Of a stretch of 64,000 bases of DNA, positions 1-64,000 are shown in pieces. The stretch covers positions 87,273 to 151,272 of the forward strand of contig CAYVVS010000001.1 of the NCBI GenBank assembly GCA_964454845.1, written 5' to 3'. Origin of the DNA: an uncultured Candidatus Saccharibacteria bacterium (lineage in GTDB: Bacteria > Patescibacteriota > Saccharimonadia > CAILAD01 > GCA-016700035). Position 1 is the stretch's first letter, and each line of letters starts with the position of its first letter. Below the pieces are notes generated by a model. That model ran no database searches and was not told the DNA's origin. It saw only the letters and a list, made by a program, of their open reading frames with translations. The position numbers and the translations under genes were made by a program.

Positions 1-524
1 CTCAAATTGCGGAATTGCTTGGAAAGCTTGAGATGACAGAAGAGACAGTGGCCTTCGTCATAGCCGAGCTACGTAAGCACCACGATAACCAACAGGTTTA
101 CTACGCCAACGCTATCGAGCAGACACGCTCTGAGTACGACACTATCCAGAAGAAGCTCGCTGTTCTGTACGAGGATAGGTTAGATGGGCGTATTACTATC
201 GATCAGTATGACGAATATGTGAAGGGTCTCAAGGCTCGCCAAGAGCAGTTAGACGAGCAGCTGCTTAACTTGACACACGATGACAAAAGCTTCCTCTTGA
301 CCGCCTCATATCTGTTGGAAGTGGCTAGAAAGGCACCTTTACTCTTCAGTAGTTCGAAAGCGGCATTAAAATCAAAGTTACTAAGGTTTTTAGTTTCGAA
401 CCTCAAATTAGAGGGTAAAAAGCTCGTTTATAACCTGAAAGCACCCTTTGATACGATCGTCGAGTGCTTTGAAAATGAAAATTGGCGGGCCCGACCGGAT
501 TCGAACCGGCGATCTCCTCCGTGA
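1..524 (+). CDS. Large serine recombinase, C-terminal fragment (open at window start); 3' end reads into tRNA-Asp
   Basis: ORF is open from base 3 in frame. Coiled-coil-like C-terminal region (…ITIDQYDEYVKGLKARQEQLDEQLLNL… …KSKLLRFLVSNLKLEGKKLVYNLKAPFDTIVE…) resembles C-terminal domains of large serine recombinases. Last ~40 nt overlap the 3' half of tRNA-Asp on the opposite strand. Confidence 0.45.
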   Translation, partial: QIAELLGKLEMTEETVAFVIAELRKHHDNQQVYYANAIEQTRSEYDTIQKKLAVLYEDRLDGRITIDQYDEYVKGLKARQEQLDEQLLNLTHDDKSFLLTASYLLEVARKAPLLFSSSKAALKSKLLRFLVSNLKLEGKKLVYNLKAPFDTIVECFENENWRARPDSNRRSPP

Positions 525-559
525 CAGGGAGGCATGTTAGGCCTCTACACCACGGGCCC
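483..559 (-). tRNA. tRNA-Asp (anticodon GTC), CCA encoded
   Basis: Reverse complement folds as cloverleaf: acceptor GGGCCCG/CGGGCCC, U8, D-stem GTGT/ACAT, anticodon stem CCTCC/GGAGG with loop CUGUCAC (GUC), T-stem GCCGG/CCGGT with loop TTCGAAT, discriminator G, CCA. Confidence 0.9.
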
Positions 560-847
560 GCGATAAAAGGAACTTGGATATTCTAGCATTTTTATGCACT
601 AAGTTCAATGCTAGCTCCCCAGTAGAGCGTGTCGCACATTTTGTGCTTTTCCACAGTTGAGTACAAAATATTAGAGGGCGAGTATAAAATGCCCAGCCAC
701 ATGAGACTAAGTAAAAATGACTACTATTTTTATACAAAAGTGTGAATACAGGAAGTATTCAATCTATATGCCCTTGATGAGGAGGGCTGAACTATGCAGA
801 ATTTCAGCCATCTAAAATGCTATTTTGTTGAGAGTAGTAGGTGAGTA

Positions 848-856
848 TGCTACAAT
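848..856 (+). promoter_or_regulatory. Putative extended -10 element TGCTACAAT upstream of tRNA-Gly/tRNA-Thr
   Basis: TGCTACAAT lies 27 nt upstream of the tRNA-Gly 5' end. The same 9-mer recurs upstream of tRNA-Pro, the HIT gene and the 44121 gene. Confidence 0.4.
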
Positions 857-882
857 TTTGGCGTTCTTCTACCAGGAGACGG

Positions 883-956
883 GCGGGTATCGTTTAATGG
901 TAGGATGCGACCTTCCCAAGGTTGAGACACGGGTTCGATTCCCGTTACCCGCTCCA
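883..956 (+). tRNA. tRNA-Gly (anticodon CCC), CCA encoded
   Basis: Acceptor GCGGGTA/TACCCGC, anticodon stem CGACC/GGTTG with loop UUCCCAA, T-arm ACGGG-TTCGATT-CCCGT, discriminator T, CCA. Confidence 0.88.
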
Positions 957-964
957 TATTACAA

Positions 965-983
965 GCCGATGTAGCTCAGTTGG
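965..983 (+). repeat. 19-nt direct copy of the tRNA-Thr 5' end (GCCGATGTAGCTCAGTTGG); tRNA fragment, not a complete tRNA
   Basis: Identical 19-mer to 1074-1092, the 5' acceptor/D-arm of the intact tRNA-Thr. No T-arm or anticodon arm follows. Bases 1010-1021 are the reverse complement of tRNA-Thr D-arm segment 1091-1102. Confidence 0.6.
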
Positions 984-1073
984 TCGTTCCGCAAAGCGGA
1001 CATCTAATCAGACTGCTCTGGCCAATATGTACTCTAGAGTGACACGTACAACGTACCAATAATATGCAAATAA

Positions 1074-1150
1074 GCCGATGTAGCTCAGTTGGCCAGAGCA
1101 ATGCTTTCGTAAAGCAGAGGTCGGCGGTTCAAATCCGCCCATCGGCTCCA
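1074..1150 (+). tRNA. tRNA-Thr (anticodon CGT), CCA encoded
   Basis: Acceptor GCCGATG/CATCGGC, D-arm GCTC-AGTTGGCCA-GAGC, anticodon stem (A)TGCT/AGCA(G) with loop UUCGUAA, T-arm GGCGG-TTCAAAT-CCGCC, discriminator T, CCA. Confidence 0.85.
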
Positions 1151-1243
1151 GATGTAAGATCGGCAAAATGTTTGGTGAGCTTACATCTGATACCAAAAGG
1201 TCGTTTTCTTACCTGAGGATTGGTATACTACAAAGTATATTTT

Positions 1244-1630
1244 ATGGCTCGCGAAACCCGAAAAAAACGACTCTTTACGAGTGAATTCTGGCAAAACAAC
1301 TGGCTTGTGGCTTTAGTTTTCTTGCTTGTTATCTTAAACATTGCGATTACTGTGATGGTTGTGTATCAGGTAAGGCCGGTAAACTCACCAGTGCCTACTC
1401 GGTTTACGAGTTTTGCCAACTTCGACAAACTAGGGGGCTGGACGAGCTTTTATTTGCTCCCGGCAATGAGCTGGCTTGTGTCGTTTACCAACATCTATCT
1501 GGCGCAGCTAGTGTATAAGCGCAGTCGTATTACCAGTGTTGTTATGGTGGTAGCGACGTTTGTGATGGCTTTGTTGGCTTTTCAGACGTCGTCGTATTTT
1601 ATAGGAGTGAGTTATGGCCCGCGTCAATAG
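1244..1630 (+). CDS. Small integral membrane protein (hypothetical)
   Basis: ORF with 3-4 hydrophobic helices. Overlaps the downstream GT2 start by 17 nt. Start chosen at MARETRKK; alternative is 1220. Confidence 0.45.
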   Translation: MARETRKKRLFTSEFWQNNWLVALVFLLVILNIAITVMVVYQVRPVNSPVPTRFTSFANFDKLGGWTSFYLLPAMSWLVSFTNIYLAQLVYKRSRITSVVMVVATFVMALLAFQTSSYFIGVSYGPRQ

Positions 1631-3305
1631 TCTTTCTGGATCTGGGGTAGAAGCCCCGCATAGGGTGGTGCGCCTTTTGGAGGTGTTGCCAGGTTTAGCT
1701 ACCTGGGTAACGATTTTCTTGCCAATTGTTCTTTCTATGTACGCTCCGGCGGTTGTGGCTTACTTTATTATCGCTTTTGACCTCTTTTGGTTAATGAAGT
1801 CTTTCCGCATGAGCTTTGCGCTTCTAGTGGGGCACCGTCGCTTGCGAATCGCTACCCAGCTTGATTGGAAGGCGCGTCTTCGCCATCTGGAAGGCATGAT
1901 GAGCGGGGAGGGTACGGAGGAGCTTGAGCAAGAGATAGTAGGGGCTAAGCGCGAGCAGGGCTTCTTCTGGTTTCTATCTAAAAAAGGGCGTCGCAAGCAA
2001 GAGCAGTTACAGCAGCTGCACGTAGAGCTTGATAATCTGCGTAATACCGAAGCCTTTCAGAAGCCGATAAAACCTTCCGAAGTAATACATGTTGTTATTT
2101 TAGCAACGTATAGCGAAACTTTAGAGACACTCAGGCCATCGCTGAAGGCCTTAGCGCAGGTAAACTATGATCTTGATAAGATTTGGTTTGTGCTGGCTTA
2201 TGAGGAGCGTGGAGGAGATGTGGATCGCGAGCGTGTAGCTACTCTTGAGAGAGAGTTCAAGGGGCAGTTTGGTCGCTTCATGAGCTTTGAGCATCCGGAC
2301 GGCATTGTTGGTGAAGAGCGCGGTAAGGGAGCGAATATCACCCACGCTGGGCGAGAGATGCTGAAGGTGATTCGTGCGGAAAATGTGAATGTAAAACAGG
2401 TAGTCGTCACAACGCTAGACGCCGATCATCGCCCAGATCCGGAGTACTTTAACCATCTTGCATACTCGTTTTGCACTTCGGAAACACCAAAGCATTACTC
2501 ATATCAGCCAATTCCGATGTTCTTTAATAATATTTGGCACGTCCCAGCACCAATGCGTGTAATTGCTACTGGTAACTCGTTCTGGGTAATTATTAACTCC
2601 GTGCGCCCACACTTGCTCCGCAACTTTGCGAGCCACTCTCAGCCTTTGGAGGCACTTATCGATACCGATTTTTGGGCGACATGGTCGGTAGTGGAAGATG
2701 GTCACCAGTACTGGCGTAGCTACTATCGTTATAACGGGCAGTATCGGGTTGAGCCAATCTACGCACCAATTTATCAGGATGCTACGTTAGCCTCAAACTA
2801 CTTTAAGACCTTCAAAAACCAGTACTTGCAGCTGCGGCGGTGGGCATATGGAGTTTCGGACATTCCTTATGTAGCTATCCAGAACGCTCGACATCCTAAA
2901 ATCCCGGCTGGTTCTCGTACGGTACATTTTTGGCGCTTGTTTGAAGGTCATTACTCATGGGCGACTGCACCACTTATTTTGACGTTTGTTGCTTGGATGC
3001 CACTATTCCTTAACTCTACGTTTAAATACAGCGTGATCGCACACCAGCTGCCGATTATTGCCTCGCAAATTATGACGATTGCCATGATCGGTCTGTTTAT
3101 TACTATCTGGCTTTCCATTATTTCTCTACCTCAGCGCCCAAGAAGTAAAAAGAAAATTCAGGGTATTTTTATGATCTTGCAGTGGGCGCTCCTGCCAATC
3201 GTAGCTTTAGGCTTTGGTGCACTAGCAGCAATTGACGCACAAACGCGACTGATGTTTGGAAAATATCTCGGCTTTCGTGTAACCGAAAAGGCGGTGAAGG
3301 AATGA
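1614..3305 (+). CDS. Membrane-embedded processive family-2 glycosyltransferase (cellulose/chitin/hyaluronan-synthase-like)
   Basis: N- and C-terminal TM helices. Central GT-A region with DAD motif (TTLDADHRPD) and the processive-synthase signature QxxRW (QLRRW). Confidence 0.7.
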   Translation: MARVNSLSGSGVEAPHRVVRLLEVLPGLATWVTIFLPIVLSMYAPAVVAYFIIAFDLFWLMKSFRMSFALLVGHRRLRIATQLDWKARLRHLEGMMSGEGTEELEQEIVGAKREQGFFWFLSKKGRRKQEQLQQLHVELDNLRNTEAFQKPIKPSEVIHVVILATYSETLETLRPSLKALAQVNYDLDKIWFVLAYEERGGDVDRERVATLEREFKGQFGRFMSFEHPDGIVGEERGKGANITHAGREMLKVIRAENVNVKQVVVTTLDADHRPDPEYFNHLAYSFCTSETPKHYSYQPIPMFFNNIWHVPAPMRVIATGNSFWVIINSVRPHLLRNFASHSQPLEALIDTDFWATWSVVEDGHQYWRSYYRYNGQYRVEPIYAPIYQDATLASNYFKTFKNQYLQLRRWAYGVSDIPYVAIQNARHPKIPAGSRTVHFWRLFEGHYSWATAPLILTFVAWMPLFLNSTFKYSVIAHQLPIIASQIMTIAMIGLFITIWLSIISLPQRPRSKKKIQGIFMILQWALLPIVALGFGALAAIDAQTRLMFGKYLGFRVTEKAVKE

Positions 3306-4360
3306 TGTGGCTGTATCTAGCGGCGTTTCTTTCAAGTCTAGTATTGGCGTTGGTACTAACGCCGCTCGTTATTAAGTTAGCTATACGCATTGGCGCTGTT
3401 GATAACCCAAGTGAGGCTACCCGCAAAATCCATGAGCGAATCATGCCAAGGGCGGGAGGCATTGTGATTGCCTCTATATTTGTGGTGCTTAGTTTGTCGC
3501 TCACTCCTGGTGCACCAACAAAGGCTTATTGGGGAGCACTGCTCGCTAGCACGGCAGTCTTTTGTGTCGGCCTCTATGACGATGTTAAAAGGCTGAGTCC
3601 ATGGGTGAAACTTGTTGCGCAAATTACAGCAGCATTAGTAGCAATACTGTTTTTTGGAGTTGGTGTAGAAGTAATTTCTAATCCGCTCGGCCAGCAATTT
3701 AATCTGGGCAAGACTCTGGTTGAAGTCGGCGGCTACGCGGTGCCGATTATTTCTGTAATGTTTAGTCTGTTTTGGATGGTCGGCATGACAAACACCATGA
3801 ATTTTTTGGACGGTCTTGATGGCTTAGCAACTGGAGTGGGTGGTATCGCGGCATTGATCTTGTTTTTGGTCTCCGTAAACCCCCGCATTGATCAGCCAGC
3901 AACAGCTGTTATGGCGCTGATTCTTCTAGGTGCTTGTCTAGGGTTTTTACGTTACAACTTTTATCCAGCAAAAATATTTTTAGGTGATAGCGGTGCCTAT
4001 TTCTTGGGCATGATGCTGGGTAGCTTAGCGATTATTTCTGGTGCCAAGTTGGCCACTGCGCTGCTGGTATTGGGTGTTCCGGTTATCGATGCGCTTTGGT
4101 CTGTGGTTCGACGCTTAGCCCAAGGTAAGTCACCATTTACAGCCGATCGTGGTCATTTTCACTACATACTGCTTGATGCCGGCCTGAGCCAGCGGCAGGC
4201 CGTATTGTTAATTTATGCGCTTTCTTTGGCTTTTGGCTTGTTTGCTCTTTTGGGCGATGGTCTAGAAAAGCTCCTGGCGCTGATTGTATTGGTGGTGGTA
4301 GTAGCTTTACTAATGATTACTTTTACTCTTACGCGCAAACGTCACGCTAGGCGTGCCTAA
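3302..4360 (+). CDS. MraY/WecA-family polyprenyl-phosphate N-acetylhexosamine-1-phosphate transferase
   Basis: About 10 TM helices. Signature NTMNFLDGLDGLATG and DD(V)KRL loop typical of the Glycos_transf_4 (MraY/WecA/TagO) family. Start overlaps the GT2 stop (ATGA). Confidence 0.75.
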   Translation: MMWLYLAAFLSSLVLALVLTPLVIKLAIRIGAVDNPSEATRKIHERIMPRAGGIVIASIFVVLSLSLTPGAPTKAYWGALLASTAVFCVGLYDDVKRLSPWVKLVAQITAALVAILFFGVGVEVISNPLGQQFNLGKTLVEVGGYAVPIISVMFSLFWMVGMTNTMNFLDGLDGLATGVGGIAALILFLVSVNPRIDQPATAVMALILLGACLGFLRYNFYPAKIFLGDSGAYFLGMMLGSLAIISGAKLATALLVLGVPVIDALWSVVRRLAQGKSPFTADRGHFHYILLDAGLSQRQAVLLIYALSLAFGLFALLGDGLEKLLALIVLVVVVALLMITFTLTRKRHARRA

Positions 4361-4422
4361 CCTGATATCTGATTGACTCCTGAAGGGAAAATGGGTAAAA
4401 TGTAGCTCAAGAGGGAGTACCA

Positions 4423-4767
4423 TTGAATCCAAAAGCACTCAATGAACTGATCAATAACTTGCGCGTCTTCTATCGCTGCCCTTCGTGCAGTGCGGAATAT
4501 CACGCCGATGACATCCGTTTTCTTGGCAAGGTGGATCAGCATTGTTTCATGCAGCTCAACTGTCAAAAATGTTCTTTGCCGGTATTAGCTACAGTGCTCA
4601 TGAGTCATACTGTGGCCGCTAAAGCGAAGCGCAATCGTCGTAAAACCCATAAGTCTTCGCTTGGTATGGATGCTTCTCGAAGAGAGAGAGCGCAATTTCA
4701 GCAAAGAGGTGCAATTACTGCTGCTGAGATTGCAGATTTCTATGGGTTTTTAAACTCCCAGGTATAA
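4423..4767 (+). CDS. Hypothetical small protein with two CxxC pairs (zinc-ribbon-like)
   Basis: CPSC…(28 aa)…CQKC, then a basic C-terminal tail. No family recognised. Confidence 0.35.
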   Translation: MNPKALNELINNLRVFYRCPSCSAEYHADDIRFLGKVDQHCFMQLNCQKCSLPVLATVLMSHTVAAKAKRNRRKTHKSSLGMDASRRERAQFQQRGAITAAEIADFYGFLNSQV

Positions 4768-4814
4768 CTGATTCAATGATCTCTCATTTTTTGAGAAAAT
4801 AGTAAGGAGATAGA

Positions 4815-5489
4815 ATGGATACATTAAAACTACAAGTGGAAACACGCGCCGATATGGGCAAGAAAGCTCAGCAGGTTCGTGCCAGCGGTAAAATACCCGC
4901 TGTAGTCTACGGTCGCGGCGATACGAATCAGTCGGTGGCAGTAAATGCACTGGTATTTGCGAAGGCTTTTCAAAAAGCTGGGCACTCTGGCTTGGTGGAG
5001 CTCGCGATTGATGAAGCTAAACCAGTAAACGTGCTTATCCAAGATGTTCAGACAGACCACTTGGGTCGTCCGCTTCACATTGACTTCTATCAAGTGAAGA
5101 TGGATGAGGCTATTCGTACGGAAGTGCCACTTAAGTTGGTTGGTGATGCTCCTGGTGCCTTTAATTTAGGCGGATCACTTGTGCAGGTACTAGAAGAAGT
5201 TGAAGTAGAGGCGTTACCAGCAAACCTACCAAATGCTATCGAAGTTGATGTATCTGGGCTGGAAGAGCTCGAGAGCAGCCTCAGCGTAGCCGATTTACAG
5301 GCTCCAGATAAGGTAAAGATCCTTACTGATGAGCACGAATTAGTTTGTCGTGTTGAGTCGCCACGCTCTGAAGAAGAAATGGCAGAACTCGATGCCGAAA
5401 TGGGCGAAGAAGTGAAGCCCGAAGATGCCGAGGCCAGTGAGCCTGCAGAAGCTGATACGACCGAACAGTCTAAAGCAACGATTCTGTAA
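4815..5489 (+). CDS. rplY: 50S ribosomal protein L25 / general stress protein Ctc
   Basis: N-terminus MDTLKLQVETRADMGKKAQQVRASGKIPAVVYGRG… matches the L25/Ctc family, with an acidic C-terminal extension. SD AAGGAGA 7 nt upstream. Confidence 0.85.
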   Translation: MDTLKLQVETRADMGKKAQQVRASGKIPAVVYGRGDTNQSVAVNALVFAKAFQKAGHSGLVELAIDEAKPVNVLIQDVQTDHLGRPLHIDFYQVKMDEAIRTEVPLKLVGDAPGAFNLGGSLVQVLEEVEVEALPANLPNAIEVDVSGLEELESSLSVADLQAPDKVKILTDEHELVCRVESPRSEEEMAELDAEMGEEVKPEDAEASEPAEADTTEQSKATIL

Positions 5490-5493
5490 AAAA

Positions 5494-5519
5494 AGACCCC
5501 TTCACAGGGGTCTTTTTTT
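5494..5519 (+). terminator. Rho-independent terminator after rplY
   Basis: AGACCCC-ttcaca-GGGGTCT hairpin followed by T7. Confidence 0.8.
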
Positions 5520-5591
5520 ACTAAGCAATAGGGTAAGTGACTTTTTAGACTAAATACATATGACTTATGCTGTGACATGAGCTATATGTAT

Positions 5592-6023
5592 TTAGTATTT
5601 TTTAATTTCTGCCTTCAGATCTGATTTAGTACGGAAATTCATATGTAGCGCCATATAGCGCATAAAAGCATTCATATCTATAGCCTTAAGCGTTTCTAAG
5701 CACAGGCGACGCAGTAAGTCCGCCTCTATTTCGTCTTGACCGCGAATAATGATCTTTTGCTCAATAGTATCTACGAGATTATCGACATCTACATCAGTTA
5801 GATGTTCGGCGTCTAGTACTCGGAGTATTGAGATAAATAAAACCGAGCGGCGATAGGGGGAGGTTTTGCTGCTGCTCACCACCTGGATGAATGATAAATC
5901 TTGCCGCTCGTAAGTCGTGATGACCTTGCCACAGTCCGCGCATCGACGTCTGCGCCATATCTGGCTACCACCTCGTGTCGAGCGCGTGTTTACCACCTCA
6001 CTGTGGGGTGACCTGCATTTCAT
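5592..6023 (-). CDS. nrdR: Transcriptional repressor NrdR (zinc ribbon + ATP-cone)
   Basis: MKCRSPHSEVVNTRS…RRRRCADCGKVITTYER zinc ribbon followed by an ATP-cone-like region. Start taken at the 4th codon of the listed ORF. Confidence 0.85.
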   Translation of the reverse strand: MKCRSPHSEVVNTRSTRGGSQIWRRRRCADCGKVITTYERQDLSFIQVVSSSKTSPYRRSVLFISILRVLDAEHLTDVDVDNLVDTIEQKIIIRGQDEIEADLLRRLCLETLKAIDMNAFMRYMALHMNFRTKSDLKAEIKKY

Positions 6024-6067
6024 GCAAATCATGTCTATATATTGTCATACCCCTGGTGGTTGGTGCA

Positions 6068-6099
6068 AGTGGATAACTCAAAAATGTTGTGGATAACTC
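6068..6099 (+). promoter_or_regulatory. Two direct repeats (A/T)GTGGATAACTC spaced 20 bp (DnaA-box-like, TTATCCACA on the other strand) in the nrdR/giant-gene divergent region
   Basis: AGTGGATAACTC at 6068-6079 and TGTGGATAACTC at 6088-6099. The second copy contains a perfect TGTGGATAA. Confidence 0.35.
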
Positions 6100-6202
6100 G
6101 TGCGCTAGAAACAGAAAACCCCTTACGCTTCCAGGTTGCATCAGATATAATAAACACAAGCTTTTTATTGAAGGCAGCTGTGCCTGTATGCAAACCAAAG
6201 AT

Positions 6203-9200
6203 ATGAGTAAAAAAACAATCGAACATTTAAGACACGCATCAAAAAAAGCACTGTCCGTACCGGGCCGGTGTTATGTTGGTGCATCTACAGCGCGGAGTCG
6301 CACAATTGGGTCCGCGCATGAGAATCTGCAACGAAGATATAAGTGGTATGAAAAGTGGCATGCGTGGAATTTTAAGAAAATAAACCACCAGCATGTGCAC
6401 TGGGCTGTGGCAGTGTTTTATACCTTGGCGCTTTCTGCCTTGCTGCTTTTGCGTGTGGGGGTAGTACGGGCAGCCGATTTTACTGATAGTTGGGATTTCA
6501 CGAGTATTGCGGCCTTCTTGCTTGATGGGGGCGTTGAGCAGAACGGATCTTCAATAAGCTTGAAACCCCAGGGCTATAGCTCGGACGGTAGTACAGCAGC
6601 TTTGTACCATTTTGATGAGGCTGCTGGCACGAGTATTGATGATAGCTCGAGCAATAATAATGACCTCACTACCACCGGGTTACCTGGCTTTGTTAGTGGT
6701 AATTTAAACAACGCTTTGAGTTTAGATGGCACTGGTCAATACGCAAGTGTTGCTGATTCTACATCATTATCTATGACTGGACAGATGACATTAGAGGGGT
6801 GGATTAAGCCAAGTAGTACTTTTAACAACAATTCTGATTTTTCACAAACCATAATTGATAAAGGGTCGTACCGTATGGGGCTAGATCGTACAAGCGGTCG
6901 AGCCTTCTTCGAAGTTGAGAGGAGTGGTACTCAATCCTGGACGAAACGCCTTGGTGATGAGCAGTCTGGTAGTTGGTCGTTTAACCATGGAGGTTTAGAT
7001 GCCATGGTTGCAAACGGTACTGATCTTTATGCGGGTACAGGCCTCTCTACAGGTGACGCTGAGGTTTGGAAGTGGAATGGTAGTAGCTGGACAAAGATAG
7101 CTGGCGATGGGATGAACAATAGCTGGCCCGCATCGACGTATGAAAAGGTTGCTAGTCTGGCGGTGAATGGGAGCTCCCTGTATGCCGGTCTTGGTAGCAC
7201 AGCTGGTGATGCCGAGATATGGACTTGCAATATGAACACAAATTGTACCTCTTGGACAAAGATAGGCGGCGATGGGAATGGTCCGGGGGTGGCATCTCAT
7301 ACGGCGATTGAATCGATGGCTGTATATGGAGGAAACCTCTATGTAGGTGGCACGTCCACATCGGCGGGTTCCGCGGATGTATGGAAGTATAATGGCGGAA
7401 CTTCCTGGACGCAGGTTGGTGGCGACGGTCTCAATAGCGGCTGGGCGGCCTCTACCTTTGAAGCAGTGAGTGCCCTATATAGTGATGGTACTTATTTATA
7501 TGCCGGTATTGGCGTAACGACTGCCGATGGAGAAGTATGGCGCTACAACGGTACAAGTTGGACTATGATTGGTGGCGATGGAGTAAATCTTGGTGGCGGT
7601 GCATCCTGGAATACTAACTACGAACGAGTGAGCTCAATAACATCTTACGGGGGGAATCTCTACGTTGGTTTAGGTGATAGTGCAAACGATGCTGAGGTGT
7701 GGCGACTAAGCGGCACAACTTGGTCTCAGATTGGTGGCGACGGCCTGAATAGCGGCTGGGCGGGGACAGCGGCGTTAACTCGAGTTTATTCTATGGTAAA
7801 TGACGGAACGAATCTCTATGTAGGCTTGGGTAGTGGATCTGGGGCGGCACAGGTTTGGAAATGGAACGGCAGTTCTTGGACGGGACTCTCGGTGGGGGGC
7901 GGTAATACTACGACTTCTTGGACATCAAGTATGATTGGTGCGATGGTTTGGGCGAATAGTAAACTCTACGCTGCGCCTTCGTCTAGTTCGAATTATGGCT
8001 CTGGAGTGTACGAATACAACGGCAGTGCCTGGAACCTCATAGGTGGCTGGTTTGTAAATGGCAGTTGGGGTGGGGCGGATATTACTCGTATTATGTCCTC
8101 TACAACTCATGACGGAAAACTTTATTATGGACTTGGCTTCGCGACCAACAATGCTCAGGTTTATGAATACGACGGCACTACCTCTCGTCGTGTAGGCGGC
8201 TCTGGTCTTAATGGTAGCTGGCCAGCTTGGGCTTACGAAGGTGTCTATTCTATGGCTTCCTACAAAGGGAATCTCTACGTTGGGCTAGGCTCAGGAGCTG
8301 GCGATGGCGAAGTTTGGCGTTGGGATGGCTCGAACTGGACTCAAGTTGGTGGCGATGGAGTTGGATCGAGCTGGAATAGCGGTGAAGCGGCTGTACTTTC
8401 AATGACAGTGTTTAACGGCAATCTATATATAGGCCTTGGTAGTGGAGCTTATCAGGGGGATCTCTGGCAATACAATGGTTCTACTTGGACGCTTGTTGCT
8501 GGCGAGCCTGCTAGTGGTATTGGCGGCCAGGTGAATGGATCGTGGAATGTGAACCCGCGTGGAGTAGAGACCATGGTTGTGTATAACGGCCAGCTCTGTG
8601 CCGGACTAGGCGGCAGTGGAGCTTGGGGAGAAGTTTGGTGCTGGAGTGGTTCAGGCAATTGGACAAAAATAGGTGGAGGCAATGCTGTTTCTGTGAACGG
8701 AAGTTGGTCGAGTTCAATTGCGGTTTTGGCGATGGCAACTTACCGTGATAAGTTATATGCCACGATTCGCACAAGTGGCCAAGCTGCTTCTATCTGGGAA
8801 TGGGATGGTTCAACTTGGACACAGGTAGCTGGCGCTGACCTCAATGGGAGCTGGAGTGACAGCACATATACCTGGGCGCGCACCATGGCAGTTTATAATG
8901 GCTACCTGTATGCAGGCACTGGTTATAGCGGCGCATCTAACCCAACTGGTGACGTTTGGCGTTGGGATGGCTCAACCTGGACACAGGCTGGTGGGGACGG
9001 AATAGCCAATAGCTGGACGACATCAGATCAGCGCGAAGAAGTGGGCGACCTCATTACTTACAAAGGGAAGCTATACGCGGCAACTGGGTATACGGGTAAT
9101 TCAGATGCGTTAGTGTATTCTTTTGGGGATAATGCATATACGGAGTCGGCAACTAGTTCTTTTGATACTAATTGGCATCATTTGGCAGGTGTTTATGATG

Positions 9201-12200
9201 GAACGAGTATAAAGATATATATTGATGGCGTTCAGGATGGGTCCGTAGCTGTAGGTGGTGTGTCGGTTGATAATGATAGGCCCTTGCTGATTGGTTCAGG
9301 GTTCGGTTCTTTGCAGGCGGGAGATAGTCGAAGGCGCTTTAACGGGCAGATTGATGAGGTGCGCATAAGTAGCACGGCACGCTCTAGTTTTACAGCAAAG
9401 CCGTATCTTAATACTGAACAGAGCGTGACATTATCGGATCCAATACGCACTAGTGGTATTGCGTCGTGGGTCGGATTTAATGCTAACGAGACAACAAATG
9501 GCGGGACAATTACGTATCGCTTGAGCAGTGATGATGGGGCGACATGGAAGTATTGGAACGGCGGTGCTTGGTCTACTTCGACAGAACTTAGCCAGTCGAG
9601 TAGTGCTACCGATGTTAATGCTCACATTGTCGATTTTCCAGTAACCTTCTCGGGCCTTCGTTGGCAGGCAGTCTTGAAGGGTGATGGCTCACAGAAAGTC
9701 ACGCTTGATTCGGTAGACATAACTTCAGATGCTGATAATGACGCGCCAATTGCGAATGCAACAAACTTACAGGCATTTACTAGTAATGGGGGTACTCAGC
9801 TCAATGATGCAGCCTGGACCAACTCTGCAACACCGTATTTTACTTGGGATGCTGCCTCTGATGCTGCAAGCGATATTTACGGGTACTGTCTCTACTTAGG
9901 GCAGTCAGCTTCTGATGATCCGGCGAGCAGCAAAGGGCTATTAGGAAGCTCTCCTGTAGATACGGGTGGGCACTGCCAATATGCTGTAAGCACTACATCG
10001 TTAGATCTGTCGCAGCCCGGAGTGTTGGCAACAGCCCTCAGTACGTCAGGCAGTAGCTATTATCTCAATGTGAAGGCGCTTGATGCTGCCGGAAATCTCT
10101 ATGGCTCATCTCAACAGTTTGAGTTTAAATTTGATAACACAGCACCATCGAATCCAAACTACATTAACGCTCCATCTCAGTTTGTGTCATCTAAGGAGGT
10201 AACTTTTACTTGGCCAACTACTGGGGGAGATGCCGCAGCTGACGCAAATTCTGGCGTGGTTGGTTTACAGTATAGAATTGGTGCAAATGGTACTTGGAGG
10301 GGTGACGGCACGGGAGGTTCTGGCAATCTTGCGAATGATGGCTCGTATACTACTCGTGACAACCCTGACTATGCCGACATTAATAATGGCAACAATGTGT
10401 TTTACTTCCGCACAATTGACGCTGCTGGTAATGTTAGTGCGAGCTATGTCTCGGCAACGTTACGGCTAAATACAGGTGCGCCAACAGGTCCACAAAATGT
10501 TACTGCTACACCGAGTACCAATACAAGCAACAACTTTGCTTTCTCTTGGGATCCACCCGCTAGTTATGCTGGTACTCCCGGTGCATTGACGTATTGTTAT
10601 ACCGTGAACACATTGCCAACCGAAAATACTTGTACGTTTACTGCAGCTGGAGTAACGAGTTTGTCTGCGGGAGCATATGCGACTCAGCCTGGTGAGAATA
10701 CTTTCTATGTTGTAGCTAAAGATAATAATATAAATTACGCTACTGCTGCGAGTACTACATTCACGGCGAACACCTCTGCACCAGGCATGCCACTCGATCT
10801 CGAGATTGCCGATATCTCCACTAAGGCTACTTCTTCGTGGAAGATCGCGCTGTCTTGGTCTGAGCCAACTGATACGGGAGCTGGTGTAGCGAGCTATAAA
10901 GTGTTCCGTTCGGCCACTGATTCTAATTACACGCAGATTGCCAGTACTGCTGGCGCAAGCTTTGTAGACTCTGGTCTGAGCCAGCAGACGTATTACTATA
11001 AGGTGAAAGCTTGTGATAGTGCCAACAACTGTGGCGCATTGAGCTCGAGCGTAAATAAATATCCGACTGGCCGCTTCACTACACCAGCTAATGCAACGTC
11101 AAACCCCGAGGTATCCAATGTAAGTACTCGCAAGGCTACCATCCGCTGGTCAACGGACAGAGTGAGTGACAGTAAGGTTTCAATCGGTACTGCTTCTGGA
11201 CAATATGAACCATTCCAGATAGCTAGCGGAGATCAAGTAACCGATCATACTATTCAGCTCACAAACCTCACGCCGGGAACCACGTATTTTGCTAAGGCTT
11301 CTTGGACTGATGAGGATGGGAATACTGGCAACTCTACAGAGTTCACATTCCAGACCGAACCTGCTCCATCTACTCAAGAAGTAAATACTACTCGAGTCGG
11401 CCTGAACTCTGCCCAGATCCGCTTAACTTCTGTGAGCGCTGCGCGCGTAGTTATTCAATATGGTAAGTCCGATAGCTTTGGTGGGGTAAAAGAGATTGCC
11501 ACATCGCTTTCTCGCTCTACCTACGATGTGGAACTTACAGGGCTGGATGATGACACAAAGTATTTCTACCGGCTCAACACCTACGACGCCGATGGCAATG
11601 AGTATGTAGGCAGTACTGTGTTAACTTTTACAACACCTGCGCGTCCTCGTATCTCTGATCTACGCTTTGAACCTGTGAGTGGCGAGCCAACTAGCACCCA
11701 AAAGGTTACTTGGAAAACAAATGTTGATACTACTTCTGGGGTGACATATGGCAAAGAAGGAACCAATGGCACTGATATACTGAATTCTACCCTCACTCGA
11801 GAGCATGAAATTATTATCCGAGGACTCGATGATAATAGTATTTATTTCTTAATTGCTCAGAGTCGCGATGTGGACGGTAATCTTGCGGCCTCTGATAGGC
11901 AAACTTTCCAAACTGCTCTGGATACACGACCTCCAACAATTAAAGATTTGGCCGTGGAGACAGTTGTGAAGGGCACAGGTAGTGATGCCCGTGGGCAGAT
12001 TATAGTGACTTGGACCACTGATGAGCCATCAACCAGTCAGGTTGCCTTTGGCGAAGGCACATCTTCAGAAAGTGTCACGAGTATGACCACTGAAGACGCC
12101 AATCTAACTACTGAACATGTTGTGATTGTGTCTGATCTTTCGACGGCACGCGTGTACAACATACAGGCTATCTCACGAGATAAGGCTCGCAATGAGGCTA

Positions 12201-12301
12201 AGTCTGAGAGTCAGTCGACGATCATTAACCGTGGTACAGATTCGATCCTCTCGATTATCGTCAATGTCCTCCAGCAAATATTCGGGTTTGAGGCAAACTA
12301 G
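6203..12301 (+). CDS. Giant surface protein 1 (about 2033 aa)
   Basis: Single long ORF, 2070 aa from the first ATG at 6089; the real start is probably 6188 or 6203. Domain order: basic N-terminus, one TM helix (WAVAVFYTLALSALLLL), LamG-like lectin, about 14 tandem 50-54-aa repeats (…LYxGxGxxxxDAEVWxWNGxxWTxIGGDG…), second LamG-like domain, many FN3-like units, conserved amphipathic C-terminal tail. Stop TAG at 12299-12301 is 1 nt before the next gene's ATG. Confidence 0.75.
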   Translation: MSKKTIEHLRHASKKALSVPGRCYVGASTARSRTIGSAHENLQRRYKWYEKWHAWNFKKINHQHVHWAVAVFYTLALSALLLLRVGVVRAADFTDSWDFTSIAAFLLDGGVEQNGSSISLKPQGYSSDGSTAALYHFDEAAGTSIDDSSSNNNDLTTTGLPGFVSGNLNNALSLDGTGQYASVADSTSLSMTGQMTLEGWIKPSSTFNNNSDFSQTIIDKGSYRMGLDRTSGRAFFEVERSGTQSWTKRLGDEQSGSWSFNHGGLDAMVANGTDLYAGTGLSTGDAEVWKWNGSSWTKIAGDGMNNSWPASTYEKVASLAVNGSSLYAGLGSTAGDAEIWTCNMNTNCTSWTKIGGDGNGPGVASHTAIESMAVYGGNLYVGGTSTSAGSADVWKYNGGTSWTQVGGDGLNSGWAASTFEAVSALYSDGTYLYAGIGVTTADGEVWRYNGTSWTMIGGDGVNLGGGASWNTNYERVSSITSYGGNLYVGLGDSANDAEVWRLSGTTWSQIGGDGLNSGWAGTAALTRVYSMVNDGTNLYVGLGSGSGAAQVWKWNGSSWTGLSVGGGNTTTSWTSSMIGAMVWANSKLYAAPSSSSNYGSGVYEYNGSAWNLIGGWFVNGSWGGADITRIMSSTTHDGKLYYGLGFATNNAQVYEYDGTTSRRVGGSGLNGSWPAWAYEGVYSMASYKGNLYVGLGSGAGDGEVWRWDGSNWTQVGGDGVGSSWNSGEAAVLSMTVFNGNLYIGLGSGAYQGDLWQYNGSTWTLVAGEPASGIGGQVNGSWNVNPRGVETMVVYNGQLCAGLGGSGAWGEVWCWSGSGNWTKIGGGNAVSVNGSWSSSIAVLAMATYRDKLYATIRTSGQAASIWEWDGSTWTQVAGADLNGSWSDSTYTWARTMAVYNGYLYAGTGYSGASNPTGDVWRWDGSTWTQAGGDGIANSWTTSDQREEVGDLITYKGKLYAATGYTGNSDALVYSFGDNAYTESATSSFDTNWHHLAGVYDGTSIKIYIDGVQDGSVAVGGVSVDNDRPLLIGSGFGSLQAGDSRRRFNGQIDEVRISSTARSSFTAKPYLNTEQSVTLSDPIRTSGIASWVGFNANETTNGGTITYRLSSDDGATWKYWNGGAWSTSTELSQSSSATDVNAHIVDFPVTFSGLRWQAVLKGDGSQKVTLDSVDITSDADNDAPIANATNLQAFTSNGGTQLNDAAWTNSATPYFTWDAASDAASDIYGYCLYLGQSASDDPASSKGLLGSSPVDTGGHCQYAVSTTSLDLSQPGVLATALSTSGSSYYLNVKALDAAGNLYGSSQQFEFKFDNTAPSNPNYINAPSQFVSSKEVTFTWPTTGGDAAADANSGVVGLQYRIGANGTWRGDGTGGSGNLANDGSYTTRDNPDYADINNGNNVFYFRTIDAAGNVSASYVSATLRLNTGAPTGPQNVTATPSTNTSNNFAFSWDPPASYAGTPGALTYCYTVNTLPTENTCTFTAAGVTSLSAGAYATQPGENTFYVVAKDNNINYATAASTTFTANTSAPGMPLDLEIADISTKATSSWKIALSWSEPTDTGAGVASYKVFRSATDSNYTQIASTAGASFVDSGLSQQTYYYKVKACDSANNCGALSSSVNKYPTGRFTTPANATSNPEVSNVSTRKATIRWSTDRVSDSKVSIGTASGQYEPFQIASGDQVTDHTIQLTNLTPGTTYFAKASWTDEDGNTGNSTEFTFQTEPAPSTQEVNTTRVGLNSAQIRLTSVSAARVVIQYGKSDSFGGVKEIATSLSRSTYDVELTGLDDDTKYFYRLNTYDADGNEYVGSTVLTFTTPARPRISDLRFEPVSGEPTSTQKVTWKTNVDTTSGVTYGKEGTNGTDILNSTLTREHEIIIRGLDDNSIYFLIAQSRDVDGNLAASDRQTFQTALDTRPPTIKDLAVETVVKGTGSDARGQIIVTWTTDEPSTSQVAFGEGTSSESVTSMTTEDANLTTEHVVIVSDLSTARVYNIQAISRDKARNEAKSESQSTIINRGTDSILSIIVNVLQQIFGFEAN

Positions 12302-12302
12302 C

Positions 12303-13142
12303 ATGGGTATGATTGATTTTGCCAGCATAAATAAGGACTTTGTTCTTCCGAATGAAACCATTCATGTATTAAAAGATGTGAATTTTTCTATACCTGAAGA
12401 GTCTTTTACGATTATGTATGGTCCTTCTGGCAGTGGTAAATCAACACTCTTAAATGTAATGGTTGGCTTAGAGGAGCCCACAACTGGCAAGGTGTCTCTT
12501 GCTGGCCAAGATTTATATTCTATGAACGCAGATCAGAGAGCTAATCATCGAGCACGATTGGTTGGCATGGTGTATCAATCGAATTATTGGGTGAATTCTT
12601 TAAGTGTTATCGAGAATGTTGCGATGCCACTGTATTTAGCGGGAGTGTCTCGCCGCGAGGCAGCTAAAGAAGCAATGGTAAGTTTAGAGAAGGTAGGTAT
12701 GCAGCAGTATGCTAAATCACGCCCGACAGTACTCTCTGGCGGTCAACAACAGCGAGTATCAATTGCTCGGGCGTTAGCTGGAGACCCTACTTTGATTGTC
12801 GCAGACGAACCAACTGGTAACTTAGACACAAAGAATGGCGATATGATTATGAATATGTTGTATGAATTACGACATAGAATGGGTAAAACGGTAGTGATGG
12901 TAACTCATAATCTTGGTTACTTGCCTCTGAGCGATCATCGTTTGCAGCTAAAGGACGGCATGGTGATTGCTGAAGAGGGTGAGTACGGGCTAAATAAAGA
13001 TGATAAGTCGAAGCTTCTTGAGGATTTTCAGAAAAGTATTAATGTTTTGTCTAGTGAGGAAGCATCAAGCACAAAAAATGTTGGTAAAAATACAGCAAAA
13101 CCTGCAGGTATAGATGGCATCTCGAAAGGAGGCAAAAAGTGA
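12303..13142 (+). CDS. ABC transporter ATP-binding protein, MacB/LolD/FtsE family (cassette 1)
   Basis: Walker A GPSGSGKST, Q-loop, signature LSGGQQQRV, Walker B LIVADEPT, H-loop. Start ATG 1 nt after the giant-1 stop. C-terminal ~60-aa Lys-rich tail. Confidence 0.85.
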   Translation: MGMIDFASINKDFVLPNETIHVLKDVNFSIPEESFTIMYGPSGSGKSTLLNVMVGLEEPTTGKVSLAGQDLYSMNADQRANHRARLVGMVYQSNYWVNSLSVIENVAMPLYLAGVSRREAAKEAMVSLEKVGMQQYAKSRPTVLSGGQQQRVSIARALAGDPTLIVADEPTGNLDTKNGDMIMNMLYELRHRMGKTVVMVTHNLGYLPLSDHRLQLKDGMVIAEEGEYGLNKDDKSKLLEDFQKSINVLSSEEASSTKNVGKNTAKPAGIDGISKGGKK

Positions 13143-14410
13143 GTTCTGCGCCCTTGTCACCGAAGAGCTCAGCAGCTCCGCAAGCCTCAGGAGCTCATGC
13201 TCGGACTGATCGCTCACGCTACATTAAGCGTTCAATAATTTGGTACGTTGCGCTTAAAAATCTGTTTGCTAAGAAGCTTAGGTCATCGTTGACCATTGGT
13301 GGCGTGGTAATTGGTATTGGGGCAATTGTGTTTTTGGTGTCATTGGGGCTTGGTCTGCAAAAAGTGGTTACCGAACAAGTAGTTGATTCAAAGTCTGTCC
13401 GTACTGTTGACATTACTTCCCCTAAGCCAAAGACCGTCCGTCTCGATGATGATGCTTTGCAGAAATTTAAGGCGATTAATCATGTAGATACTTTGGCGAC
13501 GAATTATTCAGCTGCCGGAAAAGTAGTATTTCAATCCGCAAATCTTGATTCCGTGGTAAATGGCCCAGACCCTACGTACACAGAACTTAATAATTTTAAG
13601 CGACTGGCTGGTGATACTTCTAAGATCACGGGGCTCGATCAGGTGGTTATCAATGAGGCGCTCGTAAATACGTTTGGTGTGAAAGACCCACAGAAAATGA
13701 TTGGGCAGCAGATGACAGTAAAGATCCCTAAGCTAGAAACAGCCGAAGGGACAGAAGAAGTTGAGCAGACCGCGAAAGTGGTGGCAGTGGTACGAACTGG
13801 TTCTGGTGCGGAAGTTTTCTTAAGCCCGCAAGTGTTTCAGCGCGCCCAAGCACGTAGCTATAGTCAGGTAAAGCTCTTAACTGATGTGCAAGAGAATGTG
13901 CCGGCCGTCCGACGTTCGATAGAAAGCCAGGGCTTTACGACAACTTCACCAGTAGATACGTTGGAGCAGATTAACCAAGTCTTCTCAATTCTTACGATTC
14001 TTCTAGCGGGTTTTGGGGCGATCGGTATGGTGATTGCAGTTTTGGGCATGATCAACACTCTTACCATCTCACTTTTGGAGCGCACGAAAGAGATTGGACT
14101 TTTAATTTCTCTCGGAGCACGTAAGAAGGACGTACGTAGACTGTTTGTGATTGAGGCCTTATTACTTTCTTTGATTGGTGGCATCGTTGGAATCCTTGGT
14201 GCTTGGCTTTTAGGTAAGGGGATAAATACGGCAATTGCCAATCTTGCTCGCTCCCGTGGTGTAGAAGATGCTTTTTCCTTCTTCTTTATCCCGTTCTGGC
14301 TGATTCTCGCAATCTTTGCATTTACGGCCACAATTGGTTTTCTCGTGGCATTTTTCCCGGCCCGACGAGCGAGTCGCATTAGCCCGATTGATGCGCTTCG
14401 ACACGACTAA
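13139..14410 (+). CDS. ABC permease, MacB/FtsX family (4 TM, large extracytoplasmic domain) (cassette 1)
   Basis: TM1, then a ~220-aa MacB-type extracytoplasmic domain, then the FtsX 3-TM bundle (…LTISLLERTKEIGLL…). GTG start overlaps the ATPase stop (GTGA). SD AAGGAGG 6 nt upstream. Confidence 0.8.
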   Translation: MSSAPLSPKSSAAPQASGAHARTDRSRYIKRSIIWYVALKNLFAKKLRSSLTIGGVVIGIGAIVFLVSLGLGLQKVVTEQVVDSKSVRTVDITSPKPKTVRLDDDALQKFKAINHVDTLATNYSAAGKVVFQSANLDSVVNGPDPTYTELNNFKRLAGDTSKITGLDQVVINEALVNTFGVKDPQKMIGQQMTVKIPKLETAEGTEEVEQTAKVVAVVRTGSGAEVFLSPQVFQRAQARSYSQVKLLTDVQENVPAVRRSIESQGFTTTSPVDTLEQINQVFSILTILLAGFGAIGMVIAVLGMINTLTISLLERTKEIGLLISLGARKKDVRRLFVIEALLLSLIGGIVGILGAWLLGKGINTAIANLARSRGVEDAFSFFFIPFWLILAIFAFTATIGFLVAFFPARRASRISPIDALRHD

Positions 14411-14504
14411 ATCTGTTCGTAATATGTTTGCTTTTTAAGATATAAATGTTTATAGTGAGTGAGTGTTAGACTCACTTCTTACATCAGTTGAAGAATACCG
14501 TGTT

Positions 14505-15707
14505 ATGTATCTCGATTTCGATTCATTCTTTGCTTCTGCGGAACAGCAGCGACGACCAGAGCTAAGGGGCCAGCCAGTTGGAGTGTGTCCATTTGTGTCT
14601 GATGGGGGGTGTATTGTGGCGGCTTCTAGAGAGGCCAAGCGCTTAGGCATAAAAACTGGGATGCGTGTATTTGAGGCCCGCCGACTGGCGCGAGATATTA
14701 TATTAGTGCGAGATACTCCGGCTTACTATCGAGCAATTCATGCGCGTACGTTGAAAATTCTTGAGGACACGCCGTGTCGTGTGGTGGTACGCGGGATTGA
14801 TGAAATGGCGCTGGTATTACCTTCATATATGCGTACTCGAAAGGCTGGAGAAGATTTAGCGAATCATCTGAAGCAATCATTTTTAACGCAACTTGGTGAG
14901 GTGGTCACGGCATCTATGGGGCTGGCAGCAACGAGCTGGCAGGCTAAAATGGCGGCTTCTGCCAGAAAGCCCAATGGGTTTGTAGGCTTAGGCCAGTCGG
15001 ACTATGAGGCGTTTTATGCGGGCCTCAAGCTAACAGACCTTACGGGGATTCGGTATCGCATGGCCCGCCGACTGTATGCGCTTGGCATTCATAATCCCTT
15101 GGAGCTTTATCAGGCACAGGAGCCATTATTAAGGAAGGCTTTTGGCGTAAACGGCACCAAGTGGTATCTCAGGTTGCGCGGTGTCGAGGTGGATGACCGT
15201 CCGCCTGCTATGAAGCAGTCAATCGGGCATCAGACGACTCTTATGCCGCGAGCAGCATTTTCTTTTAGTGAATTAGAGGCGGTGATGGGTGCCATGATGT
15301 TGAAGGTTGGTTATCGGCTGCGGGCTACCGATCGTGGCGCGCGAGGGATGGTAGTTGCTGTACGATTTCTTGATGGAAGTGGCTGGCATGGAGTGGCGCG
15401 TCATTTGCAGTTACTCGTGAGTCATCGAGACCTTGTGGTGGCCGGCGGCAAGATCTTGCAGCAACTCCAGAGGCAGTTTCGGCCAGTGAAAAAGCTCAGT
15501 ATTACTACGTTTGATCTTGTAGCTACCGGTCAGATGTCATTACTGGAAGGTGCTGAGCGAGACAGTGACGTATCAGGGGCGCTTGATTACTTACGAAAAA
15601 AATATGGTGCGCATGCAGTGCGATTGGCTTCTTCGATGCGTGATGAGATTTTTCCAGATCGTATAGGCTTTGGTGCTCCAGAAAGTTTACTTCTGCCAGA
15701 AGAGTGA
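14505..15707 (+). CDS. dinB: DNA polymerase IV (Y-family translesion polymerase)
   Basis: MYLDFDSFFASAEQ… N-terminal motif with palm, fingers and little-finger organisation. Start moved to the M of MYLDFD. Confidence 0.8.
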   Translation: MYLDFDSFFASAEQQRRPELRGQPVGVCPFVSDGGCIVAASREAKRLGIKTGMRVFEARRLARDIILVRDTPAYYRAIHARTLKILEDTPCRVVVRGIDEMALVLPSYMRTRKAGEDLANHLKQSFLTQLGEVVTASMGLAATSWQAKMAASARKPNGFVGLGQSDYEAFYAGLKLTDLTGIRYRMARRLYALGIHNPLELYQAQEPLLRKAFGVNGTKWYLRLRGVEVDDRPPAMKQSIGHQTTLMPRAAFSFSELEAVMGAMMLKVGYRLRATDRGARGMVVAVRFLDGSGWHGVARHLQLLVSHRDLVVAGGKILQQLQRQFRPVKKLSITTFDLVATGQMSLLEGAERDSDVSGALDYLRKKYGAHAVRLASSMRDEIFPDRIGFGAPESLLLPEE

Positions 15708-15755
15708 AGCTTGAAAAAAAGCGCTTTTTCAGATATGATAACCCCGCTTTTAGAT

Positions 15756-15832
15756 GGGTCCTTAGCTCAGTTGGCTAGAGCGCTTCCTTGACGTGGAAGA
15801 GGTCAGAGGTTCGAGTCCTCTAGGACCCACCA
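15756..15832 (+). tRNA. tRNA-Val (anticodon GAC), CCA encoded
   Basis: Acceptor GGGTCCT/AGGACCC, D-arm GCTC-AGTTGGCTA-GAGC, anticodon stem CTTCC/GGAAG with loop UUGACGU, T-arm AGAGG-TTCGAGT-CCTCT, discriminator A, CCA. Confidence 0.9.
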
Positions 15833-15849
15833 TTTGAATAGTTTATACT

Positions 15850-16030
15850 AAGTACATAAATGAATAGGGCGTAAAAAAGTAGCCTCACCATCTACTTAAG
15901 GCCTCGTAGCTACGGGCGTAACACGTAGCACAACAGTGATTTACCTTTCCTGGTAAGTAAGTCTGGTGGAACCCCCCAAAGTATTGGGGCCAGACGCATC
16001 GGGATAGGTGTTTTTATTTAAATGAGAGTA
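15850..16030 (+). promoter_or_regulatory. Possible T-box riboswitch leader of thrS
   Basis: About 200-nt leader between tRNA-Val and thrS. GGTGGAACC resembles the T-box core GGTGGNACC, and UGGA would pair with an ACCA 3' end as on tRNA-Thr (discriminator U). ACA/ACG triplets are available as specifier. No clean terminator hairpin plus U-run seen. Confidence 0.3.
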
Positions 16031-16040
16031 GGAGATAAAG

Positions 16041-17843
16041 ATGAGCGATAATATACATGCAATGCGACATAGTGCGGCTCACGTATTGGCGGTTGCACTG
16101 CAGAGACTCTATCCAGAAGCAAAGTTTGGGGTGGGGCCAGTAATTGAGCATGGTTTTTACTATGATGTGGCTTTCGAGGAAGCTATATCAGATAAGGATC
16201 TTAAGAAGATTCAAAAAGAGATGCGCTCTATTGTGAAGCGTAATTTGCCGATTGAGCATGAGGAATGGCCCATCGAGCGGGCGATTGAATTCTTTCAAGA
16301 GAATGGCCAGCCGTTCAAGGTTGAGTTATTGCGAGATTTACAACAGCATGGTACAACAAGCATAAGAAATATAGACTCTTCAGACCTTGGCGTTGATGAT
16401 GCTGATGAAAAAATAACAACGGTATCGGTGTATAAAATTGGTGATTTTGTAGACCTCTGTCGGGGGCCTCATGTTGAAAGTACTGGGCAAATTGGGACGT
16501 TTGAATTGACCCGTTTGGCGGGAGCATATTGGCGCGGAGATGAGTCTCGCGATCAATTACAGCGAGTATATGGCATAGCTTTTGAATCGGAGGAAGAGCT
16601 TGAAAAGCATAAAGCCATGCTAGAGCTTGCGAAGGAGCGAGATCATCGTAAACTGGGACGTGAGCTTGACCTGTTTACGTTTTCTGAACTAGTGGGCCCT
16701 GGACTCCCACTATGGACCCCGAGGGGAACGGTAATTCGCAATCAGCTAGATGCATTTGTACAAGAGCTGCGCGCTGAGTATGGTTTTGAGGAAGTAACCA
16801 TACCACACATTACTAAGAAAGAACTGTATATGCGCAGTGGCCATTGGGATAAGTTTGAAGATGAACTATTTAAAATTACCTCGCGTGATGGACACGAGTT
16901 TGCTTTAAAGCCAATGAATTGCCCGCATCACACTCAAATCTTTGATTCTCGACCACGCAGCTATCGAGAGATGCCGGTGCGTTACCGCGAGACAACGATG
17001 GTGTACCGCGATGAGCAGAGCGGTGAGCTACACGGTCTTTCGCGTGTACGTTCTATTACGCAGGATGATGCCCATACTTTTTGCCGACCAAGTCAGGTTG
17101 AAGATGAAGTGATGAATGTCTGGAATGTGATCGAACAGTATTGGAAGGCATTTGGAGTAAGCTTGCGAGTGCGTCTATCTACGCATGACCCGAAGAATAT
17201 GAAGGGCTATCTAGGGACTGAGCGGCAGTGGGAGTCGGCCGTAGCACAGTTGCAATCGGTGATTGAGCGTAAGGGCGTGGAGTTTGAGCTCGGCGAAGGT
17301 GAGGCGGCTTTTTATGGACCAAAGATCGACTTTATAGGTTCGGATGCACTTGGCAGGGAGTTTCAAGCTTCAACTGTTCAGCTAGATTTTAATATGCCGG
17401 AGCGCTTTGATTTGGCTTGCATTGACGAGAGCGGAGCTCGCGAAACAGTTGTGATGATTCATTGTGCGATTGCTGGCTCGGTTGAACGTAGTATTGTTTT
17501 GCTGCTTGAACATTTTGGTGGCAACTTTCCAGTTTGGCTTGCGCCACAACAAGTAGCGGTCCTGCCAATCTCTGAGAAATTTATAGATTATGCTGATAAA
17601 ATTACAACAAAATTGAAAGAACAAGGCATTAGGGTTGATGTAAGTGCCGAGAATGAGTCGCTCGGTAAGCGAATACGGTCAGCAGAAGTAAGAAAAATAC
17701 CATATACGCTCATTGTTGGAGAGAAAGAGGTAGCTGATGGGATGGTCGCTGTGCGAAGATTTGGTGAGGGTGATTTGGGAGCTATGAAGGCAGATGAATT
17801 TACAGAAAAGATCACCAAAGAAATCCGCAGCCGCAGCCTCTAG
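16041..17843 (+). CDS. thrS: Threonyl-tRNA synthetase (lacks N-terminal TGS domain)
   Basis: 600 aa. Editing-domain start (…HSAAHVLAVALQRLYP…), class II core (…PMNCPHHTQIF…, …RVRSITQDDAHTFC…) and C-terminal anticodon-binding domain. SD GGAGATAAAG upstream. Confidence 0.9.
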   Translation: MSDNIHAMRHSAAHVLAVALQRLYPEAKFGVGPVIEHGFYYDVAFEEAISDKDLKKIQKEMRSIVKRNLPIEHEEWPIERAIEFFQENGQPFKVELLRDLQQHGTTSIRNIDSSDLGVDDADEKITTVSVYKIGDFVDLCRGPHVESTGQIGTFELTRLAGAYWRGDESRDQLQRVYGIAFESEEELEKHKAMLELAKERDHRKLGRELDLFTFSELVGPGLPLWTPRGTVIRNQLDAFVQELRAEYGFEEVTIPHITKKELYMRSGHWDKFEDELFKITSRDGHEFALKPMNCPHHTQIFDSRPRSYREMPVRYRETTMVYRDEQSGELHGLSRVRSITQDDAHTFCRPSQVEDEVMNVWNVIEQYWKAFGVSLRVRLSTHDPKNMKGYLGTERQWESAVAQLQSVIERKGVEFELGEGEAAFYGPKIDFIGSDALGREFQASTVQLDFNMPERFDLACIDESGARETVVMIHCAIAGSVERSIVLLLEHFGGNFPVWLAPQQVAVLPISEKFIDYADKITTKLKEQGIRVDVSAENESLGKRIRSAEVRKIPYTLIVGEKEVADGMVAVRRFGEGDLGAMKADEFTEKITKEIRSRSL

Positions 17844-18708
17844 CTCTCAGGGCAAGCTTTTAGCAATTGTTGGGCCAACTGCGGCCGGCAAAACAGGCAT
17901 TGCACTGAGTTTAGCCAAGCTATGCCCAATTGAAGTTATTTGTGCGGACTCTCGTACTATCTATCAAGGGATGGACGTTGGCACGGCAAAGCCAACATTT
18001 GAGGAGCGAGCCCAGGTGCCTCACTGGGGCTTAGATCTGATTGAGCCCGGTGGGTCGTATTCGGCAGCTCAGTTCGTAAGTTATGCAGAGCAGAAAATGC
18101 GAGAAATATGGAGCAGGGGGAATGCAGCTGTAATAGTTGGTGGAAGTGGGATGTATATTGATGCGCTACTTTTTGGCTACAAGTTCCGAACGCCAACTTC
18201 ACCGCAGCAAGATTATAGCTTGATGTCGCATGACGAGCTCTTGGGACTAGCGCAAAAGCAGTATCCTATTGAGATAAGTCATATTGATGTAAAAAATAAA
18301 CGAAGATTAGTGCAGTTATTGGAGAAGGGGCCCACCGACTACTCAGATCGCCAGCGTCTAAAATATACTGTAAAAATCATCGGTATTGACCCATCTAGGA
18401 CTAATCTCCAGGTAAGGATTGAAAAACGAACGAGACAAATGTTGGAACAAGGATTTGTTCAAGAATGTGAATCATTAGCTAAGGCGTACGGCGTGAGCTG
18501 TTTTGCACTCCAGACCACCGGATACGCTGCTGTAGTAAGCTACATGCAGGGGCGGCTCAGCTATGATGATATGTATCAAAAAATAGTGGCTGACACCAAG
18601 AAGCTGGCTAAGAAGCAGCGAACATGGTTCCAGCGTAATCCTTTTATAGAATGGTCCGCCGATGAAGATGAAGCCCTCGCATTTGCAGCCTCCTACTTAC
18701 AGGCCTAA
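17794..18708 (+). CDS. miaA: tRNA dimethylallyltransferase
   Basis: P-loop GPTAAGKT, …ADSRTIYQGMDVGTAKP…, VPHWGLD motifs. The ORF as listed overlaps the thrS 3' end by 50 nt; a downstream non-ATG start is possible. Confidence 0.75.
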   Translation: MNLQKRSPKKSAAAASSSQGKLLAIVGPTAAGKTGIALSLAKLCPIEVICADSRTIYQGMDVGTAKPTFEERAQVPHWGLDLIEPGGSYSAAQFVSYAEQKMREIWSRGNAAVIVGGSGMYIDALLFGYKFRTPTSPQQDYSLMSHDELLGLAQKQYPIEISHIDVKNKRRLVQLLEKGPTDYSDRQRLKYTVKIIGIDPSRTNLQVRIEKRTRQMLEQGFVQECESLAKAYGVSCFALQTTGYAAVVSYMQGRLSYDDMYQKIVADTKKLAKKQRTWFQRNPFIEWSADEDEALAFAASYLQA

Positions 18709-18725
18709 CAAGGTACAATAGGGAT

Positions 18726-20078
18726 ATGAAGCGTTTGCGAAATGTATTAGGAATTACTGCAGGCAAGGCAGCCAATCGTTCTATGAAAATGCTTGGCCGG
18801 CATAGCACTGCGCTTCCAGGCTTTGTTGCTGAGCGCATAGGAAGCCAGCCGCTGGAGCACTACATGCGTAAACGTAGGTATGTAAAAACAATCTTGGTTA
18901 CTGGAACAAACGGCAAGACAACAACTACTATGTTGATCGCGAGTGTGTTTCGCGAGGCTGGCTATGAAGTAGTCAATAATGGGTCTGGATCAAATCTGAC
19001 TCGTGGCGTACTAACTACCTTACTGGATGATAAACGTCAGGGCGATGGCTCAGTGCTGCTTCTGGAGGTGGATGAAGCTAGTATGCCGGCAGTTTGTAAG
19101 GCTACAAAACCGGATATTATTGTTGTATCAAACATTTTTCGCGATCAGCTTGATAGATACGGAGAAGTGGACACGACAAGGAAGCTACTAGAACGTGCTC
19201 TTGGCTTTGCCGTAGATGCACAGCTCATCCTTTGTGCTGATGATCCGCATGTAGCTCGATTGGGGCTAGAGGAAGGTCGAGCCGTCAGCTATTTTGGTTT
19301 GAATGCATCTGGCATAAAGGCATTACCGCATGATCACGCCAGCGATGTACCACTTAGCCCGGCGACTGGGGCGCCACTTGTGTACTCCCGTCGATATTTC
19401 GGACATGTCGGTAAATATAAGGCGACCGACGGCAGCTTTGCCCGGCCAAACCCAGATGTCTCTGTGGAGTCGATATCGCGTGAATTGCATGCGCAAGTGG
19501 TTACGATGAAGCTACGCGGGTATGATCAGCCGCTGGTAATCAGAAGTGGCCTTGCGGGAACGTATAACACCTATAATTTAGCCGCAGCAGTGGCGGTAGC
19601 TAGCTCTTGCGGACTTGATATGGGGCAGGTAACAAAAGCTTTGCAATATAAAAATACAGCCTTTGGTCGCCAGGAGACATTGCATTTTGAAGGGAAGCGT
19701 TGTACGTTTTTGCTCATTAAAAATCCGACCGGCTTTAACCAGGTGATTCAGTCATTCTTTCAGGAGGGAACTACTAGCCCAGCTTTGATTGTAATTAATG
19801 ATAATTTTGCTGATGGGAAAGATATATCTTGGCTATGGGATGCGGCTCTTGAGGATCTAGCTACTACTGGTCAGATTATTGTTTCAGGATTGCGCGCCTA
19901 CGATATGGCATTACGCCTTGAGTACGCTGGTAGGAAGTGTCGAGTAATTGAAGACCCTATTCGGGCTCTGCGCACACTTGCTAAAAGTGATGCCGAAGAA
20001 GTTTTGGTGTTGCCGACATATACCGCACTTCTAGAGATGCGCAAAAAGCTCGCCCTCAAATTGGAGCACAGCTCATGA
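18726..20078 (+). CDS. murT: Lipid II isoglutaminyl synthase, Mur-ligase-like subunit MurT
   Basis: Mur ligase central domain P-loop TGTNGKTTTT with a C-terminal MurT-type domain. Immediately followed by, and overlapping, the GatD-like amidotransferase. Confidence 0.75.
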   Translation: MKRLRNVLGITAGKAANRSMKMLGRHSTALPGFVAERIGSQPLEHYMRKRRYVKTILVTGTNGKTTTTMLIASVFREAGYEVVNNGSGSNLTRGVLTTLLDDKRQGDGSVLLLEVDEASMPAVCKATKPDIIVVSNIFRDQLDRYGEVDTTRKLLERALGFAVDAQLILCADDPHVARLGLEEGRAVSYFGLNASGIKALPHDHASDVPLSPATGAPLVYSRRYFGHVGKYKATDGSFARPNPDVSVESISRELHAQVVTMKLRGYDQPLVIRSGLAGTYNTYNLAAAVAVASSCGLDMGQVTKALQYKNTAFGRQETLHFEGKRCTFLLIKNPTGFNQVIQSFFQEGTTSPALIVINDNFADGKDISWLWDAALEDLATTGQIIVSGLRAYDMALRLEYAGRKCRVIEDPIRALRTLAKSDAEEVLVLPTYTALLEMRKKLALKLEHSS

Positions 20079-20794
20079 CGCGCACACAAAAAATTACCAT
20101 CCTTTACTTGTATCCCCATGAGATGAATACCTATGGTGATTGGGGGAATGTGCTGGTTTTGCAGAAACGTTTGGAGTGGAGAGGTTACTCGGTTGAGCTA
20201 GTAGAACATAGGCCTGGTGATGCCCTTAAGATTAAGCCGCATTTGATATTCTTTGGCGGCGGTCAGGACAGTGGCCAGGGGCTAATTTTGCAGGATCTTC
20301 AACGTGTAGCTGATCGGTTAAGGTCTTGGATTGAAGGTGGTGTGCCGGTTCTAGCTATCTGCGGAGGATACCAGCTATTGGGGCGCGAGTTTATCACGCA
20401 TTCAGGTGAAGAGCTTCAGGGTGTTGGCGCACTGCCGGTTACCACTGTTGCTGAATCTGAGCGGTTGATAGGTAATGTAGTGCTTCGAAGTGATGTGTTT
20501 GGTGAGGTAGTAGGATTTGAGAATCATTCAGGTCGTACGTCTTTTCTTCAGGAAGAGGAGGAGGCTCTGGGAAAAGTTCAAAAGGGCGGCGGCAATAATG
20601 GTATCGACGGAAAAGAGGGGATTATCTATAAATCAACCATTGGTACATACCTGCATGGGCCACTTTTACCCAAAAACCCTCAAGTAGCTGACTGGCTTAT
20701 TGCAAAAGCACTGGGAGTTTCGAACAAAGAATTAGTTCAGCTTCCAGACACTTTTGTTGCTCAAGCACGAGCAGCAGTAACAAGAAAAAAGTAG
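20075..20794 (+). CDS. gatD: Lipid II isoglutaminyl synthase, glutaminase subunit GatD (CobB/CobQ-like GATase)
   Basis: Class I amidotransferase with nucleophile Cys in ICGGYQLLG. ATGA overlap with murT. Confidence 0.75.
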   Translation: MTRTQKITILYLYPHEMNTYGDWGNVLVLQKRLEWRGYSVELVEHRPGDALKIKPHLIFFGGGQDSGQGLILQDLQRVADRLRSWIEGGVPVLAICGGYQLLGREFITHSGEELQGVGALPVTTVAESERLIGNVVLRSDVFGEVVGFENHSGRTSFLQEEEEALGKVQKGGGNNGIDGKEGIIYKSTIGTYLHGPLLPKNPQVADWLIAKALGVSNKELVQLPDTFVAQARAAVTRKK

Positions 20795-20920
20795 CTGTAC
20801 TCACTTGAAGTGCATATAGGTTCAGTTTTTTTGTGCACTAAACTTCTCGATATGTGTTGAGCTTCTGAATCTATTTCGTGTACACTAGTGAGTAAGAAAA
20901 ATATTGAGGGAATCTGCCAT

Positions 20921-21631
20921 ATGCAAATCGAGTCGCTTTTTGGTTCAAAGACCCGGGTAAAATTATTGAGCCTTTTTTATAACAACCCCGAGCGCCCGTT
21001 TTATGTGCGGGAGATTACCCGTAAGATTAATGAGCAGATTAACTCAGTACGTCGTGAACTCCAGAACCTTCTCAATATTGGGATTGTAAAATCTGTTAAT
21101 CAGTCAAATCGTCTGTATTACGAGATAGACCCATCGTTTAAATTTCACGGTGAGCTGATGTCGATATTTCAGCGAATTCCTGCAAAATCTAAAGAGATTC
21201 GTGAAACGAAGGAAGAAGATCAGATCTTAAAGAAGATCCAGAAAGCTGGAAATGTAAAAGTACTCTTCCTATCCGGTGCTTTTGTACGTGGCAGTATGCA
21301 AAACGTCGACATCTTCATTGTGGGCGATATGAATAAAGCCAAGTTAGCTCAAGTAATTGGTGATATGGAGACGGCTATGAATCGTGAGCTTAACTACACG
21401 GCTTTCAGGTTAGAGGATTTTGATTATCGACGTAATTTGAATGACCGATTCCTGCTCGATATGCTTGATGCTCGCAAGATCGTATTGCGTGATGACCTCA
21501 AAATATTTGATAAAGCAACCAAGCAACCTGCAGATGAGGTGGAGCCAACTGGCCCGGTACAAGTTAATGTTTCAGCGCCGCATCCGGAAATCACTACCGA
21601 AGAAGCAATTCGTATGGCGGAGTTAGGCTAG
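20921..21631 (+). CDS. Winged-helix DNA-binding protein with C-terminal nucleotidyltransferase-like domain
   Basis: N-terminal wHTH (…FYVREITRKINEQINSVRRELQNLLNIGIV…). C-terminal segment (…VLFLSGAFVRGSMQNVDIFIVGD…) resembles the minimal nucleotidyltransferase fold. Start uncertain (20888 GTG or 20921 ATG with GAGGG SD). Confidence 0.45.
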   Translation: MQIESLFGSKTRVKLLSLFYNNPERPFYVREITRKINEQINSVRRELQNLLNIGIVKSVNQSNRLYYEIDPSFKFHGELMSIFQRIPAKSKEIRETKEEDQILKKIQKAGNVKVLFLSGAFVRGSMQNVDIFIVGDMNKAKLAQVIGDMETAMNRELNYTAFRLEDFDYRRNLNDRFLLDMLDARKIVLRDDLKIFDKATKQPADEVEPTGPVQVNVSAPHPEITTEEAIRMAELG

Positions 21632-21638
21632 GTATATT

Positions 21639-22706
21639 GTGGCTGCTCCACAACCATCTCCGACCATAACGATTCAAATTTCCTGGAAGACAATCTTTGC
21701 AATTGCTGGCGTGGTCCTCGGAGCTTGGGTCGTATATACAATCGGCAATTTTCTGATCTTGCTGTTTGCAAGTATTGTGGTGGCCACAGCTCTAGCACCA
21801 TACGTGCGATGGCTCGAAAAGAAGGGATTACCTCGTTGGGCGGCTGTTACAGCGATATATCTGGCGATTTTTCTGGTACTTGGCCTGATTTTAGTTTTGG
21901 TAGTTCCAACTATCTCAAAGCAGGTGAGTGACTTGATTGAGAACTGGCCAAATATCAACCGTTCTTTGCAGGCCAGCCTTAGTCAAAACGATGCACTGCA
22001 GGGGCTTTATGATTCATTCACTGCCGGATCTGGTGATGGTGGCTCCATATTTTCACAGGTAGTGAATATTACCTCTGTCTTTGTGAATGGTGTAGCAACT
22101 ACGGTACTTTTCTTTGTACTAACTTTTTACTTGTTGATGAATGGCCGAAAGCTAGCCCATTTCTTGGTTGGCCTCGTACCACAGGGCAAGGAGCGTGAGC
22201 GCTACGGTAGGTTAATAGCGAATATGTCTGAGCGAATGGGCTTTTGGTTTCGGGGGCAGTTTATAATTTCTCTCATGACGTTTCTAGTGGTATGGGCGGC
22301 TCTTTCTCTACTGCGGGTTGAGTACGCTCTAACTCTAGCTCTCATTGCCGGTGTAGCTGAGTTTATCCCACTCGTAGGTTCTTGGATTGGTGCAACTCCT
22401 GCCGTGCTTGTTGCTTTTGGACAGGCGCCGATAGTGGCATTGTTTGTCGTAATTTTCTTCTTTGCTTGGCAGTCGTTCCAGGGATACATCATTAGTCCGC
22501 AAGTAATGCGTCGAGCAATTGGTGTGCCTTCAATTTTTATACTTATTTCCGTATTAATTCTGGCAAATTTGATTGGCTTTGTTGGCGTCTTTTTGGCGGC
22601 ACCGATTGCGGCTGCAGTTGCGGTGCTCGTTGAAGAATATGCAGAGGGTGTGCATACGCAGCTTAAACGAGGTTTGGCTGCTAGGAGTGGGCAACGCAAG
22701 AGTTAA
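21639..22706 (+). CDS. AI-2E family transporter (PerM/UPF0118 permease)
   Basis: 8 TM helices, length and N-terminal conserved region typical of the AI-2E/YdiK family. Confidence 0.65.
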   Translation: MAAPQPSPTITIQISWKTIFAIAGVVLGAWVVYTIGNFLILLFASIVVATALAPYVRWLEKKGLPRWAAVTAIYLAIFLVLGLILVLVVPTISKQVSDLIENWPNINRSLQASLSQNDALQGLYDSFTAGSGDGGSIFSQVVNITSVFVNGVATTVLFFVLTFYLLMNGRKLAHFLVGLVPQGKERERYGRLIANMSERMGFWFRGQFIISLMTFLVVWAALSLLRVEYALTLALIAGVAEFIPLVGSWIGATPAVLVAFGQAPIVALFVVIFFFAWQSFQGYIISPQVMRRAIGVPSIFILISVLILANLIGFVGVFLAAPIAAAVAVLVEEYAEGVHTQLKRGLAARSGQRKS

Positions 22707-22724
22707 TCTGATATACTGGCATCT

Positions 22725-23255
22725 ATGGATATTTCACTCGGAAAAGACACAACTCTATTTTTACATGGCCGCGACGTTACTATGGCTATTGGACCTAGTC
22801 TTGAAATTAAAACAGATGTTTTTTTTACAACAAAAGGTGCAGAACCTAAGGCTGAAGTAGGCAAGTTCTTTCAGGGGGCAGGCGAGTACGAAGTGCAAGG
22901 AGTGATGGTTGACGGTGTTGCAACCGGGAAAGGGCTGACCTCGTACCATGCGATATATGATGGCGTGAGTATCGCAGCAGTCACGCTGCAAAAAGCTGAA
23001 GAGCTCACCGACGAGATGCTAGAACACCTACAGCCTTCGCATATACTCGTACTGTGGCTTGAAGACGGCACAGCACAAGATGTGGCTCAGTTAATGGCGC
23101 GTTTTGACGCCTATCAATTGATTCCGGCTCAGGTTCCGTGTGACAGTGAATCTCTGGAGAAAGAGCTACAGCTCAAAGCTGAAGTAATTCAAAAATTGAA
23201 GCTTTCTACCAAAAATTACACGGATGGCATTCGTTTACTCACTACTTTGAGCTAG
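22725..23255 (+). CDS. Hypothetical protein
   Basis: ORF of 176 aa, no recognisable motif. Confidence 0.4.
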   Translation: MDISLGKDTTLFLHGRDVTMAIGPSLEIKTDVFFTTKGAEPKAEVGKFFQGAGEYEVQGVMVDGVATGKGLTSYHAIYDGVSIAAVTLQKAEELTDEMLEHLQPSHILVLWLEDGTAQDVAQLMARFDAYQLIPAQVPCDSESLEKELQLKAEVIQKLKLSTKNYTDGIRLLTTLS

Positions 23256-23274
23256 GTGTGGCTAATTTGTAACT

Positions 23275-23304
23275 AAAAAACCACCCAAAGTCGGGTGGTT
23301 TTTT
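23275..23304. terminator. Bidirectional rho-independent terminator between the 22725 gene and rpmB
   Basis: A6-CCACCC-aaagtc-GGGTGG-T6. Confidence 0.75.
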
Positions 23305-23319
23305 AGTAAAAAAGGCCAG

Positions 23320-23538
23320 CTATGCGGTGTGGAGTTCGTCTTTACCGAGATCGTTCGCGTGCTTCTTGAGGGTGCGAATTGTAGAGGCGGCCAACTTAAC
23401 ACGAACCTTCTCACCGTTAATGATGAGGGTTTTCTTCTGGAGGTTTGGCTTCCAGACCTTTGGAGTAGCGCGCATTGAATGGCTCACGTTATGGCCAAAT
23501 TGCTTACCTTTTCCTGTGATGTCGCATTTGTAAGACAT
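23320..23538 (-). CDS. rpmB: 50S ribosomal protein L28
   Basis: MSYKCDITGKGKQFGHNVSHSMRATPKVWKPNLQ… matches the L28 family. Start trimmed to the M of MSYK. Confidence 0.85.
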   Translation of the reverse strand: MSYKCDITGKGKQFGHNVSHSMRATPKVWKPNLQKKTLIINGEKVRVKLAASTIRTLKKHANDLGKDELHTA

Positions 23539-23624
23539 AGTAAAAATTCCTAACCCAAGCATAATAACAGATACGAGCTAGTTTGACAAGTCTGACATAG
23601 GCCTAAAGCTGGTATACTAAATTT

Positions 23625-24245
23625 ATGAATTTCTTAGAGATTATTAATTTACTATTCATCTATGTAGTGGCTATCACAATTCATGAATATAGCCATGCTG
23701 TGGTGGCCCACAAGCTAGGAGATCCCACCGCCAAACAGGAAGGGCGGTTAACGCTCAACCCGATGGCCCACATTGATCCGCTCACCACATTAGCGTTGCC
23801 AGTTTTGCTAATTCTGGCTGGGAGTCCAGTAATTTTTGGCGCCGCTCGTCCGGTTCCATTTACGCCATATCTGGTGCGGGGTGGCAAAAAAGGCGCTGCC
23901 TTGATCGCGTTAGCGGGTCCGGTGAGCAACTTGATCTTGGCTGCTCTGGTGGCGATAGTAATTCGTTTGGCTCCAGGGCTTGCAATGGCTGGCAGCGGAC
24001 TCCTTATCTCAATGATGACGGTGAATATCGCTCTGGCACTTTTTAACTTGCTCCCAATTCCGCCCCTGGATGGCTCGCGGGTGCTCTATGCCTTTGTGCC
24101 TGCAGGCATGCAGGATGCAATGGAGCGATTTGAGCGCACCGGTCCAATTGTAATTCTCGTGATTTTTCTTGTTGGGTATCCGTTTATTGCGCCATATCTT
24201 GGTACTGCAACACGGGCCATTACTCGCTTTCTTCTCGGGGTGTAG
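23625..24245 (+). CDS. Site-2-protease-family zinc metalloprotease (peptidase M50, short form)
   Basis: HExxH in TM helix 1 (IHEYSHAVVAH), downstream LDG motif (PPLDGSRVL), multi-pass membrane protein. Confidence 0.65.
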   Translation: MNFLEIINLLFIYVVAITIHEYSHAVVAHKLGDPTAKQEGRLTLNPMAHIDPLTTLALPVLLILAGSPVIFGAARPVPFTPYLVRGGKKGAALIALAGPVSNLILAALVAIVIRLAPGLAMAGSGLLISMMTVNIALALFNLLPIPPLDGSRVLYAFVPAGMQDAMERFERTGPIVILVIFLVGYPFIAPYLGTATRAITRFLLGV

Positions 24246-24432
24246 GCCTGATATACTAGGTATAACCCTCGGGCGCGCGATACAAGCTTATATTTTTTCT
24301 GCTTAGAGAATAAAACGGGAGACCTAGATTGCGCTTCATCTTAGCTTGCTAGGAATGGAGTGGCTGCGGACACCCACCTGGAATTTTTGCCAGGGAAAAT
24401 ATTCTGCTTACCGGCGCCATGGGGGATTTTAT

Positions 24433-24990
24433 TTACAGTTTGAAGCGCTTTTTCCATACTGTTGGCTGTGATATAGAGTCGGCTCGGAGGATATCAATGT
24501 GGGATTCTATTTGGAGATGCTGAGCGATTTTACGAATTTGCCCACTAATGTCATAGGGAAAGATCCAAAGTGCCGAGCTAAAGCGCAGAAAGCCGAGCCG
24601 TTTAAGTTCAATAAGAAACTGATTGCGGGCAATTTTATGTGATTCCGGGATCTGATAGGTGACAAATAGCCAGCGTTTATTCCAGTTTTTTGGTGAATGC
24701 ATCGAGAGTGCAGCTGGTTTGTGGAGCTCGCCACGCTTTAGGAGCTCGGTGCCGCGATTGGTAATTTTATAGAGCTTCTCCGTATCGATTCGACCTTGTG
24801 TGAGCACGCCTTGGCGAGAGAGGATGGCTAGAGTATCTTTGATGCGAGCACGTGGTGCGCGGGTTGTATTCCAACTAAAAAGCTCTAAAAGTGCCTTGTC
24901 TTCCAGGAGCGAAGCTTCGGTAGTGACGCCTTTTTGAGCAACTTTTTTAAGCAGTTCTTGGGATTTAGATATTTTTTTCATATTTGTCAT
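24433..24990 (-). CDS. PaaX-like transcriptional regulator (wHTH + Cas2-like C-terminal domain)
   Basis: N-terminal wHTH and C-terminal region (…WLFVTYQIPESHKIARNQFLIELKRLGF…) of the PaaX_C/Cas2-like fold. Confidence 0.45.
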   Translation of the reverse strand: MTNMKKISKSQELLKKVAQKGVTTEASLLEDKALLELFSWNTTRAPRARIKDTLAILSRQGVLTQGRIDTEKLYKITNRGTELLKRGELHKPAALSMHSPKNWNKRWLFVTYQIPESHKIARNQFLIELKRLGFLRFSSALWIFPYDISGQIRKIAQHLQIESHIDILRADSISQPTVWKKRFKL

Positions 24991-25055
24991 GCTTAAGCAT
25001 GATTATTATGTATAGAGTGTCGATAAGTCAACCTGGTTTGCTACAATATGGAGGA

Positions 25056-25132
25056 CGGGGTGTGGCGCAGTTGGCTAGCGCGTACGGCTGGGGGCCGTGA
25101 GGTCGCAGGTTCAAGTCCTGTCACCCCGACCA
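25056..25132 (+). tRNA. tRNA-Pro (anticodon GGG), CCA encoded
   Basis: C1:G72 acceptor CGGGGTG/CACCCCG, anticodon stem TACGG/CCGTG with loop CUGGGGG, T-arm GCAGG-TTCAAGT-CCTGT, discriminator A, CCA. Confidence 0.88.
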
Positions 25133-25162
25133 GATTTTATTTGCTACAATAAGTACATATTT

Positions 25163-25576
25163 ATGTCAGAAACCTCAGTTTTTACAAAAATTCGTCAAGG
25201 CGAAGTACCAGGAGAGGTCATCTATCAGGATGAGCGGGTATTTGTCATTATGACGATTGCTCCACATAACCCTGGGCATTGTTTGGTGATACCTGTTGAT
25301 GAAGTTGGAAACTTTGAAGAAGTTCCAGAAGATCTCTACTTACACCTGATGAAGGTGGTGCAACAGTTGGCAAAGATTCAGCGCAAAGTATACGGATCTC
25401 CAAAGGTTGCGATGATAGCGGCTGGGATGGAGGTGGAGCACACGCATATTCACCTTTTCCCTCTGAACTCAGAACTTGATATAGCTTTTACTAGTGCAAA
25501 ACACCCAGATTATTCAGAGGTACAAACTGAGGCTCGCAAACTTAGAGCTGCTATCGAGGAGTCACCCATCGGATGA
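25163..25576 (+). CDS. HIT-family (histidine triad) nucleotide hydrolase
   Basis: Histidine triad EVEHTHIHLFP. The listed ORF start at 25097 overlaps tRNA-Pro, so the start is moved to MSETSVF. The TGCTACAAT motif ends 13 nt upstream. Confidence 0.75.
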   Translation: MSETSVFTKIRQGEVPGEVIYQDERVFVIMTIAPHNPGHCLVIPVDEVGNFEEVPEDLYLHLMKVVQQLAKIQRKVYGSPKVAMIAAGMEVEHTHIHLFPLNSELDIAFTSAKHPDYSEVQTEARKLRAAIEESPIG

Positions 25577-26352
25577 TTTGGGCCTTTTTACTTGGTGTCG
25601 TTCAGGCTATAACTGAATTTCTGCCGATCTCTTCGAGTGCACATCTGCTTATAACTCCTTGGTTATTCGGTTTCCCTCCTCAAGGATTGGCTTTTGATGC
25701 AGCTCTGCATCTCGGTACGTCATTGGCACTGCTCCTCTTCTTTTGGCGTGACTTCTGGGGGATGATTCAAAAACGCGATAAGTTTCTGTGGTATATCCTT
25801 ATTGCCTCTATTCCAGGCGCAGCCATTGGTTTTTTTGGCGATAAGCTCATCGAACAATATTTACATGAAGGGAGCTTAGCTATTCTGATTGCGGCTATCG
25901 GCATGATTTTGATGACGGGTGTAATTTGGTACGTGGATGCTACAGCTAAACTGAAGAAAGACCTTACGCAGATGAATCGTAAGGAGGCTTTTTGGGTTGG
26001 GTTGGCACAAGCTTTAGCTCTCATTCCAGGTATGTCACGATCTGGGGCCACGATTGCTGCTGGATTGGCAGCAGGCTATACCCGAGAATCTGCAGCCCGT
26101 TTTAGCTTCTTAATCGGCACTCCTATTGCTTTGGGCGCTGGGTTGTATAAGGCTACCGACATTATTCAGGCGCAGCCATCCAGCTCAGAGGTTATGCAGT
26201 TAGTTATCGGCGTGGTTACCGCAGCAATTCTTGGTTTTGCGGTCATTCGGTGGCTCCTCGGATACGTACAGAAGCACAGCCTTCGAGTGTTTCTCATTTA
26301 CCGCCTAGTATTTGCAAGTACAGTGATAATTATTTGGTTGCTGCGCTCATGA
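25573..26352 (+). CDS. uppP: Undecaprenyl-diphosphate phosphatase
   Basis: N-terminal EFLPISSSAHL and PGxSRSGxTI (PGMSRSGATI) motifs. 8 TM. Confidence 0.85.
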   Translation: MIWAFLLGVVQAITEFLPISSSAHLLITPWLFGFPPQGLAFDAALHLGTSLALLLFFWRDFWGMIQKRDKFLWYILIASIPGAAIGFFGDKLIEQYLHEGSLAILIAAIGMILMTGVIWYVDATAKLKKDLTQMNRKEAFWVGLAQALALIPGMSRSGATIAAGLAAGYTRESAARFSFLIGTPIALGAGLYKATDIIQAQPSSSEVMQLVIGVVTAAILGFAVIRWLLGYVQKHSLRVFLIYRLVFASTVIIIWLLRS

Positions 26353-26753
26353 CAGATCGTGTGCGCATTCACGGCGATGGTGGTTCTCGAGGTAATCCAG
26401 GGCCTGCTGCGGCAGCGGCAGTACTACTAAGCCCTGAGGGTGACGTACTAGAGAAGCGGGCCGAATATATGGGCGTTGCCACCAATAATCAGGCTGAATA
26501 TTTGGCGGTTGAGCTCGGGTTGCAGGCAATGCGCGATCTGAAGATCCCAGGAGCGGATTTTTATTTAGATAGCCAGCTGGTGGTTCGGCAACTTAATGGT
26601 CAGTACAGAGTGAAGCATCCTGACATGAAGGCGGCATTTAACCGGATTCAAGAGCTCAAACAGGGGCTCGATGTGACTTTTACACATGTGTTGCGAGCAG
26701 AGAACACTATTGCTGATACGGCGGTTAATGAATGCCTGGATGCCCACGTCTAA
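26350..26753 (+). CDS. rnhA: Ribonuclease HI
   Basis: DGGSRGNPGPA…NNQAEYLA…DSQLVV… catalytic motifs (D, E, D). ATGA overlap with uppP. Confidence 0.8.
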
Positions 26754-26790
26754 AGTATAGACATTTATTGAAAAATCTTGTAAAATAATA

Positions 26791-27178
26791 GAGCAAGTAA
26801 GCAGATGATCGCTCCATTTTTAGGAGAGGAAAGTCCGAACAGCTCGAGTACAAGATGGTTGCTAACGGCAACCCGGGGCAACCTGAGGGAAAGTGCCACA
26901 GAGACAATACCGCCAGGTGTTCGCACTTGGTAAGGGTGAAAAGAGGGCGGTAAAAGCGCCCAGCTGGTGCTGGTGACAGCACGAGGAGGTAAACCCCATC
27001 TGCTGCAAGGCTTATGGATCCCGACTATGTCAAGGTGTACTCGCTTTTCCTCATATGAGGAGGGATATGTCGCATGATTGTGGGAGAACCACAACACTGT
27101 GTTCCACAGAGATAGATGATCATCACCTTTTTAGGCAGGCTAAAAGGGGACAGAATTCGGCTTATCGCTTGCTTGCCC
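26791..27178 (+). ncRNA. rnpB: RNase P RNA (bacterial type A)
   Basis: AGGAAAGUCCG… P4 5' strand, GGCAACCCGGGGCAACCUGAGGGAAAGUGCCACAGAGA…, UAAGGGUGAAAAGAGGGCGGUAAAAGCGCCCAGC…, ACAGAAUUCGGCUUAU P4 3' strand. P1 pairing GCAAGUAAGC/GCUUGCUUGC. Overlapping minus- and plus-strand ORFs are spurious. Confidence 0.75.
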
Positions 27179-27238
27179 GCAAAAGTTCCAGTGTACTGGG
27201 GTTTTTGCAGATAACTTTATCCTGGTACAATAGAGAAA

Positions 27239-28651
27239 ATGCGCAAACGTAGCGAGTTATTTTTTAACCTTTTATTGGTCCCGCTGGATGCCGCGGCTGT
27301 ACTTGCAGGCTTTGTAACTGCTTATATTATTCGTGTTGAATATTCATTAAAACCAACTGTCTATCAGGTTCCGGGTTGGGAATATCTATATGCACTGGTT
27401 GCGCTCTTGCCGTTTGCAGTCTTCTTTTTTGCGCTAGCCGGGCTGTATCGTTACGAGTCTATGCGCAGTCGCTGGCGTGAATATTCTCAGGTGGTGATTG
27501 CTGTTTCAGCGAGCACCATGTTTTTGATTATTGTAGACTTTTTTTCAACAAAACCGCTTTTTCCTTCGAAGGCGGTAGTTTTTTATGGTTTTGCGTTGGC
27601 GACTGTTTTGGTGGTGGCTGAGCGTTTCATTGTGAACCTTTTTCAGCGTTGGCTCTTCCGCTTTGGCATTGGCATTCGTCAAGTGGTCGTTGTCGGTGTT
27701 GGGCGCGTTGCCGACGATGTAACATATGCATTGCAGCGTAACCCAGGCTTTCGCTTGGTGCGTGTTTTAGAGCGCAAGAAAGACACGCTTACGCAGCTCG
27801 AGAAGCTCGCAAAGAAGCACACCATAGATGAGCTGTTTATCGCCGATAAAACTCCAGCTGAAGCAGATCAGCTCGAGTATATACGGTTTGCTCATAATAA
27901 CCACATTGCCTACAAATTTATTCCAAGCCTTGCAGGTATTTATCAGACTCGTAGCCAGCCTTCATTGTATGCGGACTATCCGGTACTAGAAATCGTGCGA
28001 ACGCCCCTCGATGGGTGGTGGAGAATCTACAAAACAGTCTTTGATTACATGGGGGCTTTTCTGGGTATTATTCTGCTGAGTCCAATATTCCTTGTAGTAG
28101 CGCTAGTGATTAAGCTCACCGACGGCGGCAAGGTGTTCTATCGTCATGCGCGTATTGGGAGGCACGGTCGAGTTGTGCGGGTTTGGAAGTTTCGTTCGAT
28201 GTATGCGAAGTATTCTACTGGTGGTGCTTTTAGTAGTAAGTCGGATCTGGAAATTCTACGCGAAATTGGTGGCGAGAACATGGTAGAAGAATTTAAGCGT
28301 GATCAAAAACTCAAGAAAGATCCGCGAGTCACTCCGATTGGGCGTTTTTTGCGAGCAACCAGTATTGATGAATTGCCTCAACTATTTAATGTGCTGATGG
28401 GTGAGCTGAGCTTAATTGGGCCACGCCCTGTTACAGAGGCTGAGTTAGCACGCTATAAAGATAAGGCACCAACGTTTCTATTGATTAAACCAGGGATTAC
28501 TGGTTTGTGGCAGGTGTCTGGTCGAAACGATGTGAGCTATGACGAACGCATTAAGCTCGATGTGTATTATGTTGAAAACTGGAAAGCTTCCCTGGATTTA
28601 CGTATTTTGTTCCGCACTATTGGCGTGATCTTTAAGCGGAAGGGTTATTAA
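27239..28651 (+). CDS. Polyprenyl glycosylphosphotransferase (WbaP/CpsE-type bacterial sugar transferase)
   Basis: 5 N-terminal TM helices. C-terminal catalytic domain with …DELPQLFNVLMGELSLIGPRP… signature. Confidence 0.8.
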   Translation: MRKRSELFFNLLLVPLDAAAVLAGFVTAYIIRVEYSLKPTVYQVPGWEYLYALVALLPFAVFFFALAGLYRYESMRSRWREYSQVVIAVSASTMFLIIVDFFSTKPLFPSKAVVFYGFALATVLVVAERFIVNLFQRWLFRFGIGIRQVVVVGVGRVADDVTYALQRNPGFRLVRVLERKKDTLTQLEKLAKKHTIDELFIADKTPAEADQLEYIRFAHNNHIAYKFIPSLAGIYQTRSQPSLYADYPVLEIVRTPLDGWWRIYKTVFDYMGAFLGIILLSPIFLVVALVIKLTDGGKVFYRHARIGRHGRVVRVWKFRSMYAKYSTGGAFSSKSDLEILREIGGENMVEEFKRDQKLKKDPRVTPIGRFLRATSIDELPQLFNVLMGELSLIGPRPVTEAELARYKDKAPTFLLIKPGITGLWQVSGRNDVSYDERIKLDVYYVENWKASLDLRILFRTIGVIFKRKGY

Positions 28652-28656
28652 CTCGT

Positions 28657-29811
28657 ATGGCAGTTCGCGATATCGCAACTTTGCGAGTAGCGGTAGTGCA
28701 TGATTGGCTCACCAATATAGCGGGCGCCGAAAAAGTGGTGTTTGAAATGCTAAAAGTGTTTCCACAAGCCGAGGTATTTACAAGTGTGTATCGGCCAGAG
28801 GTGTTTGGAGATGCCCTGAAAGGCCATAAGGTTCATGCTTCTTTTCTTCAGAAAGTACCCTTCGCTCGAAAGAAGCATCAGCTTTTTCCGGTTCTACGGC
28901 GATACGCCTTTGAGAGCTTTGATTTTTCTGATTATGATCTTGTCATCAGCTCTTCAACGGCGGAAGCTAAGGGGATTATTACTCCGGAATCTACGCTGCA
29001 TATATCATATATCCATACCCCGACGCGGTATTTCTGGAGTCATTACGATCAGTATAGTAAAAATCCAGGGTTTGGTGTGCTCGATCCTGTGGTGCGTTTT
29101 CAGCTGAAGCGTACAATTAAGGCGTCGCGTCAGTGGGATTTTGCTGCGGCGCAGCGTCCAGATGTATTGCTAGCAAATTCTCTAACAGTACAGAAGCGTA
29201 TAGAGAAATACTATAAACGGGCCGCTGAGGTGCTGTATCCGCCGGTTGATACCAAGCGCTTTGCCAAGCCTCACTCAAGACCCAGTGATGTGCCTGATAG
29301 CTACTTTGTGGTTGCTTCTCGGCTTATTCCGTATAAACGCTTTGATATTGCCGTACAGGCATCTCAGAAGGCTGGTAAGCAGCTCGTAGTTGTGGGTGGT
29401 GGTAGTGAGCTTAAGAAACTCAAAGAGATGGCTGATGATAGTGTCATATTTAAGGGCCATGCTACTGATGACGACTTGGTAGCGTACGTACAGCATGCCG
29501 AGGCGCTGCTTTTCCCTGGGGAGGAAGATTTTGGCATAGCTCCTGTGGAGGCGATGGCCGCGGGCACTCCTGTAATCGCATATGCTTCTGGCGGAGCGAC
29601 AGAAACTGTTATCCCTGGTGAAACTGGCGAACTTATACAATCTCAGTCAGTAGGCGCTTTTACCGAAGCACTTACTGGTTTTGAAGCTCAAAATTACTCA
29701 ACCCAGACTTTGCAGAAACACGCCGAGAAGTTTAGCGAATCAAATTTTAGTGAGCAGCTGCGGAAAGTGGTAGGCGAGGGGCTCAAGCGTGCAAGTTCGC
29801 ATTATACATAG
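28657..29811 (+). CDS. Glycosyltransferase family 4 (GT-B)
   Basis: C-terminal GT4 Rossmann domain with the EX7E-like region (…FPGEEDFGIAPVEAMAAGTPVIA…). Confidence 0.7.
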   Translation: MAVRDIATLRVAVVHDWLTNIAGAEKVVFEMLKVFPQAEVFTSVYRPEVFGDALKGHKVHASFLQKVPFARKKHQLFPVLRRYAFESFDFSDYDLVISSSTAEAKGIITPESTLHISYIHTPTRYFWSHYDQYSKNPGFGVLDPVVRFQLKRTIKASRQWDFAAAQRPDVLLANSLTVQKRIEKYYKRAAEVLYPPVDTKRFAKPHSRPSDVPDSYFVVASRLIPYKRFDIAVQASQKAGKQLVVVGGGSELKKLKEMADDSVIFKGHATDDDLVAYVQHAEALLFPGEEDFGIAPVEAMAAGTPVIAYASGGATETVIPGETGELIQSQSVGAFTEALTGFEAQNYSTQTLQKHAEKFSESNFSEQLRKVVGEGLKRASSHYT

Positions 29812-31186
29812 AAAAACAATTGTAGTTTCTCTGGCGATATTTGGGTTGTTTTTAGTTATCACTCAGCCCTTGTATAAGCTTCTTGTCCCTACAGAACAGC
29901 TTCAGTTGCAAAATAGACCAGCTTATCAGCTCTACTCGGCGCTAACACAGGCTGATCATCCTACTCGAACTCTCCTGGTGTTTGCAAATCATGCAGAACA
30001 ACGCATTGGTGGTGGGTTTGTAGGAAGTGTCGGAGTTCTCGAGGGGGTAAATGGTTCGCTTAAGCTCGAATCGGTGCGGAGTGTGTACTACTATGATCAC
30101 CGCACAGAAGAGAAAGGGCCATTTGTCGAACCACCTGAGTATCTAAAAAACCTTACAGGGAGTTTAGCGGCACGTGACTCACTCATTGCAACTGATAGCG
30201 ATTCGAATGCTCGGCTATTCAGGGATTTATTTGCACGAGAAACAGGTGAGCATATTGATAATGTTGTTATAATTACACCAAAAGTACTTTCCTTAATTCT
30301 CTATTACACTGGACCGATTGAATTACCTGAGTATTCATTGACGGTTACCCGAGAGAATATTCTATCCACCCTGCAGCAGGAGGTAGAAGCCGGTCAAGAT
30401 AAGGTCGCCGGTAAAGACCCAAAAACTATACTAAAAGTATTGGCTGATAAGATGTTTGAAAAGTTACCTCAGCTAAATACTGTTCAATTAGCTCAATTGG
30501 GTGACGACGTTACGGGGTTGATGCAGACACAGCAGCTCTACGCATATCTAGATGATGGGCGAGTTATGAGGGAGTTGGCAAGTTATCAAGCCCCAGTTGC
30601 TAAGCCCGGAGATTCGAATGCTTTACAGGTGGCTGCAGCAAATCATGCAGCAAATAAATCCTCACAGGCAATTGCTCAAACTGTAAAATATACACTAAAG
30701 ATTGCGGGTGATGGGCAAGCGCGCCTCCTCGTCGAGATAGTCCGTAAACATCAATCGGACTATGCTGGTTTCTACATCGATCCAAAAAGTGGCGGCCAGA
30801 ATTTCATCGTGGGGGATGACTTGAGCTGGCTTCAGATAACAGTGCCGGCTGGTACTGAGGATGTTCTGCCAACGGGGCTGATGCAACAGAAGGATCCTAC
30901 GGTTTTTGGTGCAGATATACTCACAAAACCTCTAACTACAAGCTCTGTGTCAGAAGAGTTTATCCTGCCGGTGCGCTACGCCATGCTGGATGAGGTGGCG
31001 ATTGATCAGGCACTTTTAGCGCAGTTTGGATGGTTTGGGCAGCAGGTAGACTTTCAGGTTGAGTTGCCCGAAGGATATACTTTTGCGAGAGGCTCTGATG
31101 GTGTTCAGGGCGCTGGTCGTACTGCTGGCCGTCAGTTTTTCCAGATTGATGATGAGAAAATGCAGTTTGTATTTGTAAAACAATAA
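29789..31186 (+). CDS. Hypothetical membrane-anchored extracytoplasmic protein
   Basis: N-terminal TM anchor, 465 aa, sits inside the glycan cluster. No family assigned. Confidence 0.4.
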   Translation: MQVRIIHRKTIVVSLAIFGLFLVITQPLYKLLVPTEQLQLQNRPAYQLYSALTQADHPTRTLLVFANHAEQRIGGGFVGSVGVLEGVNGSLKLESVRSVYYYDHRTEEKGPFVEPPEYLKNLTGSLAARDSLIATDSDSNARLFRDLFARETGEHIDNVVIITPKVLSLILYYTGPIELPEYSLTVTRENILSTLQQEVEAGQDKVAGKDPKTILKVLADKMFEKLPQLNTVQLAQLGDDVTGLMQTQQLYAYLDDGRVMRELASYQAPVAKPGDSNALQVAAANHAANKSSQAIAQTVKYTLKIAGDGQARLLVEIVRKHQSDYAGFYIDPKSGGQNFIVGDDLSWLQITVPAGTEDVLPTGLMQQKDPTVFGADILTKPLTTSSVSEEFILPVRYAMLDEVAIDQALLAQFGWFGQQVDFQVELPEGYTFARGSDGVQGAGRTAGRQFFQIDDEKMQFVFVKQ

Positions 31187-31228
31187 CGACCCTTGCATGA
31201 GGGCCGTTATTGTACGGTTTTGCTGATT

Positions 31229-31579
31229 CTATTTAGATTGAGTCGAAGCTTTTACAACTGCCGAGAACGCCTGTGGTTCACGAGCTGCAATTTCTGCAAG
31301 CATCTTGCGATTGAGAGAAATATTAGCTTTTCCAAGGTCGGCAATAAGTTGAGAATAGGTAGTGCCTTCCTGGCGCGCAGCTGCATTTATGCGGGCAATC
31401 CAGAGCGAACGGAAGTCGCGCTTTTTATTGCGGCGGTCACGGTAAGCGTAGCTCAGTGACTTAAGTACAGCTTCATGAGCCTTGCGGTAGGAAGCACGAC
31501 GGGTGTGCCCCATTCCTTTGGTCATCTTGAGGATTTTTTTGTGCCGACGGCGGGCGGTAACTGAGCGTTTGACGCGCAT
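31229..31579 (-). CDS. rplT: 50S ribosomal protein L20
   Basis: [18 protein letters not shown]… canonical L20 N-terminus. Confidence 0.9.
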
Positions 31580-31776
31580 TATTTAGCTCCCAGCATTTTC
31601 TTAATTGCTTTTACATTTGCTGCTTCAACAGCATGCTCTTTCGAGTACATACGCTTACGTGCTCCACTCTTAGCAATTAGCTTGTGGGTGCGATAGGCGC
31701 GACGACGAAGTAGAGTACCTTTGGCGGTAATCTTAAAACGCTTTGCAGCGGTCTTGCGGGTCTTAACTTTTGGCAT
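31579..31776 (-). CDS. rpmI: 50S ribosomal protein L35
   Basis: [20 protein letters not shown]… L35. Confidence 0.9.
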
Positions 31777-32320
31777 CTTTTTTCCTTGCTAATACTGTCG
31801 ACATTTCTCGTCCGCTTAGAGCGATTGGCTGCTCAACGGTAGCTTCGTCCGTAAGCTGCTCTACAAAGCGCTCGAGAACACCACGACCCAGATCAGGGTG
31901 GGTGATCTCACGACCACGAAAGCGTAGGTTAATCCGTACTTTATGGCCTTGATCGAGAAATTTGCGGGCTGCCTTTACCTTAGTTTCGATATCATGTGTA
32001 TCGGTTTTGAGCCCAAGGCGCACCTGCTTGATGTCGGCTTGTTTCTGATTGCGTCGGCTTTTTTGCAGGTGTTTATCCTGCTCGTAACGATACTTTCCCC
32101 AGTCGATGACGCGAACGACGGGTGGAGTTGACTGAGGGGCAACCTCAACTAGGTCGAGGCCAGCGTTTTCGGCTTCCTGGAGAGCTTTCTCGAGGGAGAC
32201 GACTCCGAGCTGTTCGGATTCCGCACCAATCAGACGCACCTCACGGGCTGTTATCTGGCGGTTGATGCGGATGCGCTTCTTATTAATGCTTTCAGTACTC
32301 CTGTTCGTTTGTAGCACCAT
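31763..32320 (-). CDS. infC: Translation initiation factor IF-3
   Basis: …INRQITAREVRLIG… N-domain and C-domain (…KQVRLGLKTDTHDIETKVKAARKFL…). Start codon uncertain (IF3 often uses AUU/AUA); 5' end approximate. Confidence 0.8.
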   Translation of the reverse strand: MVLQTNRSTESINKKRIRINRQITAREVRLIGAESEQLGVVSLEKALQEAENAGLDLVEVAPQSTPPVVRVIDWGKYRYEQDKHLQKSRRNQKQADIKQVRLGLKTDTHDIETKVKAARKFLDQGHKVRINLRFRGREITHPDLGRGVLERFVEQLTDEATVEQPIALSGREMSTVLARKKDAKS

Positions 32321-32343
32321 GATACCACTGAACTCCGAGAAAA

Positions 32344-33183
32344 TCAATATTTTAGGATGTCGTTTTTCTCGGTTATCATCTTGATTGAGAATTGTGCGGG
32401 CTCTATACGGAATTTTTCCGGTAGATCTTTTGAAAAAGCATCACTCTTGAAGTGGTGGGGAGTGTGAATGTCGATCCTTGAAGCCTGTATGTGAAATACA
32501 TCTTCTGTGGCTTTTTGAACAGTTCTTGTTTTCAATTTTTTCTCCAAGAGGTTTGTGTCTTTACCCTGTAGTTTAGAAGCGTGAACAGTGTGTCTTTTTT
32601 CGGCTGTAATTGTAATAACATGCTGTTCTCGACTGGTAATATCTTCATGGACACTGATCGTTACGAGTTCGACTGGAGCATCTATGCGAAGTTCGCTGCC
32701 ATTTGGAGTGTAAACCAGAAAACGGCTCGGGGCTTCGCTGGGGGCATCATTTTTTATACGTAGTGTATGGGTAAACCAAATTGCTTCAGCGCAGACGAAG
32801 GCTTTTTGCTCGGTTATCTTTCGGGCAGCAATGGCCTGTATAGATCGCTTGAGGCCACGTTCCATGTATGGGGCGATACGCCAAGTGAGGGTGAGTTTTT
32901 CTGGGGGCGATATATGAGCAAAGATCGGCGTCCCGTTTGGGCGGGCGTGCGATAAGCGGCAGGATTCAGAAATAATCGTGTCGAGCCAGGCAAATCCTCC
33001 TAGAGCAATGATGGTATCGGGGCTTTTTGCGATGGCCTGCTCCAGCTTTTGAGAGAGTTCTTTCTTGTTAGATAGTTGGATGATATCGACTTCAAGACGT
33101 GCCTCTAGGGCGAGTTTTTGTAAGAGTTGCACTAATTTTTGTGTGTCAAATGGTAGTCCTGGCTCTATGAACAGACTATTCAT
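32344..33183 (-). CDS. Hypothetical protein
   Basis: 280-aa ORF from MNSLFIEPG. A weak ALGG… segment is reminiscent of a kinase fold but not convincing. Confidence 0.35.
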   Translation of the reverse strand: MNSLFIEPGLPFDTQKLVQLLQKLALEARLEVDIIQLSNKKELSQKLEQAIAKSPDTIIALGGFAWLDTIISESCRLSHARPNGTPIFAHISPPEKLTLTWRIAPYMERGLKRSIQAIAARKITEQKAFVCAEAIWFTHTLRIKNDAPSEAPSRFLVYTPNGSELRIDAPVELVTISVHEDITSREQHVITITAEKRHTVHASKLQGKDTNLLEKKLKTRTVQKATEDVFHIQASRIDIHTPHHFKSDAFSKDLPEKFRIEPAQFSIKMITEKNDILKY

Positions 33184-33550
33184 GAAGAGACTCCTTCTTG
33201 CTATTTGGTTGCTTGATGCGGGCATCGATTTGCGACCCAGCATCTATGCTAATTCGCGGCGTAAGTAATATACCGCGTATTTTTGCAGACTTTTTTACAA
33301 CAATAGAGTCTCTCCCGCTCACTTCTCCATCTACCACTCCCAAAAGTGTGACATTACGTGCTTCGATTGAGCCATTGAGACTACCGTTTTCGCTTATCTC
33401 ACAAAAGCCGTTTGTGGTTATTTCGCCGGTGTATTCACCGTCTATAACGATATCTTCTTGTTCCTGAATTTTACCTTCTATTTTGGCGAGCGCAGAGAAA
33501 TAGAAACCAGCAGTTTGCCGATAGTCAAACGGCGATCTTTTAGCTGGCAT
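33176..33550 (-). CDS. Bactofilin-family cytoskeletal protein
   Basis: Beta-helical repeat pattern (…IVIDGEYTGEITTNGFCEISENGSLNGSIEARNVTLLGVVDGEVSGRDSIVV…). Start taken at MPAKRS. Confidence 0.6.
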   Translation of the reverse strand: MPAKRSPFDYRQTAGFYFSALAKIEGKIQEQEDIVIDGEYTGEITTNGFCEISENGSLNGSIEARNVTLLGVVDGEVSGRDSIVVKKSAKIRGILLTPRISIDAGSQIDARIKQPNSKKESLHE

Positions 33551-34034
33551 GTGGTTCGCGTGGATTTTGCTTATTGGCCTTAGTGAGGGCAGCAGCCTCT
33601 TCTTCTGATAGGTTATGAGAGCTGTGGCCATGTTGAATTTGTTTGGCATACACCCGAGTACCGGTTCGGGCGTGGATGCTTGAGAGGACATAGCCATTTC
33701 CTCGTGTATCAATAATTGCTAGACAAAAGCTTTGGTCGCCTCCGGTGTCGTTAAATGGATTAAAACGTACGAAGCCTAGGCGGGTGCCAGCTTTTTCGGC
33801 GAGAACAGTAGTTTCTTTGAGGGAGTGCTGGAGGTGCTCAATATCTTTGGTTTGCTGTTGAATTTGGCCAGCGTATTGATTGAGTGCACGCATCACAGGT
33901 TGGGGTTGGGTATTGTTGAAGAAAATGCCAAATTCTTTCTCAATTTTGAGTAATTTATAGACGAGCCAGCCACAGATGCTAGCTAGCGCCACCACACATA
34001 CGATCAAAAATATATCCAACTCGTTCCCCTTCAA
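33540..34034 (-). CDS. Hypothetical membrane protein (N-terminal TM)
   Basis: ORF with one N-terminal TM helix. 3' end overlaps the bactofilin start by 11 nt. Confidence 0.4.
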   Translation of the reverse strand: MKGNELDIFLIVCVVALASICGWLVYKLLKIEKEFGIFFNNTQPQPVMRALNQYAGQIQQQTKDIEHLQHSLKETTVLAEKAGTRLGFVRFNPFNDTGGDQSFCLAIIDTRGNGYVLSSIHARTGTRVYAKQIQHGHSSHNLSEEEAAALTKANKQNPREPHAS

Positions 34035-34095
34035 ACTTTATGCTCATTATAGTCCTTCAGGTAAAAGCTTGGCAAGATAAGGAGGAGACCGTAGA

Positions 34096-34455
34096 ATGAA
34101 AGAAATAGTGCAGAAGGAGGCTTGCGTGGCACGCAAAAAACAACATCTACGATATCAGGCTAAAAAAGGCCGAGCACAAACTGCGGCGTCGACAGACGAA
34201 GTCTCAGCGCGAGTGGCTACGCCTCAAAGTATTGCTGACAAGAAACTTAATAGCGACAAGAAGAATACTACAAAAGTAGATAAGCAAGACTTTACTAAGT
34301 TGCCGGAGAGTGAAACTCAGTTTGTTCGCAAAGAGATAGTTTATATTGCTCTCATCGCACTGATATTGCTTGTTTTTTACTTAGTAATTTTTGTTACATT
34401 CCGCTTTACTGGTGTTGATGAGTGGCTTAGCGGGCTCATCCAGCTAAAAAACTAG
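34096..34455 (+). CDS. Hypothetical small membrane protein
   Basis: Basic N-terminus, one C-terminal TM helix. Confidence 0.35.
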   Translation: MKEIVQKEACVARKKQHLRYQAKKGRAQTAASTDEVSARVATPQSIADKKLNSDKKNTTKVDKQDFTKLPESETQFVRKEIVYIALIALILLVFYLVIFVTFRFTGVDEWLSGLIQLKN

Positions 34456-35983
34456 CTATCTGAGACGAGCTTTTTCGAGCGAGCCCACTCCTAAACTGGA
34501 GAGCCTCAGAGAGATGCGCCGCTTCAATGTTTGGTGATTTTTCTAAATCGGCAATGGTTCTGCCGATTTTTAAGGCACGAGCCGCACCTCTTTGAGATAC
34601 ATGTTGCCCGAGCAGAGCATTCTCAAGAAGTTTTTGTGCATCGCTTGTTGCATCGCAAAAAGTAGTGAGCTTTTGAGTGGGGATTTCACTATTCGTAGTT
34701 ATTCCATGCGCTTTAAAACGACTTGCTTGCATGCTTCTAGCGACTCCTACGCGCTCAAGAATGGCTTTAGATGGTAGGGTTTCAGATGTGCTCTCGAATG
34801 GACTCGTAATTGAAGGTTCGGAAATGAAGCAGTGCATGTCAAAGCGATCCAGAAGCGGTCCGGAAATTCTTGCTTGGTAACGATTTATAGTTGCGGCACT
34901 ACATGTGCAGGCTTGTTTTATAGACCCGGCGTAACCACATGGGCAAGGGTTCATTGCGGCTATGAGTATGAATTTAGCTGGATAGGTAAGTGCTGTCTGT
35001 GCGCGTGAAATATGTACTTCGCCATCCTCAATTGGCTGACGCAGCGCCTCGAGTACCGATCGACGGAATTCTGGTAGCTCATCCAGGAATAGTACTCCGC
35101 GGTGCGCCAATGTTACTTCTCCGGGCTTTGGAATTTGTCCGCCACCAACGAGCGCAACATCGCTAGCGGTGTGATGGGGTGACCGGATGGGTCTTGATTG
35201 GAGATGTTGGGCTCCTGGATTATGGATACTGTGTAGGTAGGCTACTTCTGCAAGCTCGTCTGTATTTAGTTCTGGAAGAATTGTGGGAAAAGCGTGAGCT
35301 AAGAGAGTTTTGCCACTGCCAGGCGGTCCAATAAGTAGCACATTGTGGCCACCAGCAGCCGCAATTTCGAGTGCTCGCTTCGGTATCTCCAGTCCTTTGA
35401 TAGACGAAAAATCAACTGATGATGTTTTTTTATCAACATTTTTCTTTGGTTCGGGATGATTTGGACGTGGGTCTTCATCGATAAGCCAGCGATAGAGTTC
35501 ACGGAGATTTTTAATACGTACGACAGCAACTTGTGCCTTAATTGAATCTGGAATGGCCGGTGCATCGCAGGCTATAACGAGGGTTTTGCAAGCTATTTGC
35601 TGAGCTGAGATAACACTGGCCGTACTGTCTCGAGCTGGTCTTAGGGATCCATCCAGTGAGAGTTCAGCCGAAAACAGAATATCTTCAGGCTGTGGTGGTA
35701 TCTGCTTTGATGCGACCAGGATGCCGACTGCCATTGCGAGCTCAAAGCCAGTACCATGCTTGGCGGTGTCGGCGGGCGCAAGATTAAGAACGATTTTGCG
35801 CATTGGAAATTCTAAGCCGCTATTGCGTATGGCACTTCGCAATCTCTCGCGTGATTCCTCGACACTTTTTGTGGGTAATCCGACAAGTGATATCCCAGGC
35901 AAGCCGGCAAAAATATCGGTTTCAATAGTGATGCGGTGGGGCTGTGCGCCGTAGTGGGTAATGGCATGGGTACGAGCAAGCAT
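34436..35983 (-). CDS. comM: YifB/ComM-family Mg-chelatase-like AAA+ ATPase
   Basis: N-terminal Lon-like domain, AAA+ core (Walker A GPPGSGKT, …VLFLDELPEF…, arginine finger) and C-terminal Mg-chelatase domain. Confidence 0.8.
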   Translation of the reverse strand: MLARTHAITHYGAQPHRITIETDIFAGLPGISLVGLPTKSVEESRERLRSAIRNSGLEFPMRKIVLNLAPADTAKHGTGFELAMAVGILVASKQIPPQPEDILFSAELSLDGSLRPARDSTASVISAQQIACKTLVIACDAPAIPDSIKAQVAVVRIKNLRELYRWLIDEDPRPNHPEPKKNVDKKTSSVDFSSIKGLEIPKRALEIAAAGGHNVLLIGPPGSGKTLLAHAFPTILPELNTDELAEVAYLHSIHNPGAQHLQSRPIRSPHHTASDVALVGGGQIPKPGEVTLAHRGVLFLDELPEFRRSVLEALRQPIEDGEVHISRAQTALTYPAKFILIAAMNPCPCGYAGSIKQACTCSAATINRYQARISGPLLDRFDMHCFISEPSITSPFESTSETLPSKAILERVGVARSMQASRFKAHGITTNSEIPTQKLTTFCDATSDAQKLLENALLGQHVSQRGAARALKIGRTIADLEKSPNIEAAHLSEALQFRSGLARKSSSQIASFLAG

Positions 35984-36047
35984 GGTAGTGTTCCTGGTTA
36001 ATTACGAACACTATACCGAACAAAAAATTACACCACAAGCTTGAGGG

Positions 36048-37109
36048 TTATATGCTCGAGCGGTACCACTCGGCAGCCGCCTCTGGCGGGATAGTGTTGA
36101 TGATAATTCCAGTTGAAACTTCCAGGCCACCCCACGGCGAGACAACATTACGCCCCTTAAATTTAAAAGCTAGGCGTTGGTGGCTCACAAGCCCCTCTTC
36201 GATTGAGAGGTTAAAGTTAATGCTGTTGCCGTTAAGTTTTTCGGTAATCTGCTTTACGAGAGGCGCTAAAGAAGCTATTTCGTGGCCTTCAAGATCGCTC
36301 ATATGGACCTTGCTGAGTTTGGGGAGAATCCAGGCTTCCATCTGCCATTGGGGTGCGTAGGGGGCAAATGAGATCCAGTCCTGATTTTCGGCGATTATAC
36401 GCAGGTTTTCGCGTTTTTCAAAGTGGATAATATCGTCATACGGGTCGCGGGCATTTTCGAGAACAAATTGCTGTATTGTGTGGGCCTCAGCGCGTAAACG
36501 TGGAGGTTCAAAGGGGAGCGCAAAAATTTGTGAATGAGCATGGGCTAGCGAAGCGCCGGCTTCAAAGCCATCATTACGAAAGATGCTCACGTAGCGGATG
36601 TGCGGCATGTCGTGCAGGGCTTGCGATCGAGCTTGATAGGTGAGAAGTACTTTTTCAATCTGCTCCACTGGCAGCTCTCCAAATGCGGTGTTGCGTAGTG
36701 GTGTATCAATCACGATTTCCTGGGCGCCATACGCGTCTGGATTATCAACTGTTAGGGCTGGGAATTTGTTTGCCACCACTTTAACTGCCCAGCCGTCAGT
36801 TTTATCGTTTGGTAGAGTGTAGATTTCTTCTTGCAGATCGAGGCGAGGTGAGCTTGATGTTTCAACGAGCGGGTGATCACTCGCGGCTGCATCGTACGGT
36901 CGACCAGCACGTTTAGGTGCAATAAGCACGTAATAATCGTGAATGTAATCACGGCGCACTTCAGTTTTCATGCCTTCGGTATTGAGATTAAGTCGATTAT
37001 GATGAGTGTCATCTGGCTTTTGAGGAACAGAAGACAAAGGGGCACCAGTTTCCTGATGTCCCCCTGAATGTTCTGTATTACTAAATGGTTGCGGTATGAA
37101 TCCATCCAT
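36048..37109 (-). CDS. GalT-like nucleotidyltransferase (HIT superfamily branch III)
   Basis: HxHxQ-type motif SLAHAHSQIF, as in galactose-1-phosphate uridylyltransferases. N-terminal low-complexity extension. Confidence 0.5.
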   Translation of the reverse strand: MDGFIPQPFSNTEHSGGHQETGAPLSSVPQKPDDTHHNRLNLNTEGMKTEVRRDYIHDYYVLIAPKRAGRPYDAAASDHPLVETSSSPRLDLQEEIYTLPNDKTDGWAVKVVANKFPALTVDNPDAYGAQEIVIDTPLRNTAFGELPVEQIEKVLLTYQARSQALHDMPHIRYVSIFRNDGFEAGASLAHAHSQIFALPFEPPRLRAEAHTIQQFVLENARDPYDDIIHFEKRENLRIIAENQDWISFAPYAPQWQMEAWILPKLSKVHMSDLEGHEIASLAPLVKQITEKLNGNSINFNLSIEEGLVSHQRLAFKFKGRNVVSPWGGLEVSTGIIINTIPPEAAAEWYRSSI

Positions 37110-37148
37110 TGCTCTTATGATACCCGAACCAGAGAAAAAACGTAAGAG

Positions 37149-38294
37149 CTATGATATTCTGCGGTCGAGACGGTGGGCAAGGAATTCAATAATTGAACGG
37201 GCAGCTCCCGGGTTACTGAGAGCTGTAAGCCGGTCTATATAACTATCATAGTCCTTGTATATCTCATTGAGGGCCGTTACGATTTCACTGCTTTTGCGGG
37301 CAATATGTCCTAATCTATAGCGCTCAACGAGTTCAGCATTACCTTCTTCTTGTCCTGGAATAATTTTGTTTATCACTAGTGGTTTTTTTGCGGCAATACA
37401 CTCCATAACTGTGGATCCGCCAGCTTTTGTAATGACGATGTCGCTAGCTTTTATTAATTCCGGCATGTTTTGGGTCCAGCCGATGAGGCAACTGTGGGGG
37501 GCTGACCACATGGCGTCGTTTTGAATTTGCTTGTGCAGTTCTTTGTCTCGACCGGTAATAACAAGCAGGCTGTGGTTAGGATAGTTTGCAAGAATTGCCG
37601 AGCTGACACGTCGCACATACGAGGCACGCAGAGCCGAAGCACTGAATAAAATAATGTTTCGTTTTTTTGGCACACCCATATCCGTAAGAATGGTTTTTGC
37701 GTCTGAATTATTGGTCAAAAAACTTTCGTGTACTGGGTAGCCAAGGGCATGAATTTTGTCGTTTTGTACCCCTAAAGTATGTAGGCTAGATGCAGTTGGC
37801 TCATTGGAGACAATGTAGAAATCACTGTCCGGGATAACCCAAGATGAATGTACGGAAATTGAGTCGGTGATAAGTGTTGCAAATTCAACATCCGGGAAAT
37901 TCTTCTTAGATATCTGCAAGGCAAGGTATTGCCAAATCGGATAGTTTGAAATAATCAGGTCTGGGTGTTGGGAGGCTAGAATTTTCTTCAGATGACCTTG
38001 TCTCAAGGGGTAGCTTAAGAGATTGGCAAGACGTATAGGGGTATGCGTGATGTCGGTCGAGACGTACATCCATTTGTATAGGGCGGGTAGATGTTTTGTG
38101 TTGATCTCATACATTTTCTTTGAAGTTTTATTGAAAAGTTTGCCGATTTCTTCCGAGAAATCGATAATTTTTACATCAATATTATATTCAGGATGGTTTT
38201 GCGCAGCACTTTCTAGAGCTCGAGCGGTTGCCATATGCCCTTGCCCAAAAGATGAGGACAAGATAAGTATTGTTTTTTTTACACTATTAGCCAT
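37149..38294 (-). CDS. GT28 lipid glycosyltransferase (MGDG-synthase / UgtP-like diacylglycerol glycosyltransferase)
   Basis: N-terminal ILILSSSFGQGHMATARAL motif typical of MGDG_synth/UgtP and a C-terminal GT28 domain. Confidence 0.65.
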   Translation of the reverse strand: MANSVKKTILILSSSFGQGHMATARALESAAQNHPEYNIDVKIIDFSEEIGKLFNKTSKKMYEINTKHLPALYKWMYVSTDITHTPIRLANLLSYPLRQGHLKKILASQHPDLIISNYPIWQYLALQISKKNFPDVEFATLITDSISVHSSWVIPDSDFYIVSNEPTASSLHTLGVQNDKIHALGYPVHESFLTNNSDAKTILTDMGVPKKRNIILFSASALRASYVRRVSSAILANYPNHSLLVITGRDKELHKQIQNDAMWSAPHSCLIGWTQNMPELIKASDIVITKAGGSTVMECIAAKKPLVINKIIPGQEEGNAELVERYRLGHIARKSSEIVTALNEIYKDYDSYIDRLTALSNPGAARSIIEFLAHRLDRRIS

Positions 38295-39516
38295 GCTTCT
38301 TGAGCGTTCTCATGTAAATTTCTTCAAGCTTTGCTGCCTGTCTGTTAATGGTAAATTCAGAGGCCTTACTGTGTGCAGCATCTCCCATTCGCTTGCGTAA
38401 GCTTGGGTCATGAGCCAGTTTTAGTAGGGCTTCGCTAAATGCTTCGGGTTTTGGAGGGGCAAGTATACCGGAGACATTATTTTCGGCAACCAAGGAAATG
38501 TCGGGGTCGGAGTATACGAGGGGGACACGCATGTAGGCGGCTTCATTGAGAACGAGTGCTTGAGTGTCGGTCATAGATGGAAATGCAAAAATATCGGCGT
38601 AATTATAGCGCTCTAGTGCCTCTTTTCTTGGAAGGCCTCCAGTGGTGACGACGGCTCGACTAATGCCAAGTTCGCGAACTCGAGAGCGCATATGTGGGAG
38701 ATATGGGCCTGGGCCCACAACACATAGCCGAAGTGAGCTATCTTGCTTGTACGCAAGAGAAAACGCTTTTAAGAGTACATTCATATTCTTTTCTTTTGCT
38801 ACTCGACCAACGTATAAGATTGTTGTAGTTTTATCATCTTTTTGTTGTGTTGAGGTGCCATAGCGAGGGAATTCTTCAGGGTTCATCCCTGTTGGCAAGA
38901 TACTAATCGGTTTTGTAACCCCGTAGCTCACGAGTTTAGCTTGCATCTTTGACGAGGGAACAATGACTTCGTCAAAATGATCTACGGATGCCCGAATAAG
39001 ATTTTGCACCATTGTCTGATTCCATTGCTCGAAGGAGCGTTTTGGCCTTACTCCCTGTAGGGTTTCTGGCCAGGCTTTTGGTTGATTTACAAGTAAGGGG
39101 CCGATAAGTGAGGCGGTGAGAATGCCGGCCCACATACCGCGATACACTTTAGCGTACTCCTCGTAGTCGGTATGGTAGCTAAAGACGGATGGAATATTTC
39201 CCTCAAACATGAGGCGCATGCCAGCAAGTCCGGTTTGCCCATTGGTGTGGAAGTGGTAGAGGTCGGCGTTAAGGTCTTTAATAATGCGGCCGTATTTTGG
39301 CGTGAGTATGCCGTCCCGTAAGCCTTTATGCCATACACTCGGGATTGAAGGTAGGCGAATGACGTCAGGATGGTCGTGTACTGGTACATCGCTGCCTGGG
39401 GCAACGATATAGACCCGGTGGCCTCGGTCGCGCAGGGCATTGGCAAAAAGATCAATGGCGGCAGTAACCCCGTTGAGTGATGGGGCATAAAAGTCTGTAA
39501 AAAATACGATTTTCAT
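38287..39516 (-). CDS. Glycosyltransferase family 4
   Basis: GT4 N- and C-domains (…FAFPSMTDTQALVLNEAAYMRVPLV…). Confidence 0.65.
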   Translation of the reverse strand: MKIVFFTDFYAPSLNGVTAAIDLFANALRDRGHRVYIVAPGSDVPVHDHPDVIRLPSIPSVWHKGLRDGILTPKYGRIIKDLNADLYHFHTNGQTGLAGMRLMFEGNIPSVFSYHTDYEEYAKVYRGMWAGILTASLIGPLLVNQPKAWPETLQGVRPKRSFEQWNQTMVQNLIRASVDHFDEVIVPSSKMQAKLVSYGVTKPISILPTGMNPEEFPRYGTSTQQKDDKTTTILYVGRVAKEKNMNVLLKAFSLAYKQDSSLRLCVVGPGPYLPHMRSRVRELGISRAVVTTGGLPRKEALERYNYADIFAFPSMTDTQALVLNEAAYMRVPLVYSDPDISLVAENNVSGILAPPKPEAFSEALLKLAHDPSLRKRMGDAAHSKASEFTINRQAAKLEEIYMRTLKKHG

Positions 39517-40535
39517 GAGTAGTCACCAACAAGGCTTTTGTAGAGAGTTTCGTAGCGGTGCACAAGCGTCTTTGAGGCATACCGTAGGGATAGCTCTTCT
39601 GATAATTTTTGTTGTTTTTTATACATCGTAGGCTTTGTGACGAGGTCTACTATGTGGGAAGCAAACTCTTTATTCGTTTTTCCCTGCAAATAGGTGCCGG
39701 CGAAAATATCCTTGTACACAGGGATATCTCGCAAGATTACCGGCAAGCCACAGGCGGCAGCTTCAACTACCACGAGACCAAAAGTTTCTTGGTAGGAGGG
39801 TAGCCAGAATACGTCTGCAAGGTGATACAGTTTGCGGGCTGTTTCAAGCTCTACAACCCCTGTAAATGTTACGTTTTCTGGGGCTGAGGCCATCATCTGC
39901 TCCATGTCGGCAGTTTTGTCGGCGAATTTGCCAAATGGGATGCCGCCAATCCAGAGAAAGTGGTAGTCGGTAAGTTGCTCGGCAACTAGGCGCCAATCAG
40001 CTACACCTTTGCGGGGCTGTACTTGGCCGCTACAGACGACCACTGGCTTATCGGCGGGTACATTGAAGTGACGACGCAGGGCTGAGAGCTCATGTTCGGC
40101 GGGACGCTTAAAGTGGGATAGCTCTACCATATTGGGAATGACGCTCATCGGTTTGTGAATGCCAAGTTCTCTTAGCTCCATCTCGGTATTGGGGCTCACG
40201 CAGATGATATGGTCGGCCTGATTGTATACAAACTTGAGATACCAACGCGCAAACGGAGCCCACAACTTAGCGGCCCTGAGGCTACCGATAAAAGATCCAG
40301 GCGTCACGTGGGCATTAATAACTCGTCCGTGGGTGGCCTGGCGGAATTTGCGCCAACCATATGGGCCGACAGTATGCACGTGCACAATATCGGTTGGCCG
40401 CTTAGAGTTAATTTTTACTGTGTAATCTGTATAGCTCTTGAGGGCATTTACATGCTCCTCGAAGGCCGTGTGAACACCGTGCCCGCGAACAGTAAATACG
40501 CTCTCGCTAACGACATTCACGCTAAGTTGTTTCAT
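39513..40535 (-). CDS. Glycosyltransferase family 4
   Basis: GT4 C-terminal domain (…FWLPSYQETFGLVVVEAAACGLPVI…). ATGA overlap with the upstream GT4. Confidence 0.65.
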   Translation of the reverse strand: MKQLSVNVVSESVFTVRGHGVHTAFEEHVNALKSYTDYTVKINSKRPTDIVHVHTVGPYGWRKFRQATHGRVINAHVTPGSFIGSLRAAKLWAPFARWYLKFVYNQADHIICVSPNTEMELRELGIHKPMSVIPNMVELSHFKRPAEHELSALRRHFNVPADKPVVVCSGQVQPRKGVADWRLVAEQLTDYHFLWIGGIPFGKFADKTADMEQMMASAPENVTFTGVVELETARKLYHLADVFWLPSYQETFGLVVVEAAACGLPVILRDIPVYKDIFAGTYLQGKTNKEFASHIVDLVTKPTMYKKQQKLSEELSLRYASKTLVHRYETLYKSLVGDYS

Positions 40536-40594
40536 ACCTTAAATCCTACCATATTTCTCCAGAAAGCTTGAGAATTTACGCCTTGCCAGTAAAA

Positions 40595-40603
40595 TGGTAT
40601 AAT
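40595..40603 (+). promoter_or_regulatory. Extended -10 (TGGTATAAT) promoter for tmRNA
   Basis: TGGTATAAT ends 10 nt before the tmRNA 5' G. Confidence 0.55.
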
Positions 40604-40613
40604 ACATGTTCTT

Positions 40614-41016
40614 GGGGCTGACTATTAGCTTCGACAGAGTGATCATTGACAAGCATAACTTGCAGGCCGGGTTGAGATGAACGTTATCCGTCTCAAACCA
40701 ATAAGTGTAAACTCACTTGCAAGCAAGGTACGCAGTGCTTTTTCAGCACCCGCTCTTGCACCAGCTTTCGCCTAAACCCGAAAGCCACCCAGTAAGCTTA
40801 CGCCAACTGTAGCTTCGTCGGGTGTCATACCTTTGTTGGCTGCCCATGATGTGTTCTGCGTCCGCAGCATGGTAAGTTACCAGATTGCAGGAAAGGCTCG
40901 GGGATTGGTTCGCTTGTTCTCCCGTCGTCTTTCTCAAAACACGTAAGCGAACTAAGCTTGTAGACAGTATGCGAGTCACACACTGGACGAGGGTGCGATT
41001 CCCTCCAGCTCCACCA
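40614..41016 (+). ncRNA. ssrA: tmRNA (SsrA)
   Basis: 5' GGGGCUGACUAUUAGCUUCGACAGAGUG… and 3' tRNA-like end …GGACGAGGGUGCGAUUCCCUCCAGCUCCACCA (acceptor GGGGCUG/CAGCUCC, T-arm). Internal tag-like reading frame …SAFSAPALAPAFA then UAA. Confidence 0.8.
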
Positions 41017-41123
41017 TAAATGGATCAGCGATTTTTCGTTGGTCTTTTTATTTTGGTCAAAATTTATTGATATGCCTCTTTGAGGGAAACCAGATATACT
41101 TAAAGGTGACAAAGGAGGTGACT

Positions 41124-41927
41124 ATGACAATGCCAATTGATCTCGTACTGGTTAGGCACGGACAGTCTGAACAGAACAAGGCTTTAAAAGCAGTGAGGAG
41201 CGGCAATCAGTCGCTTATTACTCACGGATTTTTACATACTCCAGATTCTCAATTTCGTTTGAGTGGGCTTGGTAGAGAACAGGCTAAGATAACCGGCAAA
41301 TGGTTACAGGAGAAAGGATTGGGGTTTTTTGATCGGCGCTACGTTTCAGACTATGTCCGTGCAAAAGAAACAGCCGCACTCCTAGATTTGGAGGGTCCAA
41401 ATTGGTACGTTGAACCTACTTTACGCGAGCGTGAATGGGGTGTGCTTGATTCGTTGAGCTGGGAAGAGCGTGAAGAAAAGATGATTATTGAATCTCGCAA
41501 AAAGGAAACGGATCCATTCTATTGGGTTCCACCCAACGGCGAATCCATTGCTCAGATGACGGTGCGTCTGCGAGGGCTTCTCGATACACTCCACCGCGAA
41601 TGTAGCGATAAGCGGGTGATTGTTGTGTGCCATGGAGAAGTTATGTGGGGCATGCGTTTTATGCTTGAGAGGATGTCTACTACAAAATGGATACAGTTAG
41701 AGCGGTCAAAAGAGCCTGGAGTAAAAATTTACAACTGCCAAGTGCTGCATTATACGCGTCGCAATCCGAGTAACGGGGAACTTTCGGCTCATCTAGATTG
41801 GTTTCGTTCGGACTGCCCTCAGCAGCCAGAGAATTGTGGTCCTGGATGGCAGCAAGTTGAGCGGGAGACATTTACCAATGAAGAGCTTCTGAAGCAGGCC
41901 GAGCAAGCCCCACAACTTTTTGAATAA
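41124..41927 (+). CDS. Histidine phosphatase family protein (phosphoglycerate-mutase-like)
   Basis: LVRHGQSEQN (RHG catalytic motif) and a downstream VVCHGEV histidine. Strong SD AAAGGAGGTG. Confidence 0.7.
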   Translation: MTMPIDLVLVRHGQSEQNKALKAVRSGNQSLITHGFLHTPDSQFRLSGLGREQAKITGKWLQEKGLGFFDRRYVSDYVRAKETAALLDLEGPNWYVEPTLREREWGVLDSLSWEEREEKMIIESRKKETDPFYWVPPNGESIAQMTVRLRGLLDTLHRECSDKRVIVVCHGEVMWGMRFMLERMSTTKWIQLERSKEPGVKIYNCQVLHYTRRNPSNGELSAHLDWFRSDCPQQPENCGPGWQQVERETFTNEELLKQAEQAPQLFE

Positions 41928-41982
41928 TTTATGTTGGCTATGTTTGACTCTTGGTTACAACCGGTAAATACTGGGAGGGTTA

Positions 41983-42405
41983 TTGCACCTTGTCCTAGGA
42001 GTAACTATGGAGCAGGCGACCCTTACGGAGCCAGCAACACTCATAGTCGAACCTGACTTCACTAGGGATAGCGGCTGGAGGCTGACGTTTTCCAAGTCGC
42101 TATTGAACGCGGGCGAATGGACCGCACGCCGAGCAAGAAAGTTGAGTGACTGTGAAGTCCAAGAGATGGCGCGTGGCAAGTATTTCACCTACGATGGTGG
42201 CTTGATACTGCGCGCATTCCTGAATGAAGGGCGTCGTATCGAGGTGTTGGTTGATCCCGACGCGCCCAACATGTTGTTGATCGAGCCGGCTGAAGAGATG
42301 GATAGTATCAGTCTTGAGATCAGTTTCCGTTGCTGCATCAGTATGATTTCTGATGCTTTTAAGTTTGAGCGCCTGCTTGAAGTTGATGTACGCTATATCG
42401 AGTAG
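41983..42405 (+). CDS. Hypothetical protein (locally GC-richer)
   Basis: ORF with GC3-rich codon usage relative to its neighbours. Confidence 0.35.
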   Translation: MHLVLGVTMEQATLTEPATLIVEPDFTRDSGWRLTFSKSLLNAGEWTARRARKLSDCEVQEMARGKYFTYDGGLILRAFLNEGRRIEVLVDPDAPNMLLIEPAEEMDSISLEISFRCCISMISDAFKFERLLEVDVRYIE

Positions 42406-42494
42406 GTGGCTGGTTGAGCTTGTAAACAGTCCGATTCATATCGGGCTGTTTTTATTGCGTAAAGCTGCTTAAGGTTGTAAAAACATCAACATAA

Positions 42495-42899
42495 TTGTAT
42501 AAATATACTGTTTCGCACCTCGAAGAAAGTAGAATAATGAGCTGCATTACCCTCGATATCTGGAAGAATTATAAAGGTACCGGCAGGTGGCTCTTGGCTT
42601 GCTCGGAGGAGCTCTTTATGCCGGAACTCGTAACTTCAACAAGCTATAAGGCTGAAGAGTTAGGTAGCCTTGAAGCAGGCTTGTTTCCTGTTGGGAGACT
42701 GATTGTTGCTGCTTTGGGCACTTTTCATGGGGTGACGACACACTTCAATCCGGAGCAGCCTCGCGCAGTTGAGTTTGAGGCACCCTCGGGCGTAGAGCCA
42801 GCAATCGTCGAGAGTAGGTTTCGTCAGTGTATTGATTTGCTCACCGTCTCAATCGCTATGGAGACCGGCAATACTCTATTCGGAAGTTACCGAGACTGA
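42495..42899 (+). CDS. Hypothetical protein
   Basis: ORF of 134 aa. Confidence 0.35.
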   Translation: MYKYTVSHLEESRIMSCITLDIWKNYKGTGRWLLACSEELFMPELVTSTSYKAEELGSLEAGLFPVGRLIVAALGTFHGVTTHFNPEQPRAVEFEAPSGVEPAIVESRFRQCIDLLTVSIAMETGNTLFGSYRD

Positions 42900-42908
42900 G
42901 AGGAATTT

Positions 42909-43184
42909 ATGCCACAATATCCAATCCTCGATGAATGTACGCGTCATGAGAATGGTGAGCTCACCCATAACACGTGTGGGACCAAGATCATGACTGCTAC
43001 CGTGCGCCATCCTGTGCACGATGGGCCACTCCCTCTTTCTGGGAGTGGCGAAGTAGATATCGAGCTGGTGCCGTACTGCCCGGCGTGTGAAGAGCGGCCA
43101 AGCGAACAGGGTGCGTCAGTCCGGCAGCGTCAGGTAGATGCCAACGAGGCAGCCATTCTGCGGAACATGCGCGAACAGCGCTAG
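42909..43184 (+). CDS. Hypothetical small Cys-containing protein
   Basis: 91 aa, C…C and CPAC pairs. SD GAGAGGAA upstream. Confidence 0.35.
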   Translation: MPQYPILDECTRHENGELTHNTCGTKIMTATVRHPVHDGPLPLSGSGEVDIELVPYCPACEERPSEQGASVRQRQVDANEAAILRNMREQR

Positions 43185-43331
43185 CCCTTACGGGTAGTCC
43201 TATTGGACTGCCTGTTTTTTATTCGAGAACCTAAACTCGACTTTACTAGACGAAAATCCCCCTCTGGTACAAGCTTATGGTGGACGCAGCGCGCATAGTC
43301 CTCTCATAATCAGTAACAGGAGAGAAGACGA

Positions 43332-44042
43332 ATGAGTTTAGATATTACGATTCATAGTGCTCAGACGAGCATCTTGCGGGAGCTACTATTTCACCCGCAG
43401 GCAAATTATGCGGCGCTACAAAAGCCTACTGGGCTGACGAGTGATCATTTTAATTTTCATATTTCACGGTTGGTTGAACTGGGGCTGGTTAAAAAGACCG
43501 CTCGTGGCATGTATTCACTTACTATCAGGGGAAAAGAGTACGCTAACCGTTTAGATACGGATAATAATACGGTAGAACGACAGCCAAAGACAGCGGTTTT
43601 ACTCGCGATTGAGCGCGAAGTGGATGGCGAGCGCCAATGGGTGTTTCAGCAGCGGTTAAAGAACCCGTACTTTGGTTTCTGGGGCTTGCCGAGCGGTAAG
43701 ATTCGCTGGGGCGAGACAGTGGTGCAGACTGCTGAGCGAGAAAGCCTGGAAGAAACTGGCTTGAGTGCGGATTGGCGGGTGGCTGGTGTGTATCACGAGA
43801 TAGTCGTACAGAAAGAAACGGGCGAGATGCTAGAGGACAAAATATTTTTTGTAGTGCATGGATTGAATCCAAAAGGTAAGCTACAAGAGGATTTTGAAGG
43901 TGGTCACAATGAGTGGCTAGTGCGAGAAACGGCTAACGGACAAGAGAAGATATTTGATAGTTTTAATATCGAGCTTGATATGGTGGATAGTGGTGAATGG
44001 CTGATAGAGCGGACAACGAGCTATAGCGAGGATGTATTTTAA
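43332..44042 (+). CDS. NUDIX hydrolase with N-terminal winged-helix domain
   Basis: Nudix box GKIRWGETVVQTAERESLEETGL. N-terminal wHTH (…ILRELLFHPQANYAAL…LVELGLVKK…). SD AGGAGAGAAG upstream. Confidence 0.7.
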   Translation: MSLDITIHSAQTSILRELLFHPQANYAALQKPTGLTSDHFNFHISRLVELGLVKKTARGMYSLTIRGKEYANRLDTDNNTVERQPKTAVLLAIEREVDGERQWVFQQRLKNPYFGFWGLPSGKIRWGETVVQTAERESLEETGLSADWRVAGVYHEIVVQKETGEMLEDKIFFVVHGLNPKGKLQEDFEGGHNEWLVRETANGQEKIFDSFNIELDMVDSGEWLIERTTSYSEDVF

Positions 44043-44120
44043 GCTTGCATTCCAGTTAAGAGGGGCTACAATAACACAATGTAGTTTTGTACCTAGACCC
44101 TTATCCTGATTGGATATTCA

Positions 44121-44444
44121 ATGATCCTCACTATTATTGGCTTTTTGCTGATAGCAATCTCAGCTACTTACGCGATTGCAGCGTATGCTGTCTTGGAGGA
44201 GAAGCCTCCTCCGGCGGAGAAACTGGCGGAGAAATTGCGAATTAGTTTGGCTGTGGCATGCGTTGTTCTGGTTGTGGGTCTGATTTTTCTCAGAAGTCTT
44301 CCCATGGCTCTTGCAACGATTGGCACTCTGTTATTGGTGCTGCCATTGCGGTGGAAATACAGTGTCACCTTGTTCATCGCGGTGACACTGATGGGGCTCT
44401 CAATCGTAATCCAATATAGCTGGGTTCTTCAGCCCTCCTCCTAG
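44121..44444 (+). CDS. Hypothetical small membrane protein (3 TM)
   Basis: Hydrophobic 107-aa ORF. GGCTACAAT -10-like motif 49 nt upstream. Confidence 0.4.
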   Translation: MILTIIGFLLIAISATYAIAAYAVLEEKPPPAEKLAEKLRISLAVACVVLVVGLIFLRSLPMALATIGTLLLVLPLRWKYSVTLFIAVTLMGLSIVIQYSWVLQPSS

Positions 44445-44454
44445 TTGAGGAGGG

Positions 44455-46212
44455 CTAATTCGTAACTACGACAGTTTTTTCACTGGACATACTTTGTATG
44501 CCCATATTGGTAGTGATGTAGTTTTGGAGTATCCAGGTTCCTACGGTCAGGCCAGCAGTCGCAATATCTTGCTGCAGGCTTCGTGTGCCGCTTGGAGCGA
44601 GTCCGGTAGAAATACTAACCATTTGATTAGTAGAAATATTTATAGCACGTGTTGTGCATATTACATCAATAAGTACAGATGAACATGTGGAGTTAAATTT
44701 ATCATATTCATAACCTGTGAGCTCTGTATCGAGTTCAGTAAGGGATATGCGCGAGGCAGTGAGCGGTGAGCCGATAGTCGATGTAGCAGATACATCATTA
44801 AGGGTTGCATAAGTATTTAGAAGGCCATATCCATAGAGACTGGTGAAGTTTGCATTGTTCATGGACGCAAGTTTAGTTGTAGTTCCGGTTAGGGCAGCGC
44901 TGACTTGAGCGGGGGTGAGTGTAGGATTTTGCGAAAGCAGCAGTGCTGCGGCACCAGCAACCAGCGGACTAGAGAATGATGTCCCACTTAGGCCACAAGC
45001 ATTGAGGCCTGTTTGTGCAGAGTTCGTCCAGACAGTTGAGCACAGCCCAGAACCAGGAGCTACTAGGTCCAAATTACTCCCATAGTTAGAAAAATTAGCA
45101 AGCGAATTATTGGAGTTCGTGGCGCCGACTGCAATTACACTTGGGTAGCGAGCTGGGTAGGAAATACAGTTACAGCCATCGTTTCCAGATGCGGCCACCA
45201 CGACCACATCATTTTGTGTTGCGTAATCTATTTGTTCGGACACCAAAGGATCATCTGCTGCTGCACCTAAGCTCATATTAATAATGTCGGTACCATGATC
45301 TACTGCGTAACGTATGCCAAGTGCTACAGATATTGTGTAGCCATCTCCGTAATCATCAAGAGCTTGAATAGGGAGAATTTTTGCGCCCCAGCTCATGCCT
45401 GCTCCACCTGAGCCATTATTGGCTTGCGCTGCTATCAGGCTGGAAACAGCAGTGCCATGATAGGCTCCGCTTGCATTTGGGGCGGTTTGTCCCGCACTTA
45501 CATCGTTTGTATCACCGCTAAAATTCCAACCAAGGTAGTTATCTGTATATCCATCATTGTCATCGTCGATATTATTACAACGTTTATTTACAGATAGGGA
45601 GCGACTTGTACAGTTAGGAGCTGGGCCTTCATTGGTGGTCGCACCAACTTCTTCGCTGTTTTCAGCCCACTTACTTGCTAGGTCTGTGACTTGCACGCCA
45701 AAGCCAGTATCTATTACAGCTACTTTCACGGAGGAATTACCAGGTTGATGGTTCCAAGCTGGAAGAGTATTTGTATTTGTGAAGTGCCACTGATTAGTAG
45801 TGAGAGGGTCGGTTGGTGTCAGAAAAGCCGAGTAGCGCTGGTTAATAAATGTTCTTACTCCCGAAGAGGCAATGATATTTTGAGCGCGTACACCGTATAC
45901 GCCTAGGGCTTCGATCGGTGTTAGGTCTGACTCAGATAGTGCGTTTTGGGCTATAAACCTTTGTTTTGCGGCCTCACTTTCGAAACGAACTAGCTGTGGT
46001 AGCTGCTTTTCGTCTTTTTTTGCAAGCGGTTCAGCGAGTTTTGGGTTAGTGGAGTTTTTTGGCGATTGAGTGGCTTGGGTTGTAGGTGTGCTAGAAGTAT
46101 CTTGTCGGGACTGATGTTGGGGAGCCTGGGTGGGGGCAGCGAGAGCCGCCATTGATAGACACAATATGGTTACGTATATGAGGCTTCGCTGAATTTTATT
46201 TGGCTGGCTCAT
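44455..46212 (-). CDS. Secreted subtilisin-like serine protease (peptidase S8)
   Basis: Signal peptide. Catalytic triad motifs D (…VAVIDTG…), H (…AYHGTAVSSLIAA…) and S (…GLSGTSFSSPLVAGAAALLLS…). ATG overlaps the stop of the upstream giant kinase gene (ATGA on the minus strand). Confidence 0.8.
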   Translation of the reverse strand: MSQPNKIQRSLIYVTILCLSMAALAAPTQAPQHQSRQDTSSTPTTQATQSPKNSTNPKLAEPLAKKDEKQLPQLVRFESEAAKQRFIAQNALSESDLTPIEALGVYGVRAQNIIASSGVRTFINQRYSAFLTPTDPLTTNQWHFTNTNTLPAWNHQPGNSSVKVAVIDTGFGVQVTDLASKWAENSEEVGATTNEGPAPNCTSRSLSVNKRCNNIDDDNDGYTDNYLGWNFSGDTNDVSAGQTAPNASGAYHGTAVSSLIAAQANNGSGGAGMSWGAKILPIQALDDYGDGYTISVALGIRYAVDHGTDIINMSLGAAADDPLVSEQIDYATQNDVVVVAASGNDGCNCISYPARYPSVIAVGATNSNNSLANFSNYGSNLDLVAPGSGLCSTVWTNSAQTGLNACGLSGTSFSSPLVAGAAALLLSQNPTLTPAQVSAALTGTTTKLASMNNANFTSLYGYGLLNTYATLNDVSATSTIGSPLTASRISLTELDTELTGYEYDKFNSTCSSVLIDVICTTRAINISTNQMVSISTGLAPSGTRSLQQDIATAGLTVGTWILQNYITTNMGIQSMSSEKTVVVTN

Positions 46213-49200
46213 TGCTTTACCCCTGGTAGTGTTAGGGTAACTGTCGTGCCTTTTTTCTGAGTGGAGGTTATGCGCAATTCGCCTCCAATCTGCTCTAGGA
46301 GAACTTTATCTAGATAGAGATTAAGACCAATGCCTTCGTAGTCGAATTTCAGCACATCGGTAGCGCGTGAGAACGGTGTCATCAGTTGTGAGAGCTTTGC
46401 AGTATCGATGCCGATACCACTATCTTCAAATGTAATTGTAGTGCCGCGCTTGGTGTTTTTGGTGTACACTTTGAGGCTTCCGCCATCTTTATTGAACTTA
46501 ACGGCGTTATCTACGATTGAGTTTATCAGTTGCTCAATGGCTTCTTGGGTGAGTGGGGCAGTGATATTTACTGGTACCTGGCTTGTTACGGTTATTTTCT
46601 TATCTGATACCGCGTTTTTTTGGGCGTTGAGCGCAGATTCTATAACTGGCGCGATGCTAATTGGAACAGGGAGAACTTCGAGCGGTCGGGAGAAGTTGAT
46701 GAGTCGGCCAAATTTCTTGAGGACGTCTTCGAGCATGGTGCTGCCATTTTGCAGTGTTTTTTGTGCGGGATCGGTTTTTGGAATGTCTTTCGTTAAGGCC
46801 TTTACGAGCCCAAGGTCAGCATTAAGGTCGCTATAGCTTTGCGTAATAAAGGCTACTCGTCGTGCCAAAATATCAGCCTCTAGCGTGAGCTGGTGCTTGA
46901 GGGCATCGTGGGAAGCTTGATTGCGTTTATAAGAGTGCCATGAGAGGGCAAGTAAGCCAATTCCTAGTACTAACGCAGTAATTTGTGCAACGATTAACGC
47001 GAAACTGAGTGAATAACGATCTGTTGCGGTGAAGAGTAGATTAAGAATAAACAGAATAAGTACCACAATTCCAGATGGGACCACGACAAAGATACTGAGC
47101 AGAGGATTTTTGAGACGGAGCTTATCGAGCTCTGTTGTGCTTTCTGCAACGCGAGAGGTCGTTTTTTGGCTTTCGGTTACAAGTTTCCTAATATCATCGG
47201 CCAAGTTTTTGATAGCTAGGTTGAGTTTGTTGATATTCGTCTGTGGGACAGCTTTTGTTGAGGCGAGGAGCTCCACACTGGCCTGCAGGATGTTAACTGG
47301 AGTATTAAGGTAGTGACTAGTAAGGGCGACAAAGTTTTGGCTTGCCTCTTTGGTGCTGTGATAGCGTTCAATTATGCCGCGTACTTTGGCGATAGTGCGG
47401 TATTCAAGCCATGCCTGACGTGCGTAGAGTACCGCTAGAGCGATAAGAACAAGAATGATGAAGAATGGCAAAGCTAGGGCCACAGCGTTTGGTGTCATGC
47501 GTATGGTGTTCAATACCCCTGCAGGTATAAAGCCGGTGAGGAAATTTGATTCAACAGTGACTGGGGGTGTGTCTGCTTTAGGTATTTTTACACCTTCTGG
47601 CGGGTATTTAGGGAATAGCGGGTTAGGGAGCTTAGGCTCAGGCTGATTGGTTGGCGATGGGGACGGTGATGGACTTGGATTGCTTGAAGGCGATGGTGAT
47701 GGAGCAATAGAGGGGCTAGGAGTGGTATTCGTGGTAACGGTTGGATTAGGAGTTGGTGTACTACTAGGTGCAGTGTAGTTGTAGGTGGAAATCGAGATAT
47801 TGTTGAAGGGTAAGGTGTAGATATCTGTCGAAGAAGAAGGCTGACTAAAATCTCCTCCAAACGCCATGAAAATGCCTGATAGAACCTCAAACTGGTTATC
47901 AAACTCTACTTTTTCTCGATGAGCATCCATAAAGTTAATTCCAAAGCTTTTAAAACTAGCCCCAGTGGGGTAGCTAGAGTTAGCGGTGCCAATTATGTCA
48001 TATGTTAGTGACTCACCTTGTTCTAAGGTGATATTCGTAGTAGGTAGACACACTGCAATCTTGCTAGTCGGGTAGAACTGTGCAAGATAGTCAAACTCAC
48101 TGGAGTTCCAATCTGCACAAGCTACAGAACTGGAATTTGTCGTTGAGAAGGTGAAGTTGGTGGGTATGATGTGTAATGATGCTGGAATTACATTTTGTAG
48201 CGTGGTGGTGCCCGGACCGTTATTCGTGAGGGTGTTTCGGTACGTAATGGTGTCACCGGCCTTAACTTCTCCCGAGTTAAGTAAGGTTGTATTGATTGAG
48301 ACATCTATTTCATAGCTTAATTCAGCTTCATTGCTAGGTTCACTCACCCCATCATTACTCACTGCATAGACTCGGAAGTAGTAGTGGGTGGCGGGGTTTA
48401 GCCCTGTAATGTCTTCATATGTGTTAGGCGACACAGTATTAGGGTAGGGTGTCCAGTCGCTATCGTTAGCGCTTCGAAACTCAATTAAGTAATCGGTAAC
48501 TGGACTACTTCCTTGGTTGGATGGAGCACTCCAGTGGAGGGTTGCATTCGTGCCGTCAGCGTTATCTATACTTAGGTTTTCGGGTGGTCCAGGAGGTGTT
48601 ACTGCACAGGCTGATGTAGCAAAAGAAACCGTTTGGCCCACGCCTCCCAGTACATCATTGCTTGTAGTTGAAAAGGCGCGTACATAGTAGTTTGTGTCAC
48701 ATAGTAGGCTATCCGCTGTAGTAAGGCTGATGCCATATGAGAACTTCTTGATAGGGTCATTTGAGTACATATTCACCACATAGGCATTGTCGCTCCTGTC
48801 GAATGAAATATCTGAGGCGTTAATAAGCTGGTTAGTGCCGTTGCCAGTTGAACCCCAAGAGTCTATGTAATTACCGTACGAGTTAAAGCGCTGTATGCGA
48901 TTATCGGTATTATCGGTCGTATATAAATTATCTTGGCTGTCAGTCTCTATGCCTGCAATCTCTGTAAATTGCCCGTTGCCTGTACCTGCAGAGCCCCATT
49001 GCAAGAGGTAATTGCCGTTGCTATCAAACTTTTGAATACGATAGTTATTTATGTCATATACGTAAACATTATTGGCTGAATCTATCGCTATGTGCCAAGC
49101 ACCAGAGAATTGCCCGTTGCCTGTACCTGCAGAGCCCCATTGCAAGAGGTAATTGCCGTTGCTATCAAACTTTTGAATACGATTAGCATTGATGTCAGAG

Positions 49201-52200
49201 ATGTAGACATTGTTACTTGCATCGATAGCGATTCCTCTAGGGCCTACGTAGCTAAACTGACCGTCTCCAGAGCCTTGAGAGCCCCAATCTAGAATGTAGT
49301 TTCCTTCGGAGTCAAACTTTTGAATACGATGATTGTATGTGTCGACGACATAAATATTGTTATAGCTATCAATGCCCATTGCTCTCGGGCTGTTGAATTG
49401 ACCGGGTGCCGATCCGCAGCTGCCCCATTCACTCAGAATGCCACCCGAGGAGTCGAATTTGCTCACTTTGCAGTTGTTCATATCTAGTGTGTAAGCATTG
49501 TCGCTGGCGTCATGCTCGATAGCGAGTAGCCCTAGGTTTTGCCCGTAGCCACTTCCGTATTCACCCCAAGATTCGGCTTCGGTATATGCTGGGGGTGTGG
49601 AATCGATATCCAAGTCTGTTCCGGTGTTAAAGTTGGGGTCGGTGCTCCATTGAAAGCCACGAGAAGCTAGCCATCGAGGGCTGACAAGCCCCGAGAATGT
49701 TGCCGAGTCGGCGTCGATATCAGAAGGTTCAAGAGTCGTGACTTGCGGGGTACAGCCAACTGTTGTAAAGGTTGCATCGTCACCATATCCTGTACTGTTC
49801 CAGTCTACAGCGAAAGCCCGGTAATGGTAGGTGGTACCGCACTCCAGCGATGAGGCAGTGAGGCTGTAGCTGCCCATGGTAAATGGCGGACTTTCAAGCG
49901 AATATTTGATTATAGCGTCACCATAATTGACTGCATATACATAGCCATTCGAGTCAACTTCAATGTCATTTAGTGCTGAGATCTCAGAATGTTCAGTAAA
50001 TGAGTGGAGTAGTAATGAGTCGCCATCCGGGCTAAAGCGCTGAACTTGCTTCGAGAACTCTGATGTATAAATTGATCCATCTGGAGCAAAGGCAACACCG
50101 TTAAGGCCTGTAAATTGACCAGCCTCAGATCCAGTATCCCCCCAGTGATTGAGTGGGTTACCATTTGTATCAAATGTCTGCACCCGTGCTCCTTCCCACT
50201 CGGCCGTAGCAATTATCCCATCGCGGTAACTAACGTCATTTAGCCCATAGAATTGGCCTACGCCGGTTCCGAAATTGCCCCATTGCAAGAGGTAATTGCC
50301 GTTGCTATCAAATTTTTGGATCCGGTTATTCCCGCTGTCTGCAACGTACATATTATTTGCTTCGTCGAAAGCAATACTATAAGGAGTGGAAAACTGTCCA
50401 TTACCAGATCCGTAGATTCCAATAATTGCAATAAAATTACCATTAGAATCAAACTTTTGAATGCGATGGTTTAAGGCATCAACAACGTAAACGTAGCCAT
50501 TCGTATCTACGGCAATTTCGCGTAGATCGCCAAATTGCCCAGGTCCTGATCCGGGTGAACCCCATGTAAGTAGGTGGTTTCCATTTGCATCAAGCTTTTG
50601 CACGCGAGTGTTATACCATTCGACAGTATAGATATCTCCTGTAGGGGCAATTGCTATATGGGGTGATTGCAGCTGTCCGTCTTGGTCCCCCCATTCGCTT
50701 ATACTTTGCTCAAACTGAAGTTGACTTGTCGCAGGTTCTGAGAGCATACTGCCGTAATTTGTTGTCTTGCCATACTGTATGCCACGAGAGATTAGGGGTG
50801 ATCCACCGGTAGAGGTGATGCTTCCATGGAGTGTCGCTGCCGAACTTGAAATATTTGAAGAAGATAGAGTTGCAACCTCCAGCCCTGTACTGCTACAAGC
50901 ATCTGTTGTAAAGGATACATCGTTTCCATAGGAGGTACCATCGCCATTTGTCGCGAAGCTACGGTAGTGGTAAGTGGTTCCGCAAGTTAAGTTAGTGAGT
51001 GTCGATGCAAAGCCCTCTGGGTTAAAGGTGGCTGGCTGGTTGAATGTTTTGATGCTGACACTGCCTAGATCGGCTATAACAACCTGGTCATAGGAGTTAA
51101 TGGCAATGCCCCAAGGCGACCAAAACTGCATATCTCCAGGGCCAACGCTCCCAAACTGGGTGATATATGAGCCGGCGTTGCTGAATTTCTGTACCCTAGC
51201 ATTTATCGCATCTTGAACATAAATGTTGTTATTTGAATCTACTGCTAAATGATTAACATTTGAACTGCTAAACTGGTTATTTCCACCTCCAGAGGAGCCC
51301 CATTTCGTAATATATGAGCCGTCTGAGCTAAACTTCTGAATCCGCGGGTTATCGTAGTCAATAATGAAGATATTATCGTAGCTGTCCACAACCATATCGC
51401 CAATCCCATAAAACTGGCCATTTGACGTGCCATATGAGCCCCAGCTTTGGATTAAGTTAAAGTTGCTATCAAATTTTTGTACAAAATTATACGTGTCACC
51501 AGTATAGATATTGCCTTGAGAGTCAACTTCGATAGATATATTGAAGCCAGGTGAGTTTGGAAAACTCCAGGTATTGAGGAGTTCACCGGTAGCTGAATAT
51601 TTACGAACGCCCCCTGTACCTACAACGTAAGCGTTGTTGAGTCCGTCAAAGGCAACGTCATCTTGAGCCCAATCTTGATCTATAGTGTATTTATAGTTAC
51701 CGTATGCATCAAATTTCTGTATGCCAGAGCTTAGTTGGTCATTCTGAACGTACATATTATTGAGGTTATCAACGTAGACTGCATCAGGAGCAGAAAAGGC
51801 CGTATTTCCAAATTGCGTTTGGTAGTTTCCAGTATCATCGAAGACTTGCACGCGACTGTTATAGAAATCGACAGTGTAAATCTTGTCGTTTGTGTTGTTG
51901 TAGATAATACCGCTAACAAATATAAACTCGCCATCACCATTGCCGTACGTACCCCATTGATTATTGAATGCTCTATTGCTATAGATGAATTCTTGTACTC
52001 TTTGATTGCCGAGTGATGTGCCGGCCGAATCCGTAACATATATTGAGCCGCTAATCGGTGAGAAGTTAATCTTCTGCGGATAGCCAAACTGCTTATTGCC
52101 TGAGCCATATGAACCCCACTGGGAGTGGTAAGTCCCGGTGGTGGTAAATTCTTGGATTCGTGAATTGAACGTGTCAACCACTAGGATGCGGTCGAGAAAA

Positions 52201-54158
52201 TTGTCGTAAGTGATGCCCCGCGGTACATTAAACTGCCCATTGCCCGATCCAGAAGATCCCCATTTGGTGATGAACGTACCGTTTGCATCAAATTTTTGAA
52301 CACGGTTATTGTTTGAATCAGTAACATACACATTGCCACCCGAGTCGATTGCGATAGAATTTGGCCCGTTAAATTGTCCATTTCCCGAGCCGTCTGATCC
52401 CCATTTGGTGATGAACGTACCGTTTGCATCAAATTTTTGAATTCGGTTATTATTAGTGTCCGCTACATAGATGTTTCCTGATGTATCGATTGCGATACCG
52501 TTTGGCGCTCTCAAGTCTCCGTCGCGAGAGCCGGTCCAGTTCTGGTCTATTGGGTTTCCTATTGTTCCGAGCAGATTGCCGTTGACATCATATTTTTTAA
52601 TGTTGTTCGTGGTATATCGGCTGTCAGTAACATAGATATTGCCACTTAAGTCTTGAGCTATGTCTTGAGGTCGATTGAGTCCAGTTCCAGTTGTATTACT
52701 GGCGAGCGTAAAACTAGAAGGAGAGTTGGGCGTAAGATTTACAGTATTGCCATAGCTTGTATCGTTGCCCCACTGGAAGCCGCGAGCTGTTGTTGCAGTA
52801 TTGAGCGTGCTCCATTGTGTGCCGTTAAGAGTAGCGAGATTTTGGGTTAGATCCGTTGCTGCACCGGTTGTTACAGATGGGGTAGTGCGCAAGGTGGGGT
52901 AGCCACCTAGTGTTGTTTTCCATACAACGTTAAAGTCCCAGGTGTTGAGTGGAGTTGCAGCTGAGTTTCCGAAGAAATAGTTGGGGGAACCAGAACTTAT
53001 GTTTACACTAGTGCACTGGGCCGCTACATTACTAACGCACTCAGTGGCCGTCGTACGAGAAACGTCAAAAAAGTTATTTCTCCCAGAAATTGCTCCGGCG
53101 TCTAAATTTTCGGCCCTTCCTACGAGACCACCCTTATAGCTAGGAGCACCGGAGGTAGTTATTTGAGTGGCTGCAAAACTATTTTCAACAACAGTCCCGG
53201 TGTTACTCATGCTAGCGATGAGTCCACCCCCTGTGTCTCCCCAGCCATAGCCGTTGTTTGTTGAGATACTACCGTGAGCATATGAGTTAGAAACCTTACC
53301 GTATTGCAGGTCTGCTACAAGGCCACCTGCTTTGTCCCCAGTAAGCACGGCATTTGCATAACTGTTAGTGATGCTAGATTGGTAGGCGGATGATGATTCA
53401 ACTATCATTCCCACAAGGCCACCTACCTGACCTCCAGTGGAGCTGACTGTACCGCTATAGCTTGATTGGTCTAGCTGGCTATTTTGTAGCAAGCTTCCGA
53501 TTAGGCCACCGCTGCCTGCACCATTGACGGAACCGGATGCGTTTACCTGTCTAACTGTAGTTGCATTGCTGGCTACACCTACGACTACGCCAGTATAGCC
53601 ACAGTTCGTGACAGGGCACCCTATTATTGATGGCTTGGTGAATACGATGTTTTTGATCAGAGCTGAATTTGTATAGCCAAAAAGACCCGAATGAGCATTG
53701 CTTGTTCCGCTGCTCTTATTGATGTAGAGGTTGCTGATTCTTAGATTACGTCCATCTAGTGAGCCGCTAAATGGATTGCTGCTATTTTGACCAACCGGGA
53801 TAAATCCGGTATTGGAGTTCCAGCTAGAGCTAGCTGAACAATCAATATCACTAACGAGTGCGTAGTGACTCGTGAGAGATTGCTGCATTTCTTGCAGCTG
53901 AGAGCAGTTGGCAATTTGGAAGGGGTCTAGCGTAGTGCCAGTACCTGAGCCAGAGAAAGCCTTGCTCCCGTGTTTATCATTAATAAAACCCGCATACAGT
54001 AAGGTAATTAGGATGATTATTACGGCTCCCACAGCCGTAATAATCTTTAAGTTATTTTTCTTTTTTAGGGGGCGTACTGCCCGTTCCACAGATGAATAGA
54101 CCCAAATTGGTCCAATGGGCGTTTTTATGGTTTTCAACTTGGTCTTTTTTTGCGGCAT
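46209..54158 (-). CDS. Giant (2649 aa) membrane histidine kinase with GLUG-repeat / NHL beta-propeller / FN3 ectodomain
   Basis: N-terminal basic segment and TM anchor. GLUG-type repeats (SGLFG, GGLIG, GGLVG…). Many NHL repeats (…YVTDSNNNRVQKFDANGTFITKWGSSGSGNGQF…), interspersed FN3-like units, a Pro/Ser-rich stalk and TM segments. Cytoplasmic H-box-like SHYLNTPVNIL and complete HATPase_c (N-box DNAVKF, G1 DSGIGI, G2 GIGLNL). Confidence 0.8.
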   Translation of the reverse strand: MPQKKTKLKTIKTPIGPIWVYSSVERAVRPLKKKNNLKIITAVGAVIIILITLLYAGFINDKHGSKAFSGSGTGTTLDPFQIANCSQLQEMQQSLTSHYALVSDIDCSASSSWNSNTGFIPVGQNSSNPFSGSLDGRNLRISNLYINKSSGTSNAHSGLFGYTNSALIKNIVFTKPSIIGCPVTNCGYTGVVVGVASNATTVRQVNASGSVNGAGSGGLIGSLLQNSQLDQSSYSGTVSSTGGQVGGLVGMIVESSSAYQSSITNSYANAVLTGDKAGGLVADLQYGKVSNSYAHGSISTNNGYGWGDTGGGLIASMSNTGTVVENSFAATQITTSGAPSYKGGLVGRAENLDAGAISGRNNFFDVSRTTATECVSNVAAQCTSVNISSGSPNYFFGNSAATPLNTWDFNVVWKTTLGGYPTLRTTPSVTTGAATDLTQNLATLNGTQWSTLNTATTARGFQWGNDTSYGNTVNLTPNSPSSFTLASNTTGTGLNRPQDIAQDLSGNIYVTDSRYTTNNIKKYDVNGNLLGTIGNPIDQNWTGSRDGDLRAPNGIAIDTSGNIYVADTNNNRIQKFDANGTFITKWGSDGSGNGQFNGPNSIAIDSGGNVYVTDSNNNRVQKFDANGTFITKWGSSGSGNGQFNVPRGITYDNFLDRILVVDTFNSRIQEFTTTGTYHSQWGSYGSGNKQFGYPQKINFSPISGSIYVTDSAGTSLGNQRVQEFIYSNRAFNNQWGTYGNGDGEFIFVSGIIYNNTNDKIYTVDFYNSRVQVFDDTGNYQTQFGNTAFSAPDAVYVDNLNNMYVQNDQLSSGIQKFDAYGNYKYTIDQDWAQDDVAFDGLNNAYVVGTGGVRKYSATGELLNTWSFPNSPGFNISIEVDSQGNIYTGDTYNFVQKFDSNFNLIQSWGSYGTSNGQFYGIGDMVVDSYDNIFIIDYDNPRIQKFSSDGSYITKWGSSGGGNNQFSSSNVNHLAVDSNNNIYVQDAINARVQKFSNAGSYITQFGSVGPGDMQFWSPWGIAINSYDQVVIADLGSVSIKTFNQPATFNPEGFASTLTNLTCGTTYHYRSFATNGDGTSYGNDVSFTTDACSSTGLEVATLSSSNISSSAATLHGSITSTGGSPLISRGIQYGKTTNYGSMLSEPATSQLQFEQSISEWGDQDGQLQSPHIAIAPTGDIYTVEWYNTRVQKLDANGNHLLTWGSPGSGPGQFGDLREIAVDTNGYVYVVDALNHRIQKFDSNGNFIAIIGIYGSGNGQFSTPYSIAFDEANNMYVADSGNNRIQKFDSNGNYLLQWGNFGTGVGQFYGLNDVSYRDGIIATAEWEGARVQTFDTNGNPLNHWGDTGSEAGQFTGLNGVAFAPDGSIYTSEFSKQVQRFSPDGDSLLLHSFTEHSEISALNDIEVDSNGYVYAVNYGDAIIKYSLESPPFTMGSYSLTASSLECGTTYHYRAFAVDWNSTGYGDDATFTTVGCTPQVTTLEPSDIDADSATFSGLVSPRWLASRGFQWSTDPNFNTGTDLDIDSTPPAYTEAESWGEYGSGYGQNLGLLAIEHDASDNAYTLDMNNCKVSKFDSSGGILSEWGSCGSAPGQFNSPRAMGIDSYNNIYVVDTYNHRIQKFDSEGNYILDWGSQGSGDGQFSYVGPRGIAIDASNNVYISDINANRIQKFDSNGNYLLQWGSAGTGNGQFSGAWHIAIDSANNVYVYDINNYRIQKFDSNGNYLLQWGSAGTGNGQFTEIAGIETDSQDNLYTTDNTDNRIQRFNSYGNYIDSWGSTGNGTNQLINASDISFDRSDNAYVVNMYSNDPIKKFSYGISLTTADSLLCDTNYYVRAFSTTSNDVLGGVGQTVSFATSACAVTPPGPPENLSIDNADGTNATLHWSAPSNQGSSPVTDYLIEFRSANDSDWTPYPNTVSPNTYEDITGLNPATHYYFRVYAVSNDGVSEPSNEAELSYEIDVSINTTLLNSGEVKAGDTITYRNTLTNNGPGTTTLQNVIPASLHIIPTNFTFSTTNSSSVACADWNSSEFDYLAQFYPTSKIAVCLPTTNITLEQGESLTYDIIGTANSSYPTGASFKSFGINFMDAHREKVEFDNQFEVLSGIFMAFGGDFSQPSSSTDIYTLPFNNISISTYNYTAPSSTPTPNPTVTTNTTPSPSIAPSPSPSSNPSPSPSPSPTNQPEPKLPNPLFPKYPPEGVKIPKADTPPVTVESNFLTGFIPAGVLNTIRMTPNAVALALPFFIILVLIALAVLYARQAWLEYRTIAKVRGIIERYHSTKEASQNFVALTSHYLNTPVNILQASVELLASTKAVPQTNINKLNLAIKNLADDIRKLVTESQKTTSRVAESTTELDKLRLKNPLLSIFVVVPSGIVVLILFILNLLFTATDRYSLSFALIVAQITALVLGIGLLALSWHSYKRNQASHDALKHQLTLEADILARRVAFITQSYSDLNADLGLVKALTKDIPKTDPAQKTLQNGSTMLEDVLKKFGRLINFSRPLEVLPVPISIAPVIESALNAQKNAVSDKKITVTSQVPVNITAPLTQEAIEQLINSIVDNAVKFNKDGGSLKVYTKNTKRGTTITFEDSGIGIDTAKLSQLMTPFSRATDVLKFDYEGIGLNLYLDKVLLEQIGGELRITSTQKKGTTVTLTLPGVKQ

Positions 54159-54322
54159 TAGTATTAGAATTTATGCGTGTTTCTGTATTACTCTCTACTT
54201 TACATATATATGACTCTAGGGACAATAGTTTTTATGCTTAATTCAGCTCTTTTGACGCAAAAAAGTATTCATTTTGCTCTCCTTGGTGTGATATAGTGAT
54301 AGTGAGTTAGCATAAGCGTTTC

Positions 54323-57300
54323 ATGCGCAAAAAAGTCATGACAAAATCCAAAAAGCAAATCCCACAGAAATCTACTCGTTTAGTTGACGCAGTTCGTCAG
54401 TCGAGTGTTGCTGTGCGTAAAAACTCTCAATCGTTTGAGGCTATTCAACACAAGACGAGGCTCGGTGTAGTTTACATTGCAGTAAAGGACTTTGTTCGAC
54501 GTGCGCCTGAGAATCTTAAGGTGGGTGTGAGCAGAGCGGGGAGAAGCAGGCAGCGCATACTTGGAAAAATAGCTGCTAGGCTACCAAAGATAGCTCTTCC
54601 ACAATTTCAAGCTTCCAACAGGTTAAAAAGCGTTGTAGCCAGTACATCATTAGTTGTCATGATGGTACTGATGTTCTTTAATATGGGGGTCCATAATGTT
54701 GCGCGCGCTTTTGATACGCTCAATCAATCCGATTGGAGTGGCGGACAAGGTATAAGTCCGGTTAATCAGTATGAGGAGAAAGATGGCAATGTTGTAACTG
54801 CTACAGCGGGTCAGTTGAGCTTGAGTGGTGGAGCTTCTGCCTGGTGCAGTACCGCAAACTGCAATACGAATTGGACACGACGCAAGGTTCTCGTACCACG
54901 TGGCGGCATAAATGACACGGATATGACTTATGCGCAAGTTCAATTGACTGTTGAATATGAAAATGAAATGAAGTCTGATTTTAGCGACTTACGTTTTACG
55001 AATCGGTATAGCAATCAAGATGTTCCGTATTGGGTTATGCGTAAGACAGACGGTGTATCTGCGACTGTCTTTTTGAAGATACAGCTTTCAAGTGGTGGCG
55101 TGGATAGTCATACGTATATGTACTACGGAAATGCGGCGGCCACCTCTCTATCGTCTAAGGGAGGCGTGTTTGATCTGTATGACTCTTACGACACGGGTAG
55201 CCTTCAGGGTAACTATTTTGATATCGATGGTGCTGATGGGGAGATTGATGGACTTGGAGGTAAGCTAACCCGGCTTGATTATGGTATTAGTCACCCCGGC
55301 CCATTTTCTCGAGATCGCACTCGAGTATACGAAGCCGACCTTAAGTTAGATCTCTCTTCATATACATGTGGCGACTCTGCCGGTGTGGGATCTATAGAAA
55401 TAGGCTTCCAGGGTGGTACGGCAGAGCTCTACTTTGATATGCCTGCAAATTGCGATAGCAATGGCAAATATTGGAGGGTTTCTGGTGCTACTAACGGGAG
55501 TGAGTCGGTAAATTTTCCAGACTCTACTGCCTATCATTTTACCTCGAATATATATGTGCGCCTGCGGTTAGTGGCGTATCAGGATGGCGGGCATGCTTAT
55601 TTCTTCAGTCGGGATAATGGAGAAACATATACGGCTTTCCCCGGTGTTAATACCGGTATAAATAGTGATAATTTTCCTACGGAATATTACTTAAGCAATG
55701 GCAATGCTGTAACGACATATCGTCATGTGGTTGCGTACCAGGGACTACTGGATAGAAGTACGTCGCTTAATTTTGATGCATCTGTTGAAGAATATGTAAA
55801 TGGCAGAGTCGGTGGATTTACGAGTGTTGAGTATGACTTAGGCTCTGACAGGACGTTCTTTGGAGATCTAAATATTACCTACACCGGTACGGGTGCTGTC
55901 GGAGTGTACATATCGGGGTCTGACACCCCAGGAGGTACACTTGATTCAATCTCTATGTATGTTAGTTGTCCGTTCGTTAAAAATACCACAGCTATTTCTT
56001 CGGATTGTCTACCCGCAGGGAGTCGTTACGTGAGGTACTATTTGCTGCTTTCTTCTGATGCTGCAAATAGCCTCGTTATTCAGGATGTATCACTTGAATA
56101 CTCAATTGATGTAGACAGTCCAACGATAGTCAGTGGTGTGCAGACGCGTAGAACGAGTAATAATGCGGTAATCTCGACCGGCTGGATAAATGAGACACCA
56201 AAATTTAGTTGGAATGCCTCTGTCGATGGTGTAGATGGTTCGGGCATTGCTGGATATTGTTTGTATTTTGGTACTGATAGCGGCGCTGATCTAAGTACAA
56301 CCCAAGGTTTGTTACCTACAACAAGCCCATATGATACTGGAGGATTATGCCAATACGCCATACAGGCCACGTCGCTAGACTTGTCGCAACTAACATTACA
56401 GAGTTCGCTGACTACAAATACACAATACCACCTAAAAATACAGCCATTTGATAATGCTGGGAATCTGGCGACCGCAACAACGAGTGCTCTTGGCTATGAT
56501 ACTGATACTCCTGGACCATATACGACTGCGTTTGGGCCTAACGGGTATGTCAATTCGCCAATACAGCCAGTAAACTGGGCAAAAGACGCACCAGCGATGG
56601 TAGTTGACGATGGTGGTTCCGGGGTTGCGGGCATTAAATATTGTGTCTTTAGCTACGCGACTGGTGATGGGTGTAGTCTATTTGGTGGTTCGCCATCTGA
56701 TTTTCCTTGGTATGGACCGGCTCGCACCAATAGCCTTCCAAACGATCCTATAGATGTATATAGTTTTTCGAGCGGTGGTTTTAACCTTGTAGACGATGAT
56801 TTGGCCCGTATGACCGATGAAGGGCTTAATGGTGTTGTTTTGCTCCTGATTGATAACGCGGGTAACGTTGCGCAATTTGGTTCAGGTGGAGCTCCTGTAA
56901 TTATTAATGTTACTCAGCAGCCTCCATCAGCTCCGCAAAATTTACAGGTAAGTCCTAGTAGTAATAATGAAAACGCGTTCTCATTCACATGGGCAGCTCC
57001 CGCGACCGCATCAGGCCCAACTGGTCAAGTGGATTATTGTTGGACGGTAAACGTATCCATAGCTTCCGATGGCAGCAATTGTAATTGGACCGGTCAAGGT
57101 ATTACACAGCTCGCACAGGGAGCTTACGCCACGCAACAGGGTAGCAATACACTGTATTTGATGGCCAAGGATCAGTCGCAGAATTTTTCTAATGCCAATG
57201 TGACGAGTGTGAATTTCACAGCAACAACTGTGGCGCCCGGGCCACCTCAGAACCTCGAGCTTTCAGATGTGTCAATTCGCGCTACGAGTAGCTGGAAGAT

Positions 57301-58771
57301 TGCGCTTAGCTGGAGTGCCCCGCAGCTTCCCGGTTCCGGAATTGCGAGCTATAAGATTTATCGCTCAACCAATAATGTGAACTTTACAGAAGTAGGAACA
57401 ACATCAAGTACGAATCTAAGCTTTATCGATTCTGGCCTCTCGCAGACTGACTACTATTATTATGTGAAAGCTTGTGATGATGCCGATAGTTGCAGTGTGG
57501 CAAGTAATACGGAGACCAAGTATCCAAACGGGCGTTATACTACCCCGGCTCGTTTGACTGACGATACGGATCAACCAAAGATTAGGGATATTGGTACGCG
57601 TAAAGCTACTATTTATTGGTTTACGGATAGGGCAAGTGATTCAAAGATTGCCTATGGCACTGCACCTGGTCAGTACTTCCCAGAAGAGGTCGGGAATTCA
57701 ACACAGGATTCATCTCATGTTGTAAATCTTACAAACTTAGAGCCAGGTAAGACGTATTACTATGTGGCTCGTTGGACTGACGAAGATGGGAATACGGGCA
57801 TTTCCCAGGAGAGGGCGTTTACAACACTGCCGGCACCAACTGTGCGGGAAGTTTCAGCTTCAAACCTTACAATAAGCTCTGCTGCTGTTAATTTTACAAC
57901 TGAAAATGCATACAAGGCTAATGTATACTTCGGTACCAGCGATGCTTTTGGGGGCGTGAAGAGCATAAATACATCAATTTCTTCATCAAGCTACAGCTTG
58001 AGCTTGAATGATTTGCAAGATGGTCAAAAATATTTCTACAAAATAAGCACCGTAGATGCGGATGGCTATGAATATCAGGGTGATATATACAGTTTTACTA
58101 CTCCAGCTCGTCCAAAAATTACGAATTTGCGCTTTGAGACGGTAGAGGGTGAGCCGAGCAGTACCCAAAAAATTGTATGGACAACCAATGTGGCCACTAC
58201 AAGTGAAGTGGTGTATGGGTTGGTTGGGGGAGAGCAATCTGAAGCTGTGAGCTCCACTCTGGTGACGGAACACGAAGTGATAGTTCGTGGTTTGGCGGAC
58301 AACGCTGATTATGAGTTGGTTGCGCGTTCCCGCGACGCTGCCGGTAACCTCGCGGTTTCTGATAAACAGTTCTTTCAAACAGCCGAAGATACACGCGCGC
58401 CAAAAGTCTCAGAATTTAAGGTTGAGACGGATATCCGTGGAACTGGTGGAGAGGCACGTGGGCAGATAATTGTATCGTGGCGCACAGATGAGCCGGCTAC
58501 TAGCCAAGTGGCGTTTGCTAAGGGGCGTACAACAGAGCTCAGTAACCGTTCCTCGCAGGATACACGCTTAACTACTGAGCATGTCGTGGTCGTGTCTGAC
58601 CTTACTACTTCAAGTATCTATCAAGTGCAGGCAGTGTCGGCTGATAAGGCCGGTAACGAGTCGTTTTCCGATGCTCAAACAGCAATTATTGGTCGCGGTA
58701 CTGAAAATATCTTCAGTATCATCTTTAATGCGCTGCAAGCTATCTTTGGCTTTGGGGATACGAATTTATGA
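54323..58771 (+). CDS. Giant surface protein 2 (1482 aa; paralog of giant 1 C-terminal module)
   Basis: Basic N-terminal ~100 aa and one TM helix (SLVVMMVLMFF). Distinct beta-sandwich N-terminal domain (…DLRFTNRYSNQDVPYWV…). From about aa 630, a ~850-aa FN3-rich module collinear and similar to the C-terminal module of giant 1, same C-terminal tail (…IFSIIFNALQAIFGFGDTNL). Stop overlaps the next ATG. Start may be 54338. Confidence 0.8.
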   Translation: MRKKVMTKSKKQIPQKSTRLVDAVRQSSVAVRKNSQSFEAIQHKTRLGVVYIAVKDFVRRAPENLKVGVSRAGRSRQRILGKIAARLPKIALPQFQASNRLKSVVASTSLVVMMVLMFFNMGVHNVARAFDTLNQSDWSGGQGISPVNQYEEKDGNVVTATAGQLSLSGGASAWCSTANCNTNWTRRKVLVPRGGINDTDMTYAQVQLTVEYENEMKSDFSDLRFTNRYSNQDVPYWVMRKTDGVSATVFLKIQLSSGGVDSHTYMYYGNAAATSLSSKGGVFDLYDSYDTGSLQGNYFDIDGADGEIDGLGGKLTRLDYGISHPGPFSRDRTRVYEADLKLDLSSYTCGDSAGVGSIEIGFQGGTAELYFDMPANCDSNGKYWRVSGATNGSESVNFPDSTAYHFTSNIYVRLRLVAYQDGGHAYFFSRDNGETYTAFPGVNTGINSDNFPTEYYLSNGNAVTTYRHVVAYQGLLDRSTSLNFDASVEEYVNGRVGGFTSVEYDLGSDRTFFGDLNITYTGTGAVGVYISGSDTPGGTLDSISMYVSCPFVKNTTAISSDCLPAGSRYVRYYLLLSSDAANSLVIQDVSLEYSIDVDSPTIVSGVQTRRTSNNAVISTGWINETPKFSWNASVDGVDGSGIAGYCLYFGTDSGADLSTTQGLLPTTSPYDTGGLCQYAIQATSLDLSQLTLQSSLTTNTQYHLKIQPFDNAGNLATATTSALGYDTDTPGPYTTAFGPNGYVNSPIQPVNWAKDAPAMVVDDGGSGVAGIKYCVFSYATGDGCSLFGGSPSDFPWYGPARTNSLPNDPIDVYSFSSGGFNLVDDDLARMTDEGLNGVVLLLIDNAGNVAQFGSGGAPVIINVTQQPPSAPQNLQVSPSSNNENAFSFTWAAPATASGPTGQVDYCWTVNVSIASDGSNCNWTGQGITQLAQGAYATQQGSNTLYLMAKDQSQNFSNANVTSVNFTATTVAPGPPQNLELSDVSIRATSSWKIALSWSAPQLPGSGIASYKIYRSTNNVNFTEVGTTSSTNLSFIDSGLSQTDYYYYVKACDDADSCSVASNTETKYPNGRYTTPARLTDDTDQPKIRDIGTRKATIYWFTDRASDSKIAYGTAPGQYFPEEVGNSTQDSSHVVNLTNLEPGKTYYYVARWTDEDGNTGISQERAFTTLPAPTVREVSASNLTISSAAVNFTTENAYKANVYFGTSDAFGGVKSINTSISSSSYSLSLNDLQDGQKYFYKISTVDADGYEYQGDIYSFTTPARPKITNLRFETVEGEPSSTQKIVWTTNVATTSEVVYGLVGGEQSEAVSSTLVTEHEVIVRGLADNADYELVARSRDAAGNLAVSDKQFFQTAEDTRAPKVSEFKVETDIRGTGGEARGQIIVSWRTDEPATSQVAFAKGRTTELSNRSSQDTRLTTEHVVVVSDLTTSSIYQVQAVSADKAGNESFSDAQTAIIGRGTENIFSIIFNALQAIFGFGDTNL

Positions 58772-59571
58772 GTCAGTCTCTTGTTTCTTTCCGCGATGTC
58801 TCGCGTGATTTTCGTGCTATAGATGGTACGGTGAGTGTTTTGAAGGATATAAATTTTGAGGTAGAACCTGGTAGTTTTACTATTATTTATGGACCTTCTG
58901 GTAGTGGTAAGACAACAATTTTGAATATGATTTTGGGTCTTTTGCCGCCAACCAAGGGGGATGTCGTGGTGGCCGGGCAAAGCTTGTATGATCTCAATCA
59001 AGATGGTCGTGCAAAGTTTAGGGCCGCACATTATGGTGTGGTGAGCCAAGTGAATAACTGGGTCCTCAGTATGAATGTGCAGGAGAATGTTGCCCTGCCG
59101 TTATATCTTTCGGGTACTCCACGTCATGAAGCACTTAAGAAGGCTGCGGCTAGCATTGAGCGTGTTGGGCTTGCGAAGTATATGCGCTACAATCCGGCAG
59201 TGTTGTCAATTGGTCAACAACAGCGCATTTCTATGGCGCGAGCTACCGTAAAAACACCGCAACTTTTGATAGCTGACGAGCCGACCGGCAACCTTGATAC
59301 CACGAATGGCGACATGATTATGCAGCTGATGACCAGCTTTAGAAATCATGAAAATACTACAGTGATTTTGGTTACACACAATCTTGATTATCTTTCTTTA
59401 AGTAGCCATAGATTATTCTTAAAAGATGGCGTGCTCTCAATTGATGAGGGCGGCTACCAATCCGAAGAAGAGCGTCGTCGCATGCTGATGACAAGCTTCT
59501 TGGAGGTGAATAAGGCGGCTGAAATACAACCAGCAAAAGTTCCTGTAAAGAGAGGTGGTAAACGTGGCTGA
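58768..59571 (+). CDS. ABC transporter ATP-binding protein, MacB/LolD/FtsE family (cassette 2)
   Basis: Walker A GPSGSGKTT, LSIGQQQRIS signature, Walker B LLIADEPT. Paralog of 12303-13142. ATG overlaps the giant-2 stop (ATGA). Confidence 0.85.
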   Translation: MSQSLVSFRDVSRDFRAIDGTVSVLKDINFEVEPGSFTIIYGPSGSGKTTILNMILGLLPPTKGDVVVAGQSLYDLNQDGRAKFRAAHYGVVSQVNNWVLSMNVQENVALPLYLSGTPRHEALKKAAASIERVGLAKYMRYNPAVLSIGQQQRISMARATVKTPQLLIADEPTGNLDTTNGDMIMQLMTSFRNHENTTVILVTHNLDYLSLSSHRLFLKDGVLSIDEGGYQSEEERRRMLMTSFLEVNKAAEIQPAKVPVKRGGKRG

Positions 59572-60847
59572 ACGTAAGCGCATGAATGACACGGTGTCCG
59601 AAAAAGTGCTTGCACCGCGTGTGCGTAAACACCATCATTCTGAGCAAGAAGGGGTGATTGCGACGTCGATTTTGGTACGAATGGCTGCTCAAAATCTTTT
59701 CTTTAAAAAACTTCGCACCACGCTGACTATTTTGGGGGTAGTTATCGGAATTGGCGCAGTTGTATTCTTGCTCTCATTTGGTTATGGCCTTCAGGACCTC
59801 GTAAGCCGCCAGGTAGTCGGGTCAAAATCGGTTAAGAGTATTGATGTGACTAAGCCGCGTTCAGCAGCTATAAAGTTTGATGGCGATAATATTACCCGCA
59901 TGAAAAATATTGGTTCGGTTGAGGAAGTAGCGCGGGTTTATACCGAGGCGGCAAAGGTAAAATCTGGCGGCTCGCAAGTTGATTCTGTGGTCTTTGGGGT
60001 TGATGCAGAATATCTAGATCTCAGTTCAGTTCGCGTTGTTACAGGAAAGTCGTTGCTGGCTGGCGGTGGGACCGATGAGGCACTCGTGAATACTTCGCTG
60101 GCTAAGGCTGTAGGCTTACCGCAGGGTGATCAGGCGCTTGGTAAGGTGATTAGCCTAAACCTGGATATCGTGCAGGCCGATGGGGTTAAAAAATCGATTC
60201 AAAAAGATGTAAAAGTGATTGGTCTGGTGGAAGGTAACGCAAGTGCTGAAGCGTTTGTTCGTAGTCAGCTGTTTATCGAGAATGGTGTCCAAGATGCGAG
60301 CCAGGTTAAGATACTTACGACTGACCGCAGCACAGTCGGGCAAGTGCGAAAAGAAGTTGAAAGCATTGGGTTTGCCACCGCTTCGCCGCTCGACACGCTG
60401 GACCAGATTTCACAAGTCTTTGGTCTCTTACAGATGATCTTTCTTGGGTTTGGCGGCATTGGCATGGTGATTGCTATTTTGGGTATGTTTAACACGCTCA
60501 CCATCTCACTCTTGGAACGCACGCGAGAAATAGGTTTACTGATTGAGTTTGGTGCTCGCCAGAGAGATATAAAACGACTTTTCATTATCGAATCGTTGAT
60601 GCTTTCTGTATTAGGGGGCTTCATCGGGCTCGTGAGCGCCTTTATGCTTGGTAGGTTTGCGGATATAGCGATAAGCAGCTTTGCGCGCAGTCGTGGCGTT
60701 CAAGAGGCAGTCTCAGCGTTTATGGTAACCCCTCAGTTGGCAATAACTACACTAGTCTTAAGCGCATTGTTTGGTCTCATCGTTGTATATTTCCCAGCCC
60801 GACGAGCATCTCGAATTGATCCGATTGACGCGTTGAGGTACGAATAG
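59564..60847 (+). CDS. ABC permease, MacB/FtsX family (cassette 2)
   Basis: Paralog of 13139-14410, same TM1 / extracytoplasmic domain / FtsX organisation. Start ambiguous: GTG 59555, GTG 59564 (best SD spacing) or ATG 59582. Confidence 0.75.
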   Translation: MAERKRMNDTVSEKVLAPRVRKHHHSEQEGVIATSILVRMAAQNLFFKKLRTTLTILGVVIGIGAVVFLLSFGYGLQDLVSRQVVGSKSVKSIDVTKPRSAAIKFDGDNITRMKNIGSVEEVARVYTEAAKVKSGGSQVDSVVFGVDAEYLDLSSVRVVTGKSLLAGGGTDEALVNTSLAKAVGLPQGDQALGKVISLNLDIVQADGVKKSIQKDVKVIGLVEGNASAEAFVRSQLFIENGVQDASQVKILTTDRSTVGQVRKEVESIGFATASPLDTLDQISQVFGLLQMIFLGFGGIGMVIAILGMFNTLTISLLERTREIGLLIEFGARQRDIKRLFIIESLMLSVLGGFIGLVSAFMLGRFADIAISSFARSRGVQEAVSAFMVTPQLAITTLVLSALFGLIVVYFPARRASRIDPIDALRYE

Positions 60848-60849
60848 AG

Positions 60850-63093
60850 GTGGCACAAATAGATCCTCGCCACGCTATGAAACTGGGGCTTTACTGCCTA
60901 GTGTCTCTTGTGCTGAGTCTGATAGTCTTTTCGCAGTCTGCGAAGGCCTATGATGGAGAAGTAAATTATATTGGCACAAACACGAATTTAAGTGGGGATG
61001 ATAACTCTGCCGGGCCATTCAATTTGGGGTTTACATTTCGACATTTCGACACGGATTATACGCAAGCTTATATAAACATTAACGGCACTGTTAATTTTGG
61101 TACGGCCTATGCCGGCTATAGTAATGTGGGCTTGCCGAGTGCAACGCCTGGGCGCTGTGTGTGTGCTTTTTGGGATGATCTCATCACTCAATCTGGCAAG
61201 AAGTCTATTTACTACGCAACAATAGGCGATGCGCCAAATCGTAAGTTTGTAGCGCAATGGACGAACATGTATTTTTACTCAAATCCAAGCCTACCAATGG
61301 GTACGTTCCAGGTTATTTTGTATGAAGGTAGTAATGATATCCAGATTCAATATCGCGATCTTCTCGGAGGTACTGATTCGCAGGGTACGAGTGCAACAAT
61401 TGGCATCAATAAGGATGCGGCAACCGCCTATCAGCATTCCTATAACTCGGCGGGCATCACCCAAGAGCAGGCTATTCGTTATAGCTATACTTCGACTGAC
61501 ACCTATAACGTCAATACGGCTGCAAGCTACGATCCAGTCTACTTGCTGGGTTCCGATGTCCCGGCTAGTCCCAACCTTATTAATCCTACCAATGGTGTGA
61601 CGGGGGTTACTACGACACCAACTTTCGAGTGGCAGGCCGTAGATTTGGCTACATCTTATCGAGTATTAATTTCTACAGTAAGCAACTTTTCCACTACAGT
61701 CGTAAACCAATCGGGGCTGACTGGAACTAGCTATACGCTTGGTTCTGCTTTGAGCTACAACACTTTGTACTACTGGCGAGTTGAAGCAATTAACAGTAGT
61801 GGTTCAAGTTTTTCTGGGACTCGCACGTTTACTACTTCCGCTCAACCTAATGCTGCACCTTCAACCCCTACAGGGCTGGGGGCTTCTCTGTTGTTGAGCG
61901 GCGGCCGGTTGAACCTCGCCACACTGATGAATACAGATTTTGCGTTTACACTTTCGGACTCGGACGCAGGTGAGCAGCTTCGTTATAGGATACAGATAGC
62001 AAATGATACAGCATTTAGTGATTTGGTTATTGATTATCGATCTGAGTTTGCTTCGGCGGGTGCGCGCACATTCAATTTTGGTGATAGCGGCACCTATCTT
62101 GTGGGGAGTGCAAGCACTACGCTTGTGGATGGAGATGAGTATTATTGGCGCGTGAGAGCTGAAGATGACGGAAGCGCTTCATCGAATTATGCGACTGCAA
62201 CCGTGAGCGGTTCTGCATTCACCTACGATATTACGGCTCCTGATGCCCTTGCTAAGCCTACACTTGTCGGGCAAGCACTCATTAGGGGCACACTTGTGAG
62301 TTGGGACGCCACGACCGATATACATCCGGCCGCGCAAGCTTATAGGTTGGAGTATGCCGCTCAGGCTGACTTTAGTGACGCGCAGGTGGTAACTACCTCG
62401 GCTGCAACTGCAAGTCTCGCTAACCTGACGGCAGGGGAGTGGTTTGTCAGGGTATTCGTTATCGATGCCGCTGGCAACCAGTCATCTGCAAGTCCAACCC
62501 TAAGCTTTACGTTGGAGCCGGCAGTCGAAGGGCCGGTTACGAGTCCGGATACCGTGATTGAGGTTATATCTACACCCCCACCGAAGAGTATCGTACCGAA
62601 AACTCTTGTTCCACAAGCTAATATTTCAACTAGCACTACTCGATCGGTTAACGAAAATCGAGCAGCAGATTCAGCAAAGGTTGTAACAGTACGTATCGTT
62701 GTGAGAGATCAAAACGGTAGTCCTTTACAGGGCGCAGTTGTGACACTATATTCAACGCCGCGTACTGCGATCACGGATGATAGGGGTGTTGCCGTATTCG
62801 AGAGTATGCCAGTAGGGCAGCATACCGCCGTCGTGAGTTACGCTGGCCAAGTTGTACGCCAGTCAGTAAAGCTTGAATCAAGTATGGTTACATCTAGTGC
62901 TGAGGCGGCGGTGGATCTAGCTGTGGAAGTACCTGCGGTACTAGGTGTAGAGCCTATCCGTGCTCAGTCTCTTCGGCTGCAAGGAAGCCCCCACTTTATT
63001 ATTGAGCTTATGCTGATTACGGGCCTTTCATTGTTATTTATTCTCGTCGTTGAAAAACGCTCCAGTAATAAGCTGAGTAGTAAGACGAAGTGA
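60850..63093 (+). CDS. Secreted FN3-repeat protein with carboxypeptidase-regulatory-like domain and C-terminal TM anchor (747 aa)
   Basis: Signal peptide MKLGLYCLVSLVLSLIVFSQSAKA (alternative start 60877). FN3-like units (…PTFEWQAVDLATSYRVLIS…YYWRVEAIN…). Transthyretin/CarboxypepD_reg-like beta-sandwich (…VTVRIVVRDQNGSPLQGAVVTLYS…). C-terminal hydrophobic helix and basic tail. Begins 2 nt after the permease stop. Confidence 0.7.
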   Translation: MAQIDPRHAMKLGLYCLVSLVLSLIVFSQSAKAYDGEVNYIGTNTNLSGDDNSAGPFNLGFTFRHFDTDYTQAYININGTVNFGTAYAGYSNVGLPSATPGRCVCAFWDDLITQSGKKSIYYATIGDAPNRKFVAQWTNMYFYSNPSLPMGTFQVILYEGSNDIQIQYRDLLGGTDSQGTSATIGINKDAATAYQHSYNSAGITQEQAIRYSYTSTDTYNVNTAASYDPVYLLGSDVPASPNLINPTNGVTGVTTTPTFEWQAVDLATSYRVLISTVSNFSTTVVNQSGLTGTSYTLGSALSYNTLYYWRVEAINSSGSSFSGTRTFTTSAQPNAAPSTPTGLGASLLLSGGRLNLATLMNTDFAFTLSDSDAGEQLRYRIQIANDTAFSDLVIDYRSEFASAGARTFNFGDSGTYLVGSASTTLVDGDEYYWRVRAEDDGSASSNYATATVSGSAFTYDITAPDALAKPTLVGQALIRGTLVSWDATTDIHPAAQAYRLEYAAQADFSDAQVVTTSAATASLANLTAGEWFVRVFVIDAAGNQSSASPTLSFTLEPAVEGPVTSPDTVIEVISTPPPKSIVPKTLVPQANISTSTTRSVNENRAADSAKVVTVRIVVRDQNGSPLQGAVVTLYSTPRTAITDDRGVAVFESMPVGQHTAVVSYAGQVVRQSVKLESSMVTSSAEAAVDLAVEVPAVLGVEPIRAQSLRLQGSPHFIIELMLITGLSLLFILVVEKRSSNKLSSKTK

Positions 63094-63396
63094 GCGGCTG
63101 ATCGCTTAGTCGCACAATTCTAGTTAGTATAAAATGTTAAAGTTTTTTGGAGCCGGCAGGCCCTTTTTATTTTGGTCCCGCTATGTGTTTATGCGTGTTT
63201 GTCGGCCAACACAAAGCTTGAGGGGTGGTACGAGGGGATTTATTAGTTGCATAAATTTCGTCAAAAAAGAAACCAGGTTAGGGTGGTTGTGGGGACCGTC
63301 CTAACCTGGAGAAGTGTCTTGTGTGTTTGTTTTTGAGTAATATATGTGTGCAGCAGCACTACACCGATAATACGGCTTATGCATAACCTTTGTCAA

Positions 63397-63428
63397 CAAA
63401 AAAGTTGTGGATAACCACAACTTTTTTA
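63397..63428. terminator. Bidirectional terminator downstream of fba (A-run / 12-bp perfect inverted repeat / T-run)
   Basis: AAAAAGTTGTGG-ataa-CCACAACTTTTTT. Confidence 0.6.
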
Positions 63429-63448
63429 CACGAACATGCGTTTACAGG

Positions 63449-64000
63449 TTAGCTATCCTGGGTGGCGCTGACAAAGTTATCTGTTGGGCCCGCTTCGGTG
63501 GCCTTGAACTGGCCATGTCGAGCCTCGGCGCAGGCTTTAGTGAGTTCAAAATAGATTTTCTGAGCCTGACTTGCATTTTCATTTTTACCGGCCCACGCTT
63601 TCATGGCTGGGTCTTGCACGGCACGTGAGAATGAGAAGGTTATCGGCCATGGCTGTTTGCCTGCGGCGCCAATGGCCTGCAGGTTGTCGCGAGCTTGTTC
63701 GGGGGTTTGTCCGCCGGAGAGGAATACGATGCCACCCATTGTGCCTGGAATCGCCTCGTTCAGAACGGCTAGGGTATGTTCGGCAACCTCGGCCGGTGTT
63801 GACTCGGCCCCAGACTGCTTGCCAGCTAGCACCATGCTGGTTTTTACGATGCAGCCTGTGAGGTCGACGCGGTAGGCCTTAAGCATCTGCACGAGTAGCT
63901 TGAGAATGTCTGCTGTTACTTCGTGGGCCCTTGAGAGGTCTTGAGGACCATCGTATAGCACTTCTGGTTCTACAATGGGTACAATGCCGGCTGACTGGCA
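63449..64000 (-). CDS. fba: Fructose-bisphosphate aldolase class I (eukaryotic type), 3' portion; gene continues beyond the window
   Basis: …IVFLSGGQTPEQARDNLQAIG… and …PWPITFSFSRAVQDPAMKAWAGKNEN… match the class I aldolase C-terminal region. ORF is open to the window edge. Confidence 0.75.
   Translation of the reverse strand, partial: CQSAGIVPIVEPEVLYDGPQDLSRAHEVTADILKLLVQMLKAYRVDLTGCIVKTSMVLAGKQSGAESTPAEVAEHTLAVLNEAIPGTMGGIVFLSGGQTPEQARDNLQAIGAAGKQPWPITFSFSRAVQDPAMKAWAGKNENASQAQKIYFELTKACAEARHGQFKATEAGPTDNFVSATQDS

Follow-up and report, generated by a model that had tools for sequence, protein, structure and literature searches.

A subtilisin-like protease gene behind a giant histidine-kinase-like gene that appears to have been lost repeatedly in related Saccharibacteria

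The described systems closest to the locus analysed here are the Bacillus-type pre-pro-subtilisins (subtilisin E/BPN', MEROPS S8A), multidomain subtilases whose C-terminus carries beta-sandwich domains (fervidolysin, 1r6v; Bacillus Vpr, 8jmw; Tk-SP, 3afg), the mycosins of type VII secretion (MycP), and NisP, a lantibiotic leader peptidase that is an exported S8 subtilase adjoining the NisRK two-component system. The window, a 64-kb stretch of Saccharibacteria (CPR) DNA, encodes on its minus strand an S8 pre-pro-peptidase (585 aa plus stop codon, 44455-46212; delimited by ORF, Pfam match, homologues and AF2 model), hereafter S8, and, 5' of it on the same strand, a giant membrane histidine-kinase-like protein (2649 aa, 46209-54158; ORF and Pfam). 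The original prediction had joined the two in a translationally coupled kinase-protease module.

With the Bacillus-type enzymes S8 shares the Asp-His-Ser order of catalytic residues, the oxyanion Asn and about 31% identity over the core. Pfam PF00082 was matched by residues 160-463 at 178.7 bits (cut-off 21.8) over profile positions 2-288 of 288, and within this catalytic domain (44824-45735, minus strand; Pfam and alignment) Asp168 (VAVIDTG), His252 (YHGT), Asn344 (SGNDG) and Ser412 (GTSFSSP) were invariant across 70 aligned homologues. Comparison with subtilisin BPN' and Savinase using phmmer gave E-values of about 1e-36; the homologues retrieved numbered 4238, the nearest being from Saccharibacteria/Patescibacteria. 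The AF2 model of S8 (mean pLDDT 87.5) was compared with known structures using Foldseek, and subtilisins were returned at target-normalised TM-scores of 0.83-0.92 and E-values of about 1e-23, indicating the subtilisin alpha/beta fold. Unlike the Bacillus-type enzymes, S8 carries an invariant Cys/Asp-rich insert of ~50 residues between Asp168 and His252, in which the motif PNCTSR...CNNIDDDNDGY is conserved in homologues.

In S8, as in the Bacillus-type enzymes, a putative export signal at the N-terminus precedes a candidate propeptide domain, which in whole-chain structural alignments appears to match their intramolecular-chaperone propeptide. Residues 1-30 of S8 (MSQPNKIQRSLIYVTILCLSMAALAAPTQA; 46123-46212, minus strand) were assigned as a signal peptide or signal anchor from charge, hydrophobicity and the model: a positively charged N-region is followed by a hydrophobic helix (residues 7-23, AF2), and aligned homologues have an equivalent hydrophobic segment and then a conserved A-P motif. 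A Pro at +1 makes the signal-peptide cleavage site uncertain. The same helix, together with homologues that begin at the equivalent position, favours the annotated ATG as the start codon. The signal and the propeptide-like domain are separated, unlike in the Bacillus-type enzymes, by a 40-residue disordered linker (residues 31-69, 46006-46122, minus strand; AF2 and alignment) of low complexity and rich in Pro/Thr/Gln/Ser, with pLDDT below 50 over residues 29-68, the most variable stretch of the alignment.

The propeptide-like alpha/beta domain itself (residues 70-130, 45823-46005, minus strand) was assigned by predicted fold, with elements modelled at high confidence (E73-77, H80-89, E97-100, E105-108, E119-123, E126-129). 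Top Foldseek matches in the PDB were unautoprocessed pro-subtilisin E (3whi), pro-Tk-subtilisin (2e1p), PfSUB1 with its prodomain and fervidolysin, and aligned columns numbered 420-465 for pro-enzymes versus ~335 for mature subtilisins, a surplus of ~90-130 in whole-chain alignments. A search of residues 58-155 with Pfam Inhibitor_I9 (PF05922) gave no match even at E<=10, which is a further difference from the Bacillus-type enzymes. For the propeptide that was to be looked for in this protease, AF2 and Foldseek thus offer a candidate by predicted fold, and Inhibitor_I9 gives no sequence match. Pfam searches of S8 sub-regions (propeptide, insert and C-terminal domain) likewise gave no matches.

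S8 also differs from the Bacillus-type enzymes in an extra C-terminal beta-rich domain of ~105 residues (residues 480-585, 44458-44775, minus strand; AF2 strands), whose strands span residues 507-584 at a pLDDT of around 90, with Cys510 conserved and Cys519 nearly invariant. This order of propeptide, catalytic and C-terminal beta domain(s) is also that of fervidolysin, Vpr and Tk-SP, which Foldseek aligned with S8 over 483-601 columns; TM-scores were low, identity was 18-21% and whole-chain rmsd was 14-20 Å, so the arrangement of the S8 C-terminal domain differs from theirs. Among NCBIfam models the best was the mycosin model TIGR03921, and S8 and the mycosins have in common that a putatively membrane-proximal S8 protease is tied to envelope machinery in a monoderm. 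The score (177.9 bits) fell below the cut-off of 278.75, however, the sequence of the S8 C-terminus (...SSEKTVVVTN) contains no TM helix, hydrophobic segment or LPXTG, and no ESX/T7SS genes were found among the scanned ORFs of the window; assignment of S8 as a type VII secretion mycosin was rejected on these grounds. S8 looks like a complete, self-sufficient pre-pro-subtilase with an intact triad, and the original description of an exported subtilase agrees with the PF00082 match, the triad and the N-terminal hydrophobic helix, export itself being predicted. Literature searches for Saccharibacteria subtilisins returned no relevant paper, and we regard S8 as an ordinary, if uncharacterised, secreted Saccharibacteria subtilase.

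The nisin locus resembles the present one in that an exported subtilase is encoded beside a sensor histidine kinase within one cluster. The window differs in having no Response_reg domain in 35 scanned ORFs and no LanA/B/C/T genes; the protease gene follows the kinase gene, which encodes a 2649-aa NHL-repeat giant, and the pair breaks up freely in evolution (see below). The giant kinase runs from a TM anchor at the N-terminus through numerous blades of NHL propellers, fn3 and a DUF11-like domain to a PT-rich stalk (residues ~2125-2200), a TM helix, an H-box helix, two TM helices, a second helix and HATPase_c; NHL repeats, fn3 and HATPase_c were matched by Pfam. HATPase_c (kinase residues 2538-2645, 46224-46547, minus strand) scored 67.7 bits against PF02518 (cut-off 26.4), with intact N, G1 and G2 boxes that are conserved across 20 homologues. 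The putative phospho-acceptor is His2282 (codon at 47313-47315, minus strand), assigned by motif conservation: it lies in the H-box SHYLNTP, which is conserved as SHYLxTP in the 20 homologues (25-86% identity) and stands upstream of the two internal TM helices, and the helix adjoining the ATPase is without His. No Pfam match to HisKA was obtained in the giant kinase, in which the H-box is parted from the ATPase by the two TM helices. Searching a protein database with the kinase C-terminal module returned only P0121, P0122 and generic kinases, the window protein and its close relatives being absent; the giant is seemingly missing from the index of that database, and kinase relatives were gathered by metagenome scan. 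Literature searches for Saccharibacteria NHL histidine kinases found no relevant paper, and this architecture, with a membrane hairpin between H-box helix and ATPase, appears undescribed and merits separate study.

The overlap of kinase stop and S8 start that had been noted was verified in both the ORF list and the sequence: on the minus strand, the kinase TGA and the S8 ATG have the bases ATGA (46209-46212) in common, with the kinase ending in ...GGG GTA AAG CAA TGA and S8 beginning with ATG AGC CAG. Such an overlap is routine operon packing for this window and not exceptional, as eight same-strand neighbour pairs within the 64 kb overlap by 4 nt (3302-3305, 13139-13142, 20075-20078, 25573-25576, 32344-32347, 39513-39516, 46209-46212 and 58768-58771). 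The junction is identical in the related loci L006 and L014; in L017 and L097 there is no overlap, and a TAG is followed by 2 nt and then ATG. Within the last kinase codons, 7 nt 5' of the S8 ATG, the sequence reads AGGGG (46220-46224, minus strand), a candidate Shine-Dalgarno sequence for S8, and L006 and L014 have GGAG or GAGG in its place. Around the overlap, the minus strand showed neither a promoter-like nor a terminator-like site.

Conservation of the pair, on which the original prediction had been made to depend, did not extend to most relatives. Five sampled lineages (window included) have the kinase 5' of S8, three with ATGA and two with the 2-nt spacer, and kinase identity to that of the window is 86% in L006, 71% in L014 and 52-54% in L017 and L097; only in the window is the kinase-bearing locus complete, the other four ending at contig ends. 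The kinase is missing from the same syntenic locus in at least seven lineages (L001-3, L004-5, L007-8, L009, L012, L016, L099 and L102). S8 was kept in all syntenic lineages sampled, with or without kinase. The first relatives compared (S8 80% and 66% identical) showed perfect synteny and no kinase, and a genome-contig scan with S8 gave five loci, none of them with kinase. More distant kinase homologues (L018-L032; 16 loci, 25-44% identity) had no S8 gene within 1-6 kb downstream. A DUF2341/fn3 giant, transcribed divergently in the window (1482 aa, 54323-58771, plus strand; Pfam; given here as context), heads a giant-ABC-FtsX operon and adjoins S8 as a conserved neighbour in most relatives; it is absent from L016, L099 and L102. 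Values of dN/dS for S8 were about 0.09-0.16, and 0.092 between two kinase-less lineages; the kinase C-terminal module gave 0.076 versus L006. In a neighbour-joining (NJ) tree (one protein, simple NJ, without support values), kinase-bearing lineages were split over two clades and kinase-less lineages were interspersed among them, and L017 and L097 were basal.

Remnants of the kinase gene were found in kinase-less loci at four junction types, which retain the promoter block described below, the kinase start and either codons 1-23 or codons 1-55; one type has, in addition, the final ~130 nt of the kinase gene. In L001, positions 9660-9994 align to window positions 54337-54001 (253/329), corresponding to the intergenic block and kinase codons 1 to ~52. 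In this and the other type-A deletions (L001, L008 and L012) the whole kinase 3' end is gone and S8 lies directly behind the kinase promoter/5' region. L004 retains kinase codons 1-23, and its last 130 nt before S8, compared with the 3' ends of three kinases in a global, position-restricted DNA test, gave z = 3.5, 4.7 and 2.8, with the observed score reached by 0, 0 and 7 of 1000 shuffles. This 3' remnant is called from the position-restricted test; a semi-global DNA test was uninformative owing to its scoring scheme, and at the protein level against the whole kinase 36/300 shuffles reached the score (not significant). L016 has the promoter block followed by a 76-codon ORF, which starts MLKKYKKL and has a GTGA overlap with S8. 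A remnant search in L099 and L102 found nothing. An unlinked paralogue family in L015 conserves both the kinase N-terminal anchor and the motif LYAGFINDKHGSKA; the 5' remnants therefore derive from a kinase gene and not the reverse.

For a 54-codon ORF in L001, a fusion joining the kinase N-terminus to its C-terminus was rejected because collinearity of the DNA is confined to kinase codons 1-55, and a conserved leader peptide was rejected because the frame of the ORF differs through the hairpin described below and the equivalent frame is broken in L008. On these alignments the ORF is a decaying kinase remnant.

Judged by sequence comparison, the kinase-S8 pair is the ancestral gene order in one Saccharibacteria subclade. 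Because four junction types carry remnants, the kinase body would have been deleted at least four times independently, and since promoter, kinase start and S8 would have survived every deletion, S8 expression presumably continued. As L099 and L102 are without remnant, the deepest node may have had no kinase, the gene then having been gained once early on.

The putative divergent promoter block is the 164-bp intergenic region at 54159-54322, delimited by conservation and common to the kinase-S8 and DUF2341-ABC-FtsX operons. It is ~80-90% identical to the region 5' of S8 in kinase-less relatives, stays 5' of S8 in every remnant-bearing lineage, and was kept in L016 despite loss of the DUF2341 operon. 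A scan of the block found TTTACA-16-GACAAT on the plus strand, and on the minus strand TTGTCC-17-TAAAGT is a candidate picked by eye that scores under the scan threshold. As to a promoter of its own for S8, which would have told against the predicted coupling, a scan limited to the sigma-70 consensus, which Saccharibacteria promoters could escape, gave no site on the coding (minus) strand over 44300-47200, a stretch that spans the kinase 3' end. An inverted repeat with a 13-bp stem, a conserved hairpin, lies within kinase codons 38-48 (54015-54045, minus strand). It is conserved in the kinase-deleted loci L001, L008 and L012, with 2-3 compensatory pairs and ~20 nt 5' of the S8 ATG; Rfam gave no match to the intergenic and hairpin region.

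The placement of S8 as distal gene of the kinase operon gained support from the deletions, because after them S8 follows immediately on the kinase promoter and 5' end, which were kept. S8 would then be co-transcribed with the kinase from the kinase promoter, a reading that is well supported, with transcription starting in the 54159-54322 block and reading through the 7.95-kb kinase gene into S8, and S8 translation at the ATGA junction would be by kinase-terminating ribosomes or from the Shine-Dalgarno-like AGGGG. Our preferred reading, to which we assign a probability of about 0.65, is that S8 is an exported, self-activating pre-pro-subtilase, promoter-distal in an ancestral two-gene kinase operon, and that the two products form no functional unit. 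The protease would act alone outside the cell, its most likely roles being general surface-protein processing/turnover or digestion of external/host proteins, and the kinase, where present, would be a separate orphan surface sensor. An inherited two-gene operon is preferred to a kinase-protease machine because relatives have repeatedly lost the kinase and kept promoter and protease.

The dedicated module originally proposed, in which S8, translated together with the kinase, would bring about maturation, shedding or activation of the kinase ectodomain or of adjoining giants where both genes are kept, would account for a tight junction maintained in five lineages at S8 identities of 56-80%, for purifying selection acting on kinase and S8 alike and for both products being predicted extracellular, and the long PT-rich stalk of the giant is a possible protease target. 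A functional partnership in those five lineages would be equally expected to give this junction together with strong purifying selection on both genes. Against the module, at least seven kinase-deleted lineages have kept S8 intact, under purifying selection just as strong, and the pairing is not conserved in most lineages; the 16 distant kinase loci have no S8 within 1-6 kb downstream, the DUF2341 giant is also lost in three lineages, the linked gene in a sister S8 clade encodes a sortase and not a kinase, and S8 appears from its model to have its own propeptide-like domain and to need no partner for folding. We consider the module quite unlikely, and a kinase-protease signalling device should not stand as a discovery. 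A more elaborate form of the same idea, distinctly improbable, makes S8 the sheddase/maturase of the NHL kinase: cleavage of the PT-rich stalk would free or unmask the ectodomain and switch the split-DHp kinase, kinase losses would reflect lost host-specific sensing, and the protease would keep a second, general job. If true, an epibiotic CPR bacterium would have a surface sensor gated by a protease.

Independent expression of S8, from a promoter inside the kinase 3' end and with ATGA as compact packing that implies neither co-transcription nor coupling, is unlikely. It agrees with 4-nt overlaps being the default junction in this genome, with an SD-like motif before the S8 ATG that makes re-initiation not strictly required, and with the reach of a sigma-70-only scan, which could overlook a Saccharibacteria promoter; but the type-A deletions lost the kinase 3' end while S8 behind the kinase promoter is still under purifying selection, the promoter block is kept 5' of S8 even where its divergent operon is gone, and no promoter-like site was seen on the coding strand over 44300-47200. 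Recent horizontal entry of the kinase between the S8 promoter and start codon in the window's lineage, a young accident, was suggested by the syntenic yet kinase-less first relatives, the rarity of the specific kinase C-terminal module in the protein database and the remnant-free L099 and L102. It was dropped given the junctions in L006, L014, L017 and L097, of which the last two place the kinase directly 5' of S8 in a second, basal clade, and given kinase 5' codons in kinase-less loci and probable 3' codons in L004; the kinase N-terminus is, besides, conserved in a gene family elsewhere, and GC across the kinase gene (0.44-0.47, versus 0.44-0.50 across the window) is unremarkable. By these comparisons a recent insertion is largely refuted for the crown clade, and we hold it to be highly improbable.

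Under the preferred reading of an inherited operon whose products act separately, the locus would constitute a clean natural experiment, in which a 7.9-kb surface-sensor gene was lost repeatedly and its promoter recycled for the downstream gene. Repeated kinase loss is consistent with the giant surface proteins of these epibionts being encoded by dispensable genes for host interaction that turn over fast. S8 is universally retained in the subclade and, on that ground, has a stronger claim than the giants to a core role outside the cell (for example nutrition or surface maturation). In the more distant S8 clade (L100 and L101), the protease belongs to the same family (49-52% identity) and resembles S8 in length and in the layout of its domains; it lies at another locus, behind a sortase gene instead of the kinase, and this partner suggests that the theme of the family is cell-surface protein handling and not kinase signalling.

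The S8 subtilase ORF (585 aa, ATG start; 44455..46212, minus strand) and the giant kinase ORF upstream of it (2649 aa; 46209..54158, minus strand) share ATGA at 46209-46212, the kinase ending in GGG GTA AAG CAA TGA and S8 beginning with ATG AGC CAG; the coordinates and overlap of the original prediction were borne out by the ORF list and this minus-strand reading. The overlap by itself is unremarkable, since eight same-strand neighbour pairs in the 64-kb window overlap by exactly 4 nt. An SD-like AGGGG was read upstream of the S8 ATG (46220-46224, minus strand), with GGAG or GAGG at the equivalent position in two kinase-bearing relatives (L006 and L014), and a scan of the coding strand around the junction for sigma-70-like or terminator-like sites returned none. 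Transcription of S8 would begin at the kinase promoter, within the divergent intergenic region, and its translation would rely on coupling at the ATGA, on the SD-like AGGGG, or on both. Deletions in relatives (type A, below) argue most strongly against a separate S8 promoter in the kinase 3' end, since they removed that whole end and left S8 unharmed. With the upstream block kept and no sigma-70-like site near the junction, the predicted co-expression of kinase and S8 is supported.

Conservation of the pair in related genomes was partial. It was found in L006 (S8 80% identical; upstream ORF sharing 86% identity with the kinase across 933 aa; ATGA junction as in the window), L014 (S8 73%, kinase 71%; ATGA junction), and L017 and L097/98, located by scanning metagenomes with the C-terminal module of the kinase and by look-up of the database protein P0016, respectively (module 52-54%, S8 56%; kinase stop, which is TAG in L017, then 2 nt and the S8 ATG). 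Most syntenic lineages, however, were kinase-less. At L001-3 (S8 80% identical), L007/8 (76%), L012 (67%, partial S8) and L004/5 (66%) the neighbourhood is kept whole, from ArgRS, SmpB, aldolase, FtsX, ABC and the DUF2341 giant on one side to NUDIX, histidine phosphatase, glycosyltransferases, GalT and a ComM-like gene on the other, with the DUF2341 giant and S8 as immediate neighbours. The kinase is also absent from the same locus in L099 and L102, where a search for a kinase remnant saw none. The other 16 loci with a full-length match to the kinase module (25-44% identity) had no S8 within the 1-6 kb examined downstream. In a neighbour-joining tree of S8 proteins, kinase-bearing lineages fell in two separate clades (window, P0002 and P0006; P0016 and L017), with kinase-less lineages interleaved.

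Remnant-bearing relatives lacking the kinase upstream of S8 showed four junction types. In type A (L001, L008 and L012) the intergenic block and kinase 5' codons are kept and the S8 ATG lies within a few bases of the remnant end; the alignment of L001 9660-9994 to window 54337-54001 (253/329) covers the whole 164-bp intergenic block and the first ~52 kinase codons. Type B (L004) retains kinase codons 1-23, and a global alignment pairs the 130 nt preceding its S8 ATG with the final 130 nt of the kinase from the window, L006 and L014 (z 3.5, 4.7 and 2.8, with 0, 0 and 7 of 1000 shuffles reaching the observed score); this 3' remnant reads GIDRSQYIKKILLWQ against GIGLNLYLDKVLLEQ in the G2-box region, a protein-level match that is not significant alone. 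Type C (L009) retains the block as far as the kinase start and has a further, different junction. Type D (L016) has lost the DUF2341 operon too and keeps the promoter block and a 76-codon ORF whose first residues are MLKKYKKL (MPQKKTKLK in the kinase) and whose end overlaps S8 at GTGA. Because the kinase N-terminal anchor and following motif LYAGFINDKHGSKA are kept in unlinked paralogues of L015, where the motif reads LYAGLYNDKHGGKA, the shared 5' sequence is read as kinase-derived rather than as a captured former UTR. The simplest reading is an ancestral kinase-S8 operon in which internal deletions would have arisen independently at least four times (types A-D). Small remnant ORFs in L001 (9840-10004, 54 codons), L004 (9771-10004, 77 codons) and L016 (9774-10004) retain an ATGA or GTGA overlap with S8 at their ends; translational coupling may persist through them, and they are probably not conserved leader peptides, because the L008 frame is broken.

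The intergenic block (54159-54322), which separates the kinase from the divergent DUF2341 giant, is 80-90% identical across relatives, above the flanking coding DNA, and is retained in every remnant-bearing lineage, standing before S8 even in L016; it had no Rfam match. An inverted repeat with a 13-bp stem at kinase codons 38-48 (54015-54045, minus strand), which in the window codes for the TM segment IITAVGAVII, is kept with 2-3 compensatory pairs in kinase-deleted L001 (~9950-9985, within the aligned stretch), L008 and L012, where it precedes the S8 start by ~20 nt, and may be an RNA or operator element. Nei-Gojobori dN/dS was 0.076 for the kinase C-terminus (window versus L006), and for S8 was 0.10-0.11 against kinase-bearing relatives, 0.12-0.16 against kinase-less relatives and 0.092 between two kinase-less lineages (L001 versus L008). 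By these estimates kinase and S8 are both functional where present, and kinase loss brings no relaxation of S8.

Profile (Pfam Peptidase_S8, 178.7 bits against a cut-off of 21.8, residues 160-463), triad and fold all place S8 among the subtilases, with Asp168, His252, Asn344 and Ser412 invariant in an alignment of 70 homologues. The AlphaFold2 model from that alignment (mean pLDDT 87.5) has an N-terminal helix that would serve as signal peptide or anchor (residues 7-23), a disordered Pro/Thr/Gln-rich linker (29-68), a confident alpha/beta domain (73-129), the catalytic domain and a C-terminal beta domain (~480-585). The top PDB matches by Foldseek were unautoprocessed pro-subtilisin E (3whi), pro-Tk-subtilisin (2e1p), PfSUB1 with its prodomain and fervidolysin, and since these align over 420-465 columns against ~335 for mature subtilisins, the N-terminal domain is suggested to be propeptide-like. 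A secreted subtilase with a propeptide-like domain is supported, although Pfam Inhibitor_I9 gave no match to this domain even at E<=10; I9 membership has no sequence support and is suggested by fold. Other subtilases remove their own prodomain, and S8, once exported, would presumably do likewise. Between Asp168 and His252, all 70 family members carry an invariant Cys/Asp-rich insert (PNCTSR..L..K.CNNIDDDNDGY; window ~45480-45660, minus strand; residues ~185-245), which had no Pfam match and looks like a disulfide-stapled calcium-binding loop.

On the model, S8 is a self-contained pre-pro-subtilase, an uncharacterised CPR subtilase of known type in a routine overlapping operon. Homologues and contig titles both assign the organism to Saccharibacteria/Patescibacteria. 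The best NCBIfam model was the T7SS mycosin, at 177.9 bits under its cut-off of 278.75; with that score and no C-terminal anchor, S8 was rejected as a mycosin. The nearest known case of a subtilase encoded beside a histidine kinase is NisP with NisRK, but no lantibiotic gene and no response regulator was seen among the scanned ORFs of this window. The original prediction of a kinase-protease module, in which S8 would mature, shed or activate the ectodomain or neighbouring giants, is not upheld: most lineages have kept S8 after losing the kinase, the giants nearby are likewise dispensable, and the two families are unlinked in their distant members. Facultative action by S8 on the giant, in lineages that bear the kinase, is given a small chance. 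In a sister clade (49-52% identity; two lineages) S8 stands directly behind a sortase gene, ~57 nt away (L100 9275-11764; L101 4318-6770), with a Na+/H+ exchanger gene downstream. The sortase linkage hints loosely at surface-protein handling, and the other obvious role would be protein scavenging by an amino-acid-dependent epibiont.

More interesting than the S8 pairing are two by-products, the repeated, remnant-leaving kinase loss and a split-DHp architecture. The kinase runs from an N-terminal TM anchor through dozens of NHL propeller blades, fn3, a DUF11-like domain and a PT-rich stalk to a TM helix, a helix with the canonical H-box FVALTSHYLNTP (His2282, codon at 47313-47315, minus strand), two TM helices, a His-free second helix (FITQSYSDL) and an intact HATPase_c, the C-terminal module being residues 2181-2649 (46209-47618, minus strand). 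The order of H-box (SHYLxTP), membrane hairpin and ATPase is kept in 20 metagenome homologues at 25-86% identity. Pfam HisKA gave no match, the helix adjoining HATPase_c has no His, and the 35 window ORFs scanned included no response regulator. Judged by its ATPase and H-box the protein is kinase-like, with a layout that departs from the canonical DHp, which looks to be split in this family by the membrane hairpin.

In L097 (2-4051, compared with 46209-54158) a region resembling N-terminal residues 80-423 of the window kinase comes after the NHL repeats; the ectodomain is rearranged and the kinase module collinear, and the ectodomain therefore evolves by domain shuffling. A large protein database search did not return the 2649-aa kinase or its L006 and L014 relatives, the neighbouring S8 being indexed (P0001); giant or contig-cut products appear absent from that collection. 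L015 (1-11785; CP064998.1, a 916-kb genome) holds paralogues of the NHL/DUF285/fn3 giant kinase family in tandem, two with C-terminal ends as separate small ORFs (one a 97-aa HATPase_c piece), and a short 594-aa fn3-plus-kinase version (P0121); these split and short forms may be frameshifted or decaying copies. The window also holds two paralogous operons of giant surface protein, ABC ATPase and FtsX/MacB-type permease (6089-14410 and 54323-60847), one giant a 2070-aa Laminin_G_3/fn3 protein and the other the 1482-aa DUF2341/fn3 protein. A 747-aa ORF (60850-63093) follows the second operon, and in L007/L008 the ORFs at the equivalent position contain Big_1 and CarboxypepD_reg.

Follow-up and report, generated by a model that had tools for sequence, protein, structure and literature searches.

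We describe a three-gene module, conserved among Saccharibacteria, in which the gene for a giant, fibre-like surface protein is followed directly by the genes for an ABC ATPase and a MacB-type (type VII) permease. The window, a stretch of 64,000 nucleotides from an uncultured Candidatus Saccharibacteria bacterium, carries two such cassettes. The partnership between giant and pump is well supported by gene context. We lean towards the interpretation that the pump has the fibre as its extracytoplasmic partner and docks or manipulates the fibre's C-terminal tail helix, which would control anchoring or release.

Layout of the two cassettes

The four open reading frames, their junctions, and their domains, as described in an earlier sequence-only reading of the window, agree with our ORF calls, junction reading, and Pfam searches (Table 1). 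The junction between giant B and ATPase B is an ATGA at 58768-58771. Three codons could start permease B: the GTG at 59564, 8 nt ahead of where the ATPase stop ends; a further GTG in frame at 59555; and the ATG at 59582. An overlapping start is favoured because conservation among permease B orthologues begins at residue 2-3. The permease stop (TAG, 60845-60847) is separated by 'ag' from the GTG start of gene 4 at 60850, for which an ATG at 60877 is the alternative; in the closest relative (L020), the sole usable in-frame start of the gene 4 homologue is a GTG overlapping the permease stop. Obligate co-expression and fixed stoichiometry, which the earlier reading drew from these junctions, are an over-reading. 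Four-nucleotide start/stop overlaps are frequent across this compact genome (those at 3302, 13139, 20075, 25573, 39513, and 46209 among them), and coupling at the four-gene cassette is therefore not unusual by itself.

The conserved unit also proved to be three genes long, and not four as first proposed. The fourth gene encodes a 747-aa protein whose hydropathy profile shows a signal peptide and, as anchor, a TM segment at the C-terminus. Among the loci compared, it was found only in L020; it is missing from the syntenic locus L001, and neither ABC nor giant genes adjoin its homologues P0163, P0166, and P0177. On this distribution, the gene is a lineage-specific passenger outside the conserved unit.

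Table 1. Features of cassettes A and B in the window (aa, residue numbering of the encoded protein)
Feature	Position	Strand	Description
Giant A	6089..12301	+	up to 2070 aa; Laminin_G_3 head, same stalk and tail (…RGTDSILSIIVNVLQQIFGFEAN)
ABC ATPase A	12303..13142	+	ATG 1 nt past giant A stop; 51% identity to ATPase B
MacB-type permease A	13139..14410	+	423 aa; overlaps ATPase A stop (GTGA); 44% identity to permease B
Giant B	54323..58771	+	1482 aa; signal-like N-terminus, ConA/lectin-like heads including DUF2341, FN3-like stalk, C-terminal helix
Giant B signal-like N-terminus	54323..54709	+	~100-aa basic n-region, core aa 101-119, c-region ending A-R-A, aa 127-129
Giant B head region	54710..56182	+	aa 130-620; all-beta ConA-like jelly rolls, lectin/glucanase fold
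Giant B conserved stalk	56030..58681	+	~aa 570-1453, roughly 900 aa; FN3/Pur_ac_phosph_N-like beta-sandwich array
Giant B tail motif	58682..58753	+	aa 1454-1477, AIIGRGTENIFSIIFNALQAIFGF; last beta-strand and amphipathic helix
ABC ATPase B	58768..59571	+	267 aa; start overlaps giant B stop codon
MacB-type (type VII) permease B	59555..60847	+	up to 430 aa
747-aa surface protein gene	60850..63093	+	NIDO, Ig/fn3, CarboxypepD_reg (Pfam); TM by hydropathy

The paralogous cassette lies at 6089-14410, with an AAGGAGG upstream of the permease A start. BLASTP aligns giants A and B, tail included, at 44% identity over 927 aa, and their C-termini are 55% identical; values for the ATPases and permeases are in Table 1. 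For every component, the paralogue in the same genome is more distant than the orthologues from other genomes, and pairwise distances among the triplet genes correlate at 0.71-0.87, values that species phylogeny confounds. Judged from these comparisons, the triplet was duplicated and then co-diverged as a unit. Genomes of about 0.9 Mb retain two or three pump copies.

Conservation of the giant, ATPase, and permease triplet

The sequence-only reading had staked its case on the giant and the ABC pair being conserved as a unit, and they are at every related locus examined. Our survey covered 97 giants with an intact C-terminus from 78 sources, with loci found mostly via the giant and only four via the permease. 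Seventy-nine giants are followed by the ATPase and then the permease (median giant-ATPase gap of 9 nt, with 77 of the gaps at 75 nt or less), another 15 are followed by a second giant with the same tail and then by both pump genes wherever the contig continues, and 3 lie at contig ends; we found no exception in this set. The reverse held as well: permease homologues with 45-47% identity, picked independently of the giant, had a giant of 1833-2072 aa and an ATPase upstream in four of four cases, each in a different flanking context. Across the survey, the triplet was seen in several distinct genomic contexts.

The DUF2341 domain (PF10102) belongs to giant B by its score (47.8 bits against a cut-off of 23.4) and is absent from giant A by Pfam. 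No ABC genes lie beside DUF2341 giants that are missing the tail. Since giant A does without DUF2341 and these tail-less giants have no pump, the domain is not what defines the module. As far as gene neighbourhoods tell, the ABC pair tracks the stalk and tail and not the variable lectin-like head. Conservation of an operon can stem from co-regulation instead of direct contact between giant and pump.

The organism is a CPR bacterium, a Saccharibacterium, as the sequence-only reading had considered possible, and the triplet is present in many environmental Saccharibacteria. We would not follow that reading as far as a host-attachment apparatus. The fibre may serve attachment to a host or another surface, and neither DUF2341 nor Pur_ac_phosph_N proteins appear in the Pfam table of Southlakia, a cultured Saccharibacterium; with no such giant evident there, the system does not seem to belong to the epibiotic lifestyle in general.

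Architecture of the giant and the pump

Hydropathy analysis of giant B gave one hydrophobic segment only, at the N-terminus (aa 101-119), and no C-terminal TM segment. Its A-R-A is followed by the conserved motif QSDWSGG. About 80 giants share this n/h/c layout, ending in AxA with the conserved motif next, and A129, D137, G141, and G143 (giant B numbering) are invariant in the alignment. The n-regions span 20-130 aa, are basic and His-rich, and are poorly conserved even between orthologues; the hydrophobic segment measures 17-20 aa, and the AxA site falls 7-12 residues past the core. This N-terminus resembles a Sec signal with AxA at its end, where cleavage would occur. It may instead be a stable membrane anchor, given that a basic n-region of ~100 aa is unusually long for a cleaved signal, in which case the tail would stand at the distal tip.

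The Pfam domains of giant B are DUF2341, fn3, and Pur_ac_phosph_N. Heads differ across the family (DUF2341, Laminin_G_3, and NHL inserts), and the FN3-like stalk is common to giant A and all family members. In the structure model, the last three stalk domains of giant B reach a pLDDT of about 90. No short motif of the family is better conserved than the tail that follows, which is amphipathic, and the earlier reading was right to single it out. Its helix has 17 residues (aa 1459-1475), and only 5 residues separate the motif from the end of the protein. Ninety-five distinct tails match aIIGR[AG][ST][DE]xx[LF]x[IV][IV]xNxLxxxFG plus a hydrophobic residue (in short form, IIGRxxDxxxxIIxNxLxxxFG-hydrophobic). 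The segment has a hydrophobic moment of about 0.45 and does not reach the TM threshold; the helix is modelled with a pLDDT of about 57 and is therefore not confidently packed. Among 1.84 billion representatives the motif had 61 matches, nearly all at the extreme C-terminus and mostly in proteins of 1000-2050 aa, the shorter entries probably being fragments. NCBIfam has no model for the tail and gave only a sub-threshold FN3-like match. Known sorting signals (sortase LPXTG, exosortase PEP, GlyGly, and others, or a TM segment plus basic cluster) are absent from the tail, whose end carries no basic cluster. Tails are nearly identical between the paralogous cassette types, and so the tail alone cannot account for the separate pump of each type.

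All the domains for which the sequence-only reading had suggested profile searches (ABC_tran, MacB_PCD, FtsX, fn3, and DUF2341) were matched. ATPase B matches ABC_tran (E 3e-30, 106 bits), and its nearest NCBIfam models, FtsE, LolD, YbbA, MacB, and DevA, all score under cut-off. The Walker A, Q-loop, signature (LS[GIV]G[QE]), Walker B (DEPT), D-loop, and H-loop motifs are kept in 68 ATPase orthologues, which gives the system the cognate, catalytically equipped NBD that marks type VII ABC systems. Permease B matches MacB_PCD at aa 55-270 (E 8e-19, 69 bits, cut-off 27) and FtsX at aa 299-423 (E 9e-17, 62 bits, cut-off 25.5). Hydropathy places four TM segments at about 57-75, 295-320, 340-368, and 395-413, with an extracytoplasmic domain of ~215 aa between TM1 and TM2; this is the type VII, MacB-fold layout of four TM segments, a C-terminal FtsX domain, and a large TM1-TM2 ectodomain. 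The closest solved chains by PDB sequence matches are 5xu1 Spr0695, MacB, YtrF, and LolC/E/F. Permease homologues carry the automatic source name 'antimicrobial peptide transport system permease', which is naming and not a test.

Relation to known systems and possible roles of the pump

Type VII ABC systems include MacAB-TolC, LolCDE-LolA, FtsEX-EnvC/PcsB, and YbbAP-TesA, and Spr0693-0695 and YtrEF in Gram-positive bacteria. They typically work via a function-defining extracytoplasmic partner that is often encoded nearby, as with macA and tesA, which adjoin their pump genes as the giant does here (PMC12646458). The triplet shares with them the separate NBD with intact motifs and the 4-TM FtsX-domain permease with its large ectodomain. 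It differs in the partner, which is a lectin/FN3 fibre of 1400-2100 aa as opposed to an HlyD-type adaptor, chaperone, coiled-coil activator, or esterase, and unlike MacAB-type pumps the triplet loci hold neither an adaptor nor an outer-membrane component. Equivalog scores for FtsE, LolD, LolCE, MacB, and FtsX were all far under their cut-offs. A tripartite MacAB or Gram-positive MacAB-like system (Spr0693-0695, YknXYZ) was rejected, with no HlyD or Biotin_lipoyl domain in the called genes of loci L001-L004 and L078-L081 or in the scanned window ORFs. FtsEX was rejected on its scores (FtsE 184 bits against 264.85; FtsX models 26-32 against 225-255), on a permease ectodomain that matches MacB_PCD, and on a partner that is all-beta rather than coiled-coil. 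LolCDE likewise fell short (LolD 182.5 bits against 307.75; lolCE 71 against 362).

Outside the type VII group, the nearest parallel is LapA with LapEBC, in which a giant repetitive adhesin-like protein also stands beside its own ABC system and has a functionally important element at its extreme C-terminus. That T1SS uses an ABC_membrane exporter, whereas the permease here has the FtsX/MacB fold; the triplet comes with neither a membrane fusion protein nor an outer-membrane protein, its host, a CPR bacterium, is monoderm, and the giant has an N-terminal Sec-type signal-like segment and no RTX repeat domain among its Pfam hits. A T1SS with an RTX adhesin was rejected accordingly. Gram-positive fibrillar adhesins such as S. 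epidermidis Aap combine a signal peptide, lectin head, repeat stalk, and C-terminal anchor; unlike Aap, the giant ends without an LPXTG/sortase signal or TM-plus-basic anchor, and its candidate anchor is the conserved tail helix together with the pump. For such a helix, E. coli PBP5 offers a precedent, given that its 18-residue C-terminal amphipathic helix keeps this secreted protein tethered on the outer side of the cytoplasmic membrane (PMC2909392). Both are terminal amphipathic helices of ~17-18 residues on Sec-exported proteins, too short for the bilayer, the giant's tail being a candidate membrane tether. PBP5 (DacA) has no dedicated ABC system, and the sequences are unrelated. Our search of the literature and family libraries turned up no account of a giant with a MacB-type ABC system, in agreement with the sequence-only reading.

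Several other roles for the pump were weighed against this interpretation. MacB-type pumps are known to operate with N-terminally anchored adaptors, and by that precedent the giant could be a permanently anchored type II membrane adaptor, with its TM segment and cytoplasmic n-region packed on the permease and ATPase as MacA's N-terminal helix is on MacB, its ectodomain on the pump, and its tail a distal tip contacting or inserting into the host envelope. The long, basic, His-rich n-regions with their hydrophobic segment are unusual for a cleaved signal, and the retention of a separate pump per cassette type despite near-identical tails may mean that specificity lies at the divergent N-terminus. 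We consider this unlikely, given that the conserved AxA and following motif are the pattern of a signal-peptidase substrate, that membrane-proximal lectin heads with an outward stalk would reverse the order of known fibrillar adhesins, and that n-regions are poorly conserved even among orthologues. A similarly small chance attaches to a pump that has a small hydrophobic substrate (such as a lipid, glycolipid, or antimicrobial peptide) and shares the operon only because both serve the cell surface, for example by exporting or extracting a lectin-bound membrane glycolipid or by scavenging host lipids along the fibre. Characterised MacB-type systems do extract lipids, lipoproteins, glycolipids, or peptides (PMC12646458), the heads have lectin-like folds, and the source names of the permease homologues point the same way, automatic as those names are. 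Yet the pump accompanies the stalk and tail under any head and is missing beside tail-less DUF2341 giants, and the lack of exceptions among the surveyed giants, with several pump copies in reduced genomes, speaks for something beyond generic efflux.

That the ABC pair exports the giant, as a monoderm analogue of the LapA/LapB-like T1SS reading the C-terminal motif as a secretion signal, we regard as improbable enough to weigh little. A conserved motif at the extreme C-terminus with ABC genes in cis does follow the genetic logic of RTX adhesins, but the giant has a Sec-type signal or anchor of its own, its Pfam hits include no RTX repeat, no ABC_membrane, HlyD, or OMF domain occurs in the called proteins of the annotated loci, and the 4-TM MacB/FtsX fold with its large ectodomain is understood to form no transmembrane channel and to work on the extracytoplasmic side (PMC12646458). 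We give least credence of all to an FtsEX-like hydrolase, in which the head would be a GH16- or PL7-type glycanase switched by the ABC pair and acting on host or own wall polysaccharide. Head identity to any enzyme is only 6-15%, with lectins scoring equal or better; the head has no invariant Glu, and the GH16 ExDxxE motif is therefore absent; an EnvC- or PcsB-type coiled-coil adaptor is lacking; and the head varies across the family while the pump stays constant.

In the interpretation we favour, with the fibre as partner and the tail as the element acted upon, Sec would export the giant via its N-terminal signal-like region, probably with a cut after AxA. The mature protein would present variable lectin-like heads at one end of an FN3-like stalk and, at the other, a short amphipathic helix unable to span the membrane. 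This helix would rest in the outer leaflet, as in PBP5, and/or dock on the permease dimer. Through mechanotransmission, ATP binding and hydrolysis would shift the ectodomain and TM helices of the permease so that the tail helix is held, deployed, or extracted. The pump would thus probably act on the conserved C-terminal helix, whether to retain or to release it, giving the cell control over whether a glycan-binding attachment fibre stays anchored or is let go. The giant fibre would represent a previously undescribed kind of partner for MacB-type membrane motors.

A conserved three-gene module

The four forward-strand genes that the sequence-only reading had described as one translationally coupled cassette (cassette B) are present exactly as it placed them, and its domain calls were borne out by Pfam for all four proteins. 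The giant, a large surface protein, carries DUF2341 together with fn3 and Pur_ac_phosph_N domains and is followed by an ABC_tran protein, a MacB_PCD and FtsX protein, and a 747-aa protein with NIDO, Ig/fn3, and CarboxypepD_reg domains. Hydropathy analysis gave a single hydrophobic segment at the N-terminal end (aa 101-119) and no transmembrane (TM) helix at the C-terminus for the giant, four TM helices and an ectodomain of ~215 aa for the permease, and a signal peptide plus a C-terminal TM anchor for the 747-aa protein. The junctions are also real: giant and ATPase overlap through ATGA at 58768-58771, a permease GTG start at 59564 falls 8 nt ahead of the end of the ATPase stop (with alternatives at GTG 59555 and ATG 59582), and a 2-nt gap precedes GTG 60850 of the fourth gene, which has an alternative start at ATG 60877. 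What did not stand is the distinctiveness of the coupling, given that 4-nt start/stop overlaps are frequent all over the window, and we therefore discarded it as special evidence. A promoter and terminator scan of 53900-63600 returned counts not above those of shuffles.

Coordinates of the two cassettes and of neighboring genes in the window
Feature	Position	Strand	Basis or remark
Cassette A: giant, ABC ATPase, MacB-type permease	6089-14410	+	Paralogous to cassette B
S8 subtilase	44455-46212	-	
2649-aa protein	46209-54158	-	
Giant B, 1482 aa	54323-58771	+	ORF call
ABC ATPase B, 267 aa	58768-59571	+	ORF call
Permease B, 430 aa	59555-60847	+	ORF call
Fourth gene, 747 aa	60850-63093	+	ORF call

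The proposed four-gene unit was reduced to three genes. L020, the closest relative (87% identity), is the only surveyed locus with the 747-aa gene, and the sole usable in-frame start of the gene there is a GTG overlapping the permease stop. The gene is absent from the syntenic locus L001, in which the permease is followed by an aldolase gene, and where full-length homologues occur elsewhere, neither ABC genes nor a giant lie beside them. The 747-aa gene is a lineage-specific insertion. Its relatives are widespread in Patescibacteria with varied C-terminal parts, and one of them, P0254, is named "choice-of-anchor U domain-containing protein" by one source. The NIDO (nidogen-like) domain is mostly known from animals.

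The prediction that giant, ATPase, and FtsX-type permease are conserved as a unit held in both directions. Loci of giant orthologues (38-67% identity) always continue into an ABC ATPase and a MacB_PCD/FtsX permease. In a tblastn survey of 78 sources, 97 giants with an intact C-terminus were counted, and the ATPase directly follows 79 of them (median gap, 9 nt), with the permease after it wherever the contig goes on (in L029, at 14962-16125). A second tail-bearing giant comes next in 15 cases, including L014, and then the pair wherever the contig goes on; the remaining 3 giants lie at contig ends. No giant without the pair was found among the 97. Conversely, when four permease homologues (45-47% identity) were picked solely for the length of their contigs, without reference to the giant, all four had an FN3/Laminin_G giant of 1833-2072 aa and an ATPase directly upstream, in a flanking context that was different each time.

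The window itself contains a second copy, cassette A, which is flanked by the L25 and DinB genes and has syntenic counterparts in L003, L004, and L080. Its 2070-aa giant has a Laminin_G_3 head on the same stalk and tail as giant B; the ATPase starts at ATG 12303, 1 nt past the giant stop, and the permease start overlaps the ATPase stop (GTGA at 13139). Between the two cassettes, identity is 44% over the C-terminal 927 aa of the giants (BLASTP) and 55% over their last 300 aa, 51% for the ATPases, and 44% for the permeases, and all three genes are nearer to orthologues in other genomes than to the in-genome paralogue. Across 68 cassettes, pairwise distances correlate at 0.80 for giant C-terminus and permease, 0.71 for giant C-terminus and ATPase, and 0.87 for ATPase and permease; species phylogeny contributes to these values, and it is the paralogue pattern that shows that the module duplicated as one unit and remained linked. 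Several other metagenome-assembled genomes (MAGs) also carry two or three cassettes.

A search with the giant alignment gave 73 loci from species-representative genomes, nearly all of them Saccharibacteria/Saccharimonadia MAGs, the few exceptions having labels that are generic or probably wrong. L076 (DATIJU010000010.1), labeled "Bacillota bacterium," contains a typical Saccharibacteria-type cassette of a 2066-aa giant, ATPase, and permease, and probably reflects wrong taxonomy or a mis-binned contig. A genome scan returned 537 matching stretches in species-representative genomes, and genomes of <1 Mb often hold two or three module copies. The remainder of the window shows synteny with the closed 916-kb genome CP064998.1. 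Given that the Pfam table of Southlakia, a genetically tractable Saccharibacterium, contains no DUF2341 or Pur_ac_phosph_N protein, the module appears to belong to environmental lineages rather than being universal to epibiosis.

Anatomy of the giant, its pump, and their neighbors

About 80 giants share an N-terminal layout in which a basic, often His-rich n-region (20-130 aa) precedes a hydrophobic core of 17-20 aa and a short c-region ending in AxA, with an invariant alanine (Ala129). A conserved motif follows, which reads QxDWSGGxG in giants of the DUF2341 type and DLxxxWDF in those of the Laminin_G type. Substrates of signal peptidase are built in this way, and cleavage would be expected. 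In many loci (for example, L004, L026, L033, L038, and L080), a His/aromatic-rich motif, W-H-x-x-K-H-H-x-K-V-H, recurs directly before the core.

The heads vary between cassettes (DUF2341, Laminin_G_3, or NHL-like inserts) and appear to be exchangeable modules carried by a constant stalk and tail. The NHL-repeat inserts, at ~5494-6390 in L008 and ~15140-16084 in L023, resemble the repeats of the 2649-aa protein described below. The stalk, ~900 residues of FN3/Pur_ac_phosph_N-like domains, is conserved in all cassette types. The tail has the consensus aIIGR[AG][ST][DE]xx[LF]x[IV][IV]xNxLxxxFG plus a hydrophobic residue, followed by at most ~8 more residues (95 distinct sequences). The IIG residues make up the closing beta-strand of the final domain, and the rest is a predicted 17-residue helix that is amphipathic and scores under the TM threshold; at a pLDDT of ~57, against ~90 for the adjacent domains, its packing is not confident. 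Among 1.84 billion representative proteins, the tail matched 61, nearly all at the extreme C-terminus and mostly in proteins of 1000-2050 aa, the shorter entries probably being fragments. NCBIfam has no model for the tail, which can serve as a simple sequence marker for finding such fibers.

The functional link of the pump is with the stalk/tail module, given that stalk, tail, and pump stay constant across cassettes while heads differ and that the DUF2341 giants P0017 and P0018, which have other kinds of C-terminus in place of this stalk and tail, have no ABC neighbors. DUF2341 was rejected as the link, since the domain is missing from giant A and no pump accompanies DUF2341 giants that have no tail. 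The permease has the MacB/FtsX fold, with Spr0695, MacB, YtrF, and LolC/E/F as its closest solved relatives. The ATPase is nearest to FtsE, LolD, YbbA, MacB, and DevA but falls far under every equivalog cutoff; its catalytic motifs are preserved in 68 orthologues. No HlyD-type adaptor was found in the annotated loci. The ABC signature reads LSIGQQQR in the B-type cassette (59194-59217), and 16 of the 68 orthologues have LS[IVT]GQ where LSGGQ/E is canonical, their other catalytic motifs being canonical.

Upstream of cassette B, the secreted S8 subtilase is a conserved divergent neighbor of the B-type cassette (43-80% identity), found also in L001, L006, L020, L021, and L023; none was seen beside A-type cassettes. 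It could act in proteolytic processing of the fiber. The 2649-aa gene overlaps it by 4 nt and is absent at the syntenic site in L001. Its product has ~2170 aa of extracytoplasmic NHL beta-propeller repeats and FN3 domains between TM1 (aa 39-57) and three more TM helices, ends in HATPase_c, and looks like a giant sensor histidine kinase. In several loci, genes for histidine-kinase-like proteins and response regulators occur within a few kilobases of the cassette, namely in L009 (21770-23101), L078 (10301-10678), and L080 (10253-13747) and also in L027, L033, L050, L054, L055, and L058, a possible sign of two-component regulation.

Known systems and proposed mechanism

Each established system was ruled out by a defining feature that the module does not share. 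The module lacks the adaptor that defines MacAB, fails FtsEX and Lol on scores and partner type, and fails T1SS on fold and by its Sec signal. The giant tail also differs from sortase-type sorting signals in having no motif, TM helix, or basic end. The genetic logic of the module is similar to that of LapA/T1SS, in which a giant adhesin comes with an ABC system of its own, and its function to that of type VII ABC systems with their partners. Southlakia has essential FN3 and VCBS proteins (SEML1_0890 and SEML1_0891), but these are small and unrelated and were set aside. In line with the earlier remark that no giant adhesin was known to have its own FtsX-type pair in cis, no description was found in curated models or in the literature on Saccharibacteria with DUF2341, FtsX, or MacB, on Southlakia, or on YtrEF/type VII systems. 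The one DUF2341 paper found (PMC11809585) gives only domain counts for large Patescibacteria proteins.

Rather than carrying substrates through the membrane, type VII ABC systems work on its extracytoplasmic side via a partner protein, which defines their function and is often encoded nearby (PMC12646458), and in PBP5 an 18-residue C-terminal amphipathic helix suffices to tether a secreted protein to the outer face of the membrane (PMC2909392). Combining the two, we propose that the fiber would be exported by Sec with its lectin heads distal, that its terminal helix would rest in the outer leaflet, on the permease, or both, and that the ATPase cycle would clamp, deploy, or extract this helix. 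We infer this mechanism and its biological role; the genomic signal of a dedicated partnership is unusually clean. A direct functional partnership between giant and pump, in whatever geometry, is likely, and we lean toward the giant being the direct partner with its interface at the stalk/tail end. Only tentatively do we suggest an ATP-powered anchor for a surface fiber, in which the tail would be a new sorting and anchoring signal, independent of sortase, and a dedicated MacB-type pump would recognize this signal and either clamp the fiber onto the membrane or eject the fiber. Because the tail hardly differs between cassette types, it does not explain why each type has its own pump.

Other readings place the giant or the pump differently. 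The giant might act as an N-terminally anchored adaptor. A T1SS-like exporter would share the genetic logic of LapA and meets the same mismatches of fold and signal. The pair might instead be a small-molecule pump that only shares an operon with the giant, a reading that the lack of exceptions among the 97 giants and the several pump copies in reduced genomes speak against. Finally, the giant might be a regulated glycanase; as a GH16 or PL7 enzyme, its head was rejected for having no invariant acidic catalytic residue and identities of 6-15%.

The partner protein is the basis on which type VII ABC systems are classified, and every new partner has brought another envelope process to light, among them efflux, lipoprotein sorting, cell-wall-hydrolase control, and lipid hydrolysis. 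A giant lectin/FN3 fiber as partner would add a further class, and, if the proposal is true, this would be the first type VII system with a giant adhesin in that role. To our knowledge, little has been described of the ways in which Patescibacteria keep their many giant surface proteins anchored and working and attach to hosts, and the module is a concrete, widespread, and testable candidate for both fiber anchoring and host attachment. If the proposal is true, an ultrasmall epibiont could engage and disengage glycan-binding attachment fibers on demand.
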